UHGV virus genome: UHGV-0389389 | Length of the DNA stretch: 62,942 nt | Direction: 5' to 3' (one strand) | Origin: a virus | Shown here: positions 1-62,942 of the stretch, one piece after another | Position numbering within the stretch: the first letter of the stretch is position 1 | Layout: every line of letters starts with the position of its first letter | Program-made: the position numbers and the translations under genes | The notes under the pieces: model-generated | Database searches by the model: none | What the model was told of the DNA's origin: nothing | What the model saw: the letters and a program-made list of their open reading frames with translations, nothing else

Positions 1-36
1 TAGAGAAAGAGATAGAGAAAGAGATAGAGAAAGATA
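1..36. repeat. Coding tandem 12-nt repeat (tagagaaagaga x2 plus tagagaaagata), giving an EKEI peptide repeat; one more copy sits at 62931-62942
   Basis: Direct reading; the repeat lies inside the open frame of the replisome-organizer gene. Confidence 0.8.
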
Positions 37-383
37 CTATATGTCCGGAGGTAATAACCTCCAGACCGGAAGTGTTCATTTCACTTCCTCTGGTTACTGG
101 ATCAGGATCTTTTGATGTCACCTTGGACTACCTCAATTCTCTTAGAAACTTATATCCAGCCATTGATGTTGAGCAGGAGTTTCGGAAGATGTATGCGTGG
201 CTTGACAGCAATCCTAAGAACCGAAAGACAGAAAGAGGGATAAAGCGTTTCATAACTGGATGGCTCGGAAGGGCGCAGGATAAGGCACCGATCATAAAAG
301 CAGGAGGAATGCAGGACAACCGTAGAATGACAACGGGGCAATACATGGAATCTACGGCAAATTGGTATGGAGGTGGAAACTAA
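1..383 (+). CDS. Phage replisome organizer, C-terminal domain; 5' partial here, probably the continuation of the ORF that starts at 62519
   Basis: Frame is open from position 3 with no start codon; the GIKRFITGWLGRAQDK motif resembles the conserved C-terminal domain of phage replication initiators, as best I recall. Confidence 0.5.
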   Translation, partial: EKEIEKEIEKDTICPEVITSRPEVFISLPLVTGSGSFDVTLDYLNSLRNLYPAIDVEQEFRKMYAWLDSNPKNRKTERGIKRFITGWLGRAQDKAPIIKAGGMQDNRRMTTGQYMESTANWYGGGN

Positions 384-996
384 TATGACACCACAGGAGT
401 TTGATGTGATAAGAGCTGCGATCAAAAGTGCATATCCAACGTTTAACATCATGCCTGACAGGTACAGTATTCAGTTGTGGTACCGAATGCTTGGAGACAT
501 CGACTTCAAGATCTGCGAGACAGCACTTCAAGAACTGATCGCAACACAGACGTATCCTCCGCAGATTGCAGAAATAAGAGCGAAATGTGCGGATTATACA
601 TCGCCACAAATAAAAGATTCCGGAGAAGCCTGGGGTGATGTACAACGTGCAATCCAGAAATACGGATATTACCGGTCAGACGAGGCGGTGGAAAGCCTGT
701 CTGGTCCGACAAGGGAAGCTGTAGAACGGATGGGCTTCCGGGAGCTGTGCCTGGGAGATAATCCAGTTGCGAACCGAGCACATTTCTTCAAGATTTATGA
801 CGCTATTGTACAGCGCAAGATCAATGACAGCCTACTTCCGGAGCTTGTATTGAAAAAGAAATCAGAGTACATGCTTAGCAGCAGGGAACAGGAGAAGAAG
901 ACACCGAAAATCGAGGATAAAGACCCAGACTCTGCAAGAAATGTATCAACCCCTGAATTCATAGATAAGCTCATGAGGGAGAAGGGATTGCGATGA
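367..996 (+). CDS. Helicase loader/inhibitor, G39P-like N-terminal domain
   Basis: AYPTF...QLWYRMLGDIDFKICETAL...TYPPQIAEIR fits the SPP1 G39P-type loader pattern (AYP.F ... W..ML.D ... FPP.IAEIR). Confidence 0.55.
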   Translation: MEVETNMTPQEFDVIRAAIKSAYPTFNIMPDRYSIQLWYRMLGDIDFKICETALQELIATQTYPPQIAEIRAKCADYTSPQIKDSGEAWGDVQRAIQKYGYYRSDEAVESLSGPTREAVERMGFRELCLGDNPVANRAHFFKIYDAIVQRKINDSLLPELVLKKKSEYMLSSREQEKKTPKIEDKDPDSARNVSTPEFIDKLMREKGLR

Positions 997-1832
997 AGGC
1001 GAAGAAAGAAGTGCAAGAGATACAGGGGACAAAGCAGGAATTCTTAAAAGTCTTTCGGGAAATGTGCTACAGCCGGAGTGCATGGCAGGTTTGGGCAGAT
1101 CTCATTAGCATGATAGCGTGCTCTCTGGCGAATTCCACAGATCCGGACAAGGCGGGTGTTCGATATTTGGAGAGGGAGCAGGAGTACAAACAATGCGCAG
1201 AGCGTCTTGGCGGTGTAGATAAGCCGTCACGGTGCATGGCTGTAATCGTTGAAGCTCTCGAAAGAAACCCGGAACAGGATTTCCTCGGAGAATTGTTCAT
1301 GGAATTGAAGCTTGGAAATCATTGGAAAGGACAATTTTTCACGCCCTATTGCGTATGCAAGGCAATGTCAAATATGGTTACGGGCGATGTGGACGAGCAG
1401 ATAGAGCAAAGGGGATATATAAGTGTTTGCGATCCTGCCTGCGGGGCGGGCGCAACACTGATTGCCACCGTAAGTGAGATGAAGTTGTCAAAATATAATT
1501 TTCAGAACCATGTCCTGTTCGTGGGGCAGGATGTTGACCGGGTGGCGGGAATGATGTGCTACATACAGCTTTCGCTGCTTGGATGCGCCGGATATATTTG
1601 CATCGGAGACACGCTGACAAATCCCGTAACAGGACATGTGCTTTTTCCACAAGAGAGAGAAGGGCAGGAATTTTGGTATATGCCTATGTTTCGGATGGAT
1701 GTGTGGTCGCTGCGACGGATGTTCCATTGTATCGGAGCCATGAGCGCACCAACAAAGAAGAAGGAGAAATCCACAAAGTATTATATGTTTTTTGATTTTA
1801 AGAAGGAGGAAACACAATGGGAGAAAATGTAA
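993..1832 (+). CDS. N6-adenine DNA methyltransferase-like protein; HsdM-like N-terminal half without a catalytic NPPY/F motif
   Basis: GQFFTP (motif X), DPACGAGATL (motif I, SAM binding) and GDTLTNP are present; the protein ends about 60 aa later with no NPP[YF] motif and no target-recognition domain. Confidence 0.5.
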   Translation: MKAKKEVQEIQGTKQEFLKVFREMCYSRSAWQVWADLISMIACSLANSTDPDKAGVRYLEREQEYKQCAERLGGVDKPSRCMAVIVEALERNPEQDFLGELFMELKLGNHWKGQFFTPYCVCKAMSNMVTGDVDEQIEQRGYISVCDPACGAGATLIATVSEMKLSKYNFQNHVLFVGQDVDRVAGMMCYIQLSLLGCAGYICIGDTLTNPVTGHVLFPQEREGQEFWYMPMFRMDVWSLRRMFHCIGAMSAPTKKKEKSTKYYMFFDFKKEETQWEKM

Positions 1833-2788
1833 AACATTTTTCGTTGGAAGAGAAAGATGACAATACCTATGGCTGGCCATGGAATGAGGTTGTTAAAAGG
1901 TATTTGGAGAGCGGGTATGCGGGCGATCAGAAAGAGTTCCAGGTTGAAATCAGGGGAAAAGAGTACAAAATCCTTAAACGGGATGCAGTCACAGTGTTCT
2001 ATGACGAGGCTGGGAACACGCTGTTTGATGTAACCAATGACCGACTGGAAAAGGAGTACGAATCCGGAGTATCCGATGCAGAAGAGGAATTGGAGAACAA
2101 TGTACCTGTAGAACCTATGGGGGAAATAATTGAAGAAACCAAGCAGGAAGCATTCGAAGCAGTTATATCCGAAGGAGAAAAAAATACAAAAACTGAGGAT
2201 TTTGTTCCGATGGGAACCGCATCGCTCGCTGATATAGTGGGTGGTTTACCGACTCCGACGGATGAAACAATAAAGAAAGCGGAGGATGAGAATGCAAAAC
2301 CATTAAAACAGAGAGCGAAGGAAAAGCTGGAAGGAGAATTAAAGAACGCCAAAGATAAGAATTTTGCCGATCCGGTTATAACCTATTTGCTGAAGCGCTG
2401 TGAAGAAGATGACGGTCTTGCGGAAGACGTTCTTCAAAATCATAAAACATGGGAAAAGTGCTATGGCTATATTTACGAGCAGGCGAGAAAACAGAAAAGT
2501 GGAAATTGTGCTGTGGTTCGGGATGATGTGGTTTACGAATGGGCAGAAGATTATTTCCATTTGGATGATAAAGCCGTTGAAGAAAAGAAAAAGAAAGAGG
2601 AAAAAGAGCGGAGAAAGAGTCAGAAGCAAGAAACTGAGAAACGCAAGCAACAGAACTCCAAACAGAAGCCTGCCAAAGAAAAGACATCGGAAAAGACACC
2701 GGATGCGAAATCGGTGAAAGAAGTAAAAAAGAAGACTCCAAAGAAGAATGAGCCAGAAGGACAAATGTCATTATTTGATTTGTTATAG
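1817..2788 (+). CDS. PcfK-like protein with a Lys/Glu-rich C-terminal tail
   Basis: YLLKRCEEDDGLAEDV...WEKCYGYIYEQARK...VVRDDVVYEWAEDYF resembles the PcfK-like domain; it sits directly upstream of a PcfJ-like gene, as is usual. Confidence 0.45.
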   Translation: MGENVKHFSLEEKDDNTYGWPWNEVVKRYLESGYAGDQKEFQVEIRGKEYKILKRDAVTVFYDEAGNTLFDVTNDRLEKEYESGVSDAEEELENNVPVEPMGEIIEETKQEAFEAVISEGEKNTKTEDFVPMGTASLADIVGGLPTPTDETIKKAEDENAKPLKQRAKEKLEGELKNAKDKNFADPVITYLLKRCEEDDGLAEDVLQNHKTWEKCYGYIYEQARKQKSGNCAVVRDDVVYEWAEDYFHLDDKAVEEKKKKEEKERRKSQKQETEKRKQQNSKQKPAKEKTSEKTPDAKSVKEVKKKTPKKNEPEGQMSLFDLL

Positions 2789-2800
2789 GGAGGGATAGAT

Positions 2801-4990
2801 GTGGAAAAAAGAAAATTATCTGCTATTCCAAGACCAAGCGCAACTAAGGAAATGATAGAAGTTGCAGATCGGCTTGGAGGCATGAGACATATTGTGACAG
2901 CAGATCTGGTTGATGATAAAAAGATACTGCTTCTGAATTTCTTTGAGATTAAGGCCCTCAAGAATGGAAAAACAGAAGCAGCTTTCCGGACATTTCTGTC
3001 GCACGATGATTATATCACGCAGGATTTGAAAACGTCAAAGGTTAAATGGATTACAGGTTCATTTGATAGGATGGATAACTTTTCTTTAATGGATTATGCG
3101 TATAATCAGCAAGAACATAAAAGCTCATATCGGCTCAATGTATTCATGAGATCTGACGAAGAGTTAAAAATAGTAAAGTATTTCTTTAGAGAATACTCCA
3201 GGACCGATGATAAATACAGCCCCTGGGTAGAAATACATAGATTTCAGCAAGAGGTTTTAGATAAGCGTTTGGCAGAAAAGCATAAGAAAGAGACTGACAA
3301 GATCGATGTGGTAATGAATCCAATAAAGGACGCACCGAAAGAATTTTTCGATTGGGTGTGGAATACAGGAATGAGCTTTGCACGATACCTAATCTACAAG
3401 GAAGTGGAAAAAGGTAAGGCATTATGTGAGTGTACACATTGTAAGAAAATCGGAATTGTGGACAGAAAAAATATCCGTCTTCGGAATAACGAGAAAGGAA
3501 TCTGTCCGTTCTGCGGTAGCAGGGTAACTATTAAGGCAAAAGGACGAATGCCTGCTCGGACACACGATGAACGGTGGTTCGCATATGTGGATCCTACGAA
3601 AGACGGTTTTGTCTTCCGGTACTTCAAAGCACATCAATCAATGAGAAGCGACAGATATGTGGACATGTTAATAAATAAAGGCAGAATTGAAAGGTATGTT
3701 TCTGAGTACAGTAGGGCTATTTATACGTTCCCGAAAGGAAAACCAAAATGCGAATCATATGAGTGGGGAGTGTATAAGCAGAGAGGAAATTGCCGCTGGT
3801 GTCCAGATCAGGGAAAGATCTCCTGCATGGAATGCATATTATATCCCGGAAATCTGCCGCAGGCGTGGGAACACACTCCTATGAAATACTCGGCATTGGA
3901 AGTGCTTTCAACCAATATTCCTACAGTTTCCATGAGATATGAGGATGCAATCAAAAAGTATATAGAATTTCCGAAAATGGAATGGATCTGTAAAATGGGG
4001 CTCAATAAGATTGCAAAAGGCATTATCAATTCTCGATATAGTGGTTATCAGACCGGTAAGGTCAATGTTAAAGGAAAGACCATATATGAGATTTTAGGAC
4101 TGACAAAGGTAAATACCAGAGTATTGCAGGTTGTTGATGGAAACCACGATGTACTTCGGCTGTTGCAGGTAGCACAGCAGATTGGCTTGCAGTTTAAACC
4201 GGAGCAGATCCAAGAGTATTACGAAACGTTCGGATGTAATACGGATTTATTGAAACAGGCAAACCGGAAGACGACGCTTCATAAAATCGTGAAGTACATT
4301 ACGAAAGAAAGCGAAAACTATCCAATAGGTGAACAGGGGGTGTGCTGGAGATACTCATACATGAGGTACAAAGAACGGGAAGATCCTCGAATCGAAAGAA
4401 AAAGGAATATGGCAAAGGATTGGCTTGAATATTTAGACTGGTGCAAAGATCTCAAGTACGATTTGAATAACATGTTTATTTATATGCCAAAGAATTTCAA
4501 AAAGGTACATGACAGGACTGCAGAGGAATTCCAGATTCTTCAAGATAAAAAAGCGGCAGCGGAGAAAAAACGCCGGGAACGAGAGGCAAAGAAACGGATG
4601 GAGGAAACAAAACAGGCGTTGGAAGAAATCCTGGGAGAGAACAAGAATGTTCAAAATGCCTTTCAGGTAAAAGGAAAAGGACTGTTGTTGGTTGTTCCTA
4701 CCAGCGCAGAAGATATTAAGGCTGAAGGAGCTGCCTTGCACCACTGCGTTGGAACATATGTTGACAGAGTAGCCAGAGGAGAAACAAATATTTTCTTCAT
4801 ACGAAAAGAGAAAGAGCCAGATAAACCGTATTTCACAATGGAGTGGAAAAACAATGATATTGTGCAGTGCCGGGGATCCCGAAATTGCGGAATGCCTCCG
4901 GAAGTGAAAGCATTTACAGAAGCTTTTAAGAAAAAAATGTTAGAAACTATTGAAAAAGACAAAAATAAAAGGCTCGGGAGGTGCGGATGA
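2801..4990 (+). CDS. PcfJ-like protein with an internal zinc ribbon
   Basis: C-terminal LHHCVGTYVDRVARGETNIFFIRK resembles the PcfJ-like domain; CxxC...CxxC at CTHCKK/CPFCGS; adjacent to the PcfK-like gene. Confidence 0.45.
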   Translation: MEKRKLSAIPRPSATKEMIEVADRLGGMRHIVTADLVDDKKILLLNFFEIKALKNGKTEAAFRTFLSHDDYITQDLKTSKVKWITGSFDRMDNFSLMDYAYNQQEHKSSYRLNVFMRSDEELKIVKYFFREYSRTDDKYSPWVEIHRFQQEVLDKRLAEKHKKETDKIDVVMNPIKDAPKEFFDWVWNTGMSFARYLIYKEVEKGKALCECTHCKKIGIVDRKNIRLRNNEKGICPFCGSRVTIKAKGRMPARTHDERWFAYVDPTKDGFVFRYFKAHQSMRSDRYVDMLINKGRIERYVSEYSRAIYTFPKGKPKCESYEWGVYKQRGNCRWCPDQGKISCMECILYPGNLPQAWEHTPMKYSALEVLSTNIPTVSMRYEDAIKKYIEFPKMEWICKMGLNKIAKGIINSRYSGYQTGKVNVKGKTIYEILGLTKVNTRVLQVVDGNHDVLRLLQVAQQIGLQFKPEQIQEYYETFGCNTDLLKQANRKTTLHKIVKYITKESENYPIGEQGVCWRYSYMRYKEREDPRIERKRNMAKDWLEYLDWCKDLKYDLNNMFIYMPKNFKKVHDRTAEEFQILQDKKAAAEKKRREREAKKRMEETKQALEEILGENKNVQNAFQVKGKGLLLVVPTSAEDIKAEGAALHHCVGTYVDRVARGETNIFFIRKEKEPDKPYFTMEWKNNDIVQCRGSRNCGMPPEVKAFTEAFKKKMLETIEKDKNKRLGRCG

Positions 4991-5181
4991 TGGAAAAACA
5001 GATCGTCAGGAGCATAAGAAAAGGCTCCGCGCAGTGGAGTGAAGAGGATAGACTTCAGCTCGTATCAATTCTTGCAAAAGCAGGATATGTAGTAAAACTG
5101 GGAAGGAGAGTAGTGCCTGGAACTGAATCAAAGGCGAAACCCCAGATGGAGTACACGGTTGAATATTGGGAGGAAGAGTAA
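4981..5181 (+). CDS. Hypothetical protein
   Basis: ORF with an RBS, inside a co-directional gene block. Confidence 0.35.
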   Translation: MRMMEKQIVRSIRKGSAQWSEEDRLQLVSILAKAGYVVKLGRRVVPGTESKAKPQMEYTVEYWEEE

Positions 5182-5369
5182 TGAAGATTGGCGAAATTGT
5201 AGAGATCCTGATTAGGATAAAAGATAATTACGGATATTCGGATTACAGAAGAGAGGCTTTAGAAGAAACATGCAATCTTCTGGACAAGCTGCCGAGAATG
5301 GAGGAGGCGAAGGATTATGAACCGACCAGTTTATCAGGACAAAGCATGGCTGCAGAGCAAATACGATGA
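5181..5369 (+). CDS. Hypothetical protein
   Basis: An internal ATG at 5181 follows GGAGGAAGAG; the listed ORF starts earlier at 5166. Confidence 0.35.
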   Translation: MKIGEIVEILIRIKDNYGYSDYRREALEETCNLLDKLPRMEEAKDYEPTSLSGQSMAAEQIR

Positions 5370-5856
5370 GTTGAGAAGCATATACGCAATGGCCGAAGTT
5401 GCGGGATGCCATGCAAGGACAATTCACTATTGGATGTGTAAATATGGTATTCGAATGCACGGAATGACAGGGGAAAAGAAGAGAGAAGAGTCTATAAGGA
5501 AATCTGTTGAGGCAAGAAAAGGGAAACCTGGTTCTATGACCGGAAAACATCACTCTGACGAAACTAAAAGGAGAATGTCTGAGACAAGACGAGGCAAGGA
5601 CAATCCCAACTGGAAAGGCGGGATAACGGAAAAGATCAGAAAATTCCGAAGAAGTAAAGAATATTTGGCATGGGTAAAAGCGGTCTATCAAAAAGCAGAC
5701 GGTAAATGTGAGATGTGCGGAGCGGAAGACGGTCTTGAAGCACACCATATAGTAAGTCTTCATCAAGATTTTTCAAGAGCCTTGGATGTCGGGAACGGAC
5801 AATTGTTATGTAATGAATGTCATAAAAGGATACATGGAGGTGAAAATCGTGAATAA
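5317..5856 (+). CDS. HNH homing endonuclease with NUMOD3-like repeats
   Basis: GKHHSDETKRRMSE NUMOD3-like repeats; C-terminal HNH motif (CEMCG...EAHHIVS...NGQLLCNECHKRIH). Confidence 0.75.
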   Translation: MNRPVYQDKAWLQSKYDELRSIYAMAEVAGCHARTIHYWMCKYGIRMHGMTGEKKREESIRKSVEARKGKPGSMTGKHHSDETKRRMSETRRGKDNPNWKGGITEKIRKFRRSKEYLAWVKAVYQKADGKCEMCGAEDGLEAHHIVSLHQDFSRALDVGNGQLLCNECHKRIHGGENRE

Positions 5857-6847
5857 AAGCCGTATAGAATATTGCGATCACACGCTGAATATCGTAACCG
5901 GGTGTCGGCATGGATGCGAGTATTGCTATGCAAGAACCATGAGCCTCAGATTTTCCGGAAATATAAAGCTGAATATAAAGCAGGAGGATAAATACAGAAA
6001 GTGTGCCGGAGGGTACATACTGGATAACCCGTTTATTGGTGAAAATGGTAAACAGATTATCTATCCGTTTGGATTCGAGCCTACGCTTCACAGATACAGA
6101 TTCAATACGCTGGACAAGCTAAAGATGGGACAGAACATTTTTGTAGGAGCAATGGCAGATCTGTTTGGAGACTGGGTTCCGGATGCTTGGATAGATGAAG
6201 TGTTCCGGTGCTGTATGGAGCATCCACAGCATAATTATTTGTTTCTCACGAAAAATACGGAGAGATATGCGGATTTAGATATGCTTCCTGAAGGGGAGAA
6301 TATGTTTTACGGAACATCGATCACGAGGGAAGAGGAAATGCATAAGTTCAACTTCCTGCCGGCGCGGCGCAACACATTTGTGAGCATAGAGCCAATCTTG
6401 GAAGACGTTCTCCCGGAGCGGCATAACCTTTTGTTCCGGCAGGTGGACTGGGTAATCATCGGAGCCGAGACGGGCCGGAGAAAGGGTAAGGTCATTCCGG
6501 ATCCGGAATGGATCAGAAAGATTGTTGAAGTGGCAGAACAGAAAAAGACACCGGTATTCATGAAAGACAGTCTTATCGATATTGTCGGGGAAGATGCCAT
6601 GAAGCGGGAGTTCCCGGCCCAGCTTCTTGTGAGGAAAAAGAGTGAGAAAATCCTTGCAAAGTTGATGGGAGAATGTGTGGAATGCCACAAACAGAAAGAG
6701 AAAAACAAAATGGTATCCATTACGGCGCGGACCAAAAGAGGCGGTAAGACAAATGCTTTTGCGTATATGTGTAAACCGTGTTTTATAAAGTGGTGCAAAG
6801 AACATGGAGTAAATGTTCCTCCACTTGAAGGGCTGGAGGACAAATAG
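5834..6847 (+). CDS. Phage Gp37/Gp68 family protein (DUF5131-like) with a C-terminal zinc ribbon
   Basis: IEYCDHTLNIVTGCRHGCEYCYA matches the IEWT..TWNP.TGC...GC..CYA signature; start could be ATG 5834 or GTG 5849; a second Cys cluster (CVECH...CKPCFIKWC) sits near the C-terminus. Confidence 0.55.
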   Translation: MEVKIVNKSRIEYCDHTLNIVTGCRHGCEYCYARTMSLRFSGNIKLNIKQEDKYRKCAGGYILDNPFIGENGKQIIYPFGFEPTLHRYRFNTLDKLKMGQNIFVGAMADLFGDWVPDAWIDEVFRCCMEHPQHNYLFLTKNTERYADLDMLPEGENMFYGTSITREEEMHKFNFLPARRNTFVSIEPILEDVLPERHNLLFRQVDWVIIGAETGRRKGKVIPDPEWIRKIVEVAEQKKTPVFMKDSLIDIVGEDAMKREFPAQLLVRKKSEKILAKLMGECVECHKQKEKNKMVSITARTKRGGKTNAFAYMCKPCFIKWCKEHGVNVPPLEGLEDK

Positions 6848-6859
6848 AAAGGAGCAGAT

Positions 6860-7147
6860 ATGGGAAAGAGTAAACGGAACTGCAGAAGAACAGAAGATGA
6901 AGTACGTATCCACGAAAAAGCAGTGAAGATGCGGAAGATGACAGATGAACAGCTCGTGCATTATGTAGAGGATCGGGTGGAGAAAGCCAGGAGCGAAGGT
7001 TTTAACCGCGGGAAAAAGTCAGCCGTAAACATAAAAAATACACAGGATTTTATTTCGGAGCTGCAGACATCCAAAATTCCGGGCATCGGAGCTGTTACAA
7101 TCAATAAATTACTGAAGGTGGCAACAGAGCATGGATACATACAGTAG
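6860..7147 (+). CDS. Hypothetical protein
   Basis: ORF with an RBS. Confidence 0.35.
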   Translation: MGKSKRNCRRTEDEVRIHEKAVKMRKMTDEQLVHYVEDRVEKARSEGFNRGKKSAVNIKNTQDFISELQTSKIPGIGAVTINKLLKVATEHGYIQ

Positions 7148-7664
7148 GGCATTAATTGGGAGTCGGTCCAGGGCATCGGGAGAATATTTTGAAGGAATGA
7201 TCAGTGCTGCTTGCCAGTTCTATGAGGAAAAGGGAATTTCTGTTATAGAGAAAACTCCGGAGCCGATGCGGGTGCTTAAACCGTACGACCGGAAAAGAGG
7301 ACAATTCATCTGCTGTTTTGCAAAGCAGGCACAGCCAGACTTTAAAGGCGTATTGATGGATGCAACAATGGTCCTGTTTGATGCGAAACATACAGACAAA
7401 GAGAAAATCATGAGGTCGGTGGTGACACAAGAGCAGGAAGATTGTTTTGAAAGATACATGAAGCTTGGGGCGATGTGCTTCCTGGTTGTATCAATAGGAC
7501 TTGATAAGTTCTATCGGGTGCCGTGGGTTGTGTTTCGAGATATGAAAAAGCTATATGGGCATAAGCATATGGATGAAAAGGATCTTGAGCCATATAAAAT
7601 CAAATATTCAAATGGAGTTCTAAGATTTTTGGACGGGGTAGAGCTCCGGGGAGGAGAATCATGA
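7131..7664 (+). CDS. recU: Holliday junction resolvase, RecU-like
   Basis: ISVIEKTPEP...QPDFKGVL...VLFDAKHT pattern typical of RecU (PD-(D/E)xK fold). Confidence 0.6.
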   Translation: MDTYSRALIGSRSRASGEYFEGMISAACQFYEEKGISVIEKTPEPMRVLKPYDRKRGQFICCFAKQAQPDFKGVLMDATMVLFDAKHTDKEKIMRSVVTQEQEDCFERYMKLGAMCFLVVSIGLDKFYRVPWVVFRDMKKLYGHKHMDEKDLEPYKIKYSNGVLRFLDGVELRGGES

Positions 7665-8734
7665 AGTTAAAAAAGTATGAGTTGGTAAGAGCGGTTGACA
7701 AAGTAAAAAGTGTTGTTCAGAAAAATCCGCAAATTCCTGCTTTGGGAGGCGTTCTGATTAAAGGAGGTTATGCAATAGCTGCGAACAATGAAATGACGAT
7801 ACAGATCAAATTAGAGGGCACAGAGGATGAAACATTTATTGTTCCCATGAAGGCGTTTGATCTGATAAAAAATCTTCCGGATGGGGAAGTTGAGATTACA
7901 TGCGATAAAAACAATATAGTCACGATCAGGATGGAAAAGATAAAAAACAGCTATCAGTCATTTCCTGCAGAGAATTTCATGTATGACAAAATTATCAGTG
8001 ATGACGAAAACGAGATTATTCTCCCGGGAAAGTTACTGATGGATGCCATAGCACATTCCATATACGCAGCTGCAGATAAATCTCCTGGCCATCCGCAGCT
8101 TGAGGGGATATATCTGGAAGGAGAAGGTAAAAAGCTGAATTTAGCATCTACTGATGGACATGTAATGTGTTGGGATCAGATAGAAGCATCAGGGATATCG
8201 AACCTGAAGCTGATCGTACCAAAGGCTGCGGCTAAAAAATTAATCTCAATGGGAATGGATGATGATGTTAGATTGTCGCATGATGAAAACCGGGCAGTGC
8301 TTAAGACTGATAAATACACGATAAGCACAAGGATCTTTAGCGGAGAATTTGTGCCGTATAAGAAAATGTTTGTCGAAACAGAGAATTATACGATCGTTAA
8401 TCGTGATGAACTTATAGGCGCTATGACCAGAGCGAAAATGTGTACAGATGAAAACACTCCGGCCGAATTTGATGTAGAGGAAGGGGAAATCACGGTAATC
8501 CTGAGGGATAAGATAGCCGATTATCAGGAAAAAGTTTCTCTTCAAGCAAACGTAGGAGAAACTATTCGTATCGGATTTGATTCTAGATTGGTTCTGGAAA
8601 CGATAAAAGCTTTTACATGCGAGAATATCACATTAAACTTTTCCTCACCTTCAATGCCAATGATTGTTCAGGCAGAGGATTCTGATATGAAGGCTCTGGT
8701 CCTTCCGGTTAGATTGAGAGGTGCATCAAAATGA
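7661..8734 (+). CDS. dnaN: DNA polymerase III beta sliding clamp
   Basis: About 357 aa with three-domain clamp-like repeats; the N-terminal ...LIKGGYAIAANNEMTIQIKLEG... follows the usual DnaN beta-strand pattern. Confidence 0.65.
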   Translation: MKLKKYELVRAVDKVKSVVQKNPQIPALGGVLIKGGYAIAANNEMTIQIKLEGTEDETFIVPMKAFDLIKNLPDGEVEITCDKNNIVTIRMEKIKNSYQSFPAENFMYDKIISDDENEIILPGKLLMDAIAHSIYAAADKSPGHPQLEGIYLEGEGKKLNLASTDGHVMCWDQIEASGISNLKLIVPKAAAKKLISMGMDDDVRLSHDENRAVLKTDKYTISTRIFSGEFVPYKKMFVETENYTIVNRDELIGAMTRAKMCTDENTPAEFDVEEGEITVILRDKIADYQEKVSLQANVGETIRIGFDSRLVLETIKAFTCENITLNFSSPSMPMIVQAEDSDMKALVLPVRLRGASK

Positions 8735-9225
8735 CAAAGATAGATGAGAAGATACTGGAACTCCTGGAATACGACTTAAAACCCACGATACAAGGAGGCT
8801 GGAAAATCACTGAAGAGATGCGAGTACTAATTCATGAGATCGCTGAACAGTGCAATAATATTGAAATTACAAAAAAGGTAAATGAGGATATACCGGAGTG
8901 GATTGAAAAAGCTGCTCCGGAGGAGATCTATATACATATGCTTCAGAAGATTGTTTCAGCCCCAACAAGAATGCATATGATTTGCGTTCCTCGTATATTG
9001 ATACCGATCATAGATCAAAAGCTTCGAGAAAGCGAGGAAATTTTTCCAAATGTTGTTGGACAGGAAGCAGAGATATTTTTCGACGGAGAATGGAAAAGGG
9101 GAAGAATTGTTGAGGGGTACCGGTTTAAAGACGGGATTGTGACGCTTGAAACTCCAGAGGGGAAACGAATATGGTGTGGAGAAGATAGAAAGGAGCTATA
9201 CCGACCGGCACAAGTGGATGATTAG
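8731..9225 (+). CDS. Hypothetical protein
   Basis: ORF translationally coupled to dnaN. Confidence 0.35.
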   Translation: MTKIDEKILELLEYDLKPTIQGGWKITEEMRVLIHEIAEQCNNIEITKKVNEDIPEWIEKAAPEEIYIHMLQKIVSAPTRMHMICVPRILIPIIDQKLRESEEIFPNVVGQEAEIFFDGEWKRGRIVEGYRFKDGIVTLETPEGKRIWCGEDRKELYRPAQVDD

Positions 9226-9285
9226 TCGCGAGGATAACGAGATGGAAGACAGAGAAGATAAATTAAACTTTAGTGGAGGTAAATG

Positions 9286-9549
9286 ATGAAAAAAGGAGTA
9301 AGTTGCGAAACAACATACGATGCGGCAGGAAACTGGATGCTTATAGTAAGAAAAGAACGCGGAAAACTCACGCTGGAAGACATACGTGAAGCTGCACGAG
9401 AATACGAAGAAGATTATTATGCGTTGATACTTAAGTGCATGAGCGATGATATATCACAATACTGGGAGGATGATTTACGTGGAGATGTTGCGGAATTATA
9501 TCGCGCAACGGAGATGCTGAAAGTATTTGGACGAGCGAAGGAGTTATAA
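9286..9549 (+). CDS. Hypothetical protein
   Basis: ORF with GGAGG RBS. Confidence 0.35.
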   Translation: MKKGVSCETTYDAAGNWMLIVRKERGKLTLEDIREAAREYEEDYYALILKCMSDDISQYWEDDLRGDVAELYRATEMLKVFGRAKEL

Positions 9550-9578
9550 ACAAAACTGAAATTTAGAGGAGGCGCAGA

Positions 9579-10067
9579 ATGAGTAAATTAGATGAATTGC
9601 TTGAGGGATTTAGAAGTGATAAAGGTTGGAATACAGAAAATCGAGATGGTTCTCATCGTTTTGACAAAGAAATAGAGTGGATAGGTCAGATGATAAATGA
9701 ATATGCCGAATATTTTAAAATGCCGGTGGATGAAGTCGTTGAAATAATGGAGAAAAAAAGGACATATTCATGGCCAAATTATTATCAAAAAGCGAATTTC
9801 CCGGATGTATCAAGTTTTGGAGAATTAGTAGGAGTATATAAAACTTTTGAGGAGTTCCAAGAATATGCAGAAAGGCATTGGAAAGGGTTTAAATGTCCGA
9901 GTTGTGGAAATATTGGAGGACATGCGCAAGAATGCGTACACCGTATTGAAAAAGACGGCAAATGTGATTGGTGTTCTTACGGATTTTTTCAAAGTGGAAC
10001 AAGAGTGATAATACTTGAAAACGGATTTGAAACAATTCCGATTTTTGAACCAGTTCCACTTGATTAA
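9579..10067 (+). CDS. Hypothetical Cys-rich (zinc-ribbon) protein
   Basis: CPSCGN...CVHR...CDWC. Confidence 0.35.
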   Translation: MSKLDELLEGFRSDKGWNTENRDGSHRFDKEIEWIGQMINEYAEYFKMPVDEVVEIMEKKRTYSWPNYYQKANFPDVSSFGELVGVYKTFEEFQEYAERHWKGFKCPSCGNIGGHAQECVHRIEKDGKCDWCSYGFFQSGTRVIILENGFETIPIFEPVPLD

Positions 10068-10095
10068 TCTGAGATTTAATGGAGAAGTAAACAAA

Positions 10096-10599
10096 ATGAA
10101 CAGAAAAGATATAACAAAGTTTTTAGGTGAACTTCTTGTGAGGAATAGGCTGACAGGAAGAGGAAAGTATTACGCAAGTGAAGTGTCGCTAGACTATGGA
10201 ACTACAAATGTGAAAAGAGTGGATTTTATGCAATTCGAACCTGCCGGAGTGGTTTCGGTCGGAGAAATTGAAAAAGGTATATTCACGTCTTATGAAGTCA
10301 AAAGCTGCAAGTCCGATTTCAACAGTGGATTTGGTAGAAATTTTGTGACAGAGAAAAACTACTTTGTGATGCCAATGGAGCTGTATAAAAAAGTAGCAAA
10401 GGAAATAGAATATCCGGTTGGCGTAATGTGCCCGATCCCATTCATGCGCGATATACATGATGAATTTGAAGATCCTACGCAATTAGATTCTAATGATGTA
10501 GCAGCATGGGATATGAAAATTGTTAAATCTGCGCATCCAGCTATAAGTAAACGTTCTATGGTGGAATTACTATTTTGTATGTTGCGGTCGGGCCATTAA
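10096..10599 (+). CDS. Hypothetical protein, possibly a PD-(D/E)xK nuclease
   Basis: Candidate D...E.K arrangement (RVDFMQFE ... YEVKSCKSD); weak. Confidence 0.3.
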   Translation: MNRKDITKFLGELLVRNRLTGRGKYYASEVSLDYGTTNVKRVDFMQFEPAGVVSVGEIEKGIFTSYEVKSCKSDFNSGFGRNFVTEKNYFVMPMELYKKVAKEIEYPVGVMCPIPFMRDIHDEFEDPTQLDSNDVAAWDMKIVKSAHPAISKRSMVELLFCMLRSGH

Positions 10600-10652
10600 G
10601 GAAGTGAATTAACATTTATATTAGTAAATTAAAGTTTTGGAGGAAAAATAAA

Positions 10653-11012
10653 ATGAGATCAACATGTGAAATAATAGCAGATGTTAAAGATGGAAAAGAA
10701 GTTCCGTATGAAGAACTTAAAATGGCATGCTTAGTACAGTCAAGTATTATTTTCTTTTATCAGCAAGATACAAAGAATTTGCTGAAAGGAGGAATAGGAG
10801 CAGACCTCGTAAAGCAAATGAACTACAAAGATGATAAAACGTCATCCAAAAAGATGGGGTATCCGTCATGGTATTGGAATGCAATCAAAAAAGATCCGTT
10901 AGAATATTTGGGTCCGAATTGGATTCCTGGAACACCAGAATGGAAAAAAATGCATGGTGCTAATATGAAGATATTTGAACATGTGATGAAAAAGCATGAT
11001 TCACAAAATTAG
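10653..11012 (+). CDS. Hypothetical protein
   Basis: ORF with an RBS. Confidence 0.35.
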   Translation: MRSTCEIIADVKDGKEVPYEELKMACLVQSSIIFFYQQDTKNLLKGGIGADLVKQMNYKDDKTSSKKMGYPSWYWNAIKKDPLEYLGPNWIPGTPEWKKMHGANMKIFEHVMKKHDSQN

Positions 11013-11063
11013 GATTTAACGGGCAATAGATATAGTGAAAATGAGCTAGAGGAGGAGAACTTG

Positions 11064-11273
11064 ATGAATAAAAATGGAGAGGGCTATGTTGATCCTACGC
11101 CGGATGCTGCGTTTGGGAATATACGCAGAGAAGAAAGAAAACATGAATCAGAGAGGCTTGAGAAGATTAGTAGTCTTATTCCGATTATGAAGCAGACTGC
11201 GGAGCTGGCAGGCTTTGAGGTTGTTGGCCGTATTGTCCTAAAGGACAAGCGTACCGGAAAAGAATACAGATAG
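11064..11273 (+). CDS. Hypothetical protein
   Basis: ATG 11064 follows GAGGAGGAG. Confidence 0.35.
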   Translation: MNKNGEGYVDPTPDAAFGNIRREERKHESERLEKISSLIPIMKQTAELAGFEVVGRIVLKDKRTGKEYR

Positions 11274-11285
11274 GAGCGTGATACT

Positions 11286-11579
11286 ATGAATGCAGGATAT
11301 CCGAATTTAGATCTGCTGGAGTATAAGGCGAGAGTAGCGCTGTCTTCAGATGAAGAATTTTTAAAAACCATTGAAGAGAAAAGAAAAAATGATAAATATG
11401 TGTATGTGGAAATGGAAGCCATAGTGTTTCCTCAAATCTGGGGAAGTACATGTACTGGTTTTAAAAGATGGAAGTCCAGCCATTGGCGGATGCGCTATGA
11501 CAAAAGAGTACACTACGGTATTTCACGAATTGCTGACGGATACATATATTATATTTTTTGGCGAAAGGATATGCTATAA
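11286..11579 (+). CDS. Hypothetical protein
   Basis: ORF. Confidence 0.3.
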   Translation: MNAGYPNLDLLEYKARVALSSDEEFLKTIEEKRKNDKYVYVEMEAIVFPQIWGSTCTGFKRWKSSHWRMRYDKRVHYGISRIADGYIYYIFWRKDML

Positions 11580-11740
11580 GGTCACGAATGCGAATGCGGA
11601 ATTTTATGAAGATCTGCAAAGAAGAAATATGGCCAGTTTGAGCGAGGCAAAGAAGAGGTATTAATGGATTTTATGCTACGAGAAATAAATGGGCAAAGGA
11701 GAATTTTGATGCCACTCATAATTAAAGGGAGGGGTGTGTT

Positions 11741-11932
11741 GTGTACACAAAGTGTCAAAAGTGTGGGAAGAAACTTACGGATCCGGAAAGTATGAGACGA
11801 GGATATGGACCGGAATGCTGGTCGCAAGTAAGCGGCTTAGAGAATACTTTTGGAAAAAAGGAAATGAATGAAGAAATACCTGGTCAAATGAATATTTTCG
11901 ATTTTCCAAAAGCTCTCCCGGATGGAGTGTAA
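11741..11932 (+). CDS. Small zinc-ribbon protein with a YGPEC motif
   Basis: CQKCGKKLTDPESMRRGYGPECW is typical of the small phage GYGP.C family. Confidence 0.5.
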   Translation: MYTKCQKCGKKLTDPESMRRGYGPECWSQVSGLENTFGKKEMNEEIPGQMNIFDFPKALPDGV

Positions 11933-11936
11933 GGGT

Positions 11937-12116
11937 ATGGCAAAGATAATATTGTTTCCCACCCACGAAAATTACTGTAGACAGTGCATATATGATGGGA
12001 AAAACGGTGAATGCACCAATGAAGAATACATAAAAAATGGATACAAAGTGAATTGTGTATGGAAGTATTGTCCATACAGGAAGGAGAAAAAAGATGGAAG
12101 AAGAGAAGGACGTTAA
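11937..12116 (+). CDS. Hypothetical Cys-rich protein
   Basis: ORF. Confidence 0.3.
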   Translation: MAKIILFPTHENYCRQCIYDGKNGECTNEEYIKNGYKVNCVWKYCPYRKEKKDGRREGR

Positions 12117-12321
12117 GAAAATAGTGATACATTATGAGGATGGTACAGAAAAGGTTATTGATAAAGGGTTTTTCTGTAACATGAAAGAGGAAGATGGAAG
12201 TGCAGTATTGGAATTTACAATGTGTCATGTGTCGGGCAGAGAGATTGAACTGATCGTTGAGGGGTGTCTGCAGCTTGGGTTTAAACTCGGAATGTTTGAT
12301 AGCAAGAAAGAGGAGGATTGA
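12094..12321 (+). CDS. Hypothetical protein
   Basis: ATG follows AGGAAGGAG. Confidence 0.3.
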   Translation: MEEEKDVKKIVIHYEDGTEKVIDKGFFCNMKEEDGSAVLEFTMCHVSGREIELIVEGCLQLGFKLGMFDSKKEED

Positions 12322-12325
12322 TTCT

Positions 12326-12601
12326 ATGGAAGACCATTGTGTAGCGTGTGGGGAAGTGATACCAGAGGGGATACAGGTATGCCCGATATGTAATAGAAAA
12401 TATGAGGGAATACAGGCATTATCGAGACTGGACAATAAAACTTTAATTTGCCCGGAGTGCGGGACAGAGCAGGCGCTGGATGCTGCTCTTGGCGATAGCG
12501 GTATGTCGGAAAAGGAGAAGGCGGAATTTAAGGAAGGCGTCATACAGGCAATACATAGGCAAGAGGAGGAAATGAACCATGGAAACAAAAAGTGGAGTTG
12601 A
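12326..12601 (+). CDS. Hypothetical zinc-ribbon protein
   Basis: CVACG...CPICN...CPECG; RBS AAAGAGGAGG. Confidence 0.35.
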   Translation: MEDHCVACGEVIPEGIQVCPICNRKYEGIQALSRLDNKTLICPECGTEQALDAALGDSGMSEKEKAEFKEGVIQAIHRQEEEMNHGNKKWS

Positions 12602-13160
12602 ATTTGTTGCTCTTACAAAAGAGGAAATTGAGGATATGATCGCAAAGGCAGCGTTGGCCGGAGCCTCGGTGGCGGCTGAAACAATGGAAAAAGAGCATAG
12701 GAAAGCGCAGAAGGAATTGAAAGACAGACGCTTACATAATACCAGATTGCTTCTTAGAAATTACAGGGCTCTGAAAGAAAGTTGTACGAAGGCTGTGTAT
12801 GAGAGAGAACATGCTGAAAAGACCACCGCAGAGGTGATAGAAGATCTTATGTCTATGAAGGCGAGCGATGGAGTGATTGTAAATTCAATCAAAGAATCCT
12901 CTGAAAGAACAAGTATTATCATATCCCATGTGGATAGAATGCTTGATGTGTATCGGATGTATTGCGGGAAGTTTGGGGAAAAAGAAAAACGTCAGTACAA
13001 GGTGATCAAGGCTATGTACATAACAAAAGAGCATGCATCGGTAGCAGAATTGGCAAGAAAGCATGGTGTAAGCAAAGTAACAATTTATGATGACATTAAG
13101 ACGGCAGAGGAAAGACTTTCAGCTTTATTTTTCGGAATAAATGGATTGCATTTTTATTGA
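12579..13160 (+). CDS. ArpU/sigma-70 region-4-like late transcriptional regulator
   Basis: C-terminal HTH (SVAELARKHGVSKVTIYDDIKTAEERL) resembles the ArpU/RinA-type phage late activators found upstream of packaging genes. Confidence 0.45.
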   Translation: METKSGVEFVALTKEEIEDMIAKAALAGASVAAETMEKEHRKAQKELKDRRLHNTRLLLRNYRALKESCTKAVYEREHAEKTTAEVIEDLMSMKASDGVIVNSIKESSERTSIIISHVDRMLDVYRMYCGKFGEKEKRQYKVIKAMYITKEHASVAELARKHGVSKVTIYDDIKTAEERLSALFFGINGLHFY

Positions 13161-13205
13161 TTCTATAAGGTTTTTCTAAAAATAACGGATATGGTTAAGT
13201 TAAAC

Positions 13206-13234
13206 TTGACTTAATAACGGATAGCGAGTATGAT
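13206..13234 (+). promoter_or_regulatory. Sigma-A-type promoter TTGACT-N17-TATGAT
   Basis: TTGACT 13206-13211, 17-nt spacer, TATGAT 13229-13234. Confidence 0.5.
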
Positions 13235-13264
13235 AAGGGAGTAAAATCTTATCATAAAGCCATG

Positions 13265-13293
13265 AGCCACTGGGGATGCCCGGTGGCTTTTTT
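13265..13293 (+). terminator. Rho-independent terminator or attenuator hairpin
   Basis: AGCCACTGGGG-ATG-CCCGGTGGCT stem followed by TTTTTT. Confidence 0.55.
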
Positions 13294-13369
13294 CAGTTAT
13301 TCTGGGGAGGGGGAAGAGAAAAAGAAGATGAGAGAATGCTCCTTTTAAAAAGCAAAAGGAGATTTTACA

Positions 13370-14758
13370 ATGAATGGGTTTGCGATTTTGGCAATCTATG
13401 CAGTGGTAATGATCACTGCAACACTAATATTTACCAAAAAGGAAAAAAACGTGGAAAGATTCTGCGTTGGAAGCCGTAAGGAAAATTGGATAATGTCTGC
13501 TTTGAGCATAGCAGCTACATGGATCTGGGCACCGGCACTGTTTGTATCTACGGAAAAATCGTATACGAATGGGTTTGTCGGCCTTTTTTGGTTTTTGATC
13601 CCGAATGTATTATGTCTGATCCTTTTCATACCATTTGCGAAAAGGATACGGAGGGAAATGCCAGAAGGAATTACGCTGTCTGGATACATGAGAGATAAGT
13701 ACAAATCGGACGGAGTTAAGCGTGTATACCTCTTTCAGCTCATGGGCCTTTCGGTATTATCGACAGGAGTGCAATTATTGGCCGGAAGCCAGGTGCTAAG
13801 CGCGGCAACTGGAATGCCGTTCCAGTTGGTTACGGTTTTATTGGCTGTCATTGCTTTGTCTTACTCACTTTTTTCTGGAATAAAGGCTTCAATGCTGACG
13901 GACGCAATACAGATGGTTTTTATGCTGGCGGCAAGTACAGCATTCTTAATCATGGCAATTAGAGCGGGCGGAACATCCGGAATACTGGAAGGAATACACG
14001 GAATATCTGGAAATTATACGTCGTTTTGGTCGGAAGATGGTATAGAGGTGTTCCTCGCATTCGGACTACCGACTACAATCGGCCTGCTTTCCGGACCATT
14101 TGGAGATCAATCGTTCTGGCAGAGGGCATTTGCTGTAAAGAGCAATCGGATCGGCCGTGCGTTTTTTGTCGGAGCGATATTGTTCGGACTGGTACCGCTC
14201 TCCATGGGCATTATCGGATTTGCTGGAGCGGGAGCTGGTTACCAGGCGAAAGATCTTGGTGTCATCAACTTCGAACTGATTCAAGAGATGTTCCCAGCTT
14301 GGGCAGTACTGCCGTTCCTGTTCATGATTGTGTCTGGACTCTTGTCAACGGTAGACAGTAATTTATGTGCGGCATCATCGCTAGTGACAGATATGAGTGG
14401 TGGAAAGGAACTCAAAAAAACAAAGTGGGCTATGATTGCCCTGCTTGGAGTGGGTATTCTGATCGCCAATATACCGGGGATGACAGTCACGCACCTGTTC
14501 CTGTTTTATGGTACGCTGAGGGCGTCAACGCTGTTGCCGACTGTCATGACATTGAAGGGAGTAAAGTTTACGCCTAAAGGAATTCAGTACGGAGTTATCT
14601 CTGCTTTGGCCGTAGGGCTCCCTATTTTCGCCTACGGAACGGTTTTGAACAGTGGACCATATAAAACACTTGGAAGCCTTGCAACAGTGCTGCTGGGTGG
14701 AATTGTAGGGATGATAGTTACAAAGGCGGAGGTGCGGCATGGAAAGAGTGCTAGGTAA
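13370..14758 (+). CDS. Sodium:solute symporter family transporter
   Basis: About 12-13 hydrophobic segments; the N-terminal region (FCVGSRKENWIMSALSIAATWIWAPALF) aligns with the SSF signature around the conserved GR. Confidence 0.6.
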   Translation: MNGFAILAIYAVVMITATLIFTKKEKNVERFCVGSRKENWIMSALSIAATWIWAPALFVSTEKSYTNGFVGLFWFLIPNVLCLILFIPFAKRIRREMPEGITLSGYMRDKYKSDGVKRVYLFQLMGLSVLSTGVQLLAGSQVLSAATGMPFQLVTVLLAVIALSYSLFSGIKASMLTDAIQMVFMLAASTAFLIMAIRAGGTSGILEGIHGISGNYTSFWSEDGIEVFLAFGLPTTIGLLSGPFGDQSFWQRAFAVKSNRIGRAFFVGAILFGLVPLSMGIIGFAGAGAGYQAKDLGVINFELIQEMFPAWAVLPFLFMIVSGLLSTVDSNLCAASSLVTDMSGGKELKKTKWAMIALLGVGILIANIPGMTVTHLFLFYGTLRASTLLPTVMTLKGVKFTPKGIQYGVISALAVGLPIFAYGTVLNSGPYKTLGSLATVLLGGIVGMIVTKAEVRHGKSAR

Positions 14759-15521
14759 AAAGCAATCAATACAGAATGAAGACTGGCTAAAAGCCGGAAA
14801 GCGCATTGAAGAACTGGTTTCAAGAGAGGAACTGGATGAAAAGGTGCACTCAACCGTAGAGGAAATCCGGCAGATGACTGACGGGAAAAAAGCTGCATAC
14901 GCATGGTCCGCCGGAAAGGATAGTCTCGTACTTGGAGAAATATGCCAGGAAAGCGGAGTTACTGATTGCATGATGGCAATTTGCAACCTAGAATACCCGG
15001 ATTTTCTTAAATGGGTAGACCAGTACAAACCGAAAGGGCTTGAGATCATCAACACTGGGCAGGATCTTGAGTGGCTGTCGAAACATTTGAATATGCTGTT
15101 TCCGCAGGACAGTGCCACGGCCGCAAAATGGTTTTCAATCGGTCAGCACAGAGCACAGGCAAAATATTATAAGGTTCGTGAGCTGGATCTGATTCTGCTT
15201 GGTCGGCGCCGCGCAGACGGCAACTATTGCGGAAGACGATCAAACATCTATACCGACGGAAAAGGAGTTACAAGATATAGCCCTTTAGCCGCATGGAGCC
15301 ATGAAGAGATATTGGCCTATATCCATTATCACAATGTGCGGATGCCGCCAATCTATAAGTGGAAGAAGGGATATTTGTGTGGCACACATCCATGGGCGGC
15401 AAGACAATGGACCGGATCCGTGGAAAATGGATGGCGCGAGGTATACGAAATAGATGAAAGCATTGTAAGGGAAGCGGCGAAAGTTATTGACAGTGCTGCT
15501 GATTTTCTCAAAGCACTTTAA
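14739..15521 (+). CDS. PAPS reductase-like (PP-loop) protein
   Basis: PP-loop AYAWSAGKDSLVL (SGGKDS-type); overlaps the transporter stop codon by 20 nt, which points to translational coupling. Confidence 0.65.
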   Translation: MERVLGKKQSIQNEDWLKAGKRIEELVSREELDEKVHSTVEEIRQMTDGKKAAYAWSAGKDSLVLGEICQESGVTDCMMAICNLEYPDFLKWVDQYKPKGLEIINTGQDLEWLSKHLNMLFPQDSATAAKWFSIGQHRAQAKYYKVRELDLILLGRRRADGNYCGRRSNIYTDGKGVTRYSPLAAWSHEEILAYIHYHNVRMPPIYKWKKGYLCGTHPWAARQWTGSVENGWREVYEIDESIVREAAKVIDSAADFLKAL

Positions 15522-15581
15522 GTGGATTATTTGCAGATAATCCCATTGCTCCTTCAAATCAAGAATTTGGAGGAAAACGCT

Positions 15582-16211
15582 ATGAAACAATTAACCATGA
15601 AACTGAAAGATCTTGTTCGCCCAGAACGCAACATACGAATCCATACGGAAAAACAGTTGGAGGAGTTTGAAAGAAGCGTCAGGATGTTCGGACAGATCAG
15701 ACCTATTGTGGTGGATGAAAACAACACAATTCTTGCCGGAAATGGATTGTACGAAACCCTCTTGCGAATGAATCGGGAGGATGCGTTGGTTTATAAGTAT
15801 GAAGATCTGACAGAGGCACAGAAGAAGAAACTGATGATTGCTGACAACAAGATTTTCTCCCTCGGGATTGAGAACTTGGATACTTTGAATGAGTTTCTGG
15901 AAGAACTTAGTGGGGATCTGGATATCCCGGGATTTGATGAGGAAATTTTGAAGCAAATGGTAGCTGATGCTGACGAGATCACTGAGAAGATAGCGGAGTA
16001 CGGGACGCTCGATGAGGATGAAGTACAAAAGATAAAAGAAGCGAACGAGAGAAGGGAGCAGCGCGAAGCGACAGGAAACACCGCGCAATATGAAACACCG
16101 ACGTTTAGTGACGGCGATTCCGAAGGGCGCGACTCCGAGCCCGAACAGAAACCGGCCGAAACAGGGAGATTCGTTATTTGCACGAAGTGTGGTGAGAAGA
16201 TATGGCTGTAA
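15582..16211 (+). CDS. ParB-like nuclease-domain (ParB/sulfiredoxin fold) protein
   Basis: LVRPERNIRIHTE...IRPIVVDENNTILAGNGLYETL fits the ParB N-terminal domain pattern; acidic C-terminal tail. Confidence 0.55.
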   Translation: MKQLTMKLKDLVRPERNIRIHTEKQLEEFERSVRMFGQIRPIVVDENNTILAGNGLYETLLRMNREDALVYKYEDLTEAQKKKLMIADNKIFSLGIENLDTLNEFLEELSGDLDIPGFDEEILKQMVADADEITEKIAEYGTLDEDEVQKIKEANERREQREATGNTAQYETPTFSDGDSEGRDSEPEQKPAETGRFVICTKCGEKIWL

Positions 16212-17353
16212 AACGCTGCGAATCGAATATAGATGTGGTAAAAGCTGCTGAAATACGTATAAAAAATGTGTTCCGGAACGGACTTCCTGTATTCTTTTCT
16301 TTCAGTGGAGGAAAAGACAGCCTGTGCGTAGCACAACTCATTGTGAATCTCGCAAACCGCGGGGAAATAGACATAAGGCAGTTGACTGTCCAGTTCATAG
16401 ACGAAGAGGCGATCTTCCCGTGCATGGAAGAGATGACGAAGAAGTGGAGACGAAAGTTTATGATGATGGGGGCGAAATTCGAATGGTTTTGCATAGAGGT
16501 AAAACATTTCAACTGCTTCAATGCCTTGTCGAATGATGAGACGTTTATATGCTGGGATTCAACAAAGCAAGACGTATGGGTAAGACGCCCGCCGGCATTT
16601 GCGATCAGGACGCACAAGCTACTTCGCCCGAGGATTGACGCATATCAGGACTTCCTTCCCAGGACTTGCGCATCGGGAATCACACTGGTAGGTATTCGTA
16701 CTGCCGAATCATTGCAGCGATTACAGAACATCGCGGCAATGACACAGGCCGGAAAGACCATGACGAACAAAAGACAGGTATTCCCGATATATGACTGGAC
16801 CAATAATGATGTATGGCTGTACTTAAAACAGGAGAAGGTTGATATACCGGAAATATACCTGTTCTTATGGCAGTCAGGAAGTTCAAAGCAACAACTTAGA
16901 GTGTCACAGTTCTTTTCTGTAGATACGGCCAGATCTCTGGTAAAGATGAATGAGTATTATCCGGATCTCATGGAACGGATTATACGCAGAGAACCAAATG
17001 CATATCTGGCGGCACTATACTGGGATAGCGAAATGTTTGGACGTAGTAGCAGGAAACGTAGGACGATGGAAGACGGTGCCAAGGAAAAGGATTACAAGAA
17101 GGAACTCATATATATGTTCTCGAACATGGATGTATTCTTTGATACACCTCATAAAAGGCATATTGCGGAGAGATATCGGAACTTTTTTCTTCAGGTATCA
17201 GCCATTGCCAAACAAGAGGACTTCAAGCACATATATGAAGGACTCATTTCCGGCGATCCCAAAATGAGAACGTTCCGCGCGCTGTATCATCGGATTTACG
17301 GGAAATACATATCTGAGGCAAAGAAAACGGAGGAAAGCAGACATGGAAAATAA
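16202..17353 (+). CDS. PAPS reductase-like protein with a C-terminal extension (IbrA-like)
   Basis: PP-loop FFSFSGGKDSLCV; 383 aa, the size of IbrA/DUF3440-type proteins. Confidence 0.65.
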   Translation: MAVKRCESNIDVVKAAEIRIKNVFRNGLPVFFSFSGGKDSLCVAQLIVNLANRGEIDIRQLTVQFIDEEAIFPCMEEMTKKWRRKFMMMGAKFEWFCIEVKHFNCFNALSNDETFICWDSTKQDVWVRRPPAFAIRTHKLLRPRIDAYQDFLPRTCASGITLVGIRTAESLQRLQNIAAMTQAGKTMTNKRQVFPIYDWTNNDVWLYLKQEKVDIPEIYLFLWQSGSSKQQLRVSQFFSVDTARSLVKMNEYYPDLMERIIRREPNAYLAALYWDSEMFGRSSRKRRTMEDGAKEKDYKKELIYMFSNMDVFFDTPHKRHIAERYRNFFLQVSAIAKQEDFKHIYEGLISGDPKMRTFRALYHRIYGKYISEAKKTEESRHGK

Positions 17354-17864
17354 ATTGTTTGCCCCGTTGGGTACACTGCAATGGGTACCGCGGAGCATGT
17401 TAAAGCCAAACGATTACAACCCGAACAAAGTTTCGAAAGAAAATTTAAAGCTGCTCACACAGTCCATTCTTACCAATGGATGGACACTTCCGATTGTTGT
17501 AAGACCGGATTATACGATTATAGACGGATTCCACCGATGGACTGTTTCGGGCGAAGAGCCCCTATTGTCTATGCTTGGCGGGAAGGTGCCTATTGTTATC
17601 GTTGAACATTCGGAGAGATCGGAGGATATCTATGGCACCGTAACGCATAACAGAGCGAGAGGTACCCACCTGTTAGAGCCTATGAAGGCGATTGTGAAAG
17701 AACTCATGAACGAGGGGAAAACCGTAGATGAAATAGGAAAACAGCTTGGAATGAAGCCGGAAGAGATTTTCCGGTTATCTGACTTCTCGAAAGAGGACTT
17801 TCTTAACATGATGACCAAAGGAGTTACGGGGTTTTCTAAAGCAGAATATGTCACAAAAATCTGA
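17343..17864 (+). CDS. ParB/sulfiredoxin-like nuclease-domain protein (IbrB-like)
   Basis: IIDGFHRW (ParB DGxHR motif); translationally coupled to the preceding PAPS reductase. Confidence 0.65.
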   Translation: MENKLFAPLGTLQWVPRSMLKPNDYNPNKVSKENLKLLTQSILTNGWTLPIVVRPDYTIIDGFHRWTVSGEEPLLSMLGGKVPIVIVEHSERSEDIYGTVTHNRARGTHLLEPMKAIVKELMNEGKTVDEIGKQLGMKPEEIFRLSDFSKEDFLNMMTKGVTGFSKAEYVTKI

Positions 17865-17963
17865 TGTCATTGCGTTATAGTACATATAGAACAAAGACCG
17901 GCGGCGCGGAAGAAAGCGACTGCCGGTCTATTTGTATCCGAAAAAAATACGATATAGGAGGTG

Positions 17964-18788
17964 ATGGCGGTGCCGAGAGCAAGAAGCCCTGACAGCATAG
18001 AGGCGGAGAAGTTGTATAAATCTGGCATGGCTCTTGTTGATATCGCAAAGAAACTCGGCAAGCCAGAGGGAACCGTCCGAAGATGGAAATCAACCCAAAA
18101 ATGGGATGATAACGGTAAAAAAAAACAAGGCGAGCGTTCGCAAAAGAAAAGTGGATCAGAAAAAGCGAGCGTTCGTAAACGAGGCGGACAGCCCGGAAAC
18201 CAGAATTGCAAGGGAAAGCAGAACGCTAAAGGGCATGGAGCCCCGAAGGGAACGCAGAACGCCCTGAAGCATGGAGGGTATTCCGCCGTCTATTGGGATA
18301 CGCTTGACGATGAAGAAAAAGAGCTCATTGAGACAATGCCGCAGGACGAGGAAGAGATACTGATAAACCAGATCATGCTGTTTACAGTTCGGGAGCGCAG
18401 GATCATGAAAGCAATCAATAAGTACCGCGAAGCAAAGGGCGGTGTTTACGTGTCCGGCGTGACAAAGTTTGAGGAAAAGAGGATGTTCAAAGACGATGCG
18501 GAAAGAGAACTTTACGACAACCGGGTTCAGGAGAAGGTCGAGAAAGGCGATCGGCTGCCCGGAGAGCATTACAGTCTGCAGACAATGACCTCTTCCTCGG
18601 CAGATCTGGTTGCGCGTCTGGAGAAGGAACTCACCTCTGTTCAAAGTCAAAAGACAAAAGCTGTAGATGCTCTTGCAAAACTCAGATTTGAGAAGGAGAA
18701 GATCGCAGGAGAGTCGAAGGGCAACGAACTGGTGCGTACTTGGGCGGAGAGCGTCATAAAAGCAAGGAGGGAAAAGGATGGACAATAA
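17964..18788 (+). CDS. terS: Terminase small subunit
   Basis: N-terminal HTH, a GAPKGTQNALKHGGYS motif typical of Firmicutes TerS, a coiled-coil C-terminus, and position directly upstream of TerL. Confidence 0.65.
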   Translation: MAVPRARSPDSIEAEKLYKSGMALVDIAKKLGKPEGTVRRWKSTQKWDDNGKKKQGERSQKKSGSEKASVRKRGGQPGNQNCKGKQNAKGHGAPKGTQNALKHGGYSAVYWDTLDDEEKELIETMPQDEEEILINQIMLFTVRERRIMKAINKYREAKGGVYVSGVTKFEEKRMFKDDAERELYDNRVQEKVEKGDRLPGEHYSLQTMTSSSADLVARLEKELTSVQSQKTKAVDALAKLRFEKEKIAGESKGNELVRTWAESVIKARREKDGQ

Positions 18789-20256
18789 TATGGATTGGCT
18801 GTCGGATTTCCTTGATGAAAGCATACCGCTTTGGCGCGATGATCCCGTGATGTTCTTCTGGGAAGTGCTTGGATTTGAACCGGATGAATGGCAGGCAGAA
18901 GCTGCCGAAGATCTGGCGCACAATCCGAAAGTCAGCATTAAGTCCGGACAGGGCGTAGGAAAGACCGGTCTGGAGGCTGCGGTATTCCTGTGGTTTATTA
19001 CCTGTTTTCCGTACCCTCGTATTGTGGCAACGGCGCCAACGAAACAGCAGCTACACGATGTACTGTGGTCTGAAATTTCAAAGTGGATGAGCCACTCTCC
19101 TTTGCTCTCCAGGCTCCTAAAATGGACAAAGACATATGTTTATATGGTCGGCAATGAAAAGCGTTGGTTTGGGGTAGCGAGGACTGCTACAAAGCCAGAG
19201 AACATGCAGGGATTCCACGAGGACAATATGCTGTTCATCGTTGACGAAGCGTCCGGCGTAGCAGATCCGATCATGGAGGCTGTCCTCGGTACCTTGTCAG
19301 GAGAGAACAATAAGTTGCTTATGTGTGGCAACCCGACAAAGACTTCCGGAACATTTTACGATAGCCATACACGGGATCGAGCCTTATATAAGTGCCATAC
19401 TGTATCATCGGCAGACAGCAAGCGGACCAATAAAGAGAATATTGATTCGCTGATCAGGAAGTATGGGTGGGATTCCAATGTGGTGCGTGTGCGTGTCCGT
19501 GGGGAATTTCCGAATCAGGAAGACGATGTATTTATAGCATTGTCCACGATCGAGCAGTGCGGAAGTCGCCTGTTTGAACTTCCGGAGGATAGCCGGTTGC
19601 CGTATATCATATTCGGAGTCGATGTAGCGAGATTTGGTGATGATGAAACCGTAATATACAGAAATGCGCGCGGCAAGCTGAAGATCGCGGCGAATAGAAG
19701 AGGGCAGGACCTCATGAGAACAGTCGGCGATATTGTCCGTCAGTACAAGAAAGCAGTTAAAGAGTTCCCGGATTACCGAGGCAGAATCTATGTGAACATA
19801 GATGACACCGGCCTTGGCGGCGGCGTGACAGATCGATTACGGGAGGTTAAAAGGGAACAAAAGCTGAACAGGCTGTACGTTGTCCCTATTAACGCAGCTG
19901 AAAAGATCGAGACAGACACAAAAGCAGGGAAAGACGCTGCGGAGCATTACAATAATCTGACAACGCACATGTGGGCGACGTTGAAGGACCTCATGGAGAA
20001 CAAAGAGGTTGAGATTGAGGAAGATCAGGAGACGTTTGCACAGCTTTCATCCAGAAAGTACTTCCTTGCGAGCAACGGAAAGCTGGAGGTTGAAAGCAAG
20101 AAAGAAATGAAAAAGCGAGGGTTGGACTCCCCGGACAGGGGTGATGCATTGGCATTATCCGTATACCTTGGAAAAATCAAGAAGTATACTGGAAGCGCAC
20201 CGAATCAGGAAGACGCTGCCGGTCTTGGAAAGAGCAGCTATTGGAGAAACAAATAG
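18778..20256 (+). CDS. terL: Terminase large subunit
   Basis: Walker A KSGQGVGKT and Walker B LFIVDEASGV, followed by a nuclease-domain-sized C-terminus. Confidence 0.85.
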   Translation: MDNNMDWLSDFLDESIPLWRDDPVMFFWEVLGFEPDEWQAEAAEDLAHNPKVSIKSGQGVGKTGLEAAVFLWFITCFPYPRIVATAPTKQQLHDVLWSEISKWMSHSPLLSRLLKWTKTYVYMVGNEKRWFGVARTATKPENMQGFHEDNMLFIVDEASGVADPIMEAVLGTLSGENNKLLMCGNPTKTSGTFYDSHTRDRALYKCHTVSSADSKRTNKENIDSLIRKYGWDSNVVRVRVRGEFPNQEDDVFIALSTIEQCGSRLFELPEDSRLPYIIFGVDVARFGDDETVIYRNARGKLKIAANRRGQDLMRTVGDIVRQYKKAVKEFPDYRGRIYVNIDDTGLGGGVTDRLREVKREQKLNRLYVVPINAAEKIETDTKAGKDAAEHYNNLTTHMWATLKDLMENKEVEIEEDQETFAQLSSRKYFLASNGKLEVESKKEMKKRGLDSPDRGDALALSVYLGKIKKYTGSAPNQEDAAGLGKSSYWRNK

Positions 20257-20278
20257 GAGGTGGATATCTGTGGGCATA

Positions 20279-20578
20279 ATGAAAAAGAAAGAGGCGTATG
20301 TCACAAAAGGAAATCGCCTGATAGAAGAAAAGAGACTGCCGGAAGCAACTGAAGCTGTGGTGGAAGGACTGAATTTTTACCAGAACAAGATTATAAAGGC
20401 TTTAAACGGGCATCCCGTTGCAGATACCGCATTGGTCGTTGTTGCACTGAAAAACACAGCTGATATGCTTGAAAAGCAGGAGCCGAATTGCCGGGGATTG
20501 GTCAAATGGCTCGACAAGACAACTACAAAACCGGAACTGCAGGTGCAGAGAAAGGTAGAAAAAACACGAAAACGATGA
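20279..20578 (+). CDS. Hypothetical protein
   Basis: ORF after GGAGGTG; the larger listed ORF overlaps the end of terL. Confidence 0.35.
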   Translation: MKKKEAYVTKGNRLIEEKRLPEATEAVVEGLNFYQNKIIKALNGHPVADTALVVVALKNTADMLEKQEPNCRGLVKWLDKTTTKPELQVQRKVEKTRKR

Positions 20579-20597
20579 ATGAAAGGAGGGGATATCC

Positions 20598-21980
20598 ATG
20601 GCAGAAATCGGTCGCATAGGTCAGAAGCGATGGAATGGCGTATTTTATGAAGAATTTCTTTGTGATCTTCAGGGAATACGCGGAGTCGAGGTCTATCGGG
20701 AAATGTCAAACAACGATGATACAATCGGTGCCATCCTGTTTGCCATTAAGATGCTGATCCGTCATACAGTGTGGAACATAGAGCCCGGCGGAGATTCGGC
20801 AAAGGACCGTGAGGCTGCGGAGTTTGTTGAATCCTGTATGGATGACATGCAGAGCACATGGACGGATACAATTTCAGAAATCCTATCGTTTTTGGTCTAT
20901 GGATGGAGCCTGCACGAGATCGTATATAAGCGGAGAATGGGTAAAACACGAAACCCGCGGACGAACAGTAAGTATTCTGATGGATTGATAGGATGGCAGA
21001 AGCTCCCGATACGCAGTCAGGACACTCTTTATAAATGGGAATATGATAAGCACGACAATCTGGTCGGTATGACGCAGATGCCGCCGCCGGATTATGGCTT
21101 TATTACAATCCCGATGAAAAAAGCGATGCTTTTTCGAACAGAGAGCGCAAAAGACAATCCGGAAGGGCGAAGCATACTGAGGAATGCGTACCGCCCGTGG
21201 TACTTCAAGCGGCGTATTCAGGAAATTGAGGCGATAGGTATTGAGCGGGATCTGGCAGGACTCCCGGTGTTTCATGTTCCAGACGGAACTGATATTTGGG
21301 ATGATACTGATCCGGATATGGTGAAGATAAACGCTGCCCTCACGAAAATGGTGAAATCGGTCCGTCGCGATGAATACGAAGGACTCGTATTGCCTCATGG
21401 CTTTGAATTTGAATTGGTCAGCACCGGCGGAGCAAGACAGTTTGACACAAATGCGATCATCAACAGGTATGATACTAAAATAGCAATGACTGTACTTGCC
21501 GATTTTTTGATGCTTGGACACAATAAGGTTGGAAGTTTTGCACTCAGCTCCGATAAAACGGAGCTTTTTTCTGTTGCGATATCTTCATTTTTGGATGTTA
21601 TATGCGAGACATTTAATAGCCAGAGCATACCGGCTCTTATTGATATCAACGGAGACCATTTCAACGGCATTACGGATTATCCGAAGATGACGCATGGAGA
21701 AATTGAGGATGTTGATATGAAGTCGGTAGGACAGCTTATTAAGGATATGGCAGGTATTGGAATTCTTATTCCGGACGATGGACTGGAAGACTATGTTCGC
21801 GAGATCGCTCATTTGCCAGAAAGGACTACAGACAGCAGAAGAGAGGATCCCGTAAGGACAAAACAGCAGAACCAGAACCAACCGCCAGAGAGTGATCCGG
21901 AAGAGCAGGAAGAAATAGATGATGATCAGGATGAGAAAAATGCCAAAGCGGCAAAACGAAGGCTTGGAAGGGAGCGGTAG
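20598..21980 (+). CDS. Portal protein (Mu gp29/DUF935-like)
   Basis: About 460 aa, between TerL and a Mu F-like head-morphogenesis gene; acidic C-terminus. Confidence 0.6.
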   Translation: MAEIGRIGQKRWNGVFYEEFLCDLQGIRGVEVYREMSNNDDTIGAILFAIKMLIRHTVWNIEPGGDSAKDREAAEFVESCMDDMQSTWTDTISEILSFLVYGWSLHEIVYKRRMGKTRNPRTNSKYSDGLIGWQKLPIRSQDTLYKWEYDKHDNLVGMTQMPPPDYGFITIPMKKAMLFRTESAKDNPEGRSILRNAYRPWYFKRRIQEIEAIGIERDLAGLPVFHVPDGTDIWDDTDPDMVKINAALTKMVKSVRRDEYEGLVLPHGFEFELVSTGGARQFDTNAIINRYDTKIAMTVLADFLMLGHNKVGSFALSSDKTELFSVAISSFLDVICETFNSQSIPALIDINGDHFNGITDYPKMTHGEIEDVDMKSVGQLIKDMAGIGILIPDDGLEDYVREIAHLPERTTDSRREDPVRTKQQNQNQPPESDPEEQEEIDDDQDEKNAKAAKRRLGRER

Positions 21981-21983
21981 CGC

Positions 21984-22931
21984 ATGTATATCTTCAAAAA
22001 GCCCAAACCTTTAGGAAAAACGAAGAAGAGAAGCAAAGAAAACCTGCGCCTGCTCAATATGTTGAACCGATATATTACAGATACAGCGGCCGTGCCGGTA
22101 TCTATCCTCACGAGATTTTGGGCGGATCAGGCTGCGGCGATCACGTATAAGGAAATACGGCAGTTGATAGAGGACGACGAAATTTCCGAAGAAGATCTTG
22201 AGAATTGGTCCAAAGATTATTCTTCGTTTGTTTCCGATACGCTGGAACCTTTGTGGATTGAAGCTATAATTGCCGGGCAACTAAGTGACGCTATAGTGGA
22301 TGAAGTCCGAGATAAAGGGTTTGAATTCGATGCGACTGATGCTGGTATAAGGAATTGGATCAAGGACAGAGGAAGCGAATTCGTGACAAACGCCGTGGAG
22401 GAGCAGAAGAAAGCTATACAGCGACTCACGATGAAGGCTGTTCGCGAAGATTTAACACCGAACGAATTGGCGAGAGTCATTAGACCATGTATCGGTCTTA
22501 CAGAGAGGCAGGCACAGGCTAATCTAAAATATTATAACCACATCAAGGAACAGATGCGCAAAGAACATCCCCGGATGAAAGAGGAAACTATCGTCAGGAG
22601 AGCTAGGGATAAGGCTTTGAAATATGCTGAAAAGCAGCATCGATACCGCGCTGAAACAATTGCGCAGACAGAACTTGCCGAGGCGTACAATGCAGGCGCC
22701 CATCATGGGATCAAACAAGCACAAGAGAAAGGATATATAGGGCATGTGAGAAAAGTATGGGTGACAGCCAGACAGGATAATGTATGCAAGTTCTGTGAAG
22801 CGGTGGAAGGAGTCAGCAAAGAGATGGACGAATATTTCGACGTTGGAAAGTGCGGATTGAAACTTATACCGCCGGCGCATCCAAGGTGCAGATGTGTTGT
22901 TAAGTATGTAGAGGTTAAGGAGGATCAGTAA
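21984..22931 (+). CDS. Head morphogenesis protein (Mu F / SPP1 gp7-like)
   Basis: C-terminal motif PPAHPRCRCVV, typical of Mu F-like minor head proteins. Confidence 0.65.
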   Translation: MYIFKKPKPLGKTKKRSKENLRLLNMLNRYITDTAAVPVSILTRFWADQAAAITYKEIRQLIEDDEISEEDLENWSKDYSSFVSDTLEPLWIEAIIAGQLSDAIVDEVRDKGFEFDATDAGIRNWIKDRGSEFVTNAVEEQKKAIQRLTMKAVREDLTPNELARVIRPCIGLTERQAQANLKYYNHIKEQMRKEHPRMKEETIVRRARDKALKYAEKQHRYRAETIAQTELAEAYNAGAHHGIKQAQEKGYIGHVRKVWVTARQDNVCKFCEAVEGVSKEMDEYFDVGKCGLKLIPPAHPRCRCVVKYVEVKEDQ

Positions 22932-23437
22932 TGGAAAGTCTATATGACATTTTGGGAATCCACAAAAATTCTGGAAAAAGAACAGTGAGTGTGGATAACT
23001 CTTGCGAAAAAGAGCCCTCTGTGTTGAAAGGTCGGTTTAAGATACAGAAATCAGACAATGATAAGCATCTGGCATTCGGGTGGGCGTCCATCGCTATCGA
23101 TGAGGATGGAGAGCAGCTTGTAGATTGGCAGGAAGACATGATCGATCCGGAAGAATTAGAAAACGCAGCTTATGATTTCGTGCGATTATACCGAGAAGGA
23201 GGAGAGATGCACGAAAGAGGAGACTGTGCAATTTTGGTTGAAAGTGTAGTTTTCACAGAAGAAAAAATGGAAGCCATGGGCATTCCTGTTGGGACTATTC
23301 CTGTGGGATGGTGGATTGGTTTTCTTGTCACAGATGAAGATGTGTGGGAGAAGGTCAAGGATGGAACTTACTCTATGTTCTCAATTGAAGGAGAGGCAGA
23401 AAGAGTGGAGGTAAAAGAAGATGTGGATTCTGATTGA
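22931..23437 (+). CDS. XkdF-like putative prohead protease
   Basis: FGWASIAIDEDGEQLVD...HE...ILVES...GIPVG...GWWIGFLVTDEDVWEKVKDGTYSMFSIEG follows the XkdF family pattern. Confidence 0.5.
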   Translation: MESLYDILGIHKNSGKRTVSVDNSCEKEPSVLKGRFKIQKSDNDKHLAFGWASIAIDEDGEQLVDWQEDMIDPEELENAAYDFVRLYREGGEMHERGDCAILVESVVFTEEKMEAMGIPVGTIPVGWWIGFLVTDEDVWEKVKDGTYSMFSIEGEAERVEVKEDVDSD

Positions 23438-23584
23438 TGTTGGGATTTTCTTTCTTGGAGCGTTTATAGGATTTGCTTTAGCTTGTGTGGTAATCGCTGC
23501 AAGAAACGATTGAAAAATGGTAATTCAAGAGGCGGTATTACCGCTTTTTGTTTTATAAAAATAAGCGAAAGGAGGAAAGGAAAC

Positions 23585-24838
23585 TTGGCAACAAAGTTAA
23601 AAAATTTACATGTAAAAAAGGTGGATTTCGTTGATGAAGGCGCTAACCAACAAGCCGATATCAAGATTTTCAAGAGGAAGGAACAGAGCGCACCTGTTGT
23701 GACGGATCTGTTACAAGATCCTATGAAAGAGCAAAAGAGCCTTTTCAAAAGACTTATGCACTCAATCGGGAAAAGCCTTGGATTTAAAGATGAAGAAATT
23801 GACGGCTTTTCGGAATTGTCATCTGAAGGGATTATTCAGAAAGGGAATTCGCAAACTTTTGGAGAAAAGATGACGGAAGTTAAGCGGCAGAAGGTGGCTG
23901 ATGAGATGTGGAGCATTTGTTATGCCCTTCAGTCCTCGCTGCAGTCGATTCTTTACGATGAGGATCTTGACGGAACCACAGCGCAATCTATGATGGAAAA
24001 AAGCGTTTCGGAGTTCGACGAGATCATCGGTGAAGCGATCAGCAGTTGGTCCGCAGGCAAAGTCAGCGGGATCAAAAAGGAGATCGGTCAAGAAGATGTC
24101 GAATCTCTGAAAAAGTTTAGAGATCATCTGAACGAAAATATTGAAAAGGCAATGAGCCGTGAGAAAGGAGAAACTGAAGAAATGGAAAAAATCGATAAAT
24201 CTAAAATGTCCCCGGAAGACAGGGCTGCTTACGAAGATATCCTGAAGAAATATGGTGTCGAAGAAGAGAAAGAACCTGTTGTGAAGTCCACTGTGAAGCC
24301 TGGAGACAATAAAGAAGGCGAGGAAGAAGAGGACGATCTTGACAAGGGCTGTGGAAAACAGACAACTAAAAAATCTATTTCCGGACAGGCTGAACCGGAA
24401 GAGGATATCTACAAAGGACTTCATCCGGCGGTTAAAGCAGAGATTGAAGCTCTTAGAAAATACCGTGAAGCTGCGGAAAACAGAGAATTTATGGAAGTAG
24501 CAAAGAAATACGAGGTCATTGGTAAGAAAGCGGAAGAGCTGGCGCCTGTCCTGAAGAGCTTGAAAGCAGCCGGCGGAACCGCATATGATGATATGATCTC
24601 TACTCTGGACTCTATGGTTGCCATGGCCGAAAATTCCGGGATTTTTTCTGAAATCGGAAAATCCGGACACGGGAGCCATTCTGTTATTACTAAGGGGAAA
24701 ACCGAGGCACAGGTAGAAAACATTGCGAAGGGATACATGGAAAAAGATCCCGGAATGAGATACACGGAAGCAGTGGCAAAAGCATGGGAAAGCAACCCTG
24801 AATTATTGGCATCTTACGATGAAGAGGCAGGGTTTTAA
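23585..24838 (+). CDS. Scaffold protein
   Basis: Acidic, coiled-coil-rich protein between the protease and capsid genes; TTG start at 23585 after AGGAGG. Confidence 0.5.
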   Translation: MATKLKNLHVKKVDFVDEGANQQADIKIFKRKEQSAPVVTDLLQDPMKEQKSLFKRLMHSIGKSLGFKDEEIDGFSELSSEGIIQKGNSQTFGEKMTEVKRQKVADEMWSICYALQSSLQSILYDEDLDGTTAQSMMEKSVSEFDEIIGEAISSWSAGKVSGIKKEIGQEDVESLKKFRDHLNENIEKAMSREKGETEEMEKIDKSKMSPEDRAAYEDILKKYGVEEEKEPVVKSTVKPGDNKEGEEEEDDLDKGCGKQTTKKSISGQAEPEEDIYKGLHPAVKAEIEALRKYREAAENREFMEVAKKYEVIGKKAEELAPVLKSLKAAGGTAYDDMISTLDSMVAMAENSGIFSEIGKSGHGSHSVITKGKTEAQVENIAKGYMEKDPGMRYTEAVAKAWESNPELLASYDEEAGF

Positions 24839-24855
24839 GGAAGGAGGAAATACTC

Positions 24856-25290
24856 ATGGGAAAAAATTTTAACGGTACGCAGATTAATAATTCTGCGACA
24901 ATTTCAGAAAAGGCAGGAGCCGAAATCGCCGACTGCAGGAACAGAATTCTGAAATATGACGAAAATGGAGATGTGGTACTTGCGTCTGCAGGTACGGATA
25001 TCCTTTTGGGCGTCGCTATCATTGAATCCGGATACAATGATATATCCGGAGCGGAATCCGGAAAGGTGATTAAAGGGGATGACGTAGATATCCTGGTTAA
25101 GGATATTGGATATGTACTTGCCGGAGCTGCAATTACTAAAGGGAAGGAAATTACGGCGGGAGCAGATGGTCTTGCGGCTGTTGCTGTTGCCGGGGATTAT
25201 GTTCTTGGTATTGCACTTACCAGCGCAGAAGCAAATGAATACTGCCGTATCCAGATTTCCAAATATCAGAAAGCGGCTGCGAGTGAATAA
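24856..25290 (+). CDS. Hypothetical head protein, possibly a decoration protein
   Basis: Gly/Ala-rich, predicted beta-rich, located immediately upstream of the major capsid gene. Confidence 0.3.
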   Translation: MGKNFNGTQINNSATISEKAGAEIADCRNRILKYDENGDVVLASAGTDILLGVAIIESGYNDISGAESGKVIKGDDVDILVKDIGYVLAGAAITKGKEITAGADGLAAVAVAGDYVLGIALTSAEANEYCRIQISKYQKAAASE

Positions 25291-25308
25291 GTAGAGGAGG
25301 AATAAGAC

Positions 25309-26334
25309 ATGAGAAATACAGCAAAAGGTATTGCGGCAGAAATTGCAAAAGGGGCATTTAGACCGCATACAGCACTTACCAACATGGCACTGGCATATTA
25401 CCAGAACCCTGCGAATTACTTCGCAAAATCTCTGTTCCCGATTTGTCCTGTGGATTTATCATCTGATAATTACTATATTTTCGACAAGGACGATCTTCTT
25501 AGAGATAGCTGGCAGAGAAAGCCGGCGTACGGCAAGGTTGATCCGGCGGTTGTGTCTGAGCACACAGATACTTACAACTGCAAGGTGGATCAGATGATCA
25601 TGGGGATTGACCAGATCCGCCAGACAGATCTTCAGCGCCGTCAGGGACCGGCAACGAGAGATCCGAGGGTGCAGAGAACCAAAACAATTGCAGAGCAGGC
25701 AAACATCCATCAGGATGTACAGTTTGCTGGAAGCTTCTTCAAGTCAGGTGTGTGGTCCAATGAATATACCGGTGTTGATTCGACGAGTGTATCCGGGAAA
25801 CAGTTCATCAAGTTCAGCAATGACAACTCTGATCCGGTTAAGTTCTTTGATGAAAAAGCAACAGAGATGCAGGAAATGACCGGACGCAGACCGAATCGCA
25901 TTGGTCTGGGAGCAAACGTGTTTACGACACTGAAGAACCATCCGGGAATCCTTGAAAGAGTGAAATATGGAGGATCAACTGTAAATCCGGCAAGTGTAAC
26001 CCTGAACGTTCTTTCTCAGCTCTTTAGCATGGAAAGAGTTGTTGTTATGCAGTCCATCATGAACAAGGCGGCTATGGGCGCTTCTCCAGACATGGGCTTT
26101 ATCGGAGATCCGAATGCAATTCTGCTTTGCTACGCCACAAATAACCCGTCCATTGACGAGCCTTCCGCCGGCTATATCTTCACATGGGATATGCTCGGAG
26201 ACGGGCAGCTCCTTCCAGTGTTGAACTATCTGGGAGACAATGGTACGCATTCAGAATTCGTAGAGGGGCTCATGGCAAGCGATATGAAGAAAACCGCAGA
26301 TGATCTCGGTATGTTCTTTGCTGATGCTGTTTAA
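25309..26334 (+). CDS. Major capsid protein
   Basis: 341 aa, strong RBS, position after the scaffold and decoration genes; the product is expected to be highly expressed. Confidence 0.6.
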   Translation: MRNTAKGIAAEIAKGAFRPHTALTNMALAYYQNPANYFAKSLFPICPVDLSSDNYYIFDKDDLLRDSWQRKPAYGKVDPAVVSEHTDTYNCKVDQMIMGIDQIRQTDLQRRQGPATRDPRVQRTKTIAEQANIHQDVQFAGSFFKSGVWSNEYTGVDSTSVSGKQFIKFSNDNSDPVKFFDEKATEMQEMTGRRPNRIGLGANVFTTLKNHPGILERVKYGGSTVNPASVTLNVLSQLFSMERVVVMQSIMNKAAMGASPDMGFIGDPNAILLCYATNNPSIDEPSAGYIFTWDMLGDGQLLPVLNYLGDNGTHSEFVEGLMASDMKKTADDLGMFFADAV

Positions 26335-26345
26335 GGAGGGATCTT

Positions 26346-26792
26346 ATGAAGCTGATAGCGAAAAAACCCTGCTCGTTTAACGGGCAGACATTTTACATCG
26401 GCGATGAAATTCCTTCCGCTTTTGTTATCAATCCAAAAGCGCAGGAAAAACTTGGAACGATCGCAATTGTTTCCCCGGGAGATACTCCGGGAGCAGATCT
26501 CTCTGATATTACGGCCGAGGTTGGCCAGGTTGAGTTTGGGGTTCCGATTCAGCAGAAGGATGGCACCATGACATTATATCTGAATGAAGAACAGATCTGC
26601 AGAGCAGTAGAAGTAATGCAGATGACAGCATCGGAAGCGAAAGAGGCAATCAAGGGAATTGCGGAAGAAAAAATCCTGATCCTGCTTAATGCCTGCGATT
26701 CCAGAAAGGCTATTAAAGAAGCTACGGAAGCTGCCGCTGCCGAACTCAATCCCGAAGAAGATGTGCAGGAGGAAAGCGCAGGTGATGAATAA
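26346..26792 (+). CDS. Hypothetical head-associated protein
   Basis: ORF coupled to the capsid gene. Confidence 0.3.
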   Translation: MKLIAKKPCSFNGQTFYIGDEIPSAFVINPKAQEKLGTIAIVSPGDTPGADLSDITAEVGQVEFGVPIQQKDGTMTLYLNEEQICRAVEVMQMTASEAKEAIKGIAEEKILILLNACDSRKAIKEATEAAAAELNPEEDVQEESAGDE

Positions 26793-27199
26793 TGGCTGGT
26801 GCATACAGTTATGATCCTGGAAAATTATCTGAACGCGGGAAAGATCTTATGCGTTTTGAACTTGGAGATACGATGGTAGAGGGCAAGGAAAAAACTTGCG
26901 CCCTTACTGACGAAGAATATACTGCCATACTCGAAATGAATAAGTCGTGGAAACGTGCAAAATTAGCCTGTTTAGAAGCTATTTTCAGACGCTTTTCCTA
27001 TGAGGTCGATACACAGACAGGCCCGTTATCGTTACAATTCGGAAATAGGGCAAAGCTGTGGCAGGAAGAATATGAGAAGCTCAAAGCATCAGTATCTCAG
27101 AACTGCCTTTCCGCTGCGGCTATCTCGGCTCAAGGGAACGAAAGTAAAAAGCCGTATTTCTATACCGGTATGATGTCCACAGAGAGAGAAGGTGGATGA
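26792..27199 (+). CDS. Putative head-tail connector protein
   Basis: Position and size. Confidence 0.3.
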   Translation: MAGAYSYDPGKLSERGKDLMRFELGDTMVEGKEKTCALTDEEYTAILEMNKSWKRAKLACLEAIFRRFSYEVDTQTGPLSLQFGNRAKLWQEEYEKLKASVSQNCLSAAAISAQGNESKKPYFYTGMMSTEREGG

Positions 27200-27554
27200 T
27201 GTGCTTATGTATCTTCGGCCGGGAAATCTTTTTAAAGAGTTTCTGGTAAAAAGAAAAGAGTCTGACATATCAAACATCGGGCTCCCCGTTTCTGGATATA
27301 AGGATACCGGGATTCTTGTCAATGGTGTTTTGGCCGAGGCGAGTACTGATGACCGCGAGAAAACCAAACATATGTGGGATCAGGATCAGCACTCTCTTAC
27401 CCACACTATTGTAAGCTGGACAGAACCGGCCGCAAAAAAGGGCGATGTTCTTTCGTTGGAAAGCCGGTATTTCCTTATTCTTGCGATAGATGATGCCGGA
27501 TCTCTGGGTGTGGCCACAATCTATTATGCAGAGGAAAGGAATGATTTGAGATGA
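27192..27554 (+). CDS. Putative head-tail joining protein
   Basis: Position; start uncertain (ATG 27192, GTG 27201 or ATG 27207). Confidence 0.3.
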   Translation: MDDVLMYLRPGNLFKEFLVKRKESDISNIGLPVSGYKDTGILVNGVLAEASTDDREKTKHMWDQDQHSLTHTIVSWTEPAAKKGDVLSLESRYFLILAIDDAGSLGVATIYYAEERNDLR

Positions 27555-27940
27555 CACCAGGAGGCGCATCAGAAGCAATCCGCCAAGCTGTTCGCGAGGC
27601 GGTAAGGGAAGTAAACCAAAAGACAATGTCTAAGGCGTTTCGCGTTTCAAATGCCATGCGAAACAGTGCGATAGAAGTTCTTACGAATCCGAGCCCATCA
27701 TCACCGGGAAACCCTCCCGGTGTGAGGACCGGATTCCTGCGGCGAGCATGGAAGACCGGAGTGCGGATGAATGGAGGAAATTCGAACTCCAGCATATCAA
27801 TTACGGCATATGCAGACTCTAAGGCTTCTTATGCCGGATATCTGGAAGACGGAACTAAAAAGATGGCGGCGCGACCATTTGTAGATCCCATTTTGGATGA
27901 TGTGGAACCAGAGGTTGATTTGATTTTTTCTGATTTTTAG
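27551..27940 (+). CDS. HK97 gp10-family tail-completion protein
   Basis: PGNPPGVRTGFLRRAWK...YAGYLEDGTKKMAARPF matches the HK97 gp10 family signature. Confidence 0.65.
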   Translation: MTPGGASEAIRQAVREAVREVNQKTMSKAFRVSNAMRNSAIEVLTNPSPSSPGNPPGVRTGFLRRAWKTGVRMNGGNSNSSISITAYADSKASYAGYLEDGTKKMAARPFVDPILDDVEPEVDLIFSDF

Positions 27941-27949
27941 GAGGGTTAT

Positions 27950-28252
27950 ATGCTGATTATTAGAAATCCGACCAATGTATTCGATACAGAAGAAATACAA
28001 CGCGGAACTTTGATCTATGCAAAGCATAAAAGCTGGAGCAATGGAGAGCGAGGGTTCGTAGTTTCTGTTACGGGAAACAAAGCTACGGTGCAATATCCGC
28101 CGCAGATCGGGAATGTCACGAACCATTTTTTTATTTATGCAGATGAAGTAGCGAACGGAGACTGGGAAATCCGATATAGCAATGATATGCAGACGATCAT
28201 AAAGTATCCGGAGGAAGGAGCAGGAGATGAAACTGATAAGTCTGATTTATAA
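27950..28252 (+). CDS. Hypothetical protein
   Basis: ORF. Confidence 0.3.
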   Translation: MLIIRNPTNVFDTEEIQRGTLIYAKHKSWSNGERGFVVSVTGNKATVQYPPQIGNVTNHFFIYADEVANGDWEIRYSNDMQTIIKYPEEGAGDETDKSDL

Positions 28253-29096
28253 AAGATTGTTGGATTCGGATAAGCTAAAGTCGTTATGCGCGACTTATGC
28301 AGGAAAGCCTGCCATATTCAATACCGAAGCCCCGGATGATAAGCAGGAAGGATGGGAAGGGAAAAGCCAGTACCCACGTATCAATTTCACATGCGATATG
28401 CAGGCGAATGAGGAAAGAGCCAGCGTAGGTACTCTAAATATTGTTGCGTATACAGAAAGCACCTCTCTGGTCATTTTAGAGATCGAGGCGGCTATTAAAG
28501 AGTGCTTCAGGGATGTCCTGCTTTATCCGGATGATGGCGGACCGTACAGTTTTGCGTGGGCAAGAACGGATCCATTCCTGCTTGAAGGAAATGTGATCGG
28601 GCAGGAGATATCCATAGACATGATGGAATATTCGCCGCAGGAGACAACGGATCCCGATCCTGTTGTTGCATTGAACCAATATATCAAAGAGTTATATCCG
28701 GATGCTGTAGTCATCGGCGTGGACCGTCTGGGAGAGATCACAGATACATCCGAAAAACCGGTATTTTACTGCCGGTTGACCGCGCTGAACAAAGTGAACG
28801 GAAATAATATGAATACTGTGGCGTGGATGGGCTGTAGGATTGCGGTCCATCTTTTATGCCCGGATAAATCCCAAAATATCAAAATGATTGCGGCTGTAGC
28901 ACAAAGGATCGCTGTGGATGAAAGAATAATCTTATTGGATCGCTCACCGATGAATATATCCGAGGTTCAGTTAGACCGTCAGGCTGATTACCTGAAATCA
29001 GGACAATTATATGTGACGGGAAGATACGGAGTGCTGAAATACAAGGCGAAAGAACACGCAATTATGAAAAATGTAATTTTAAGCAAGGAGGAGTAA
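28227..29096 (+). CDS. Hypothetical tail protein
   Basis: Position upstream of the sheath gene. Confidence 0.3.
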   Translation: MKLISLIYKRLLDSDKLKSLCATYAGKPAIFNTEAPDDKQEGWEGKSQYPRINFTCDMQANEERASVGTLNIVAYTESTSLVILEIEAAIKECFRDVLLYPDDGGPYSFAWARTDPFLLEGNVIGQEISIDMMEYSPQETTDPDPVVALNQYIKELYPDAVVIGVDRLGEITDTSEKPVFYCRLTALNKVNGNNMNTVAWMGCRIAVHLLCPDKSQNIKMIAAVAQRIAVDERIILLDRSPMNISEVQLDRQADYLKSGQLYVTGRYGVLKYKAKEHAIMKNVILSKEE

Positions 29097-29101
29097 ACAT
29101 C

Positions 29102-29329
29102 ATGGCAGAAGCAAAAACAACCGGTGCCAATACTTCGCAGAAAGAAAAGGCATCGAAGAAAACTGTTGATCCGGTGTACAGCGCAGAAGAGCTTTCTAAT
29201 GCCGCTGACCGGTTTGGAACACGTAAGGAGTGTGTAGCTGCAGCTCTGAAATACTACGGTAAAGACAGAGCTACAGTAAAAGAAGCAAAAGAGCTTATTA
29301 ACAAATTTTTGAGCAAGGAGGTCAAGTGA
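29102..29329 (+). CDS. Hypothetical protein
   Basis: ORF. Confidence 0.3.
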   Translation: MAEAKTTGANTSQKEKASKKTVDPVYSAEELSNAADRFGTRKECVAAALKYYGKDRATVKEAKELINKFLSKEVK

Positions 29330-30738
29330 TGGCAGGAACATTTATTGTCGGCGAAACAAAGATTCGCCCTGGAACATATTTTAACATCCAGAAAGTCGGA
29401 GAAAACCAGATCGTAGGTGCCTCGGATGGAGTGGTAGCCGTTTTCTTCAAATCTGATTTCGGACCGCTCGCGGAGGCGGTAGAGATCACACCGGAGGAAG
29501 GATACGAGAAGCTGTACGGAACTGCAGGCTCAACTAACGCAATCCGTGAAGTGATCAGAGCTGGCGCAACGAAATGCGTTTGCGTACGTGTCGGGAAAGG
29601 CGGAACTGCAGCTACGGTTACCCTTGATAAGGATGGAGAAACGGAAGCTTTAAAGATCACGGCGAAGTATCCGGGCGCCAAAGATTTTGCGGTCACCGTA
29701 AGAGAAAAGCTGTCCGATTCATCCCTGAAAGAATGTGTTATCTATTCTGGGGCAAAAGAATTTGAGAAGATTGAATTTGCGGCCGGCGATGATGAAGTAA
29801 AGGCGCTGAACGACGCGTTTGTAAACTCCAAGTGCTTTACGTCCGAGATCTTAGCAAGTGCGACAGGTGTTCTTGCAGATGTGAGTGAAGAGGCATTTAC
29901 TCCGGGAACAGATCCTACGGCAAGTAATGCGGAATACAGTGAGGCGTTTGTGGCGGCAGAGGCGTATCGGTTCAATGTGGCATGCGTTGATACGGAAGAA
30001 ACTGCCGTACATCAGTTGCTTGCTTCGTTTATTGATCGGATTTTCGATGCAGGACAGCTTGCAATGGCGGTTGTAGCTGAGAAGAAAACGGTCGCGCTTA
30101 CGGACCGTATGGCACATGCGGCTGCGTTCAACAGCGAGAAGATGCATTATGTGGTCAACGCATCTGCTGAAATCTCTGGAGAGGCTGTAGAGGGATACCT
30201 CGTAGCGGCAAGGATCGCAGGAATGATTGCTGCGTGTGCATCCAATAAGTCTCTTACCCACACGGTTGTGGAAGGGTACACTAAACTCAACGATGCCCTT
30301 ACTCCGACAGACATCTCTACGGCAGAGCAGAAAGGATGCATCGTTCTCAGCACGAACACGAGCGGGCAGATCTGGATCGACAGCGCAATCAATACGCTGG
30401 TAAGCCCGGCGGATAATCAGGATGACGGATGGAAAAAGATCCGAAGAACAAAAACGAGATATGAACTGATTACCCGCTGCAATGACCAGGCTGACGCTCT
30501 GATCGGAAAGGTGGATAACGATGTAAACGGCCGCGCTACGGTTGTTAGTCAGCTGCAGGGCGTCATCAATGCGATGATCAACGAAGGCAAGCTTGTATCT
30601 GGTACCGCATCCGAGAATACCACGTATCAGTCCGATGGCGATTATGCATACATGGACATCCAGGTGATCGACAAGGATTCCATTGAGCATCTGTATCTGA
30701 CATATAAATTCCAGTTCTCAAGCAGAACGACTGAATAA
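29329..30738 (+). CDS. Tail sheath protein (XkdK-like)
   Basis: N-terminal ...RPGTYFN... is typical of contractile tail sheaths; about 470 aa; followed by tube and chaperone genes. Confidence 0.65.
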   Translation: MAGTFIVGETKIRPGTYFNIQKVGENQIVGASDGVVAVFFKSDFGPLAEAVEITPEEGYEKLYGTAGSTNAIREVIRAGATKCVCVRVGKGGTAATVTLDKDGETEALKITAKYPGAKDFAVTVREKLSDSSLKECVIYSGAKEFEKIEFAAGDDEVKALNDAFVNSKCFTSEILASATGVLADVSEEAFTPGTDPTASNAEYSEAFVAAEAYRFNVACVDTEETAVHQLLASFIDRIFDAGQLAMAVVAEKKTVALTDRMAHAAAFNSEKMHYVVNASAEISGEAVEGYLVAARIAGMIAACASNKSLTHTVVEGYTKLNDALTPTDISTAEQKGCIVLSTNTSGQIWIDSAINTLVSPADNQDDGWKKIRRTKTRYELITRCNDQADALIGKVDNDVNGRATVVSQLQGVINAMINEGKLVSGTASENTTYQSDGDYAYMDIQVIDKDSIEHLYLTYKFQFSSRTTE

Positions 30739-30752
30739 AGGAGGGAAACTAA

Positions 30753-31211
30753 ATGGCTATTAACGAAAGAGCATCATCTGATGCGCGCCATGCGCGTACT
30801 GGCAAAGATGCCGGGCTCTACAATGGAACCGGCGATCTTCTGGCGTCTATGGAGTCTTTTCAGGCGAAGGCTACGTACAACAACGTAAAGTATAAACCTA
30901 TGGGAGATCCGCAGGAGCATGAAACCAGTGACTCTTACGGGATCACGATCACCGTCACGGAAATTGTAATCGAAGATATTGATATGTTCCGCGAACTGAT
31001 GGCGTCTATGAAGTCCGGAACAACACCGCAGTTCGTGTTCCAGGGCGTTCTCCAGGGACTTAACGGTTCCGAAGAGCGTGTTGTATACAGAGAATGTATC
31101 CCATCTGGAGACATTGATCTCCAGAATGTTGCGAATGGAGACGTTATCAAACGTAACTGGAACTTCTTTGTCAATGGAAAACCGGATCTCCAGAAGGAAC
31201 TCACAATCTAA
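30753..31211 (+). CDS. Tail tube protein (XkdM-like)
   Basis: Size and pattern resemble PBSX XkdM; sits between the sheath and chaperone genes. Confidence 0.6.
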   Translation: MAINERASSDARHARTGKDAGLYNGTGDLLASMESFQAKATYNNVKYKPMGDPQEHETSDSYGITITVTEIVIEDIDMFRELMASMKSGTTPQFVFQGVLQGLNGSEERVVYRECIPSGDIDLQNVANGDVIKRNWNFFVNGKPDLQKELTI

Positions 31212-31274
31212 ACTGATAAATTTGATGAAGGGCGGCCCTGCGGCCACCCTTCGGCATTTTAAGGAGGATATGCA

Positions 31275-31841
31275 ATGGCAAGTTTAGCAAAAACAGCAGG
31301 AAATAGGGAAAATTCGCAGGAAATTCGAGAGGAAGAATTTTCCGAAAAAGAAACGCAGGGGCAGCTTCTTACGGTGGAGAGTGACTTTATCGCTGGAATG
31401 CTCGCGGCGGCCGCTTATAAGACGGACGAAATTGTACAGTTCGATATTGTACGCGGCGGAAAGCTCTATTTTTCGTTCAGAATCCATGCTCTCGGAGAAG
31501 AGGAAGCAAACAAGTGCCGCAAGAAGTATACAAAGTATGTTCGGAATAAGCAGATCGGAATCAAGTTCGCCGAAGAAACGGACAATGCAAAATTCCGTTC
31601 CTCACTGATCTACCATGCAACAGTTGAAGAGGATCGAACAAAGCTTTGGGACAATCAGCAGGCGTGGGATGGACTTAGAAAGCAGGGAGTTCTTGTCGTG
31701 ACTGCACTTGATGTTATCGAGGCGGTTCTTCTGGGCGGAGAAAAAGACAAGGTCATCGACGAGATCAACAAGCTGAGCGGATTTGACTCCGAAAATCTGG
31801 AAGAGGTTGAAAACAAGATGGAGGAAACAGCAAAAAACTGA
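31275..31841 (+). CDS. Tail assembly chaperone (XkdN-like)
   Basis: XkdN-like sequence; ends in a slippery A_AAA_AAC at 31832-31838. Confidence 0.6.
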   Translation: MASLAKTAGNRENSQEIREEEFSEKETQGQLLTVESDFIAGMLAAAAYKTDEIVQFDIVRGGKLYFSFRIHALGEEEANKCRKKYTKYVRNKQIGIKFAEETDNAKFRSSLIYHATVEEDRTKLWDNQQAWDGLRKQGVLVVTALDVIEAVLLGGEKDKVIDEINKLSGFDSENLEEVENKMEETAKN

Positions 31842-32008
31842 TCCGGGCAGGAGGGAAAACCACCCTCTTGCATCAGATTTTTCAGCGGTTAGGCATAACT
31901 CCGGATGAAGTATATGCAAAGCCTGCTGGCGTGCGGGCGTTTATGTTCGCGTCCATGAGAATACGTCTGGAAGATGACGAGAAAGGAGGAAGAACGGGTG
32001 GCGACTAA
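31275..32008 (+). CDS. Tail assembly chaperone, -1 frameshift extension product (fusion to a ...LIRAGGKTT...FMFASMRIR... tail)
   Basis: The -1 frame is open from 31838 to the TAA at 32006-32008; heptamer A AAA AAC; analogous to lambda G/GT. Confidence 0.5.
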
Positions 32009-35000
32009 GGTTATAAAAATCGAGATCCCTATAGAGACGAAAGACAATACCGGCCAGGTTGTCGATAGTATATCCGAAAAGATGGAAGGCCTTGATTCGG
32101 CAGCGAAAAAGGCGCAAAAGAGCATGGAAAATACCGTGAATAGCGCTAATAAGGCCGCAAGGGGATTCGAAAACGCATCCAAGAGCGTTTCTGGCTTTGA
32201 AAAATCTGTTGGAAGTGGTTTTGACAACGCTTCTAAAAAGGCTTCTGGCTTTGAAAAGTCTGTAAACCAGACGCAGAAATCGCTTCTTGCAATGCTGAAA
32301 GAGAAGTATCAGATCCTACTTGAGGCGAAGGACCGGATAACACCGACAGTAAAGCAGGCGATAACCTATGTAAAAAGCCTGACGTCAAAAGCGTGGAAGG
32401 TTACGCTTAAAGCTGTGGATCTCGTGACATCCCCTGTCAGGCGAGTGTTCGGGCTACTGCAAAGTCCGCTTGTCGCTGCCGGTGTCACTATATCAGCAGG
32501 CGCCGGTATTGCGGATACGGTTCAGACGTACGCTGATTTTGAGGCGGCTATGTCTGAGGTAAAAGCGATATCAGGTGCCACGAGCGAAGAATTTGCGCAG
32601 TTGACTGACAAAGCAAACCAGATGGGTGCTGTTACGAAGTTTACGGCTTCTGAATCAGCAGAGGCGTTTAAGTACATGGCGCAGGCAGGCTGGGATGCAA
32701 AAGAAATGATGGACGGTATCGAAGGGCTCATGTCATTAGCAGCAGCTTCCGGAGAAGATCTGGGAACTACATCAGATATCGTAACAGATGCCCTTACGGC
32801 GTTCGGAATGTCGGCGAAAGAAAGCGGAAGATTTGCAGACGTCATGGCCATGGCAGCAAATGCAACGAATACTGATGTTGCCAAAATGGGTGACACGTTT
32901 AAGTATGTTGCACCGGTTGCCGGCGCCCTGGGATACAGCATAGAAGATACTGCGGTGGCTATCGGCCTTATGGCTAATAATGGCATTAAGGCATCTCAGG
33001 CAGGAACGAGCTTGAGAAGCCTTCTCACAAACCTTACACATCCTGTAGGTCAGGCTGAGGATGCCATTAACGACCTCGGTATCAGCATAACAAATGCGGA
33101 TGGATCGGTTAAGCCGTTATCCCAGACATTGCAGGAATTGAGATCAAAATTCGGTGCCTTATCCGAAGCAGAGAGGGCACAGTATGCTGCGATGCTGGCC
33201 GGACAGGAAGGAATGAGTGGTCTCTTGGCAATCGTAAATGCCTCCGATCAGGACTTCGCAGATCTTACAGAGCAGATCAATAACAGTTCTGGAGCTGCAC
33301 AGGAGATGGCTGATATCATGATGGATAATCTTGCTGGAAAATTTGAACTGTTCACGGGAGCCCTTGACTCCATGAAAATGTCTCTCGGAGAAAGGTTCAA
33401 GCCATATCTCATGGATGCGTTAGAGTGGCTGACGGATAAAGTACCAGATGTGGAAAACGCATTACTAACCGCCATGAACTCCTTTGATCGCTTCGTTGAT
33501 GAAACGAAATCAAAAATAGCTGAGTTTACAGCTACGGATGAATGGGAAAATGCTGATCTGTTTGGGAAAATCGAAATAGCATGGGATGAACTTGTGGCGG
33601 AGCCGTTTTCAGATTGGTGGAATGGATCCGGAAAACTGAAAGTAGCTGGTGTTGCAAGAGATATAGGCACCGGAATCGGAAGTGCGATTTCTGCTGGTAT
33701 TTTGGCATTGATGGGGATTGACGTATCGTCAGTGATTGATGAAGGAAGCAGCATTGGCCGTCAGTTCGCAGAAGGGTTTTCGGAAGGCATGAGTGGCGTG
33801 GATGTATCAGCAGCTCTTGGTACAATGGTAAGCGGAGCGTTTTCGAGTGCCGGAAAACTTCTTCCTGGAGGGACAGCTCCGGATATTGGTTCTCTCTTGT
33901 CTGCGGCGGCAATAGCAAAGATCGCGGGACCGTTGATGAGCTTTGGATCTGGAGCATTCAAAGTAGGAAAGGGCGTATATAAAAGTGCTACAGGAGGAGT
34001 TCTTAAAAAAATAATTGGCTCTGCATCCGTTGCAGATGAATTAGCGGGCATTGGAACAATGACTGGAACAGGACTGGCAGGTGGCCTTGCCAAGATAGGA
34101 GCAAATTTAGGAGGTGCTAGTATTGCTTCCACAGGAACGGGATTAGCGCTTGCCGGAGGCGGTGCTGTTGCCGGCGGACTAATTGGAGGAGCTGCACTAA
34201 TAAGCAGTGGCTTCGATGCTTATGATGCATACAAGGCATACAAAAAAGGCGATACAGAGAAAGCAAAATCGTCTGCCACATCCGCTGGACTAACAGCAGG
34301 CGGTGCACTTACTGGAGCAGCTATAGGAACTGCGATTCTTCCAGGTGTTGGAACACTAATTGGCGCTGGTGTCGGAGGTCTTGCTGGATGGTTTGGTGGA
34401 AATAAGGTAAAAGAGGATTATGAGGAAGCTGCGGCAGCGGCTGAAAACCTTGAGCAAAAAAGCAAATATGCTCTCGAAGGTGCAAAATTCGACAGCAAAG
34501 AGCTCAAAGAAGCTTTTGATGATACGAATGTATCTGCTGAACAGTTTGGCGCTATGATGCAGGAAGCAACCTCGAATAAGATAAGGGATGCCTTTGGCGA
34601 TATAAAGCTTACCATGCAGGAAATTGAAGAAGCGGCAAAGCAAATTGTTTTTGCTGATCAAGCGGATGCACTTGACAAATTTTCAACCGCGGCAGAAACG
34701 GCAGATAGCTCGCTTACATCTTTGCAGAGTTCAGTTCAAACGATGGATAAGTTGAACTGGAAGGCTTCGTTAGGAATGAAGTTTGATGAAGGTGATATAT
34801 CGGAATATATATCGGCGGTTGATTCCATGATTGAGAGCTCGAAACAGTATCTTGAAGATAAGCATTATGAGGCAACTGCGGCAATAAATCTTTTGATAGA
34901 GCCGGGAAATGATGTAGACATGATATCTGGATTGAACCAAATGTATTCGGATCTGCAGTCTAAGATTGAGAGTATTGGGAGGGATCTGAAAGCGAAGGTA

Positions 35001-36869
35001 AATGTCGCACTCGAAGATGGAGTAATCACGCTTGATGAACAAGCAGAGATTACAAATTTACAGAATCAGATTACGGAAATTACGAACCAAATAAGCCAGG
35101 CAGAAACGGAAGCAAGTTTCCAGAGTTTGAAGATTAAATATTCCGGTGCTTCACTTGATGCTGATTCCTTTGCTTCTCTGGTAACAGAAATACAGGCGAA
35201 TGTGCAGGAGGCTATATCACAGTATGATGAAGGTTTGGAAGTTTCACTAACAAATCTGAATTTGCAGCTAGATGATGCAAAAGCAAAGCTGGATGCAGGA
35301 GAAATAACAATTGACAATTATGATGAAATTAAAACATCAATTCAGAATCAAATAGATGCATTAGGAGAAGATTATCAAGCGAAAATCACCGACTTGTCCG
35401 TACGTGTGGAAAGTTTCGAACTGCAGTCAATAGCGGATGCGTTTGGTAGTGAGTTGGACGGAATCCTTCCGGATCTGGAAGGAACGGTAGCTGAACGACT
35501 TGGAACTGCCATGCACAATGCAATGGCTAATGGAGTGGATGTAGAAAATTGGGATGTGTCAACAGCATCCGAATGGTTGGATCTTGATGGGCTGTCTGCT
35601 GAGACACAATCTGCGATTACAGAAATGATGAGCCAAGTTGCCGCATCCATGCCGGAACAAATGACATCTGCGCTTGAAGGTAGCGGAGCGAATTTGAGCG
35701 AGAGCGTAAACAATATGGTAAAATCCGGCATTGAAAATTCGGATTTCTCTGAAACAGGATCAATTCTAACACAGAAAATAGGAGAATCCATGTCTGCTGT
35801 AGATATGTCAGAATCTGGAGCTGGATTACAAGAAGGGTTGCAAAACTCACTCACATCATCCATTGAAAATATAGATCTGACAGAAGCTGGGGCTTCTCTA
35901 AATGCCAAGCTTGGAGAATCAATATCGGCGGTTGATATGTCGGAATCGGGGGCAGGTCTACAGGAAGGCTTACAGAATTCATTGAATGCAGCTTTGGAAG
36001 GAGTAGATTTTACACAGGGAGCGCAAACAATCAACACAAATATTATGACTGCTCTGTCATCTGCAGAGAATGTCGATATGACCGGGTTTGTTACTGCTCT
36101 GCAGAGTAGTATAACCTCTTCCGTAGAGGGAATTGAGTATTCTGGGGTTACTTCGGCGGTTGGTACGGGAATATCTAATGCCATAACAGCAACCATGAGC
36201 ACGATACAGGGCTCTATAACAAACCTGTATAATTCCGTTGGTGCGGCAATTAACAGTGCGTTTTCAGCAGGATTTTCGACCACGACGACCGTTACGATTA
36301 CGGCGAATTATAAACTGGCAAACCCATCTGCAACGATCAGTTTTAGCGGTGGCGGAACTGGAACGGCAACGGTCAGCGGAAGTATTTCAAGCCATGCAAA
36401 TGGTGGTTTCGCTTATGGCCCAGAGCTTACATGGTGGGGCGAGGACGGACCGGAAGTAATCATTCCGCTTGGAAGCAAACGGCGACAAAGAGGACTGGAG
36501 TTGTGGGCGCAAGCCGGAGAAATGCTCGGAGTAGGAAAGAACGCTGACGGCGGCTTTATCGGCGCCGGAACGTCTTCCAATAAAAATATATGGGAGAATA
36601 CAGAAAGCCTCACAGAGCCAATATCAGAAAGCGACAGAGGCACCTCTGATGTTTCAAGCGTCATTGAAAGTGAGAAAAACTCGGATACAAAAGAAGTCAA
36701 CCTTAGCGTGACTGTAAATCCGCAGTTCGTGATTTCGTCAACTGGTCAGAGGGAAGATGATATCCTGCAAATTATCAAAATGCATATGAAAGAACTGGCA
36801 GATGACCTCGGCGGCGAGCTTGCTGATCGCCTGGGCGAGGTGTTCTCAAACATGCCGGTGAGTAGTTAA
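31998..36869 (+). CDS. Tail tape measure protein
   Basis: 1.6-kaa protein with a TP901-family TMP core (AMSEVKAISGATSEEFAQLTD...AEAFKYMAQAGWDA...); GTG 31998 after AAAGGAGG, with an alternative ATG at 31974. Confidence 0.85.
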   Translation: MATKVIKIEIPIETKDNTGQVVDSISEKMEGLDSAAKKAQKSMENTVNSANKAARGFENASKSVSGFEKSVGSGFDNASKKASGFEKSVNQTQKSLLAMLKEKYQILLEAKDRITPTVKQAITYVKSLTSKAWKVTLKAVDLVTSPVRRVFGLLQSPLVAAGVTISAGAGIADTVQTYADFEAAMSEVKAISGATSEEFAQLTDKANQMGAVTKFTASESAEAFKYMAQAGWDAKEMMDGIEGLMSLAAASGEDLGTTSDIVTDALTAFGMSAKESGRFADVMAMAANATNTDVAKMGDTFKYVAPVAGALGYSIEDTAVAIGLMANNGIKASQAGTSLRSLLTNLTHPVGQAEDAINDLGISITNADGSVKPLSQTLQELRSKFGALSEAERAQYAAMLAGQEGMSGLLAIVNASDQDFADLTEQINNSSGAAQEMADIMMDNLAGKFELFTGALDSMKMSLGERFKPYLMDALEWLTDKVPDVENALLTAMNSFDRFVDETKSKIAEFTATDEWENADLFGKIEIAWDELVAEPFSDWWNGSGKLKVAGVARDIGTGIGSAISAGILALMGIDVSSVIDEGSSIGRQFAEGFSEGMSGVDVSAALGTMVSGAFSSAGKLLPGGTAPDIGSLLSAAAIAKIAGPLMSFGSGAFKVGKGVYKSATGGVLKKIIGSASVADELAGIGTMTGTGLAGGLAKIGANLGGASIASTGTGLALAGGGAVAGGLIGGAALISSGFDAYDAYKAYKKGDTEKAKSSATSAGLTAGGALTGAAIGTAILPGVGTLIGAGVGGLAGWFGGNKVKEDYEEAAAAAENLEQKSKYALEGAKFDSKELKEAFDDTNVSAEQFGAMMQEATSNKIRDAFGDIKLTMQEIEEAAKQIVFADQADALDKFSTAAETADSSLTSLQSSVQTMDKLNWKASLGMKFDEGDISEYISAVDSMIESSKQYLEDKHYEATAAINLLIEPGNDVDMISGLNQMYSDLQSKIESIGRDLKAKVNVALEDGVITLDEQAEITNLQNQITEITNQISQAETEASFQSLKIKYSGASLDADSFASLVTEIQANVQEAISQYDEGLEVSLTNLNLQLDDAKAKLDAGEITIDNYDEIKTSIQNQIDALGEDYQAKITDLSVRVESFELQSIADAFGSELDGILPDLEGTVAERLGTAMHNAMANGVDVENWDVSTASEWLDLDGLSAETQSAITEMMSQVAASMPEQMTSALEGSGANLSESVNNMVKSGIENSDFSETGSILTQKIGESMSAVDMSESGAGLQEGLQNSLTSSIENIDLTEAGASLNAKLGESISAVDMSESGAGLQEGLQNSLNAALEGVDFTQGAQTINTNIMTALSSAENVDMTGFVTALQSSITSSVEGIEYSGVTSAVGTGISNAITATMSTIQGSITNLYNSVGAAINSAFSAGFSTTTTVTITANYKLANPSATISFSGGGTGTATVSGSISSHANGGFAYGPELTWWGEDGPEVIIPLGSKRRQRGLELWAQAGEMLGVGKNADGGFIGAGTSSNKNIWENTESLTEPISESDRGTSDVSSVIESEKNSDTKEVNLSVTVNPQFVISSTGQREDDILQIIKMHMKELADDLGGELADRLGEVFSNMPVSS

Positions 36870-36881
36870 GGGAGGCGCTTT

Positions 36882-37571
36882 ATGGATGTTATTTTAACCG
36901 AAGTTGAAAACGGTAAAAGCAAATTTATCTTTCCAAGCCTCCCAGAGGAGGTAAAGGGAACAAACCGGACCAATTATCAGTCCTACGATATTCTGTCATA
37001 CGGAGAGGTAAAAATCCCGAAAGGTATGAAGCTTACAGAGATTTCATTTGACGGGATATTTTTTGGATCTGCGAAAAAGAATGAGTCCATTGTAAAGCAA
37101 TGGGTTAAGCCGGCAGAGTGTGAAAAAATTCTGAAAAACTGGCAGGAAAAAGGAACTGTTCTGCGGCTGATGGTCACTGAAACCAATGTTAATATCGATG
37201 TTACGATCAGTAGCTTTGAATGTACTGATTACGGCGGATACGGAAATAAGAAATATTCACTGGAGTTTGTGCAATACCGATCCTTGAAAGTTTACACGAC
37301 AGACGAGCTGAAAATCGTAAAGTTTGTAAAGAAGACGGTAACGAGACCGGCGGCTGCGGCACCATCAAATAAAGGAAGCTACACAGTAAAGTCTGGAGAT
37401 AACTTATGGAAAATTGCCAGAAAATTCTACGGCGGATCAGGATCAACGTGGACGAAGATATACAGCGCGAATAAATCTGTCATAGAATCAACAGCAAAAA
37501 AGCACGGTTATGCAAATAGCGACAATGGGCATTGGATTTTCCCTGGCACAGTTTTTGTTATTCCAAATTAG
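36882..37571 (+). CDS. XkdP-like tail protein with a C-terminal LysM domain
   Basis: YTVKSGDNLWKIARKFYGG...IYSAN matches a LysM domain. Confidence 0.65.
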   Translation: MDVILTEVENGKSKFIFPSLPEEVKGTNRTNYQSYDILSYGEVKIPKGMKLTEISFDGIFFGSAKKNESIVKQWVKPAECEKILKNWQEKGTVLRLMVTETNVNIDVTISSFECTDYGGYGNKKYSLEFVQYRSLKVYTTDELKIVKFVKKTVTRPAAAAPSNKGSYTVKSGDNLWKIARKFYGGSGSTWTKIYSANKSVIESTAKKHGYANSDNGHWIFPGTVFVIPN

Positions 37572-37586
37572 AAGGAGGACAGGGGA

Positions 37587-38831
37587 ATGATAGATTTGTC
37601 GAAGATTCAATACCGCTTTGTCATTATGGACGAAAAGGGAAATCAGTACAATATAAAAGATTATGTGGAAAATCTCGGGTGGGAGCAAGGCGAAGACGAA
37701 CTCTCCACCCGGATTTCGTTTACAACTAAAAATGAAAAGTCATCAAAAGAAGTGTTTTCGGATATAGCGAAACTCGGGTGTTTGGTCGGAGTATTTGTTT
37801 CTGATGGCGTTACGGATGACGAAGTGGCCCGCGGGAACATCATTGATTGGAAACCGGCATACTCTTCGGACGGGTACAAGTTTGACGGAAAGTGTTATGA
37901 CAAGCTGTACAATCTCCAAGAGAGCCAGGATAATTTCTATTTCCCGGCAGGCACCGGAACAAAATCAGCCGTGACTAAAGTTTTTGATGACTATGAAATT
38001 GTTCTTGGATCATATGAGGGTCCAAACGAAACACACGCAAAATTAACATTTAAATCCGACGATCCAGCTAATGTCATCATGGAGATACTGGACGATGCCT
38101 ATAAAAAAGGCGGCGTGAAATGTGTCGTGCAAGATCGGAAAGGAAAAGCATATGTGGTTCCGTATGCGAACAATAAGACCGTATATCACTTTGCGGCCGA
38201 AAATGTAATCAATGCCACACATAAGAGGAGCACTGCAGGAATGGTTACTCGTGTGAAAGTGATAGGTCAGGAGGATGATGATGGAAAAAGCGCGGTGGAA
38301 GCTGTGCTGAACGGTAGTACAAAATATGGCGTACGGCAGAAAATAGTTCGAAGGGGAACTGATGAAAGCCTTGAGGATGCAAAGACATCGGCACAGACAA
38401 TTCTCGATGAAGAGGGAGAAGTTCAGGAGGAGATGACTGTAAAGGCACCTGATATTCCATGGGTGCGCAAAGGGGACCTGGTTCATGTAACGGTTGGAAC
38501 CATGAATGCGTACTACTATGTTATTGGCATAAGGCATGATGTAGACAGCCGCAGCATGACACTGGATCTTCGTGTACCATTCAAAGAATATGAGAAGAAA
38601 GCACAGCAGACGGTACAGAAAAAATCTTACAATGTGGGCGATATTGTGAATTTCCACGGCGGAACACATTACGTTAGATCTTATGCGGGATCCCGTGGAT
38701 ACAACGCAAGAGCTGGACGAGCAAAAATAACCATTAAGAACGGATCGGGGAAAGCCCACCCATGGCACCTGATACATGTGGACAGTTCAAGCAATGTATA
38801 TGGATGGGTGGACGACGGAACATTTGATTAA
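37587..38831 (+). CDS. XkdQ-like baseplate hub protein (gpD/gp27 region)
   Basis: Position and size in the PBSX-like order. Confidence 0.45.
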   Translation: MIDLSKIQYRFVIMDEKGNQYNIKDYVENLGWEQGEDELSTRISFTTKNEKSSKEVFSDIAKLGCLVGVFVSDGVTDDEVARGNIIDWKPAYSSDGYKFDGKCYDKLYNLQESQDNFYFPAGTGTKSAVTKVFDDYEIVLGSYEGPNETHAKLTFKSDDPANVIMEILDDAYKKGGVKCVVQDRKGKAYVVPYANNKTVYHFAAENVINATHKRSTAGMVTRVKVIGQEDDDGKSAVEAVLNGSTKYGVRQKIVRRGTDESLEDAKTSAQTILDEEGEVQEEMTVKAPDIPWVRKGDLVHVTVGTMNAYYYVIGIRHDVDSRSMTLDLRVPFKEYEKKAQQTVQKKSYNVGDIVNFHGGTHYVRSYAGSRGYNARAGRAKITIKNGSGKAHPWHLIHVDSSSNVYGWVDDGTFD

Positions 38832-38843
38832 GGAGGGATGACG

Positions 38844-39188
38844 ATGGCGTTTGATGGACATGCCGGAACAAACAAACTGGCAAGGACGCTTCATAAAAGA
38901 ATGAAAAGCATGTCAGACTCTCCCCTTGTTCTTGATTTTGGAAAAATAGAGTCTGACTATGGGCTGATAACAAATACCTTCCCGGTAAAAATTCCAAATG
39001 GAGATTATACAGTGTGCCGGCATGTAACAGGTATGTCTCTTGGAGCTTCGGGCGGTAGTCATGGCGGGCATGAATATGGCAACGGTTCACATTCGCATTC
39101 CATACCGGTCCCCGGATTATCGCCTGGGGATCATGTGCTTGTGGCATGGGTACAGAATGAAGCGGTAGTCATTGATGTGATCAATTAG
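38844..39188 (+). CDS. XkdR-like small baseplate protein with a Gly/His-rich segment
   Basis: Position; GASGGSHGGHEYGNGSHSHS. Confidence 0.4.
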   Translation: MAFDGHAGTNKLARTLHKRMKSMSDSPLVLDFGKIESDYGLITNTFPVKIPNGDYTVCRHVTGMSLGASGGSHGGHEYGNGSHSHSIPVPGLSPGDHVLVAWVQNEAVVIDVIN

Positions 39189-39201
39189 GGGAGGTGAAAA
39201 C

Positions 39202-39642
39202 ATGGACGAAGAAAATACGTTATTTCCCGTGGAGGAATCCCCCGAATTTATCGATGACGGAGATCAATTAGATCGGGATTACCATTATACGGTTGCGTGG
39301 GATGTTGAAAAACAGGATTTTGTCCTCAATGGAAAAGGGAAGATGGAGCAGTGTGACGGTGTGGAAGGTTATAAAGTGTGGTGCTGCAAGATGGCTCTTA
39401 CAGAACGATACGACTGCGCGGCTTATCCGGATGAAATTGGCACTGAACTAGCCGAGGCTCTGGCAGAAGATAGTGAAAAGGCGGTTGAGTCCGCAATAGA
39501 GAGAACAATAACAGAGGCGTTGATGGTGAATCCGAGGACGGAATATGCTAGGCAATTTGAATTTGTTTGGAATGGTGATGCTGTAAGCGTTTCATTTGTT
39601 GTTAAGGGAGTGGATATTGACGAGTTTAAAGTTTCTATATAG
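39202..39642 (+). CDS. XkdS-like baseplate protein
   Basis: Position and size. Confidence 0.4.
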   Translation: MDEENTLFPVEESPEFIDDGDQLDRDYHYTVAWDVEKQDFVLNGKGKMEQCDGVEGYKVWCCKMALTERYDCAAYPDEIGTELAEALAEDSEKAVESAIERTITEALMVNPRTEYARQFEFVWNGDAVSVSFVVKGVDIDEFKVSI

Positions 39643-39658
39643 CGAGGAGGTGATATAA

Positions 39659-40792
39659 GTGAATGCATGGAGTAAAGAATTTACGCCGCCGGAATTTGTG
39701 GGTTATAGCGAGCCGGAAGAAATACAGCAGAGGATGATGAGCGAACTTCCGGAAGGTATTGATGATATGCCGGGAGGATTCCCTTATGATTTTACAATGC
39801 CAACGGCGATTGAAAAGTCAGAATTGATTCAGTTTCATATGGCCCGGACGCTGATGCTCATGTTTCCAATGTGGGCGTGGGACGATTGGCTCGATCTACA
39901 CGCAGCAGCGGAGGGCATAGAACGACGTCAAGCTGGTTACGCAAGTGGCAAAATCGACGTTACCGGAGATCCGGGAACTATAATTCCGAAAGGGACAATT
40001 TTTTGTACGGAAGCAACAGATGCTTCTCCGGCGTTGGAATATTCATCTGATGAATCCATGGCAATACCAGATGATGGTACGGTTGAAATCTTAGTGACTG
40101 CTGTTGAGCCCGGGAAAGAGTCTAATACGAATGCGAATACAATAAAATTTTTGCTGAATAACATAAAGGGCGTTTCGTCGGTAAAAAATTCTGAAGCTAT
40201 TACTGGCGGTACGGACATAGAAAGTGACGAGTCTCTACGTCAGAGAATAGAAGAAAAATGTACGCAGGAAGGAGTAAGCTATATTGGAAATGACGCTGAT
40301 TATATCCGATGGGCCAAGGAAGTGGTGGGGGTGGGGGATTGCATTGTAGATGCAACATGGAATGGACCGGGAACGGTTAAACTTATAATTGTAGACTCAA
40401 ATGGCTCTCCAGCCAATGAAAAATTGATACAGGATGTATATGACCATATTGTTTCTCCAAATGATCGTTCGCAGCGCTTGCTCCCTACAGGAAGTGCAGA
40501 GCTGACCATAGTTCCGGCTACTATTAAAAATGTGTCATATACATGTACCGGTTTAGTTTATGATGAAACGACAGACATACCTACCATTATAAGCGCTTTT
40601 AAAAATCTTGTACTACAGGAATACTCAGAATCAAAATTTGATGGAGTCCTGATTTATAACCAGATTCGCCCTCTTATTACGGATATTCCTGGAGTGTCTG
40701 ACTTCGATACGTTTTTGATAAACGGGAGTGAAGAAAACATTGTCTTAGATAAGGGAGAGTACCCAGCGACAGAAAACGTGGATTTCAGTTAG
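39659..40792 (+). CDS. Baseplate J-like protein (XkdT-like)
   Basis: About 377 aa with a baseplate-J-like pattern; GTG start after GAGGAGGTG. Confidence 0.6.
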   Translation: MNAWSKEFTPPEFVGYSEPEEIQQRMMSELPEGIDDMPGGFPYDFTMPTAIEKSELIQFHMARTLMLMFPMWAWDDWLDLHAAAEGIERRQAGYASGKIDVTGDPGTIIPKGTIFCTEATDASPALEYSSDESMAIPDDGTVEILVTAVEPGKESNTNANTIKFLLNNIKGVSSVKNSEAITGGTDIESDESLRQRIEEKCTQEGVSYIGNDADYIRWAKEVVGVGDCIVDATWNGPGTVKLIIVDSNGSPANEKLIQDVYDHIVSPNDRSQRLLPTGSAELTIVPATIKNVSYTCTGLVYDETTDIPTIISAFKNLVLQEYSESKFDGVLIYNQIRPLITDIPGVSDFDTFLINGSEENIVLDKGEYPATENVDFS

Positions 40793-40802
40793 GAGGGATC
40801 TT

Positions 40803-41810
40803 ATGAATATAGAAAATTTTCCGACATCTGAATCTGCCAAAAGGATGATGGGATACATAACGGGAAATGAATTCTATGGAAAATCCTATGTGGGAAAATG
40901 GATCTTCCAGGTAATGGGTAAAGAGATGGACGATGCACATCTGCGCATTGAAGAGGAGCTCCCATATCAGGCATTTCCTGAGACGGCAACATGGGGGCTC
41001 CGGTACCATGAGGAGAAATACGGTCTTCCGGTAAGAGAGAATTTGAGTTACGAAGAACGCAGAAAGCTCATACTGGAAAAAAGGAATACCAGAGCCCCCA
41101 TGAATCCATATATGATGGAAAAAATACTGGAAAATATAATCGGAAGAAAGGTTCATGTAAATGATGAAGATACACCGATCAATACTTTTACAGTCGAGAT
41201 TGAACCCGGAGAAAACTCGGTTGATATTATAGCTGCGATAAAGAAATTAAAAGAGATTAAGCAGTCCCATGTGGCGTTTACGTTTTCGTTCACATCGCTT
41301 TCCAGAATAGAGATATGCGGTCACACAAAAAAATGGAAGACATCGTATACCCAGTGCGGTACAACACCGATGGTAAGCAATGGTCTTGGACTTGCAGAAA
41401 CAGGAATAGATGTAGTTCCATCAACTGATTTTTACGAAACAGAAGCGCCTCTAACCGGTGAAATATATAGAGCCGGTCAATATCCTATCACAAGCGTTGG
41501 GGTGGAACTGGCGGATAATAACATTGATGTCTCAGGACGAGGCAGAGGACTTTCGGTTGCATATCCAAACACTGGCGAGCATGTCAAAACAGGGACATAT
41601 CCAAATATTCAGGCTAGCGCCAGTTATTCCGCCGTGGGAATTGATGCAGAAGCAGAAGGAGAAGGACACATTTATCGCAGTAAATTAGCGGGCACAGATC
41701 CGAAAGTAAGTGTCCAATCGGCAGAATCCGATAATGGAGTGGTTCCAGAGGTTACCACAGAAGCATACCAAGTAAGATACAAGCTCTGTGGAGATGCCTT
41801 TGAGATATAA
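40803..41810 (+). CDS. XkdU-like (DUF2313) tail protein
   Basis: N-terminal region resembles DUF2313/YmfQ. Confidence 0.45.
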   Translation: MNIENFPTSESAKRMMGYITGNEFYGKSYVGKWIFQVMGKEMDDAHLRIEEELPYQAFPETATWGLRYHEEKYGLPVRENLSYEERRKLILEKRNTRAPMNPYMMEKILENIIGRKVHVNDEDTPINTFTVEIEPGENSVDIIAAIKKLKEIKQSHVAFTFSFTSLSRIEICGHTKKWKTSYTQCGTTPMVSNGLGLAETGIDVVPSTDFYETEAPLTGEIYRAGQYPITSVGVELADNNIDVSGRGRGLSVAYPNTGEHVKTGTYPNIQASASYSAVGIDAEAEGEGHIYRSKLAGTDPKVSVQSAESDNGVVPEVTTEAYQVRYKLCGDAFEI

Positions 41811-41819
41811 AAAGGAGGT

Positions 41820-42149
41820 ATGCAGATGAAACTATTGACAAGCAAGGCAATCCAGGGATACCGCGATTACACGAAACGTACGATTGCCTATGCGAAGTAC
41901 AAAGTCGGTTCGACTTATCACAAGACGAAGATCGAATCGGTAAATGTAACGGAAGACGGAATTGTAGAAGTTCGATTTAAGATCGAAGCAGCTACCACAG
42001 GCGCCGCTACTGTTACAGAAATCCAATTGTATGACACAAATAATGACTTATGGCTCTCTAAACAGGAATCCTTAGAAATGAATTCTGTTGCAGAGGGATT
42101 TTATTATGTCTGCCAGTTGGAAATCAGCGAAAGGGAGGTTGAGGAATAA
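41820..42149 (+). CDS. Hypothetical tail-fibre-associated protein
   Basis: ORF with AAAGGAGG. Confidence 0.3.
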   Translation: MQMKLLTSKAIQGYRDYTKRTIAYAKYKVGSTYHKTKIESVNVTEDGIVEVRFKIEAATTGAATVTEIQLYDTNNDLWLSKQESLEMNSVAEGFYYVCQLEISEREVEE

Positions 42150-42640
42150 TGCGAGAACTTGTGAATTGGAAAGATCATGTGGTTCAGTATCCCGGAAGGT
42201 TCGAAGAACAGGATCTGGGCGGAGGGCTTGTTCGACATACGCCATCTCCGGGAAAAGTAGAGCAACAAGGAACTCCTCAGAATGCGACAAATTTCAATAT
42301 TATGGACTTGGCTGCATTTGAAGCAATGCTTATGGCATCGGAAAATGCTCGCGAACTTCTCCAGGTCAATCGTGATCTTGCTGCGATTACAGGAGAAAAA
42401 ATACAGGTTACGCTGACAAATTCTCAGCAGTATCCACACAATAATTCTAAAAAAACCGTGCAGCTTTCTAATCAGAGGAACAACATGGATTATACGGTTG
42501 AATGCGAAGTAGTCAGCGTGACGGGAGGAGCTGTTGGAGAGTTTGAATTCAGCGACAAACTTCTGAATGGCTTCAAAATCGCTTATACCGGTTCTGCAAG
42601 CCAGGTGATTGTAAACTGCTATGTGAGAGGAGGCATTTAA
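42149..42640 (+). CDS. Hypothetical tail-fibre-associated protein
   Basis: ORF. Confidence 0.3.
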   Translation: MRELVNWKDHVVQYPGRFEEQDLGGGLVRHTPSPGKVEQQGTPQNATNFNIMDLAAFEAMLMASENARELLQVNRDLAAITGEKIQVTLTNSQQYPHNNSKKTVQLSNQRNNMDYTVECEVVSVTGGAVGEFEFSDKLLNGFKIAYTGSASQVIVNCYVRGGI

Positions 42641-42641
42641 A

Positions 42642-42815
42642 ATGGCGAATATTATTGTCAAAAATGATGATCGCAGAAAAGAAGAAGAACATGTAATGAG
42701 GAGCTATGGAGTCGATCGACGCGATCCGTCCATGAGGGAAGCGGCGGAGATCGCAGCGGCCCGTACCAGAGAAGCAGTAAACATGGCTCAGAACAGAAGG
42801 AGGTATTTCTTATGA
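42642..42815 (+). CDS. Small hypothetical protein (57 aa), absent from the ORF track because it is under 60 aa
   Basis: ATG after GAGAGGAGG; its stop overlaps the next gene's ATG (ATGA). Confidence 0.35.
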   Translation: MANIIVKNDDRRKEEEHVMRSYGVDRRDPSMREAAEIAAARTREAVNMAQNRRRYFL

Positions 42816-43177
42816 AAGTAACGCATTTGCCGGAGGACGGCACAAATTTTATCCCCTATGAGGTCATGGGGAAGATCATTAGCTTCAATGACGGAGATCT
42901 GATGTTTGACGCATCCAAAAAGGAGAGAGACTACGAAGTGGTTATCGATATTTGCCAGGATTACACCGGCGCTCTAGTGATGGGGGCCTCAAGCGGTGAA
43001 ATATATGTAGCCCAGCTTGTTGTGCCGGCGAGGGAGTATATCGAAACTGAGTCGGAAAATCCGGATTACAATCCAGAGTCAGAAGAAGGAACCGAATCCC
43101 AGACAATTACGAGCAGGGAGCCGGTTCCTTTTAATATTGAAAAGTGTGAACTTAGATTATGGGAAATGGAGGTTTAA
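42812..43177 (+). CDS. Hypothetical tail-fibre-associated protein
   Basis: ORF. Confidence 0.3.
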   Translation: MKVTHLPEDGTNFIPYEVMGKIISFNDGDLMFDASKKERDYEVVIDICQDYTGALVMGASSGEIYVAQLVVPAREYIETESENPDYNPESEEGTESQTITSREPVPFNIEKCELRLWEMEV

Positions 43178-43180
43178 ATA

Positions 43181-44248
43181 ATGCCGAATTTTGATGATTT
43201 TAAATTAGCGATAGAAGCGATGTCGGGCGGTAAGAATACCGTCCTTTTTGATGACATGGAAATGCCATCTGTAATGGTTCCGTTTCCGAAAATGAATATT
43301 TCGGAGATCATGGACGGAGGCAGCCAGAACATTCATCCAGGATTTAAGGTAGGCGGAGTAGACAAAGATAAGATTTATGTTGGGAAGTATCAGAGCATCG
43401 TCTTGAATGAGCGCGCATATAGTCTTCCGATGCGTGATCCGAAAACATATACCACTTTCGATCAGGCTCTTACCTACTGCCGAAACAAAGGAAATGGGTG
43501 GAGCCTGGTTCCGTATTCCCTTTGGAGTGCGATTGCTCTGTGGTGCCGGAAAAACGGAACCATGCCGAGAGGAAACAATAACTATGGTAAAGATGTTTCT
43601 TACCCCCATGAGAAAGGAATCCCTACAAGTTACGAAACATCTGGAGATCATAACGGAGAGCCTGCGAGATGTGCTACCGGATCCGGTCCGAACACATGGA
43701 GCCATAACTGGATGCCTGATGGAATTTTCGATTTGAACGGAAATGTATGGGAATGGTGCGCAGGCATGCGTCTGAAAGATGGAGAAATCCAGATTATCCC
43801 GTATGCCAACAGTATGCTGGCAGAAACGAATATGGGGGCGAATTCTACTGAGTGGAAAGCTATTAAATCTGACGGTTCCCTTGTTGATCCGGGAACAGAA
43901 GGAACATTGAAATGGGATTGGGTATCCAGCAAGATCCAGCTTACTAATGGAACTATTACATACACCACGGATCAGGGAAATGGAGGACAATACAAAGATA
44001 TGACTCTTGCATCTGGTCTGAGTGCCGCACCAGAGTTGGCAAAAGCTCTGCTGTTGTATCCAGATGAACCTGGCGGAGATTATGGCAACGACTATCATTG
44101 GATGAATACCAGAGGAGAGCGGCTGCCGTCATGTGGGGGCGGGTGGTACAATGGCTCCAACGCCGGCGGCTTCAACGTCAATCTGAACAATCCCCGCTCG
44201 TACTCCAACTCCACCGTCGGCTTCCGCTCCGCTTTTGTAGATCTGTAA
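43181..44248 (+). CDS. DGR target protein: tail fibre / receptor-binding protein with a C-terminal FGE-sulfatase/C-type-lectin-fold domain holding the variable region
   Basis: GNVWEWCAGMRL (FGE-domain signature); the C-terminal 116 nt are a near-copy of the template repeat upstream of the RT. Confidence 0.7.
   Translation: MPNFDDFKLAIEAMSGGKNTVLFDDMEMPSVMVPFPKMNISEIMDGGSQNIHPGFKVGGVDKDKIYVGKYQSIVLNERAYSLPMRDPKTYTTFDQALTYCRNKGNGWSLVPYSLWSAIALWCRKNGTMPRGNNNYGKDVSYPHEKGIPTSYETSGDHNGEPARCATGSGPNTWSHNWMPDGIFDLNGNVWEWCAGMRLKDGEIQIIPYANSMLAETNMGANSTEWKAIKSDGSLVDPGTEGTLKWDWVSSKIQLTNGTITYTTDQGNGGQYKDMTLASGLSAAPELAKALLLYPDEPGGDYGNDYHWMNTRGERLPSCGGGWYNGSNAGGFNVNLNNPRSYSNSTVGFRSAFVDL
44118..44233 (+). 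repeat. DGR variable region (VR)
   Basis: 116-nt match to 44763-44878 with 6 differences, 4 of them at template adenines of AAC codons. Confidence 0.7.
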
Positions 44249-44269
44249 TCTGTTGCACTGTGTTCTGAA

Positions 44270-44291
44270 CCCTCCCACGGTAGTGGGAGGG
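44270..44291 (+). promoter_or_regulatory. GC-rich hairpin downstream of VR (ccctcccac-ggta-gtgggaggg)
   Basis: Perfect 9-bp inverted repeat with a 4-nt loop, 37 nt past the end of VR. Confidence 0.55.
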
Positions 44292-44402
44292 TAATGTTAG
44301 CTTCTACATAATAACGGAATACGATATAAAATAACTATATCAGATGAAAAAGATTAAAATATGATAATATCGAAAGGAAGTCGGTCTATCGGAGGTTGTC
44401 TA

Positions 44403-44741
44403 ATGGAAGATCTCATTATATTGCAGAAGGCGTTTGAGATGATGGAATATGGATATACTGCTCTGGCACAGTATCCTAAAGCTGAAAAATTTGCTCTTGT
44501 AGTGGATATAAAACGCTGTATGCATAAGATTTTGGAAAAGATAATCGAAGCAAATAAAAAATATTATAAAAAAACTACGCTTCAAGAATTGGATGTAGAA
44601 ATTATGAAATTAAAGGCTTATTTACGCCTCTCGTACAATTTGAAATTTTTACCACCAAAGAAATATGAGATTTGGAGCGCAAAGTCGGTAGAACTTGGCC
44701 GAATGGTCGGAGGATGGATTAAAAGTAGCAAAAAAGACTGA
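44403..44741 (+). CDS. avd: DGR accessory variability determinant (Avd)
   Basis: About 112 aa, basic, helical, located between the target and TR/RT; RBS GGAGG. Confidence 0.6.
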   Translation: MEDLIILQKAFEMMEYGYTALAQYPKAEKFALVVDIKRCMHKILEKIIEANKKYYKKTTLQELDVEIMKLKAYLRLSYNLKFLPPKKYEIWSAKSVELGRMVGGWIKSSKKD

Positions 44742-44762
44742 CCTCATTTGGGAGCAGGATAT

Positions 44763-44878
44763 AGCGGCTGCCGTTATGTGGGGGCAGGTGGAACAATGGC
44801 TCCAACGCCGGCGTCTTCAACGTCAATCTGAACAATCCCCGCTCGAACTCCAACTCCAACGTCGGCTTCCGCTCCGCT
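44763..44878 (+). repeat. DGR template region (TR)
   Basis: Non-coding copy of VR, rich in AAC/AAT codons in the VR frame. Confidence 0.7.
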
Positions 44879-45033
44879 CTACCTTCGTGGTCAGATGTTA
44901 TAAACTCAAGGGTTTATATCCAGTACAGAAGGGTAAAGGATCTTGTTTCCGTTGCGATAGCAAAAAAATACTATTTAGCACAAGCCGAGAGTATCGATAT
45001 TGAGAAATCCGCAGTGCTTTACGGGAAGTTAAT

Positions 45034-46128
45034 ATGTCGATTAGAAATGTTTTTTCAGATATTTGTTCCTTTGAAACATTGCTACAAGCAGAAAGGAACG
45101 TCAGAAAAGGGAGAAGATATGGAAAAGCGGAATTGAGTTTTTGGGCGAACCTTGAAGATAATATATACCGCATTTCAGAATCCATTAGTAACCTTCGTTT
45201 TCCTCCGGACCGATACTATTCGTTTTATGTATATGAGCCTAAGTTGCGAAGGATTATATCAGCTGATTATACCACCAAAATCATACAAAGGGCGGCGTAT
45301 GATGTTCTGAATCCGATATTATGTAAAGGTTTTATATCAGATACATATGCATGCATCAAAGGGAGAGGGCAGGTAAATGCAATGAAACGGCTGGCATCAT
45401 GGGTGGATCAGGCAGCCGATAGCGGAGAAAATTGGTATTATCTGAAAATGGACGTAGAGAAATTCTTTTATAGAATTGACCACGATATCCTGATGAATAT
45501 CATTGAGAAGAAAATAGGGGATAAAAAAACGGTTAGGTTATTGGAACACTATATTTGTGAAGCGTCTAGTCCTTTCGGACTTCCATTAGGAGTAAAAAAT
45601 CCTATGGAAGTTGCTGAAGAAGATCTGCTATGGGATGTCGGAATTACAATCGGTGGAGGACTATCCCATATGTATGGAAACATGTATCTTAACCAACTTG
45701 ATCAGCTCGCAAAGAGAACATTCGGTATAAAGAAATATATACGGTTAATGGACGACATAGTGATCCTGTACCCGGACAAATCGGTCCTTCATAAATATAA
45801 AAAAGAGTTTTCTGAGTTTTTATCCGATGTATTACATCTGCGATTAAATAATAAGACGGCAATTCGACCTATAAATCAAGGAATGGAGTTTGTCGGATAC
45901 CGTATTTGGCCGCATAAAGTCAGGCTGAGAAAATCAACCAGTCTTAGGATGAAACGGAGGCTGAAAAAAGTGCAGGAGGATTATCGAAATTATGAAATGT
46001 CATTTGAGAAGGCAAATGACACGGTTATGAGCTATATGTCTCTTATGAAGCACTGTGACTGCGAAGCTCTTAAAACAAAGATCTTTAGCGATTTTGTGCT
46101 TACGCATAACCCGAAGGAGGCAAACTAA
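45034..46128 (+). CDS. DGR reverse transcriptase
   Basis: RT motifs: YIRLMDDIVIL (YxDD) and GGGLSHMYGNMYLNQ (resembles the DGR-type IGNxxSQ motif 4); about 364 aa. Confidence 0.75.
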   Translation: MSIRNVFSDICSFETLLQAERNVRKGRRYGKAELSFWANLEDNIYRISESISNLRFPPDRYYSFYVYEPKLRRIISADYTTKIIQRAAYDVLNPILCKGFISDTYACIKGRGQVNAMKRLASWVDQAADSGENWYYLKMDVEKFFYRIDHDILMNIIEKKIGDKKTVRLLEHYICEASSPFGLPLGVKNPMEVAEEDLLWDVGITIGGGLSHMYGNMYLNQLDQLAKRTFGIKKYIRLMDDIVILYPDKSVLHKYKKEFSEFLSDVLHLRLNNKTAIRPINQGMEFVGYRIWPHKVRLRKSTSLRMKRRLKKVQEDYRNYEMSFEKANDTVMSYMSLMKHCDCEALKTKIFSDFVLTHNPKEAN

Positions 46129-46131
46129 ATA

Positions 46132-46362
46132 ATGGACGAGAGTAAGCTATTGGAACTTCTTGATCTATATATTGATATGGTCGAGAAACAAGATGAAGCC
46201 ATACGCCAGTTGTCAGAAATAATAAGAAAGCAATCATATGAAATTGCGCATATGAGAAATTTATATGGATTTACCGAAGAAAATACTTCTCAGATTCAAG
46301 GAACTGATCTGGCTAAGGCAGCATTGGAAAGATATAATGAAATTAAAGAAACAGATTTATAA
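46132..46362 (+). CDS. Hypothetical protein
   Basis: ORF coupled to the RT gene. Confidence 0.35.
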   Translation: MDESKLLELLDLYIDMVEKQDEAIRQLSEIIRKQSYEIAHMRNLYGFTEENTSQIQGTDLAKAALERYNEIKETDL

Positions 46363-46416
46363 AAAGGGCGTCAGCCCTTTTTATGTTTTTAAAGACCGAA
46401 AAACGGTCTTTTTTTA
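46363..46416 (+). terminator. Tandem rho-independent terminators
   Basis: aaagggcgtcagccctttttat and aagaccgaaaaacggtcttttttt. Confidence 0.65.
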
Positions 46417-46507
46417 TTTGGGAAGGAGGAAGTTGAATGAACCCAATAAGGGCAGAACCGAATGAGAAAGCAACCGGAACATGCAAAACCTGACAGGAGA
46501 AAGAACG

Positions 46508-47020
46508 ATGATAGAACATTTTATGCAATCTTTCGGAAATATCAGTATTGGACAGGCAGTAATTGTCATTTCGGCGATTGTTTTTCTGGTGATGGTATAC
46601 AAAAAAGTTAAAGAATATATATCAAAAAAGGCACTTGATGAAAAAGAAAAAAACGACCGGATCCAGGAGGTTATTGATCAGGCGAAGCAGTATCCGGTAT
46701 GGCATCAGCAGAGTATCGATATACGGGAAAATCTAAATGAGTTGATCAGTAATCTGGATAAAAAGATAGACAAATTGCAATGTTCATCTGATCAGGGGAT
46801 GGCCTATACGTGGAGGTATAGAATCCTTCGCTTTAATGATGAAATTCTTCATGGAGAAAAACACAGCAAGGAACATTTCGATCAGATAATCGAGGATATT
46901 GACAAGTACGACGATTATTGCAGAGATCATCCTGAATTTCCAAACAGCAAAGTGGTATTCGCAATCAGAAACATTAAAAATGTGTATCAAAAGTGTACGG
47001 ATGAAGGCACTTTTTTATAA
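46508..47020 (+). CDS. Membrane protein with an N-terminal transmembrane segment; possible lysis accessory protein
   Basis: A single hydrophobic segment (IGQAVIVISAIVFLVMVY) followed by a soluble domain. Confidence 0.35.
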   Translation: MIEHFMQSFGNISIGQAVIVISAIVFLVMVYKKVKEYISKKALDEKEKNDRIQEVIDQAKQYPVWHQQSIDIRENLNELISNLDKKIDKLQCSSDQGMAYTWRYRILRFNDEILHGEKHSKEHFDQIIEDIDKYDDYCRDHPEFPNSKVVFAIRNIKNVYQKCTDEGTFL

Positions 47021-47032
47021 GGAGGAACCTTT

Positions 47033-47383
47033 ATGGAATTATTAGAATTTATTAAACAGATCCCGTTACCAATTCTGATTGTTGTTATTGCAATTCTGGT
47101 AATAGTGACAATCGTAGTTGTTGTTCAATACATCAAACAGAAAGGACTCGATGGGATCCGGGAAGATGTCTATCAGCTTATTTTAAAGGCTGAGCATATG
47201 TACAATGAATCTGGGGCTGGTAAACAAAAATTTGAGTGGGTTATCCAGCAGGCGAGAGGTCTGCTCCCGAAATGGCTACAGGTGCTTGTGCCGGAGAGCG
47301 CACTGAGGAACTTAGTACAGAAATGGTTTGATGGAATTAAAGATCTTCTGGACGATGGAAAAGTAAATAATTCCCAAAAATAA
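47033..47383 (+). CDS. Holin
   Basis: 116 aa with an N-terminal transmembrane segment (LPILIVVIAILVIVTIVVVV) and a charged C-terminus, immediately upstream of the endolysin. Confidence 0.55.
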   Translation: MELLEFIKQIPLPILIVVIAILVIVTIVVVVQYIKQKGLDGIREDVYQLILKAEHMYNESGAGKQKFEWVIQQARGLLPKWLQVLVPESALRNLVQKWFDGIKDLLDDGKVNNSQK

Positions 47384-47446
47384 TAAAGAAAAGGCGTATG
47401 CGAATCGGATATTAGTTCGTATGCGCCTTTTTAGATAGGAGCAAAC

Positions 47447-49207
47447 ATGACAGAAAAAGAATTTGTTGAGAAAATCGGATCATTGGCGAGTGAGGATATG
47501 GCAGTCAGTGGGATCCTTGCTTCCATCACTGCGGCACAGGCCTGCCTTGAATCCGGGTACGGGAGTACAGAGCTTGCCGTGAACGCCAATAACCTGTTCG
47601 GGATGAAATGCTCCCTGTCCGGGAACACATGGGTTTCCGTGTGGGATGGAGTGAGCAAATACACGAAGCAGACCAAAGAACAGGACGAGAACGGGAATGA
47701 GTATACCGTAACGGCAGATTTCCGGAAATATCCGGATATTCTCACAAGTATCAAAGATCATTCGTGCTATCTGAATGGTGCGATGAATGGAAGCAGGAGA
47801 AGATACGAAGGGCTTTCCGGTGAAAAAGATTACCGGAAGGCGGCAGAACTGATCAAGGCCGGGGGATATGCCACAGACATTGCGTACGTGGATAAACTTT
47901 GCAGCCTGATCGAAAGATGGAATTTAACTCAGTATGACAAGGAGGATGAAAGTATGAGTAACAGTAGCTTGGTAAATTGCACAGTAAAAAGCCCTAATCA
48001 CAGCGGGGCAAGGACGCATTCGATCGATCGAATTACCCCACATTGCGTGGTAGGACAGCTGACAGCAGAAGGAATCGGATCATGCTTCCCTGCGGGGAGA
48101 GATGCATCCTGCAATTACGGCATTGGAAAGGATGGAAGAGTTGTTCTGGTAGTGGACGAGTGTAACAGGAGCTGGTGTTCTTCCAGCAATGCTAATGACC
48201 AGAGAGCAGTGACAATCGAGTGCGCGAGCGACACGACTCATCCATATGCTATGACAGATGCGGTGTATGAAAAACTGATCGCTCTGTGCGTTGATATCTG
48301 TAGAAGGAACGGGAAAACAAAGCTGATCTGGTTCGGCGATAAGAATACGGCGTTGAATTACAGTCCGAAGTCAAACGAGATGGTTCTAACGGTACATCGT
48401 TGGTTTGCAAATAAAGCCTGCCCTGGAGACTGGCTGTATTCCAGATTAGGAGACGTAGCGAGCCGTGTAACTGCGCAGCTCAGTGGGAGTTCCGGCGGAG
48501 GAACAACCAGTGGCGGAAGTACGGGAAGTTATAAAGCAGGACTCTACAAAGTCAATGTCGGCGATCTCAACATCCGCAAAGGTCCAGGAACAAATTACGG
48601 AGTCAACGGAGTTATTACCGACAAAGGAACTTACACAATTACTGAAATCCAGAATGGTTCCTGGGGTAAACTCAAATCAGGAGCTGGTTGGATTAACGTC
48701 AGCACAGCCTATTGCACCTATGCTGGATCCGCATCAGGGGGAACAAGTTCTTCTGGTGGCAGTGCTTCTTCTGGTGCTACTTATAAGACCGGAACGTACA
48801 AGGTCAACGTGGCAGAACTCAATATTCGGAAAGGTCCTGGGACCAATTACGGAACGAATGGCTCCATCAAGGATAAAGGCGTGTACACGATCACGGAGAT
48901 TCAGAACGGCTCATGGGGAAAATTGAAGTCCGGAGCAGGTTGGATCAATGTTGACAAGGCGTACTGTACTTATAAAGGGGCAGCGGCATCCTCCGGCGGC
49001 TCTGCCTCATCCGGAAGTTTCCAGGTGCAGGTCAGCATCTCTGATTTGTATATCCGCAAAGGGCCGGGAACGAACTACGGAAAGAATGGATTCTGCCCGA
49101 AAGGTGTCTACACCATCGTTGAAACAAAAAGTGCCGGTGGATATACCTGGGGCCGCTTAAAGAGTGGAGCTGGATGGATTGCGCTGGAGTATGTTAAAAA
49201 AATATAA
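47447..49207 (+). CDS. Endolysin: N-terminal glucosaminidase, a MurNAc-L-Ala amidase (Amidase_2) domain, then three SH3b wall-binding repeats
   Basis: AAQACLESGYGSTELAVNANNLFGMK (glucosaminidase); ...IECASD...H...KACPGD (amidase_2); three repeats of YKVNVxxLNIRKGPGTNYG...GSWGKLKSGAGWI. Confidence 0.85.
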   Translation: MTEKEFVEKIGSLASEDMAVSGILASITAAQACLESGYGSTELAVNANNLFGMKCSLSGNTWVSVWDGVSKYTKQTKEQDENGNEYTVTADFRKYPDILTSIKDHSCYLNGAMNGSRRRYEGLSGEKDYRKAAELIKAGGYATDIAYVDKLCSLIERWNLTQYDKEDESMSNSSLVNCTVKSPNHSGARTHSIDRITPHCVVGQLTAEGIGSCFPAGRDASCNYGIGKDGRVVLVVDECNRSWCSSSNANDQRAVTIECASDTTHPYAMTDAVYEKLIALCVDICRRNGKTKLIWFGDKNTALNYSPKSNEMVLTVHRWFANKACPGDWLYSRLGDVASRVTAQLSGSSGGGTTSGGSTGSYKAGLYKVNVGDLNIRKGPGTNYGVNGVITDKGTYTITEIQNGSWGKLKSGAGWINVSTAYCTYAGSASGGTSSSGGSASSGATYKTGTYKVNVAELNIRKGPGTNYGTNGSIKDKGVYTITEIQNGSWGKLKSGAGWINVDKAYCTYKGAAASSGGSASSGSFQVQVSISDLYIRKGPGTNYGKNGFCPKGVYTIVETKSAGGYTWGRLKSGAGWIALEYVKKI

Positions 49208-49311
49208 TTCTTCCATTCGCCAAAACCCCATAACCTAATTTGATATAATATATCATTTTCCACTATGAATTACCATAATATGGTAGATTATAGCGGAAGG
49301 AGCAATGGCGA

Positions 49312-49593
49312 ATGATAAAGATTTTACTGTCGAAAAAGCTTGGCGAGTTGCGGCTGACACAGGCGGATCTTGCTCGAGCTACCGGAATACGTCCCAATAC
49401 AATCAATGAGTTGTACCACGAACTTGCGGACCGAGTGAACCTTGAGCATTTAGATCTTATCTGTGAAGCATTGGACTGCGAGTTAGATGAATTGATTGTA
49501 AGGATCCCGAACAGAGAATCTAACATTACTCACACAAGGCGCGGTAATCAAAAAGCGCAGAACAAGTGTCGCTGCAACGGCATTAGTGAATGA
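49312..49593 (+). CDS. XRE-type HTH DNA-binding protein
   Basis: LTQADLARATGIRPNTINEL. Confidence 0.55.
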   Translation: MIKILLSKKLGELRLTQADLARATGIRPNTINELYHELADRVNLEHLDLICEALDCELDELIVRIPNRESNITHTRRGNQKAQNKCRCNGISE

Positions 49594-49606
49594 GAAAGGA
49601 GAGGCA

Positions 49607-50062
49607 TTACACCCTCTCCTTTTTCATTTCTTCCATATTTTTTGATAGTGAATTTTTGAGAAAAGAACAATCCAAATCGAAATCTCTATAACCTTGATAT
49701 ATAGTTCCGATATATCGACTGGATGGACATCCTGGTTTTGCGCCTTTAAACATAATATAAACCATTGCTTTTATCCTAGAACCATTATTCAGAGTGACAT
49801 ATACATTTTGTTTTGAATAAAATCTAGGATATCCTTCATACAAGTCCAGACTCTTTTCGTCTGATTCTTGGATATCCCATATAGCGACAGGTACTCGCTT
49901 CCCTTTCTTTCTACGTATCGTGGCATATGCTCCTGTTTTGCTTCCGCGGTATATTAATTCCCAATTCTCCAGATAGCCGGTATATACCGGCTTTGCATCT
50001 GGACATCTGTGGCTCATTTGCTTCTTATTCAAATTACTTCCGTAAGCTACATATAATTTCAT
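49607..50062 (-). CDS. Gamma-glutamyl cyclotransferase-like protein (AIG2/GGCT family)
   Basis: N-terminal KLYVAYGSNL matches the AIG2-like LYFAYGSNL signature. Confidence 0.6.
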   Translation of the reverse strand: MKLYVAYGSNLNKKQMSHRCPDAKPVYTGYLENWELIYRGSKTGAYATIRRKKGKRVPVAIWDIQESDEKSLDLYEGYPRFYSKQNVYVTLNNGSRIKAMVYIMFKGAKPGCPSSRYIGTIYQGYRDFDLDCSFLKNSLSKNMEEMKKERV

Positions 50063-50079
50063 AATAAATTCCTCCTATA

Positions 50080-51003
50080 TTAAGCCGCTACTGATGCAGC
50101 GTTTTCTTTCAACTGTTTCATCATGTGAAGTCTACATGTTTTAAATTCATCCCCATACAATCCAAGTCGATTTGTTAAGATGTGGTACATCAAAGTCACT
50201 TTCTTATCTGCAGAGTATCCGGAAACACTTCTGAATACAATTTTGTCGTTGGATTCTATTGCCCATGCAGACATGGCAAGACAAAACTGAATATATGCTT
50301 TTATTCGGCCGGCGTGCAATGTACTGTTGAAAAGTCTGAATTCCACGGTTCCTTTTGAGAAAAAACTATGAAGATTAAGTGCGTGGTACCTTGTTTCGTT
50401 GTAATGGTTGTGGTTTACGCCGCCCCAATAGTTATCATTCGCCTCACTGTACCAAATTTGTTCTGCCTTATCTTTTGTGAGATTAGATTCTTTTTTCATG
50501 GTATCGTAAAGTTTCTTACAGATTGGTCTGCACCAGCGATCTTTTCTGGCTCCGATGTTCAATGCTTCGTATATAATTTCCTGTCTTGAGAGCATGAAGT
50601 TTACCATTCTGCGAAGTGATGTAGCTGTATGATTTGCTCCATCAATATGAATGTGAATGCCGCAGCTGCTATGAGGCACTCCGCCAATCTCTTTGAACTT
50701 TCGGATGATATTCTGTAATGTCTCGATGTCTTCGTATTTGAGCGGCGGAGTAACGAATTCGACTCTATATTCATCTGGATTTGCAGATCCTACATTCATC
50801 TTTGGTGAAATGGAACTATCTCTCATTACTTTCCAAGTTCTTCTTTGCGAATCTTTTATAGTTCTTGTGTAATATGCGTCTCTTCTTGGACCGGAAATCG
50901 TTCCTCCAACGACTTCCTGAACGGCTTTTGCGGCCATCTCTCTTGTTATCCCGGTGAATTCAACCTCAACACCAAATCTCTGTTTTTTTAAAAGTTCTGA
51001 CAT
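50080..51003 (-). CDS. Putative amidoligase (glutamine-synthetase-like Amidoligase_2 family)
   Basis: N-terminal FGVEVEF; about 300 aa; adjacent to a GGCT partner, a pairing reported before in comparative genomics. Confidence 0.45.
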   Translation of the reverse strand: MSELLKKQRFGVEVEFTGITREMAAKAVQEVVGGTISGPRRDAYYTRTIKDSQRRTWKVMRDSSISPKMNVGSANPDEYRVEFVTPPLKYEDIETLQNIIRKFKEIGGVPHSSCGIHIHIDGANHTATSLRRMVNFMLSRQEIIYEALNIGARKDRWCRPICKKLYDTMKKESNLTKDKAEQIWYSEANDNYWGGVNHNHYNETRYHALNLHSFFSKGTVEFRLFNSTLHAGRIKAYIQFCLAMSAWAIESNDKIVFRSVSGYSADKKVTLMYHILTNRLGLYGDEFKTCRLHMMKQLKENAASVAA

Positions 51004-51188
51004 GTTTTTTCCTCCTTATTCATTCGCCGTCTACGAATGTATGTTCTTGTTTTTGTGGTTGTATATTAACATATGTACACGTCTTGTCAATACATTTTCG
51101 GAAATTATTTCTTTGAATACAGAAATAAAATTGACAAAAACAGAAAAATATCCTATAATAAGGAAAAAGAAGAGAAGGAGGGATAGTT

Positions 51189-51401
51189 ATGATTTCGTAC
51201 AATCCTTTGTGGAAAACCTTGATAGATAAGAATATGAAGAAAATGGACCTAAAGGAACTGGCTGGAATAAGCAATACAACTTTGGCAAAGCTTGGAAAAA
51301 ATTGCAATGTAAGCACAGAGATCATATGGAGAATCTGCGTGGCGCTTGATTGCGATATTGATGATGTAATGGAGATTGACAGGAGAGACTCGTTAGAATA
51401 A
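51189..51401 (+). CDS. XRE-type HTH DNA-binding protein, a paralogue of the gene at 49312
   Basis: LKELAGISNTTLAKL...VALDCDIDDVMEI; the CxALDC motif is shared with the 49312 gene. Confidence 0.55.
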   Translation: MISYNPLWKTLIDKNMKKMDLKELAGISNTTLAKLGKNCNVSTEIIWRICVALDCDIDDVMEIDRRDSLE

Positions 51402-51754
51402 TATTGTATATATGAAGGTGAAGAGATATGTATAAAATAGTTGGACGTCTGATAGGGGGAGAGCCAATTACAGATGGAATTGGCATAAAAGAAATAGAAA
51501 AGACGTATAAAGTCAAGTGTAAATTTACTCTTATTATAAAATTCCTTTATGCTAAATTTTTCTATGATTGGGTAAAAGTAGAAGAATACAAAGAATAAAA
51601 AAACAATATTCATCTGTGATGTTATTTTGATGTTCATATATTTGTGTAATAATTGTAATATATAATATGGAAGAAAAGTATAAAAAAATATGTAGTATAT
51701 GTATATGAACAAACAGAAAAAGCACTGATAAATCTTGAGTTTGAATAATAAGCA

Positions 51755-51798
51755 AAACCCGGGAGCCCTTTATTTTCAAGGGTTCTCGGGTTTTTTCA
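51755..51798. terminator. Bidirectional terminator hairpin downstream of int
   Basis: aaaacccgggagccc...gggttctcgggtttttt. Confidence 0.5.
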
Positions 51799-51831
51799 CA
51801 TCCTCGTGATGTTAATGTGATGTTAAAACTT

Positions 51832-53334
51832 CTATTTTCCACCTATTCCATACAGTTTGCTGTATTTCGGAATCGTTGTATCAACCATAAACTGATCAAG
51901 ATTTTTTAAGCTTCCCTGCGACAATTCACAAGATGATATGGCATCAGAGTACATGGTCATAATAAGATCTTTGAGAGTTGCCGAAGGTTTAAAAGAAGAA
52001 ATAGTCTGTATAATTGCATCCCCAAAAGCTATCAAATCCAGATACGTTTCCAGTTTATATCCGTAAACCATTTCTGATTCAATATCAATCCCATACTTTA
52101 TAAAGATGTTTTTGTTGTTTTTTCGTATATGTTCGTTTCCTTGCTGCTCAGCCATTGCCAAGGCGTGCTGGCTAATTCGGCCAAGAGGTGAGCCTGGCAC
52201 CATATCCACAGCGATACCATCATCTTCATTCTCAGCTACGGCCGCAGTTTCCTTTTCTTTTTTGATAATAACCTCTATTTTTTGTGCTAATTCCCTGTCT
52301 GTTCCCGGATAAAGGTGGGAATAAGTATCCCATGTAGTTTTTATTGAATCATGACCGAGGCGGCGGGAAATCTCTTCGATTGCAAATCCCATATTAACCA
52401 GCATGGCTACATGGCTGTGCCTCAGATCGTGAACTCTTATCTCTTTGTCTCCGGAACGCTTGATCATCCTTTTGAATTCGCTGTAAAGCCCGCCTTTTTT
52501 GAAATAGAATATACGCTCTTCCGGCTCAAGGCACATACTGTCTATGAATTCAAGAACCTCTGCATGGATTGAATCCGGTATTGTGATCTTCCGTATGCTC
52601 CGCTTTGTCTTTGGGGTTAAAAAATATTCAATACCATCCACTACGGCATAGTTTTTATTTACATCTACGATTGCGGTATCTCGTGGAAAATCTTCCGGTG
52701 TAAGAGCAAGCAGCTCTCCTTCTCTCATGCCGCTGTAAAAAAGCAGCTTGAAAGCAACTATATAAGACGGTTTCTTTTCAAACTGCATAGCATGCTCAAA
52801 TTCTTCTTTGGTCCAGAAATTCATTTCTTCAGCCCGGCTTTTTCCAATGCTTCCTGCAATATAACATGGATTTGTTCCAAGTTTGTAGTATTTGACTGCA
52901 TAGTTAAACACAGCCGAAAGCTGTGAGTTTATTGAGTGCAGATATGTTTCGGCATAAGGCTCACCTTTTTCATTACGATAATCAATTAAGCTATTCTGCC
53001 ACCTTCTAACAAGATCTGCATCAATGTCGCATATCTGCATTTTTCCGAAATAAGGAAGCAGTTTTGTTTCGACAATATATCTCTTACCCTTTAATGTTGT
53101 CGGCTTCAGTCTGGAATCCATATCTTCCATATAATTTCCGGCCAAAGAGGAAAAGAGGATTGTCGGGCTTTTAGAATACTTATCTAAGAACAGCCGTTCA
53201 TACTCTTTTGCAGATCCTTTTGTATCAAATCCACGTTTGCATTTATGCTTTTTTTCGCCGAGCCAGTCTGTATAGTAAAAATTTGCATACCATTTTGTTT
53301 TCCCGTCCTTTGTTTGATATTTATATGCAGGCAT
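51832..53334 (-). CDS. int: Tyrosine integrase with an N-terminal arm-binding domain and an unusual C-terminal extension of about 150 aa
   Basis: HDLRHSH and LGHDSIKTTWDTYSHLY (the R...H.LRH...Y catalytic set); the N-terminus YKYQTKDGKTKWYANFYY resembles a Tn916-type arm-binding domain. Confidence 0.85.
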   Translation of the reverse strand: MPAYKYQTKDGKTKWYANFYYTDWLGEKKHKCKRGFDTKGSAKEYERLFLDKYSKSPTILFSSLAGNYMEDMDSRLKPTTLKGKRYIVETKLLPYFGKMQICDIDADLVRRWQNSLIDYRNEKGEPYAETYLHSINSQLSAVFNYAVKYYKLGTNPCYIAGSIGKSRAEEMNFWTKEEFEHAMQFEKKPSYIVAFKLLFYSGMREGELLALTPEDFPRDTAIVDVNKNYAVVDGIEYFLTPKTKRSIRKITIPDSIHAEVLEFIDSMCLEPEERIFYFKKGGLYSEFKRMIKRSGDKEIRVHDLRHSHVAMLVNMGFAIEEISRRLGHDSIKTTWDTYSHLYPGTDRELAQKIEVIIKKEKETAAVAENEDDGIAVDMVPGSPLGRISQHALAMAEQQGNEHIRKNNKNIFIKYGIDIESEMVYGYKLETYLDLIAFGDAIIQTISSFKPSATLKDLIMTMYSDAISSCELSQGSLKNLDQFMVDTTIPKYSKLYGIGGK

Positions 53335-53447
53335 AATATTTCTCCTTGTTGCATAGTATTTGACAAATGGAAATGTATTGGATATAATGTACTTAACAAG
53401 GGAATCGTTGGTCAGTGTACACCTGACCGCCGGTAAAATATGTAACT

Positions 53448-53490
53448 ATAAAAATAGCGCCTTATCTTACCAGGACAGGGGCGCTATTTT
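53448..53490. terminator. Hairpin terminator between the repressor and int
   Basis: atagcgcc...ggcgctat followed by tttttt. Confidence 0.4.
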
Positions 53491-53650
53491 TTGTGCTTCA
53501 TTATCGTTACGACAAGGGTAATTACAGCACAAAGCATGATGACAAAAGTAAACAAGTCACTGTATGTAACCATAAGCACCAGCCTCCTTTCTTTCGTCCG
53601 GCGGCTGTATAGCACCTCAACGGTTCCCCGGTTAAGTACATTATATATTC

Positions 53651-54202
53651 CTATCTGTCTTTCAGTTTTTCAAAATCTCCCATGATCATCCGTTTCCCGC
53701 TTTTTGACATCCCCCTATAATAAAGAATGATATCTTGTTCTTCCTCGGAGGATATGATTGTCTGAAACGGGACGGCGCCGATCAAGAAATCAATAGAAGT
53801 GTTTAGCGCTTTAGAGATCTTGGCCAACACGTCTATATTTGGAGTTATTGCTCCGCTTAAAATTTCCAGAGCAGTTTGTACGGATATTTCTACACGGTTC
53901 GCTAGATCTTCCGGAGACATATTCGCATCCTGCATCAGATCAGAGATACGTGATCCGATGCAAGGCATCCTCGTTTCCGGATCAAGCGCAATCCACTGAG
54001 ATTTTGATTTTCCCAATAAATAATCTGAAGGAACATGGAAAAATTCTGCTATCTTATTTAAAACCTGTGCGGACGGATTTGTATATCCTCTTTCAATGTT
54101 TGAAATTACCTGTCCTGAGCACCCGGCATACTCACCGAGCTGCAACTGGGTGGCCCCGGATTCTATCCGCAATTCCTTTATCTTTTCTCCAATATTACTC
54201 AT
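53651..54202 (-). CDS. CI-like repressor with two XRE-type HTH domains
   Basis: Two HTH_XRE-like segments (IKELRIESGATQLQLGEYAG... and ISDLMQDANMSPEDLANRVEIS...). Confidence 0.65.
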   Translation of the reverse strand: MSNIGEKIKELRIESGATQLQLGEYAGCSGQVISNIERGYTNPSAQVLNKIAEFFHVPSDYLLGKSKSQWIALDPETRMPCIGSRISDLMQDANMSPEDLANRVEISVQTALEILSGAITPNIDVLAKISKALNTSIDFLIGAVPFQTIISSEEEQDIILYYRGMSKSGKRMIMGDFEKLKDR

Positions 54203-54212
54203 ACAACCATAC

Positions 54213-54737
54213 CTATTTTAAAGCGTTGTTTAAATACGGAACAATTTTGTTAAAATCTTCTAAGTTTACCATAGAGGTATTTTGTTTGAAGGAACCGTCA
54301 GCACCCTTTAATAATTGGAACGAAATCATGTCCAGACCAGTTTCTTCTTCAAGCACAATTATTGTCACGGAATCATACGGAAGCTTTTCTGGATTCTCGC
54401 GATAGTAATTACCATATAGTGACAATGAAGATTGTATGTCACTCCATAGAGCCTCAATAGACTTTTCTGATAGAGTATATCCAGTATCAAGAGTAACGTA
54501 TAAATCATTATCTGATATAGAATATTTTGCTTTTTCTCCAAATGATTCTAAAACCCAAGCCTTTGCTCCAGCTTGCGACATATCTTCTTGAGCCTTTTCT
54601 TTTTTTAATTCGGTTAATTCTTTTTGAACCTTTTCTAATTCGCTAACTTTTGTGTCATAATTCTCTTGAGAAACGGAAGATGCACATCCAGTCAACATAG
54701 TGGCCGAAATAAACAACGCAATTAAAATCCTTTTCAT
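54213..54737 (-). CDS. Lipoprotein, possibly a superinfection-exclusion moron
   Basis: Signal peptide with a LTGC lipobox. Confidence 0.55.
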   Translation of the reverse strand: MKRILIALFISATMLTGCASSVSQENYDTKVSELEKVQKELTELKKEKAQEDMSQAGAKAWVLESFGEKAKYSISDNDLYVTLDTGYTLSEKSIEALWSDIQSSLSLYGNYYRENPEKLPYDSVTIIVLEEETGLDMISFQLLKGADGSFKQNTSMVNLEDFNKIVPYLNNALK

Positions 54738-54776
54738 ATTATTTCCTCCTCCCCCTTCGGTACCACTCGAAGGGTA

Positions 54777-55130
54777 TTATTTTGCTTCTTTCAATTTTCT
54801 CGAACCCTCATTTTCTTGATTCATTCTCTTAATATATCCTTTTAATTCTCCTTTGAATTCTAATTGGGCGTCCATTGGCAGCTGATGTATTAAAGAAATC
54901 CACTCAGCATCAGATTGAGAAATACAGTTATTATGTCGATTTTTTCCATATACGAGAAAATCTAATGAAACCCCAAAATGTTCAGAAAAACGCACAAGCA
55001 TTTCTCCGCTTGGCAATTTCCCGGATTTCCAATTAGCCATAGAACCTTTGCTCATGCCAAGTTCTGTAAGTAATGTTGTTGGTTTTATGTTCTTTTCTTT
55101 ACATAGTTTTAAAAGTTGATCGTAAAACAA
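54777..55130 (-). CDS. XRE-type HTH regulator
   Basis: HTH IKPTTLLTELGMSKGSMANWKSGK; a likely TTG start 7 nt after AAGGAG (the ORF track starts 13 codons earlier). Confidence 0.5.
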   Translation of the reverse strand: MFYDQLLKLCKEKNIKPTTLLTELGMSKGSMANWKSGKLPSGEMLVRFSEHFGVSLDFLVYGKNRHNNCISQSDAEWISLIHQLPMDAQLEFKGELKGYIKRMNQENEGSRKLKEAK

Positions 55131-55287
55131 AAAAAACTCCTTTCCTAAAAAAAGTTCAAAAAAATGCACATAACTATTGACAAGTGCATTTTAATGCACT
55201 ATTATTAAAGTGTAATAACCAAATGTTTAAAACATTTTTCAAAAAAAGAGTGACGGCAATCACTCAAGGTGTAATGCAACTGAATAA

Positions 55288-55503
55288 TTATTGATCGGCT
55301 TCTACTAAAAGAGCCTTGTTATTTTCTTCAATCATAACAGATACAGCTCTTATTATTGCTTCTGCGGAAGCTTGCAATATTGAAGCGTCATTTAGTTTAA
55401 CGCCGCTGTTTTCGATACTGGACAGAATCTTACGGTTGGCATCTGAAAATTCTGTCAATCCAATATTTTGAAGTTGCTCGGCCCATGATGATGAATTATT
55501 CAT
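55288..55503 (-). CDS. Hypothetical protein
   Basis: ORF. Confidence 0.3.
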   Translation of the reverse strand: MNNSSSWAEQLQNIGLTEFSDANRKILSSIENSGVKLNDASILQASAEAIIRAVSVMIEENNKALLVEADQ

Positions 55504-55590
55504 ATCTGATACTCCTTTCTGTGATTGTTAACGTATAACGTTATTCTAAGACAAAATTGAACGAATGTAAACAACAAATGTAATTAACAA

Positions 55591-55830
55591 ATGTTTAAAG
55601 ACGATAAGGGGGTGGAAAATGTGAAACGAACTCTTCCGACATGGTGCAAAGAAGTTAAAAAGTCCATGATTGATGATGATATAAACATGACGGAACTGGC
55701 TGAGCGTGTTGGTATGTGCCGGAATTATGTATCTGGTGTTGTTAATGGTCGAGTTTATGCACCGGAGATTGCGAAGAAGATAAGCCAGGACAGAAATATC
55801 ACAGTTCCATATACGGAAAATATCGTTTGA
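55591..55830 (+). CDS. Cro-like HTH protein
   Basis: MTELAERVGMCRNYVSGVVNGR; transcribed divergently from the repressor block. Confidence 0.45.
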   Translation: MFKDDKGVENVKRTLPTWCKEVKKSMIDDDINMTELAERVGMCRNYVSGVVNGRVYAPEIAKKISQDRNITVPYTENIV

Positions 55831-55862
55831 TTATATTTTAGCTTAGCGAGGAGGAAAATTAA

Positions 55863-56339
55863 ATGGGAAAGCATGCTACGAAAGCGGGGGAAAACATATT
55901 TACCCAGGCACGTTACAATGCGGCAAAGTTCAATGACCGCCTAAACAGCAGAGAAGGTGCATCGGAAGAACTTGGAATAGATAGAAGTCGTCTGGCACGC
56001 ATAGAACTTGGAAGCAAGAATCCATTTCCGGACGAGGTGCTGATGATGTCAGATATTTACAACGCACCAGAGCTGAAATCTTATTACTGTAAAAATATGT
56101 GTCCGCTTGGAAAAGATTTTCCGGAAATTAGGGTAGAGGCGTTGGACAGGATTAGTATTAAGGCCTTGTCATCGTTCAGAAAAATTTCTGCTGCGAAAGA
56201 ACTTCTTCTTGATATTACTGAGGATGGCGTAATAACGGAAGATGAAAAGGAAGATCTCAACAAGATTATCAAGACATTGGACGAGTTGAATAAAATTACA
56301 CAGAGCTTAAAAATTTGGGCTGAAAAAAATTTAGAGTAA
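55863..56339 (+). CDS. HTH domain protein
   Basis: ELGIDRSRLARIELGSKNP. Confidence 0.45.
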   Translation: MGKHATKAGENIFTQARYNAAKFNDRLNSREGASEELGIDRSRLARIELGSKNPFPDEVLMMSDIYNAPELKSYYCKNMCPLGKDFPEIRVEALDRISIKALSSFRKISAAKELLLDITEDGVITEDEKEDLNKIIKTLDELNKITQSLKIWAEKNLE

Positions 56340-56352
56340 AGGAGGCGGTTGT

Positions 56353-56568
56353 ATGGCTGCTGGCATCGTAAAAGAAATTAACAGTACAAACCGTTCATAT
56401 TACATGGTAAACGACATAACTGAATTGCTTGGAATAAGCCGGTCAAAAGCGTATGAAATGATTCGCACGATGCGAAAAGAGTGCATCGCATCCGGTAAAC
56501 TTACAAAGGCTTATCCGTCCGGAAGAATTCCAAAAAAATATTTCAATGAACATTGCATGATTGAGTAG
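56353..56568 (+). CDS. Excisionase-family HTH (HTH_17-like) protein
   Basis: YMVNDITELLGISRSKAYEMIR...GRIPKKYF. Confidence 0.5.
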   Translation: MAAGIVKEINSTNRSYYMVNDITELLGISRSKAYEMIRTMRKECIASGKLTKAYPSGRIPKKYFNEHCMIE

Positions 56569-56581
56569 GAGGTGGAAGAAA

Positions 56582-56749
56582 ATGTATTATCGTACATGTC
56601 CGGAATGTGGAAGTAATCTGGATCCGGGAGAACAATGTGACTGTAATGAGGAAAAAGAGTTCAGGAAAGAAGAGTCAAAGCGTGTTTCTAGGATGTTAAA
56701 AATTGAGGAAAGCGGTCAAATGAGTATTTTATTTGAGGAGGCAGTATGA
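56582..56749 (+). CDS. Small zinc-ribbon protein
   Basis: CPECG...CDCN; RBS GGAGGTGG. Confidence 0.35.
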   Translation: MYYRTCPECGSNLDPGEQCDCNEEKEFRKEESKRVSRMLKIEESGQMSILFEEAV

Positions 56750-57102
56750 AGGTACTTAGATTATACGATCTGATAAATGATAAAGAAACAATTATTATTT
56801 GCTATAGGTATCCAAGAACTGCCGTCCTTAGGCAGATGGATGCCGAGAAAATAGAGAACGAAAGGAGGAAAAGGAAAAGACAGATTTTCGTAAGAAAGAT
56901 AAAGGAAGCGGCAATTTCTGCCATTGAGATTGCTGTATCCATAGTAGCTGGTTTGGCATTTTTGCATATCATATCCGAGAAGCTTCTTGAAATACGAGGG
57001 TATGAAGCTCTTGGTGGAGAAGTAATAGCGGCAGGATTTATCACATTTTTTACATTTTATGTTTTCGAATGGATAGGAGATCGGATATGGACAAGAAGAT
57101 GA
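56746..57102 (+). CDS. Hypothetical protein with a C-terminal transmembrane segment
   Basis: ORF with a hydrophobic C-terminus. Confidence 0.3.
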   Translation: MKVLRLYDLINDKETIIICYRYPRTAVLRQMDAEKIENERRKRKRQIFVRKIKEAAISAIEIAVSIVAGLAFLHIISEKLLEIRGYEALGGEVIAAGFITFFTFYVFEWIGDRIWTRR

Positions 57103-57326
57103 TTGATGATGCAATAGGATTTGAGATACCAGAAGAGCTTTATGAAAACGCTGTGATTTCGGCAAGAAAAAAACTCCAATCACTAATACAGCGTTTTGGC
57201 GATTGCAACGGTGTTAGACGGACACCGGGCTATCTGGCTGAATTAGTGATTGAAGCCATTAAGTCAGAACTTTTAACCAAATACACTCTGACGATGGCGA
57301 TTGCCGATCAGGCGCATGAGAATTAA
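57087..57326 (+). CDS. Hypothetical protein
   Basis: ORF with a GGAG RBS. Confidence 0.3.
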   Translation: MDKKMIDDAIGFEIPEELYENAVISARKKLQSLIQRFGDCNGVRRTPGYLAELVIEAIKSELLTKYTLTMAIADQAHEN

Positions 57327-57366
57327 AAGCAATTTTATTTTAGCACATGAAAGAGAGGAAAGCAAT

Positions 57367-58485
57367 ATGAAAGATGTAATGGCATCATTGCCGGAAGTAA
57401 TAAAAGAGTACAAAGGTTATAATCTGTTAATCCCGACAGCGACAGATGTTCAGCTCAACCCATTCTATAAATTCCATGTGGAAGAAGTTGCGGTGGATTT
57501 GAGTGAAACAAGTGGAGATATTTTCAAAGTCGGATCCGTTGACACTGGCAGAAAAGACGACAAAGGAAACAAGATATATGCGGACGCCTTCTCCCTGTCC
57601 AAACCGTTACTAAATAAAATGGCTATGGCGGCTGGTATTCAGTTCAATCCCGAACAGACATATGGGGAACGGATCAACCGGGTGACGTACCGGGCACATG
57701 CACAGGGTGCTATGCGAAAAGCCGATGGAACCTGTCGAACCGAAACGGACCAGAAAGAAATTTGTCTTGAAGATGAAGAGGAAAAATACAGAATCGAATT
57801 CTCTGATAAAGCTGCAAGAGGGATAACCGATGATAAACAGGCAAAAGCCGCAGCTGAGATCTTTAAAGGAACGTGGACTAAAGCAAAGAATAAATGGGGG
57901 AAAACAGTTGATGCCTATGTGATTGATGAGGTAGACCGTGAGAAGTACATTGAAAGATCAGTCATGGTAAATATGGCGTTACTAAAAAAGACTTGGGCGG
58001 AAAAGGCAATCACAGGAGCAAAACTACGAGTAATAAGAGCCTTGCTTGGCGTAAAAGGTACGTACACAAAAGAGGAACTGAAAAAGAATTTCGCAATTCC
58101 TACAGTAGTTTTTTCTCCAGATTACTCGGAGCCGTCGGTAAGACAGGCGATGCTTACCCAAGGGATCAGTTCTGTAAATAATATGTTTGGCGTTGGGGCC
58201 CTTCCGGTAAAAAGAATGGATTTTGAAAACGAGGATACATTCGATGCAGAGGCATTTGAAAACAATCCAGCATTTCAAAGTGACGCTTCGGAAGATGACG
58301 TAATGGATATTCCGGAAAACATTCCTGATGAACCACATACAAAGGAGCCGACATCTCCGTCGGAGAATGAAGGATATTTCTGTGACGGATGCGGAATTGA
58401 AATTAATGAGAGGGTGTACGAATATTCACTGAATAAATACGGACGTCCGCTGTGCATTAAATGCCAGAGAGGGGGCAGCAGGTAA
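57367..58485 (+). CDS. Hypothetical protein with a C-terminal zinc ribbon, possibly recombination-associated
   Basis: Located immediately upstream of the SbcCD-like gene; the C-terminus carries CDGCG...CIKCQ. Confidence 0.3.
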   Translation: MKDVMASLPEVIKEYKGYNLLIPTATDVQLNPFYKFHVEEVAVDLSETSGDIFKVGSVDTGRKDDKGNKIYADAFSLSKPLLNKMAMAAGIQFNPEQTYGERINRVTYRAHAQGAMRKADGTCRTETDQKEICLEDEEEKYRIEFSDKAARGITDDKQAKAAAEIFKGTWTKAKNKWGKTVDAYVIDEVDREKYIERSVMVNMALLKKTWAEKAITGAKLRVIRALLGVKGTYTKEELKKNFAIPTVVFSPDYSEPSVRQAMLTQGISSVNNMFGVGALPVKRMDFENEDTFDAEAFENNPAFQSDASEDDVMDIPENIPDEPHTKEPTSPSENEGYFCDGCGIEINERVYEYSLNKYGRPLCIKCQRGGSR

Positions 58486-58664
58486 TGAAGATGATCAAGA
58501 TTACTACTGGCAATCAAATTTCTGTTCATGACTTTCCGGATGGGGGCATTTCAGAACAAACAATGGGTAAACGAAGGAATTTCTTTTTGTGGATTAACAG
58601 AAGAGCAGTTCTCCCTGCTCTTCCCGCAGCTTAGAAAATTAACAGAGAAAGCGAGGAAGAAAGG

Positions 58665-61600
58665 ATGAAAATATTACACACAGCAGACTGGCATATAGGA
58701 CAGTTTAAAGGACCTGTTGAGGATGGAGTAAATCTCCGTTCTCTTGATACCATTAAATGCCTTGAGTATATGGTTAAAGTTGCGGAAGAAGAGAAGCCGG
58801 ATATGGTGTGCATTAGCGGGGATATCTTCCACCAAGAGCAGATAGGACCGGTTAGGTACTCTGATGAAATGGTTACGGCCACGAGGATTATCGAGGGATT
58901 GGCAGAGCGCTCCAAGTTTGTAGTTGTGATGCGTGGAACACCGAATCACGATGGAGCCGGACAGTTTCGGGTTCTGGAAAAGATGCTGTCGAAGAATAAA
59001 AAAATTGCAGTTGTCACTACACCGCAGGTTATCTCTACTCCAATAGCGGATGTTGCCTGTATTCCCGGGTTTGACAAACAGGAATTTCGAGCGAAATTCC
59101 CTGGCTTGTCTGCAGAGGAAGAAAATCTGACATGGACCAAGTATATATCAGATATGGTTATGGGGTTAAGGGCGCAATGCTCAAATACAAATATCATACC
59201 AGATATGACTCCTGCAATTTTGATGGCACATTATACAGTGCCAGGATGCAACATGGAATCTGGACAAACCTCATTCTTTTCAAATTTTGAACCTGTTATT
59301 CCAAGAGAAGCCATACAAGCGGCGGATTATTCGGCAGTTCTTTTAGGACACATCCACCGTCCGCAGACCATAGAGGGACTGGAAAACGTATTTTATTCTG
59401 GCGCAATAAATGCAATGAATTTTAATGATGAGGGACAAAGCAGAGGGTTCTGGATACATGAATTTGACGGGAGAAGACTTAAATCCGGAAAGCGATATGA
59501 GACTCCGTACAGGAAGTTTCAGACGGTAACATGGGCACAAGAGGATGTTGAGAATTATCTCTGCCGGGGAAAGGAGTTTCTCTTTACAGAGGGATATCCG
59601 TTCCTTGTATCAGATAAAATTGTCAGAATCAAATATAGCTGTACTGTTGAACAGAAAAAGGCACTTAATATACCGGTTTTGCAGTCTGATTTATATGAGA
59701 TGGGTGCATTCTATGTAGCTGACATTGAAGCGGAAAGTATGGTTGATGTAGCAAACAGAGGTCTCTTGTCAGAGGAAAGCGATCCGTTGCTCAACTTGAA
59801 AAAATGGCTCTCTGAGAAATGTGTAAAAGATGCGGACAAGATCGTTGAACTGGGCGAACCAATTATTTCAGTTGCTATGAAGTCGGAAACGACATCAGAG
59901 AACCATGGAGTTTTCCGTCCGGTATCAATCTCGGTTAAGAACTATCGAAATTATAAAGAAGAAGGTTTTGATTTTTCTGATGTTTCATTTTGCTCTATCA
60001 ATGGTGTAAATGGAGCGGGAAAGAGCAGTCTTTTCATGGATGCTATTGCTGATTGCCTATACGAAGAAACAAGAGAAGGGGATAACAAAGCATGGATCCG
60101 AGGGACGGAAGATGCAAGAAGTGGCTCGATAGAATTTGTGTTTGATATTGGGGATAAGCGTTTCCGGGTTGTGCGGACAAGAACGAAGTCAGGCAGGGCA
60201 ACCTTGAACATTTCGCAAAAGGATGGAGAAGAATGGCTGAACCTGTCTGCAGAGAGAATAAAAGATACACAGGCTGAAATAGAGAAAATCCTTGGTATGG
60301 ATTCAATGACATTCCGCAGCTGCGCTTTAATCATGCAGGACCAGTATGGGTTATTCTTGCAGGCTAAGAAAGAAGATCGCATGACTATCCTTGGAAATTT
60401 ATTGGGGCTTTCGGTTTATGGTCTGATGGAACAGGAAGCAAAGAAGCTTCTGGCAGATACAAAGCGGAATCTTCTTTCTAAGAAGGAAGCTGTAAAAGTA
60501 AAATCCGAGTTCGTTGCAGAAAAAGGAAATCCGGACGGAGAACTTGAGAATTTGGAAAAAGAGGCTTCTGAATTTGACCAGATACGTAAGATGACAGAAC
60601 AGGACATTGAGGTATGCAAAAAGCAGATTGCAGACCGTAAAGAGGCACAGGATAAAAGTACTGAACTTTTGCAATCTACTGATACAGAAAAAAAAGCGCT
60701 TCTCTCAATACAATCCGAAAAAGAAGCAGCAGAGAAAGAAATGGAAACGTGCGATGTTTTTCTGAAAAATTCTGAAATCATCATGGCGAAAGCGGCGGAA
60801 TATGAAGCTGCGGAAGAAACCGTAAAAAAACTGGCTCCCGATGTAATGGAATACGAGTCGTGCAAGCGATCTTTGGAAGAAAAACAAAACCAGATCCTGC
60901 GTTATGAAAATATTATTAACACAACTCAAATTCAGAACCGATCAATAGAGGAACAACTTTCTAAGATTGAGACTGCAGAGGAAGAACTTATTTCGCAGAA
61001 GCTTTCTGAGCTTGAAGACAAACGAAAGGAACTTGCAGAAATACGGGAGAAAAAGGACCGGTGTTCAGCCGTATGTGCAGAGGTAAATAAGAAGCATGGA
61101 GAAGTAACCGAAACTGTACATGGTCTTTCTACACAATTGCGGCTCGCAGAGTCGGATCTTGATTCGTACAAGAAACAGCAGGAGTTTATGGATAATTCCG
61201 GATGCCCTGATATTGAAAATGCAACATGCAGATTTCTTGAAAAAGCCAGGGAAGATGTTGCGAAAATCAAAAAGACGGAAGAAGAGATAGCGGAAATAAA
61301 AGAAAGTATCCGAATTGCCAAAGAAGATTACGCAACGTATGCAGCTGAAAAGAAAAAGGAGATTGCAGAAATCGGGTATTCAGAGGAACAGGAGAAGAAC
61401 GTTCTTAGTGAAATCACTAATCTGGAGACTTACCAAAAGCGGAAAGATGAGATAGACAGACTGAAAGCTTTAAAAGCCCGTTTAGAAGGGGAGAAAGCCT
61501 CTAATGATAAAACAATAGTTTCATGTACTGAAAATGTCTCTACGGTCAAATTAGAAAGCCATAAGATAACGGAAAACGTTTTAAAGCTAACTGAAACAGT

Positions 61601-62507
61601 TGAAAGATATCAAGAAGCAAAACGAATATCGGAAGAACTGCGGATATATGCAGATCAGAAAACCAATATTCCGGTTTACGCAGAGAGAAAGAAGCATATA
61701 GCCGAAAAGCTGAAAGATCTTGAAGAACGGGAACGGCTTAAAAATGAAGAGTGGTCTAAGTTGTGTGCCGAATATATCCGTTTGAACGAAGAACTTGCTG
61801 GATTGCCGGAAGGAAAAGAAGAAAAACTTTCCGAGCTGGAAAGAAAGAAGATGGAATTGGAGGAAAAAGCAGCTTCCATGCAAGTCAGAAAAGGGGTGCT
61901 GCTTCAGCGGATAGAGGATACAAAAAAAGCAAATGAAGAAATCAACCAGCTTAAAGCAGAGATTTCCCGGGATGCAGAGAAAGCGGCTCGGTATGAGGTG
62001 CTGAAACAGGCATTCTCCCAGGACGGAGTGCCGCATCAGATTGTCAGAAATATTATTCCTCATATCACTGATACGGCGAATAACATCCTTGGTCAGATGA
62101 CCGGCGGAACCATGGGAGTTGAATTTGTAATGGAACGCACCGTAAAAGGAAAGGATGGAGATAAAGCTACTCTGGATGTACTTATCAACGAATACGGAAA
62201 AACGACACTGCCGTATGCTTCAAAGTCTGGAGGCGAAAAAGTAAAGTCTTCCCTTGCTGTTATTCTTGCTCTTTCGGAAATTAAGGCGACTGCAGCCGGT
62301 ATCCAGCTTGGGATGTTGTTCATTGACGAGCCCCCGTTCTTGGATGATGATGGAGCACAGGCCTATGTGGATTCTCTTGAAACAATCCGTAGCAGGTATC
62401 CGGATGTAAAAGTGATGGCAATCACACATGATGATGCGATGAAAGCAAGGTTTAGTCAGAGTATCACAGTTATTAAGACTGACGAAGGATCAAAAGTAAT
62501 CTGCTAG
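58665..62507 (+). CDS. Fused SbcD(Mre11)-SbcC(Rad50) nuclease/ATPase
   Basis: N-terminal phosphoesterase motifs LHTADWHIG, GDIFH and LLGHIHRPQ; then Walker A GVNGAGKSS, a long coiled coil, the ABC signature SGGEKVKSS and D-loop LFIDEPP, all in one 1280-aa ORF. Confidence 0.7.
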   Translation: MKILHTADWHIGQFKGPVEDGVNLRSLDTIKCLEYMVKVAEEEKPDMVCISGDIFHQEQIGPVRYSDEMVTATRIIEGLAERSKFVVVMRGTPNHDGAGQFRVLEKMLSKNKKIAVVTTPQVISTPIADVACIPGFDKQEFRAKFPGLSAEEENLTWTKYISDMVMGLRAQCSNTNIIPDMTPAILMAHYTVPGCNMESGQTSFFSNFEPVIPREAIQAADYSAVLLGHIHRPQTIEGLENVFYSGAINAMNFNDEGQSRGFWIHEFDGRRLKSGKRYETPYRKFQTVTWAQEDVENYLCRGKEFLFTEGYPFLVSDKIVRIKYSCTVEQKKALNIPVLQSDLYEMGAFYVADIEAESMVDVANRGLLSEESDPLLNLKKWLSEKCVKDADKIVELGEPIISVAMKSETTSENHGVFRPVSISVKNYRNYKEEGFDFSDVSFCSINGVNGAGKSSLFMDAIADCLYEETREGDNKAWIRGTEDARSGSIEFVFDIGDKRFRVVRTRTKSGRATLNISQKDGEEWLNLSAERIKDTQAEIEKILGMDSMTFRSCALIMQDQYGLFLQAKKEDRMTILGNLLGLSVYGLMEQEAKKLLADTKRNLLSKKEAVKVKSEFVAEKGNPDGELENLEKEASEFDQIRKMTEQDIEVCKKQIADRKEAQDKSTELLQSTDTEKKALLSIQSEKEAAEKEMETCDVFLKNSEIIMAKAAEYEAAEETVKKLAPDVMEYESCKRSLEEKQNQILRYENIINTTQIQNRSIEEQLSKIETAEEELISQKLSELEDKRKELAEIREKKDRCSAVCAEVNKKHGEVTETVHGLSTQLRLAESDLDSYKKQQEFMDNSGCPDIENATCRFLEKAREDVAKIKKTEEEIAEIKESIRIAKEDYATYAAEKKKEIAEIGYSEEQEKNVLSEITNLETYQKRKDEIDRLKALKARLEGEKASNDKTIVSCTENVSTVKLESHKITENVLKLTETVERYQEAKRISEELRIYADQKTNIPVYAERKKHIAEKLKDLEERERLKNEEWSKLCAEYIRLNEELAGLPEGKEEKLSELERKKMELEEKAASMQVRKGVLLQRIEDTKKANEEINQLKAEISRDAEKAARYEVLKQAFSQDGVPHQIVRNIIPHITDTANNILGQMTGGTMGVEFVMERTVKGKDGDKATLDVLINEYGKTTLPYASKSGGEKVKSSLAVILALSEIKATAAGIQLGMLFIDEPPFLDDDGAQAYVDSLETIRSRYPDVKVMAITHDDAMKARFSQSITVIKTDEGSKVIC

Positions 62508-62518
62508 GAGGAAACATA

Positions 62519-62942
62519 ATGGGAAAACGATACTATTGGTTAAAGCTGCCGGAGGGATTCTTCCGGCAGAAGCCGATAAAGAAATTACGGAAGATTGCTG
62601 GCGGGGATACCTACACAATCATTTATCTGAAAATGCTGCTTATTGCGATGAAAAATGATGGCAAGCTTTACTTCGAAGGCGTAGAAGATGATTTTTATGA
62701 GGAATTGGCACTGGATCTTGATGAAGATTCGGAAAACGTAAAAGTAACGGTCTTATTCCTGATTCGACAAGGGTTAATGGAGTTGGTTGATGAAACAGAG
62801 TACCGCCTAACGGAATGCGATAAAATGGTTGGTTCAGAAAGTGCAAGTGCTGAACGAGTAAGAAAACATAGAGAACAGAAAGCGTTACAATGTAACAGCA
62901 ATGTAACAGGAGTGAAACGCATCGGTAACGTAGAGAAAGAGA
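62519..62942 (+). CDS. Phage replisome organizer, N-terminal domain; 3' partial, running off the window end
   Basis: MGKRYYWLKLPEGFF...YTIIYLKMLLIAMKNDGKLYF...NVKVTVLFLIRQGL resembles the conserved N-terminal region of phage replisome organizers; no stop before the window ends. Confidence 0.55.
   Translation, partial: MGKRYYWLKLPEGFFRQKPIKKLRKIAGGDTYTIIYLKMLLIAMKNDGKLYFEGVEDDFYEELALDLDEDSENVKVTVLFLIRQGLMELVDETEYRLTECDKMVGSESASAERVRKHREQKALQCNSNVTGVKRIGNVEKE

Follow-up and report, generated by a model that had tools for sequence, protein, structure and literature searches.

Why does the DNA-packaging operon of UHGV-0389389, a temperate virus that is common in Clostridia of the human gut, open with a virus-specific transporter that is almost always co-inherited with ParB-like and PAPS-reductase-like proteins? 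We analysed the window, the whole stretch of 62,942 nucleotides, and its open reading frames confirmed the predicted cassette of five genes on the + strand at 13370-17864, in the order SSF transporter, PAPS1 (CysH-like), ParB1 (ParB-like), PAPS2 (IbrA-like) and ParB2 (IbrB-like ParB/Srx). The cassette genes and their neighbours are:

12579-13160, + strand: HTH protein of 193 amino acids (Pfam HTH_11 at the C-terminus; phrog_1558)
13370-14758, + strand: SSF-type (LeuT-fold) secondary transporter (Pfam SSF, 82 bits, cut-off 22.8)
14739-15521, + strand: PAPS1, CysH-like PP-loop protein (PAPS_reduct, E 3e-9)
15582-16211, + strand: ParB1, ParB-N-like protein (phrog_620 “ParB-like”, 3e-45)
16202-17353, + strand: PAPS2, IbrA-like PP-loop ATP pyrophosphatase (PAPS_reduct, E 1e-12; phrog_2302, 2e-97)
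17343-17864, + strand: ParB2, IbrB-like ParB/Srx protein (Pfam ParB_N, 32 bits, cut-off 26.3)
17970-18788, + strand: terminase small subunit, TerS (NF040601, 1.4e-41)
18778-20256, + strand: terminase large subunit, TerL (gene calls on identical contigs)

The predicted 20-nt overlap between the SSF and PAPS1 genes was found, the 3' end of the SSF gene contains a GGAGG, and the ParB1/PAPS2 and PAPS2/ParB2 junctions overlap by 10 and 11 nt, respectively. PAPS1 and ParB1 either abut, if ParB1 starts at GTG 15522 as in the mechanical open reading frame, or are separated by a 60-nt spacer, if it starts at ATG 15582, which has a GGAGG SD sequence upstream and is the start given by the gene callers on identical contigs. 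The sole terminator-like site on the + strand within 12400-18900 is located at 13264-13289, upstream of the SSF gene, and no + strand terminator was predicted from the SSF gene to TerL. The overlaps, the SD sequences located inside upstream cassette genes and the lack of a predicted terminator from SSF to TerL indicate a single transcription unit, which continues downstream into TerS-TerL (17970-20256, + strand). The transporter thus shares its transcription unit with the ParB/PP-loop genes and is not a separate cargo gene with its own terminator, in agreement with the original prediction.

The region upstream of the SSF gene contains four further features:

13206-13234, + strand: sigma-70-like promoter, TTGACT-17 nt-TATGAT (10/12 match)
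13241-13255, + strand: leader motif GTAAAATCTTATCAT, just past the -10 element and including a -10-like TAAAAT
13264-13294, + strand: terminator-like hairpin (11 bp) and T-run, between the promoter and the SSF gene
13304-13361, + strand: SD-like GGGGAGGGGG, anti-SD GCUCCUUUU and true SD AAAAGGAG, upstream of the SSF gene

Most related loci carry an equivalent promoter at the matching relative position. The motif TA[AC]AAT[CT]NT was present in 92 of the 108 unique leaders, compared to 1/108 shuffles, and also in the cultured Faecalibacterium phage Taranis. Hairpins with a dG <= -12 that end in T4+ were identified in 97 of the 108 leaders and in 3/108 shuffles; their stem sequences are wholly different from lineage to lineage, and the one in Taranis has a 13-bp stem. 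In the minimum-free-energy fold, CUCCUUUU pairs with AAAAGGAG (135-nt leader, z = -3.6), and the SD/anti-SD pattern, which recurs in 70 of the 108 leaders, may represent a translational gate for the SSF gene. The leader matched no Rfam family. The conserved promoter, leader motif and terminator hairpin suggest that the cassette heads a regulated late operon, for which the HTH protein, kept upstream of the SSF gene in Lachnospiraceae-type loci, is by its position a candidate regulator.

The AF2 model of the transporter (pLDDT 84.5) contains the complete SLC5/SSF fold, with TM-scores of 0.80-0.82 to CHT1 and DUR3 and of 0.75-0.82 across SLC5/SSF structures, including CHT1, DUR3, SiaT and NIS. 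The top PDB sequence match is DUR3 (8.7e-15), and the nearest characterised relatives transport urea, choline, pantothenate, proline, sialic acid or iodide, while the protein scored below the cut-offs of every substrate-specific NCBIfam model. The subfamily to which it belongs, phrog_20720 (3e-214), appears from the searches to be phage-restricted. Only 242 clusters (50% identity) were obtained at E < 1e-30 among 1.8 billion representatives, and the top matches in bacterial genomes all sit in this prophage cassette.

In 61 of the 71 loci from species-representative Clostridia genomes, all four partners are located 3' of the SSF gene, and in 68 of them it occurs with at least ParB1 and PAPS2, which confirms the expected co-occurrence. 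The complete cassette was present in 42/45 viral loci, and a search from the IbrA side recovered the SSF gene in 57/59 viral loci. The SSF and IbrA/IbrB genes stay linked in prophages of many Clostridia, at identities between 100% and about 36%. Even where SSF identity has fallen to 36-50% and IbrA identity to 25-55%, the genes remain adjacent, in three orders: SSF-(PAPS1)-ParB1-IbrA-IbrB, ParB1-SSF-IbrA-IbrB and ParB1-IbrA-IbrB-SSF. About ten related loci lack PAPS1 and keep the remaining cassette genes. PAPS1 is hence an optional, dispensable member, and the conserved unit consists of the transporter, ParB1 and the IbrA-like and IbrB-like proteins. The cassette, described in the original prediction as inserted, is instead ancestral to a large group of phages, in which it is conserved. 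Strong purifying selection acts on each of the five genes, with dN/dS values of 0.03-0.18 (0.06-0.09 for the SSF gene) that are similar to that of TerS. Alleles of the SSF gene recombine independently of those of the ParB1-IbrA-IbrB block (L015, L120), which fits a coupling via a metabolite rather than via a tight protein complex, and two deletion variants (L011, L151) retain the SSF gene and have lost the stretch from PAPS1 to ParB2. Taken together, the linkage of a phage-restricted transporter through divergence and changes of gene order, the purifying selection and the conserved leader strongly support a functional coupling of the transporter with the ParB/PP-loop genes.

More distant phages place this coupling in context. 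In Taranis, the corresponding position is taken by a truncated homolog of the same transporter family (hhalign probability 95%, E 4e-8), and transporters of this type precede ParB-IbrA-IbrB in 69/71 loci. Taranis gp35 lacks the near-invariant D246/Q251/R252 and may therefore be non-transporting. The Mycobacterium phage Kamiyu has a ParB-IbrA-ParB trio beside the terminase but no transporter, and no TerS is annotated in it; IbrA/IbrB pairs without a transporter are also found in Streptococcus and E. coli phages. Since the trio and the pair exist without the transporter, the latter seems to be a clade-specific addition, and import is not generally required. The most distant relatives of the transporter (28-37% identity, environmental viral contigs) had no ParB or PP-loop neighbours and adjoin other small enzymes, namely small P-loop, methyltransferase-like and HxD..H proteins. 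At three distant loci, an APS kinase (Pfam 1.5e-15) and a cytidylyltransferase-like protein are encoded next to the transporter homolog, on its 3' side; the APS kinase is a hint to sulfur.

The PP-loop proteins contain the motifs SAGKDS (PAPS1, with a conserved LCGTHPW) and SGGKDS (PAPS2, with conserved C97, C105 and C117). The tblastn matches of PAPS2 include genes annotated IbrA, its AF2 model is of low confidence with a generic PP-loop fold, and it showed local HMM matches to DndC (4e-9) and BrxP (9e-7), with no cut-off reached for the DndC and CysD models. ParB1 had no match in Pfam, contains GNGLY in place of a GxxR arginine, carries a CxxC at its C-terminus and has further matches to the N-terminal part of ParB-methyltransferase fusions (phrog_498, 6e-28; PADLOC MTase_II, 4e-13). 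ParB2 (phrog_2159, 9e-72) contains the predicted DGFHRW motif, a Noc-like NCBIfam match and an HTH at its C-terminus. Of the Pfam domains anticipated, SSF, PAPS_reduct and ParB_N were detected and DUF3440 was not. Nor did the suggestion of a duplicated pair hold, since the similarities are at the motif level only (PAPS1/PAPS2, E 0.017; ParB1/ParB2, E 0.022) and the proteins fall into different PHROGs, by which measure PAPS1 and PAPS2, as well as ParB1 and ParB2, appear to be different, anciently diverged subfamilies.

The best explanation treats the cassette as a single functional module that opens the regulated late (packaging) operon. For its mechanism, the best-supported proposal, which we make tentatively and place somewhat below even chances, is modification of DNA by means of an imported co-substrate that may contain sulfur or an amine. 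The phage-specific SSF transporter would import a small molecule used or needed by the set of ParB1, the IbrA-like ATP pyrophosphatase and the IbrB-like ParB/Srx protein, with PAPS1 as an optional helper, and this set would covalently modify replicated phage DNA shortly ahead of packaging. In the PP-loop step, an oxygen of the substrate would be adenylated and then displaced by sulfur or an amine, while the ParB-like proteins would supply DNA loading and nucleotide-dependent control, comparable to DndB for DndC and DpdB for DpdA. The presumed target would be DNA and the presumed co-substrate the imported compound, for which our first guesses are a sulfur donor or oxyanion, or an amine. Sulfur or sulfate chemistry is found among the characterised members of each of the enzyme families concerned, which hints at sulfur. 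DNA is favoured as the target because ParB2 combines ParB_N, an HTH and a DGxHR motif of the DndB/IbrB type, because ParB1 is of the domain type that is fused to phage DNA methyltransferases, and because PAPS2 has local DndC/BrxP matches and three conserved cysteines. Counting against DNA modification, we know of no IbrA/IbrB-type protein with this activity. DndC has been described as a PP-loop enzyme that has a 3-Cys 4Fe-4S centre and works with the ParB-superfamily protein DndB (PMC10853773), and DpdB as a ParB-like ATPase that assists DNA base exchange (PMC12839542).

It is also conceivable, if unlikely, that the trio acts on DNA without modifying it, as a late-transcription co-activator or anti-silencer or as a terminase helper at the packaging site, in which case the transporter would merely improve late-phase host physiology or nutrient supply. 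The family is named for the activation of prophage eib genes by ibrAB, and its sole experimental label, “co-activator of prophage gene expression”, is that of Sandt et al. 2002, as listed in PMC8065619. Moreover, ParB proteins are classic DNA-binding clamps, a leader with promoter and terminator is typical of regulated late operons, and the trio abuts the terminase in distant phages, including Kamiyu with no annotated TerS. However, the intact and strongly conserved SGGKDS and cysteines argue for catalysis, an activator encoded within its own target operon is awkward, this phage already has a canonical TerS, and the IbrA/IbrB genes of those S. thermophilus and E. coli phages that we inspected lie away from the terminase. 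A phage-specific transporter that tracks the trio through three gene orders would also be left unexplained. In a pathway that acts on a small molecule rather than on DNA, the imported compound would be adenylated, phosphorylated or converted to a soluble product, for example an APS/PAPS-like activated sulfur compound, a cofactor or a nucleotide-like molecule, for use in metabolism or counter-defence. PF01507 includes CysH, CysD and eukaryotic FAD synthase, CysD (8e-9) ranks among the top local NCBIfam hits of PAPS2, its Foldseek list includes FAD synthase, LarE and TilS, and CysH is the closest PDB likeness of PAPS1. Srx-fold proteins perform ATP-dependent chemistry on sulfur oxyacids, and both the APS kinase with the cytidylyltransferase-like protein and the partners in the environmental clade would suit such a pathway. 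We nevertheless consider it doubtful, given the HTH in ParB2, the DNA-methyltransferase-associated type of ParB1, the lack of the C-terminal catalytic Cys of CysH in PAPS1 and the conserved site just before the terminase across phyla. Furthermore, none of the proteins reached a CysH, CysD or APS-kinase equivalog cut-off, and to our knowledge no SSF member carries sulfate.

Quite improbable, in our judgement, is a role in counter-defence or exclusion, in which the proteins would target nucleotide pools or the DNA of the host or of competitors, and the membrane protein would serve superinfection exclusion instead of import. ParB/Srx proteins of conflict systems have been proposed to be nucleases or NTP-degrading effectors (PMC10853773), and Taranis retains a truncated membrane protein without the conserved polar residues, but the full-length protein has a complete, strongly constrained SSF fold, late expression behind a terminator suits the protection of a lysogen poorly, and the PADLOC defence models match neither the transporter nor ParB2. 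Least of all do we favour the transporter as unrelated cargo that lies beside an IbrA/IbrB module by chance, whether as a moron or as an auxiliary metabolic gene; we regard this as very improbable. Stand-alone metabolic genes are frequent in phages, phage PAPS reductases are treated as auxiliary genes of sulfur metabolism (PMC12323421), and L011 and L151 keep the SSF gene after the loss of PAPS1-ParB2. Against this stand the 20-nt overlap with PAPS1, with neither terminator nor promoter found between the two genes, the near-universal linkage down to 36% identity through three gene orders, and the absence of the subfamily outside phage contexts among the best matches.

Compared to known systems, the transporter shares the fold and an above-cut-off Pfam SSF match with the SLC5/SSF members DUR3, CHT1, PutP, PanF, SiaT and NIS, but is shorter (462 amino acids) and forms a phage-restricted clade. 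The leader resembles, in its sequence, the lambdoid late-promoter unit, in which PR' has a promoter-proximal -10-like pause element and is followed by tR' and Q readthrough. Both have a constitutive-looking promoter, an early-transcribed -10-like TAAAAT and a strong intrinsic terminator 5' of the late genes. However, no Q homolog was identified here, where the upstream gene matches HTH_11 only, and the SD/anti-SD arrangement is an addition. With DpdA/DpdB and the ParB-N-methyltransferase fusions (phrog_498), whose ParB-like N-terminus ParB1 matches, the cassette shares a ParB-like NTPase/DNA-binding domain that partners or targets a DNA-modifying enzyme, although the place of the transglycosylase or methyltransferase is taken here by a PP-loop enzyme.

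The analogies to DndB/DndC and IbrA/IbrB are reasonable in light of the PHROG, tblastn and local HMM matches. The cassette shares with DndB/DndC phosphorothioation, to which SspD and BrxP are related, the pairing of a PP-loop ATP pyrophosphatase with a member of the ParB superfamily, and the three conserved cysteines of PAPS2 are reminiscent of the DndC centre. However, the match to DndC spans only about 54 residues (27.9 bits, cut-off 290), the DndC cysteine dyad is not evident in PAPS2, and the cassette contains none of the partners DndA, DndD, DndE, SspA-C or PglZ. We know of no transporter in Dnd, Ssp or BREX systems, and a literature search found no published account of one coupled to ParB/PP-loop genes. 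IbrA/IbrB of the E. coli ECOR-9 island likewise consist of a PAPS-reductase-like PP-loop gene followed by an overlapping DGxHR ParB/Srx-like gene, and PAPS2 (phrog_2302, 2e-97) and ParB2 (phrog_2159, 9e-72) match cultured-phage genes that bear IbrA or IbrB annotations. The cassette differs in that DUF3440 was not detected by Pfam, in that ParB1, the optional PAPS1 and the transporter are added, and in that it heads the packaging operon. The coupling points to an undescribed pathway and adds a transporter to the known, biochemically uncharacterised ParB-PAPS-reductase module of IbrA/IbrB.

The window holds a temperate tailed phage that encodes an integrase, an endolysin, a reverse transcriptase (probably of a diversity-generating retroelement, DGR) and a DUF5131 protein, and the IMG/VR contig UViG_3300008482_000001 is 100% identical to it over the compared stretch. 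Five genes, here called the cassette, are placed between an HTH protein and the small (TerS) and large (TerL) subunits of the terminase:

12579-13160, + strand, HTH protein, 193 aa
13370-14758, + strand, SSF transporter, 462 aa; Pfam SSF 5e-23; phrog_20720 3e-214
14739-15521, + strand, PAPS1, 260 aa; PAPS_reduct 3e-9; phrog_424 "PAPS reductase"
15582-16211, + strand, ParB1, 209 aa; phrog_620 "ParB-like"
16202-17353, + strand, PAPS2, 383 aa; PAPS_reduct 1e-12; phrog_2302 "PAPS reductase" 2e-97
17343-17864, + strand, ParB2, 173 aa; ParB_N; phrog_2159 "ParB-like" 9e-72
17970-18788, + strand, TerS, 1.4e-41
18778-20256, + strand, TerL

The families that the original prediction had assigned to the transporter, PAPS1, PAPS2, ParB2 and TerS agree with matches in Pfam, PHROGs and NCBIfam-type models, and the 20-nt overlap that it described between the transporter and PAPS1 is present, with a GGAGG 5′ of the PAPS1 ATG. 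ParB1 and PAPS2 overlap by 10 nt and PAPS2 and ParB2 by 11 nt, and the 60-nt spacer between PAPS1 and ParB1, whose start at 15582 is the one chosen by gene callers on identical contigs, contains its own Shine-Dalgarno (SD) sequence. No terminator-like site was predicted on the + strand between the transporter and TerL. The idea that the two PAPS reductase/ParB pairs arose by duplication did not hold, as the similarity between PAPS1 and PAPS2 (E 0.017) and between ParB1 and ParB2 (E 0.022) is confined to the motif regions. An inverted repeat, GACCGGCGGCG...CGACTGCCGGTC, and a 42-aa ORF called on identical contigs lie in the spacer between ParB2 and TerS (17865-17969), a possible attenuator or site related to packaging.

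The transporter and its partner genes are almost always inherited together. Among the viral contigs identified with the transporter, 42 of the 45 loci with enough flanking sequence contain all four partner genes. For the bacterial genomes, we used contigs from one genome per species and the 80 best matches to the transporter (54-97% identity), which come from Lachnospiraceae, Oscillospiraceae, Anaerotruncus, Flavonifractor, Agathobaculum, Anaerovorax and Clostridioides difficile. Completeness was counted in the 71 of these loci that have at least 4 kb downstream; all four partners are present in 61, PAPS1 alone is missing in six, and the others are incomplete at contig ends, by an IS21 insertion (locus L119) or by a deletion (locus L151). 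Co-occurrence in other genomes, on which the original prediction depended, is thus borne out by these viral and bacterial loci. The search from the PAPS2 side gave the transporter upstream in 57 of 59 loci. All five genes have dN/dS values of 0.03-0.18, similar to TerS.

The association extends to diverged relatives. Transporter homologs with 36-50% identity still adjoin IbrA-like (25-55%) and IbrB-like (40-73%) genes, in the order ParB1-SSF-IbrA-IbrB (L385, L451 and L457), SSF-IbrA-IbrB (L447, L460 and L463) or ParB1-IbrA-IbrB-SSF (L452). The cultured Faecalibacterium phage Taranis encodes a 333-aa membrane protein, gp35, between a "RinA-like activator" and the genes ParB-IbrA-IbrB-...-TerS. 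BLASTP gave no match between gp35 and the transporter, and their homology is visible by profile-profile comparison only (probability 95%, E 4e-8, about 210 collinear columns), which shows gp35 as a truncated, divergent member of the transporter family. In 69 of 71 related loci, the genes after such a protein are ParB-IbrA-IbrB. We define the core of the cassette as the transporter, ParB1 and the IbrA-like and IbrB-like proteins, with PAPS1 as an accessory.

Mosaicism was observed inside the cassette (L015/L016 and L120), where the trio and the transporter have been swapped independently between phage lineages. In L015, the transporter and TerS are 94% and 96% identical, but ParB1, PAPS2 and ParB2 only 63-68%, and L120 has the reverse pattern. 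Because of this block exchange, ParB1-IbrA-IbrB can be considered one unit and the transporter another, compatible unit. In two loci, L011 (at about 5072-5339) and L151 (at about 7374-8027), the start of PAPS1 is fused to the end of ParB2, and ParB1 and PAPS2 have been lost while the transporter and the terminase are kept; if not assembly artefacts, these natural deletion variants are of use as controls. The insertion in L119 (7323-11023), from Eubacterium plexicaudatum ASF492, is a 3.7-kb IS21-like element that encodes an IstA-like transposase of 457 aa and an IstB-like ATPase; it is located between the transporter and PAPS1, the N-terminus of which is truncated.

The association also has limits. 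IbrA-like genes are present in at least 222 GenBank phage records, and plain IbrA-IbrB pairs without a transporter occur in phages of S. thermophilus and E. coli. Mycobacterium phage Kamiyu has the order ParB (gp1), PAPS reductase (gp4), ParB (gp5) and terminase (gp6), and Bacillus phage 035JT001 has ParB, PAPS reductase and methyltransferase genes with another ParB gene further along, both without a transporter. In turn, the transporter relatives at the greatest distance (28-37% identity) are found on environmental viral contigs (L157-L167 and L168-L223) that lack ParB and PP-loop genes. Their neighbors are a P-loop protein with the motif GPQGSGNH (c1; 51 of 60 loci), a SAM-methyltransferase-like protein (c2; 40 of 60) and an HxD..H protein (c3; 21 of 60), and in three loci (L180, L198 and L206) the transporter homolog lies beside an APS kinase and a cytidylyltransferase-like gene. 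Searches of Pfam, PHROGs and PDB profiles, and member-wise searches of Pfam, gave no significant match for c1, c2, c3 or a fourth partner, c7; the best weak match was of the AtsK/TauD type (E 0.12), and the only partners that could be named are the APS kinase, an NAD-dependent epimerase and a GT1 glycosyltransferase. The distant clade with its other enzymes looks like a second, different transporter-enzyme module.

The transporter itself belongs to the SSF family (PF00474, TC 2.A.21), with 82.1 bits against a cut-off of 22.8, and scores 105.6 bits with the superfamily model TIGR00813, below the cut-off of 184. It is below the cut-offs of every substrate-specific SSF model, including panF (71.5 vs 328 bits) and PutP (58.4 vs 515.5 bits). 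The closest sequence relative in PDB is the urea/H+ symporter DUR3 (8.7e-15). The AF2 model (pLDDT 84.5, pTM 0.85) superposes on CHT1, DUR3, SiaT, NIS and SGLT with TM-scores of 0.75-0.82, the Foldseek values being 0.80-0.82 for CHT1 and DUR3 and 0.75 for SiaT and NIS, and in this predicted structure the transporter shares the LeuT-type fold of the solved SSF members. With HMMER, only 1634 relatives among 1.84 billion cluster representatives reached E <= 1e-3, of which 242 reached E <= 1e-30, and the transporter thus represents a small, distinct clade. All close relatives that could be placed are on phage-sized contigs or in prophages. None of the isolated phages in the GenBank collection contains a full-length transporter, the sole match being an unverified fecal contig. 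The exact protein of the window is present in 529 blocks of the assembly collection, and its relatives are found in prophages of Lachnospiraceae, Oscillospiraceae, Clostridioides difficile and others, for which reason the cassette is among the commoner uncharacterised gene sets of human and animal gut viromes.

The region upstream of the transporter contains the following elements:

13206-13234, + strand, sigma-70-like promoter
13241-13255, + strand, conserved motif GTAAAATCTTATCAT
13264-13294, + strand, 11-bp GC-rich hairpin and T-run
3′ of the hairpin, + strand, SD-like purine tract, anti-SD GCUCCUUUU and the real SD, in that order

The alignment of 20 leaders with MAFFT misaligned the hairpins (RNAalifold), and hairpins and motifs were instead counted per sequence and compared with shuffles. 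The hairpin is present in 97 of 108 distinct leaders, compared to three in the shuffles, and the motif in 92 of 108, compared to one. The stems of the hairpins are wholly different between lineages, and their position is constant. Promoter, GTAAAATYCTAAWTCA motif, terminator hairpin and SD/anti-SD form one conserved unit, at 13206-13369 in the window and at 3990-4204 in locus L070. More than 100 diverged phages have it at the start of what would be the late operon; Taranis is among them, with the same layout of its leader. A riboswitch 5′ of the transporter was considered and rejected, as an Rfam search of 13000-13500 at E <= 10 gave chance-level matches only and no family for the leader, and as the gap of about 23 nt between the promoter and the hairpin is too short for a known aptamer. 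The layout resembles lambdoid PR′/tR′, in which a promoter is followed by a -10-like pause element within the initial transcribed bases and by a terminator with late read-through, and on this sequence pattern the leader corresponds to a Q-type unit. No Q-family antiterminator was identified, and the upstream 193-aa protein matches HTH_11-type models only. By this resemblance, a regulated late operon would begin with the cassette, and the leader unit is a candidate for a novel element of antitermination or riboregulation.

Elsewhere in the window, an RT-14 RNA (72.8 bits, E 4.5e-8) was observed directly 5′ of the reverse transcriptase gene (45034-46128, RVT_1 at 7.6e-17), the two spanning 44877-46128, and this RNA was the only match in a gathering-threshold Rfam scan of the whole window. 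Together they are probably a DGR in the tail-fibre region. An Amidoligase_2 gene (PF12224, 1.6e-62) is located beside a 230-aa ORF on the - strand of the lysogeny/moron region (50080-51712), and the pair adjoins the integrase (51832-53334). The DUF5131 (Gp37/Gp68) protein is encoded at 5786-6847; in the diverged relatives L002, L006, L007 and L071, such a protein is also found 5′ of the cassette, and it may be linked to the DNA-metabolism theme of the cassette.

Both PAPS reductase-like proteins exceed the PAPS_reduct cut-off of 22.5 bits (PAPS1 37.5, PAPS2 48.7), and the PP-loop is kept across about 100 homologs, as SAGKDS (SxGKDS) in PAPS1 and SGGKDS in PAPS2. PAPS1 has a conserved LCGTHPW, which aligns with SVGDTHTT in CysH of E. 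coli. In the same set of about 100 homologs, the C-terminal catalytic cysteine of the ECGLH type is missing from both proteins, as PAPS1 has no conserved cysteine beyond C214 and the C-terminal half of PAPS2 has no conserved one, and the scores with the cysH and PAPS_reductase models are 17-25 bits against cut-offs of 154-254. On the missing cysteine and the low scores, the reading of PAPS1 as a true PAPS reductase was rejected. PAPS2 additionally contains an RxAES-type motif and the conserved C97, C105 and C117, a candidate 4Fe-4S site where the pLDDT is below 50 over residues 99-127, and its C-terminal 160 residues are conserved and have no domain match. The AF2 model of PAPS2 has a low overall confidence (pLDDT 62.8), and its Foldseek neighbors (NcsA, LarE, TtuA, TilS and FAD synthase) therefore indicate a generic PP-loop fold only.

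Of the two ParB-like proteins, ParB2 matches ParB_N (32.1 bits, cut-off 26.3), and ParB1 was matched through PHROG and PADLOC profiles only, the PADLOC match being to the N-terminal, ParB-like part of a methyltransferase model. Both are far below the cut-off of TIGR00180, and no ParA gene is adjacent to the cassette. The nucleotide-binding arginine motif GxxR/GERRxR is absent from both; ParB1 has GNGLY at this position, while ParB2 has DGFHR of the DndB/IbrB type. Across about 100 homologs, ParB1 ends in CxxC, and ParB2 carries DGFHR and an HTH.

Taken together, the comparisons show that an intact, predicted SSF importer, two ParB/Srx-fold proteins (one with an HTH) and one or two ATP pyrophosphatases of the PP-loop type constitute a transcriptionally and evolutionarily coupled set, which is predicted to be expressed along with the packaging genes. 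The characterised PP-loop enzymes, such as CysD/CysH, ThiI, TtuA/NcsA, LarE, TilS and DndC, adenylate an oxygen and swap in sulfur or nitrogen. Proteins of the ParB superfamily accompany DNA-modifying enzymes in other systems, DndB with DndC (PMC10853773) and DpdB with DpdA (PMC12839542), and ParB-methyltransferase fusions in the PHROG and PADLOC profiles are a further pairing of this kind. The most economical reading, which we put forward tentatively, is that the cassette is a DNA-modification module with an imported co-substrate or its precursor. The transporter would bring in this compound, and the PP-loop enzyme would modify the phage DNA, guided by the ParB-like proteins. A sulfur donor or oxyanion is consistent with the family names and the APS-kinase neighbors, and an amine with the DUR3, CHT1 and PutP neighbors and TilS-type chemistry. 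A more specific proposal, which we regard as doubtful, is that an exogenous precursor taken up by the virus-encoded transporter is used by a ParB-guided PP-loop enzyme for an undescribed modification of the DNA before packaging, with thio- or amino-substitutions of base or backbone as candidates, and that the leader is a new control element of the late operon that governs it. On this proposal, the epigenetic protection of an abundant class of gut phages would be tied to the supply in the gut lumen.

It is rather improbable that the ParB1-IbrA-IbrB trio serves a regulatory or packaging role; IbrA/IbrB are reportedly known from genetics for the activation of prophage gene expression, but this reading leaves unexplained that the transporter accompanies the trio through three gene orders. 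A soluble small-molecule pathway appears improbable to a similar degree, with the APS kinase beside distant transporter homologs on its side and the two ParB-like proteins of the core on the other. A role in counter-defence or exclusion is less probable again. That the transporter is merely unrelated cargo is very unlikely given the comparative results as a whole. If the preferred reading of a DNA-modification module is correct, it would explain IbrA/IbrB and the long-standing puzzle of "ParB + PAPS reductase next to terminase" in phages of several phyla, and would represent a new class of phage DNA modification and anti-restriction chemistry. To our knowledge, the import of a building block by a phage for this purpose would be without precedent. 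Cultured systems that make the question directly testable are Taranis on F. prausnitzii and lysogenic type strains; cultured lysogens with the cassette include Enterocloster clostridioformis CP125624, Otoolea muris DSM 111138, Acetatifactor muris DSM 23669, Anaerotruncus colihominis DSM 17241, Agathobaculum desmolans ATCC 43058 and the C. difficile strain of OX246690.

In phages, PAPS reductase genes are as a rule counted among the "sulfur-metabolism auxiliary genes" (PMC12323421). Our results show that in this large phage group they are part of a fixed module with ParB-like proteins and a dedicated, phage-only transporter, which heads the packaging operon. The original prediction did not recognise such an arrangement as described, and the literature searched likewise contains no published account of a transporter-ParB/PAPS module, nor did the searchable phage literature contain a description of the transporter link, phrog_20720 or the leader element. 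IbrA/IbrB-type modules of ParB and PAPS reductase are annotated in many phage records; we know of no biochemical characterisation of them. Compared with the Dnd, Ssp and BREX-type systems, the cassette has no full-length match to the family models of DndC, SspD or BrxP; PADLOC gave short local matches of PAPS2 to DndC (4e-9, residues 159-212 only) and BrxP, the score with the DndC model TIGR03183 is 27.9 bits against a cut-off of 290.4, and genes for partners such as DndA/D/E, SspA-C and PglZ are absent from the cassette and from its 10-kb flanks. The DUF3440 domain expected in an IbrA-like protein gave no Pfam match in PAPS2 at E <= 0.01, and PAPS2 differs from IbrA in that this C-terminal domain is not detected. 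The closest likeness is to IbrA/IbrB, in which a PAPS reductase-like gene is followed by a ParB/Srx-like gene, here with the 11-nt overlap and the matches to phrog_2302 and phrog_2159, and PAPS2 matches IbrA of phage PhiR5_2 in a tblastn search (6e-21).
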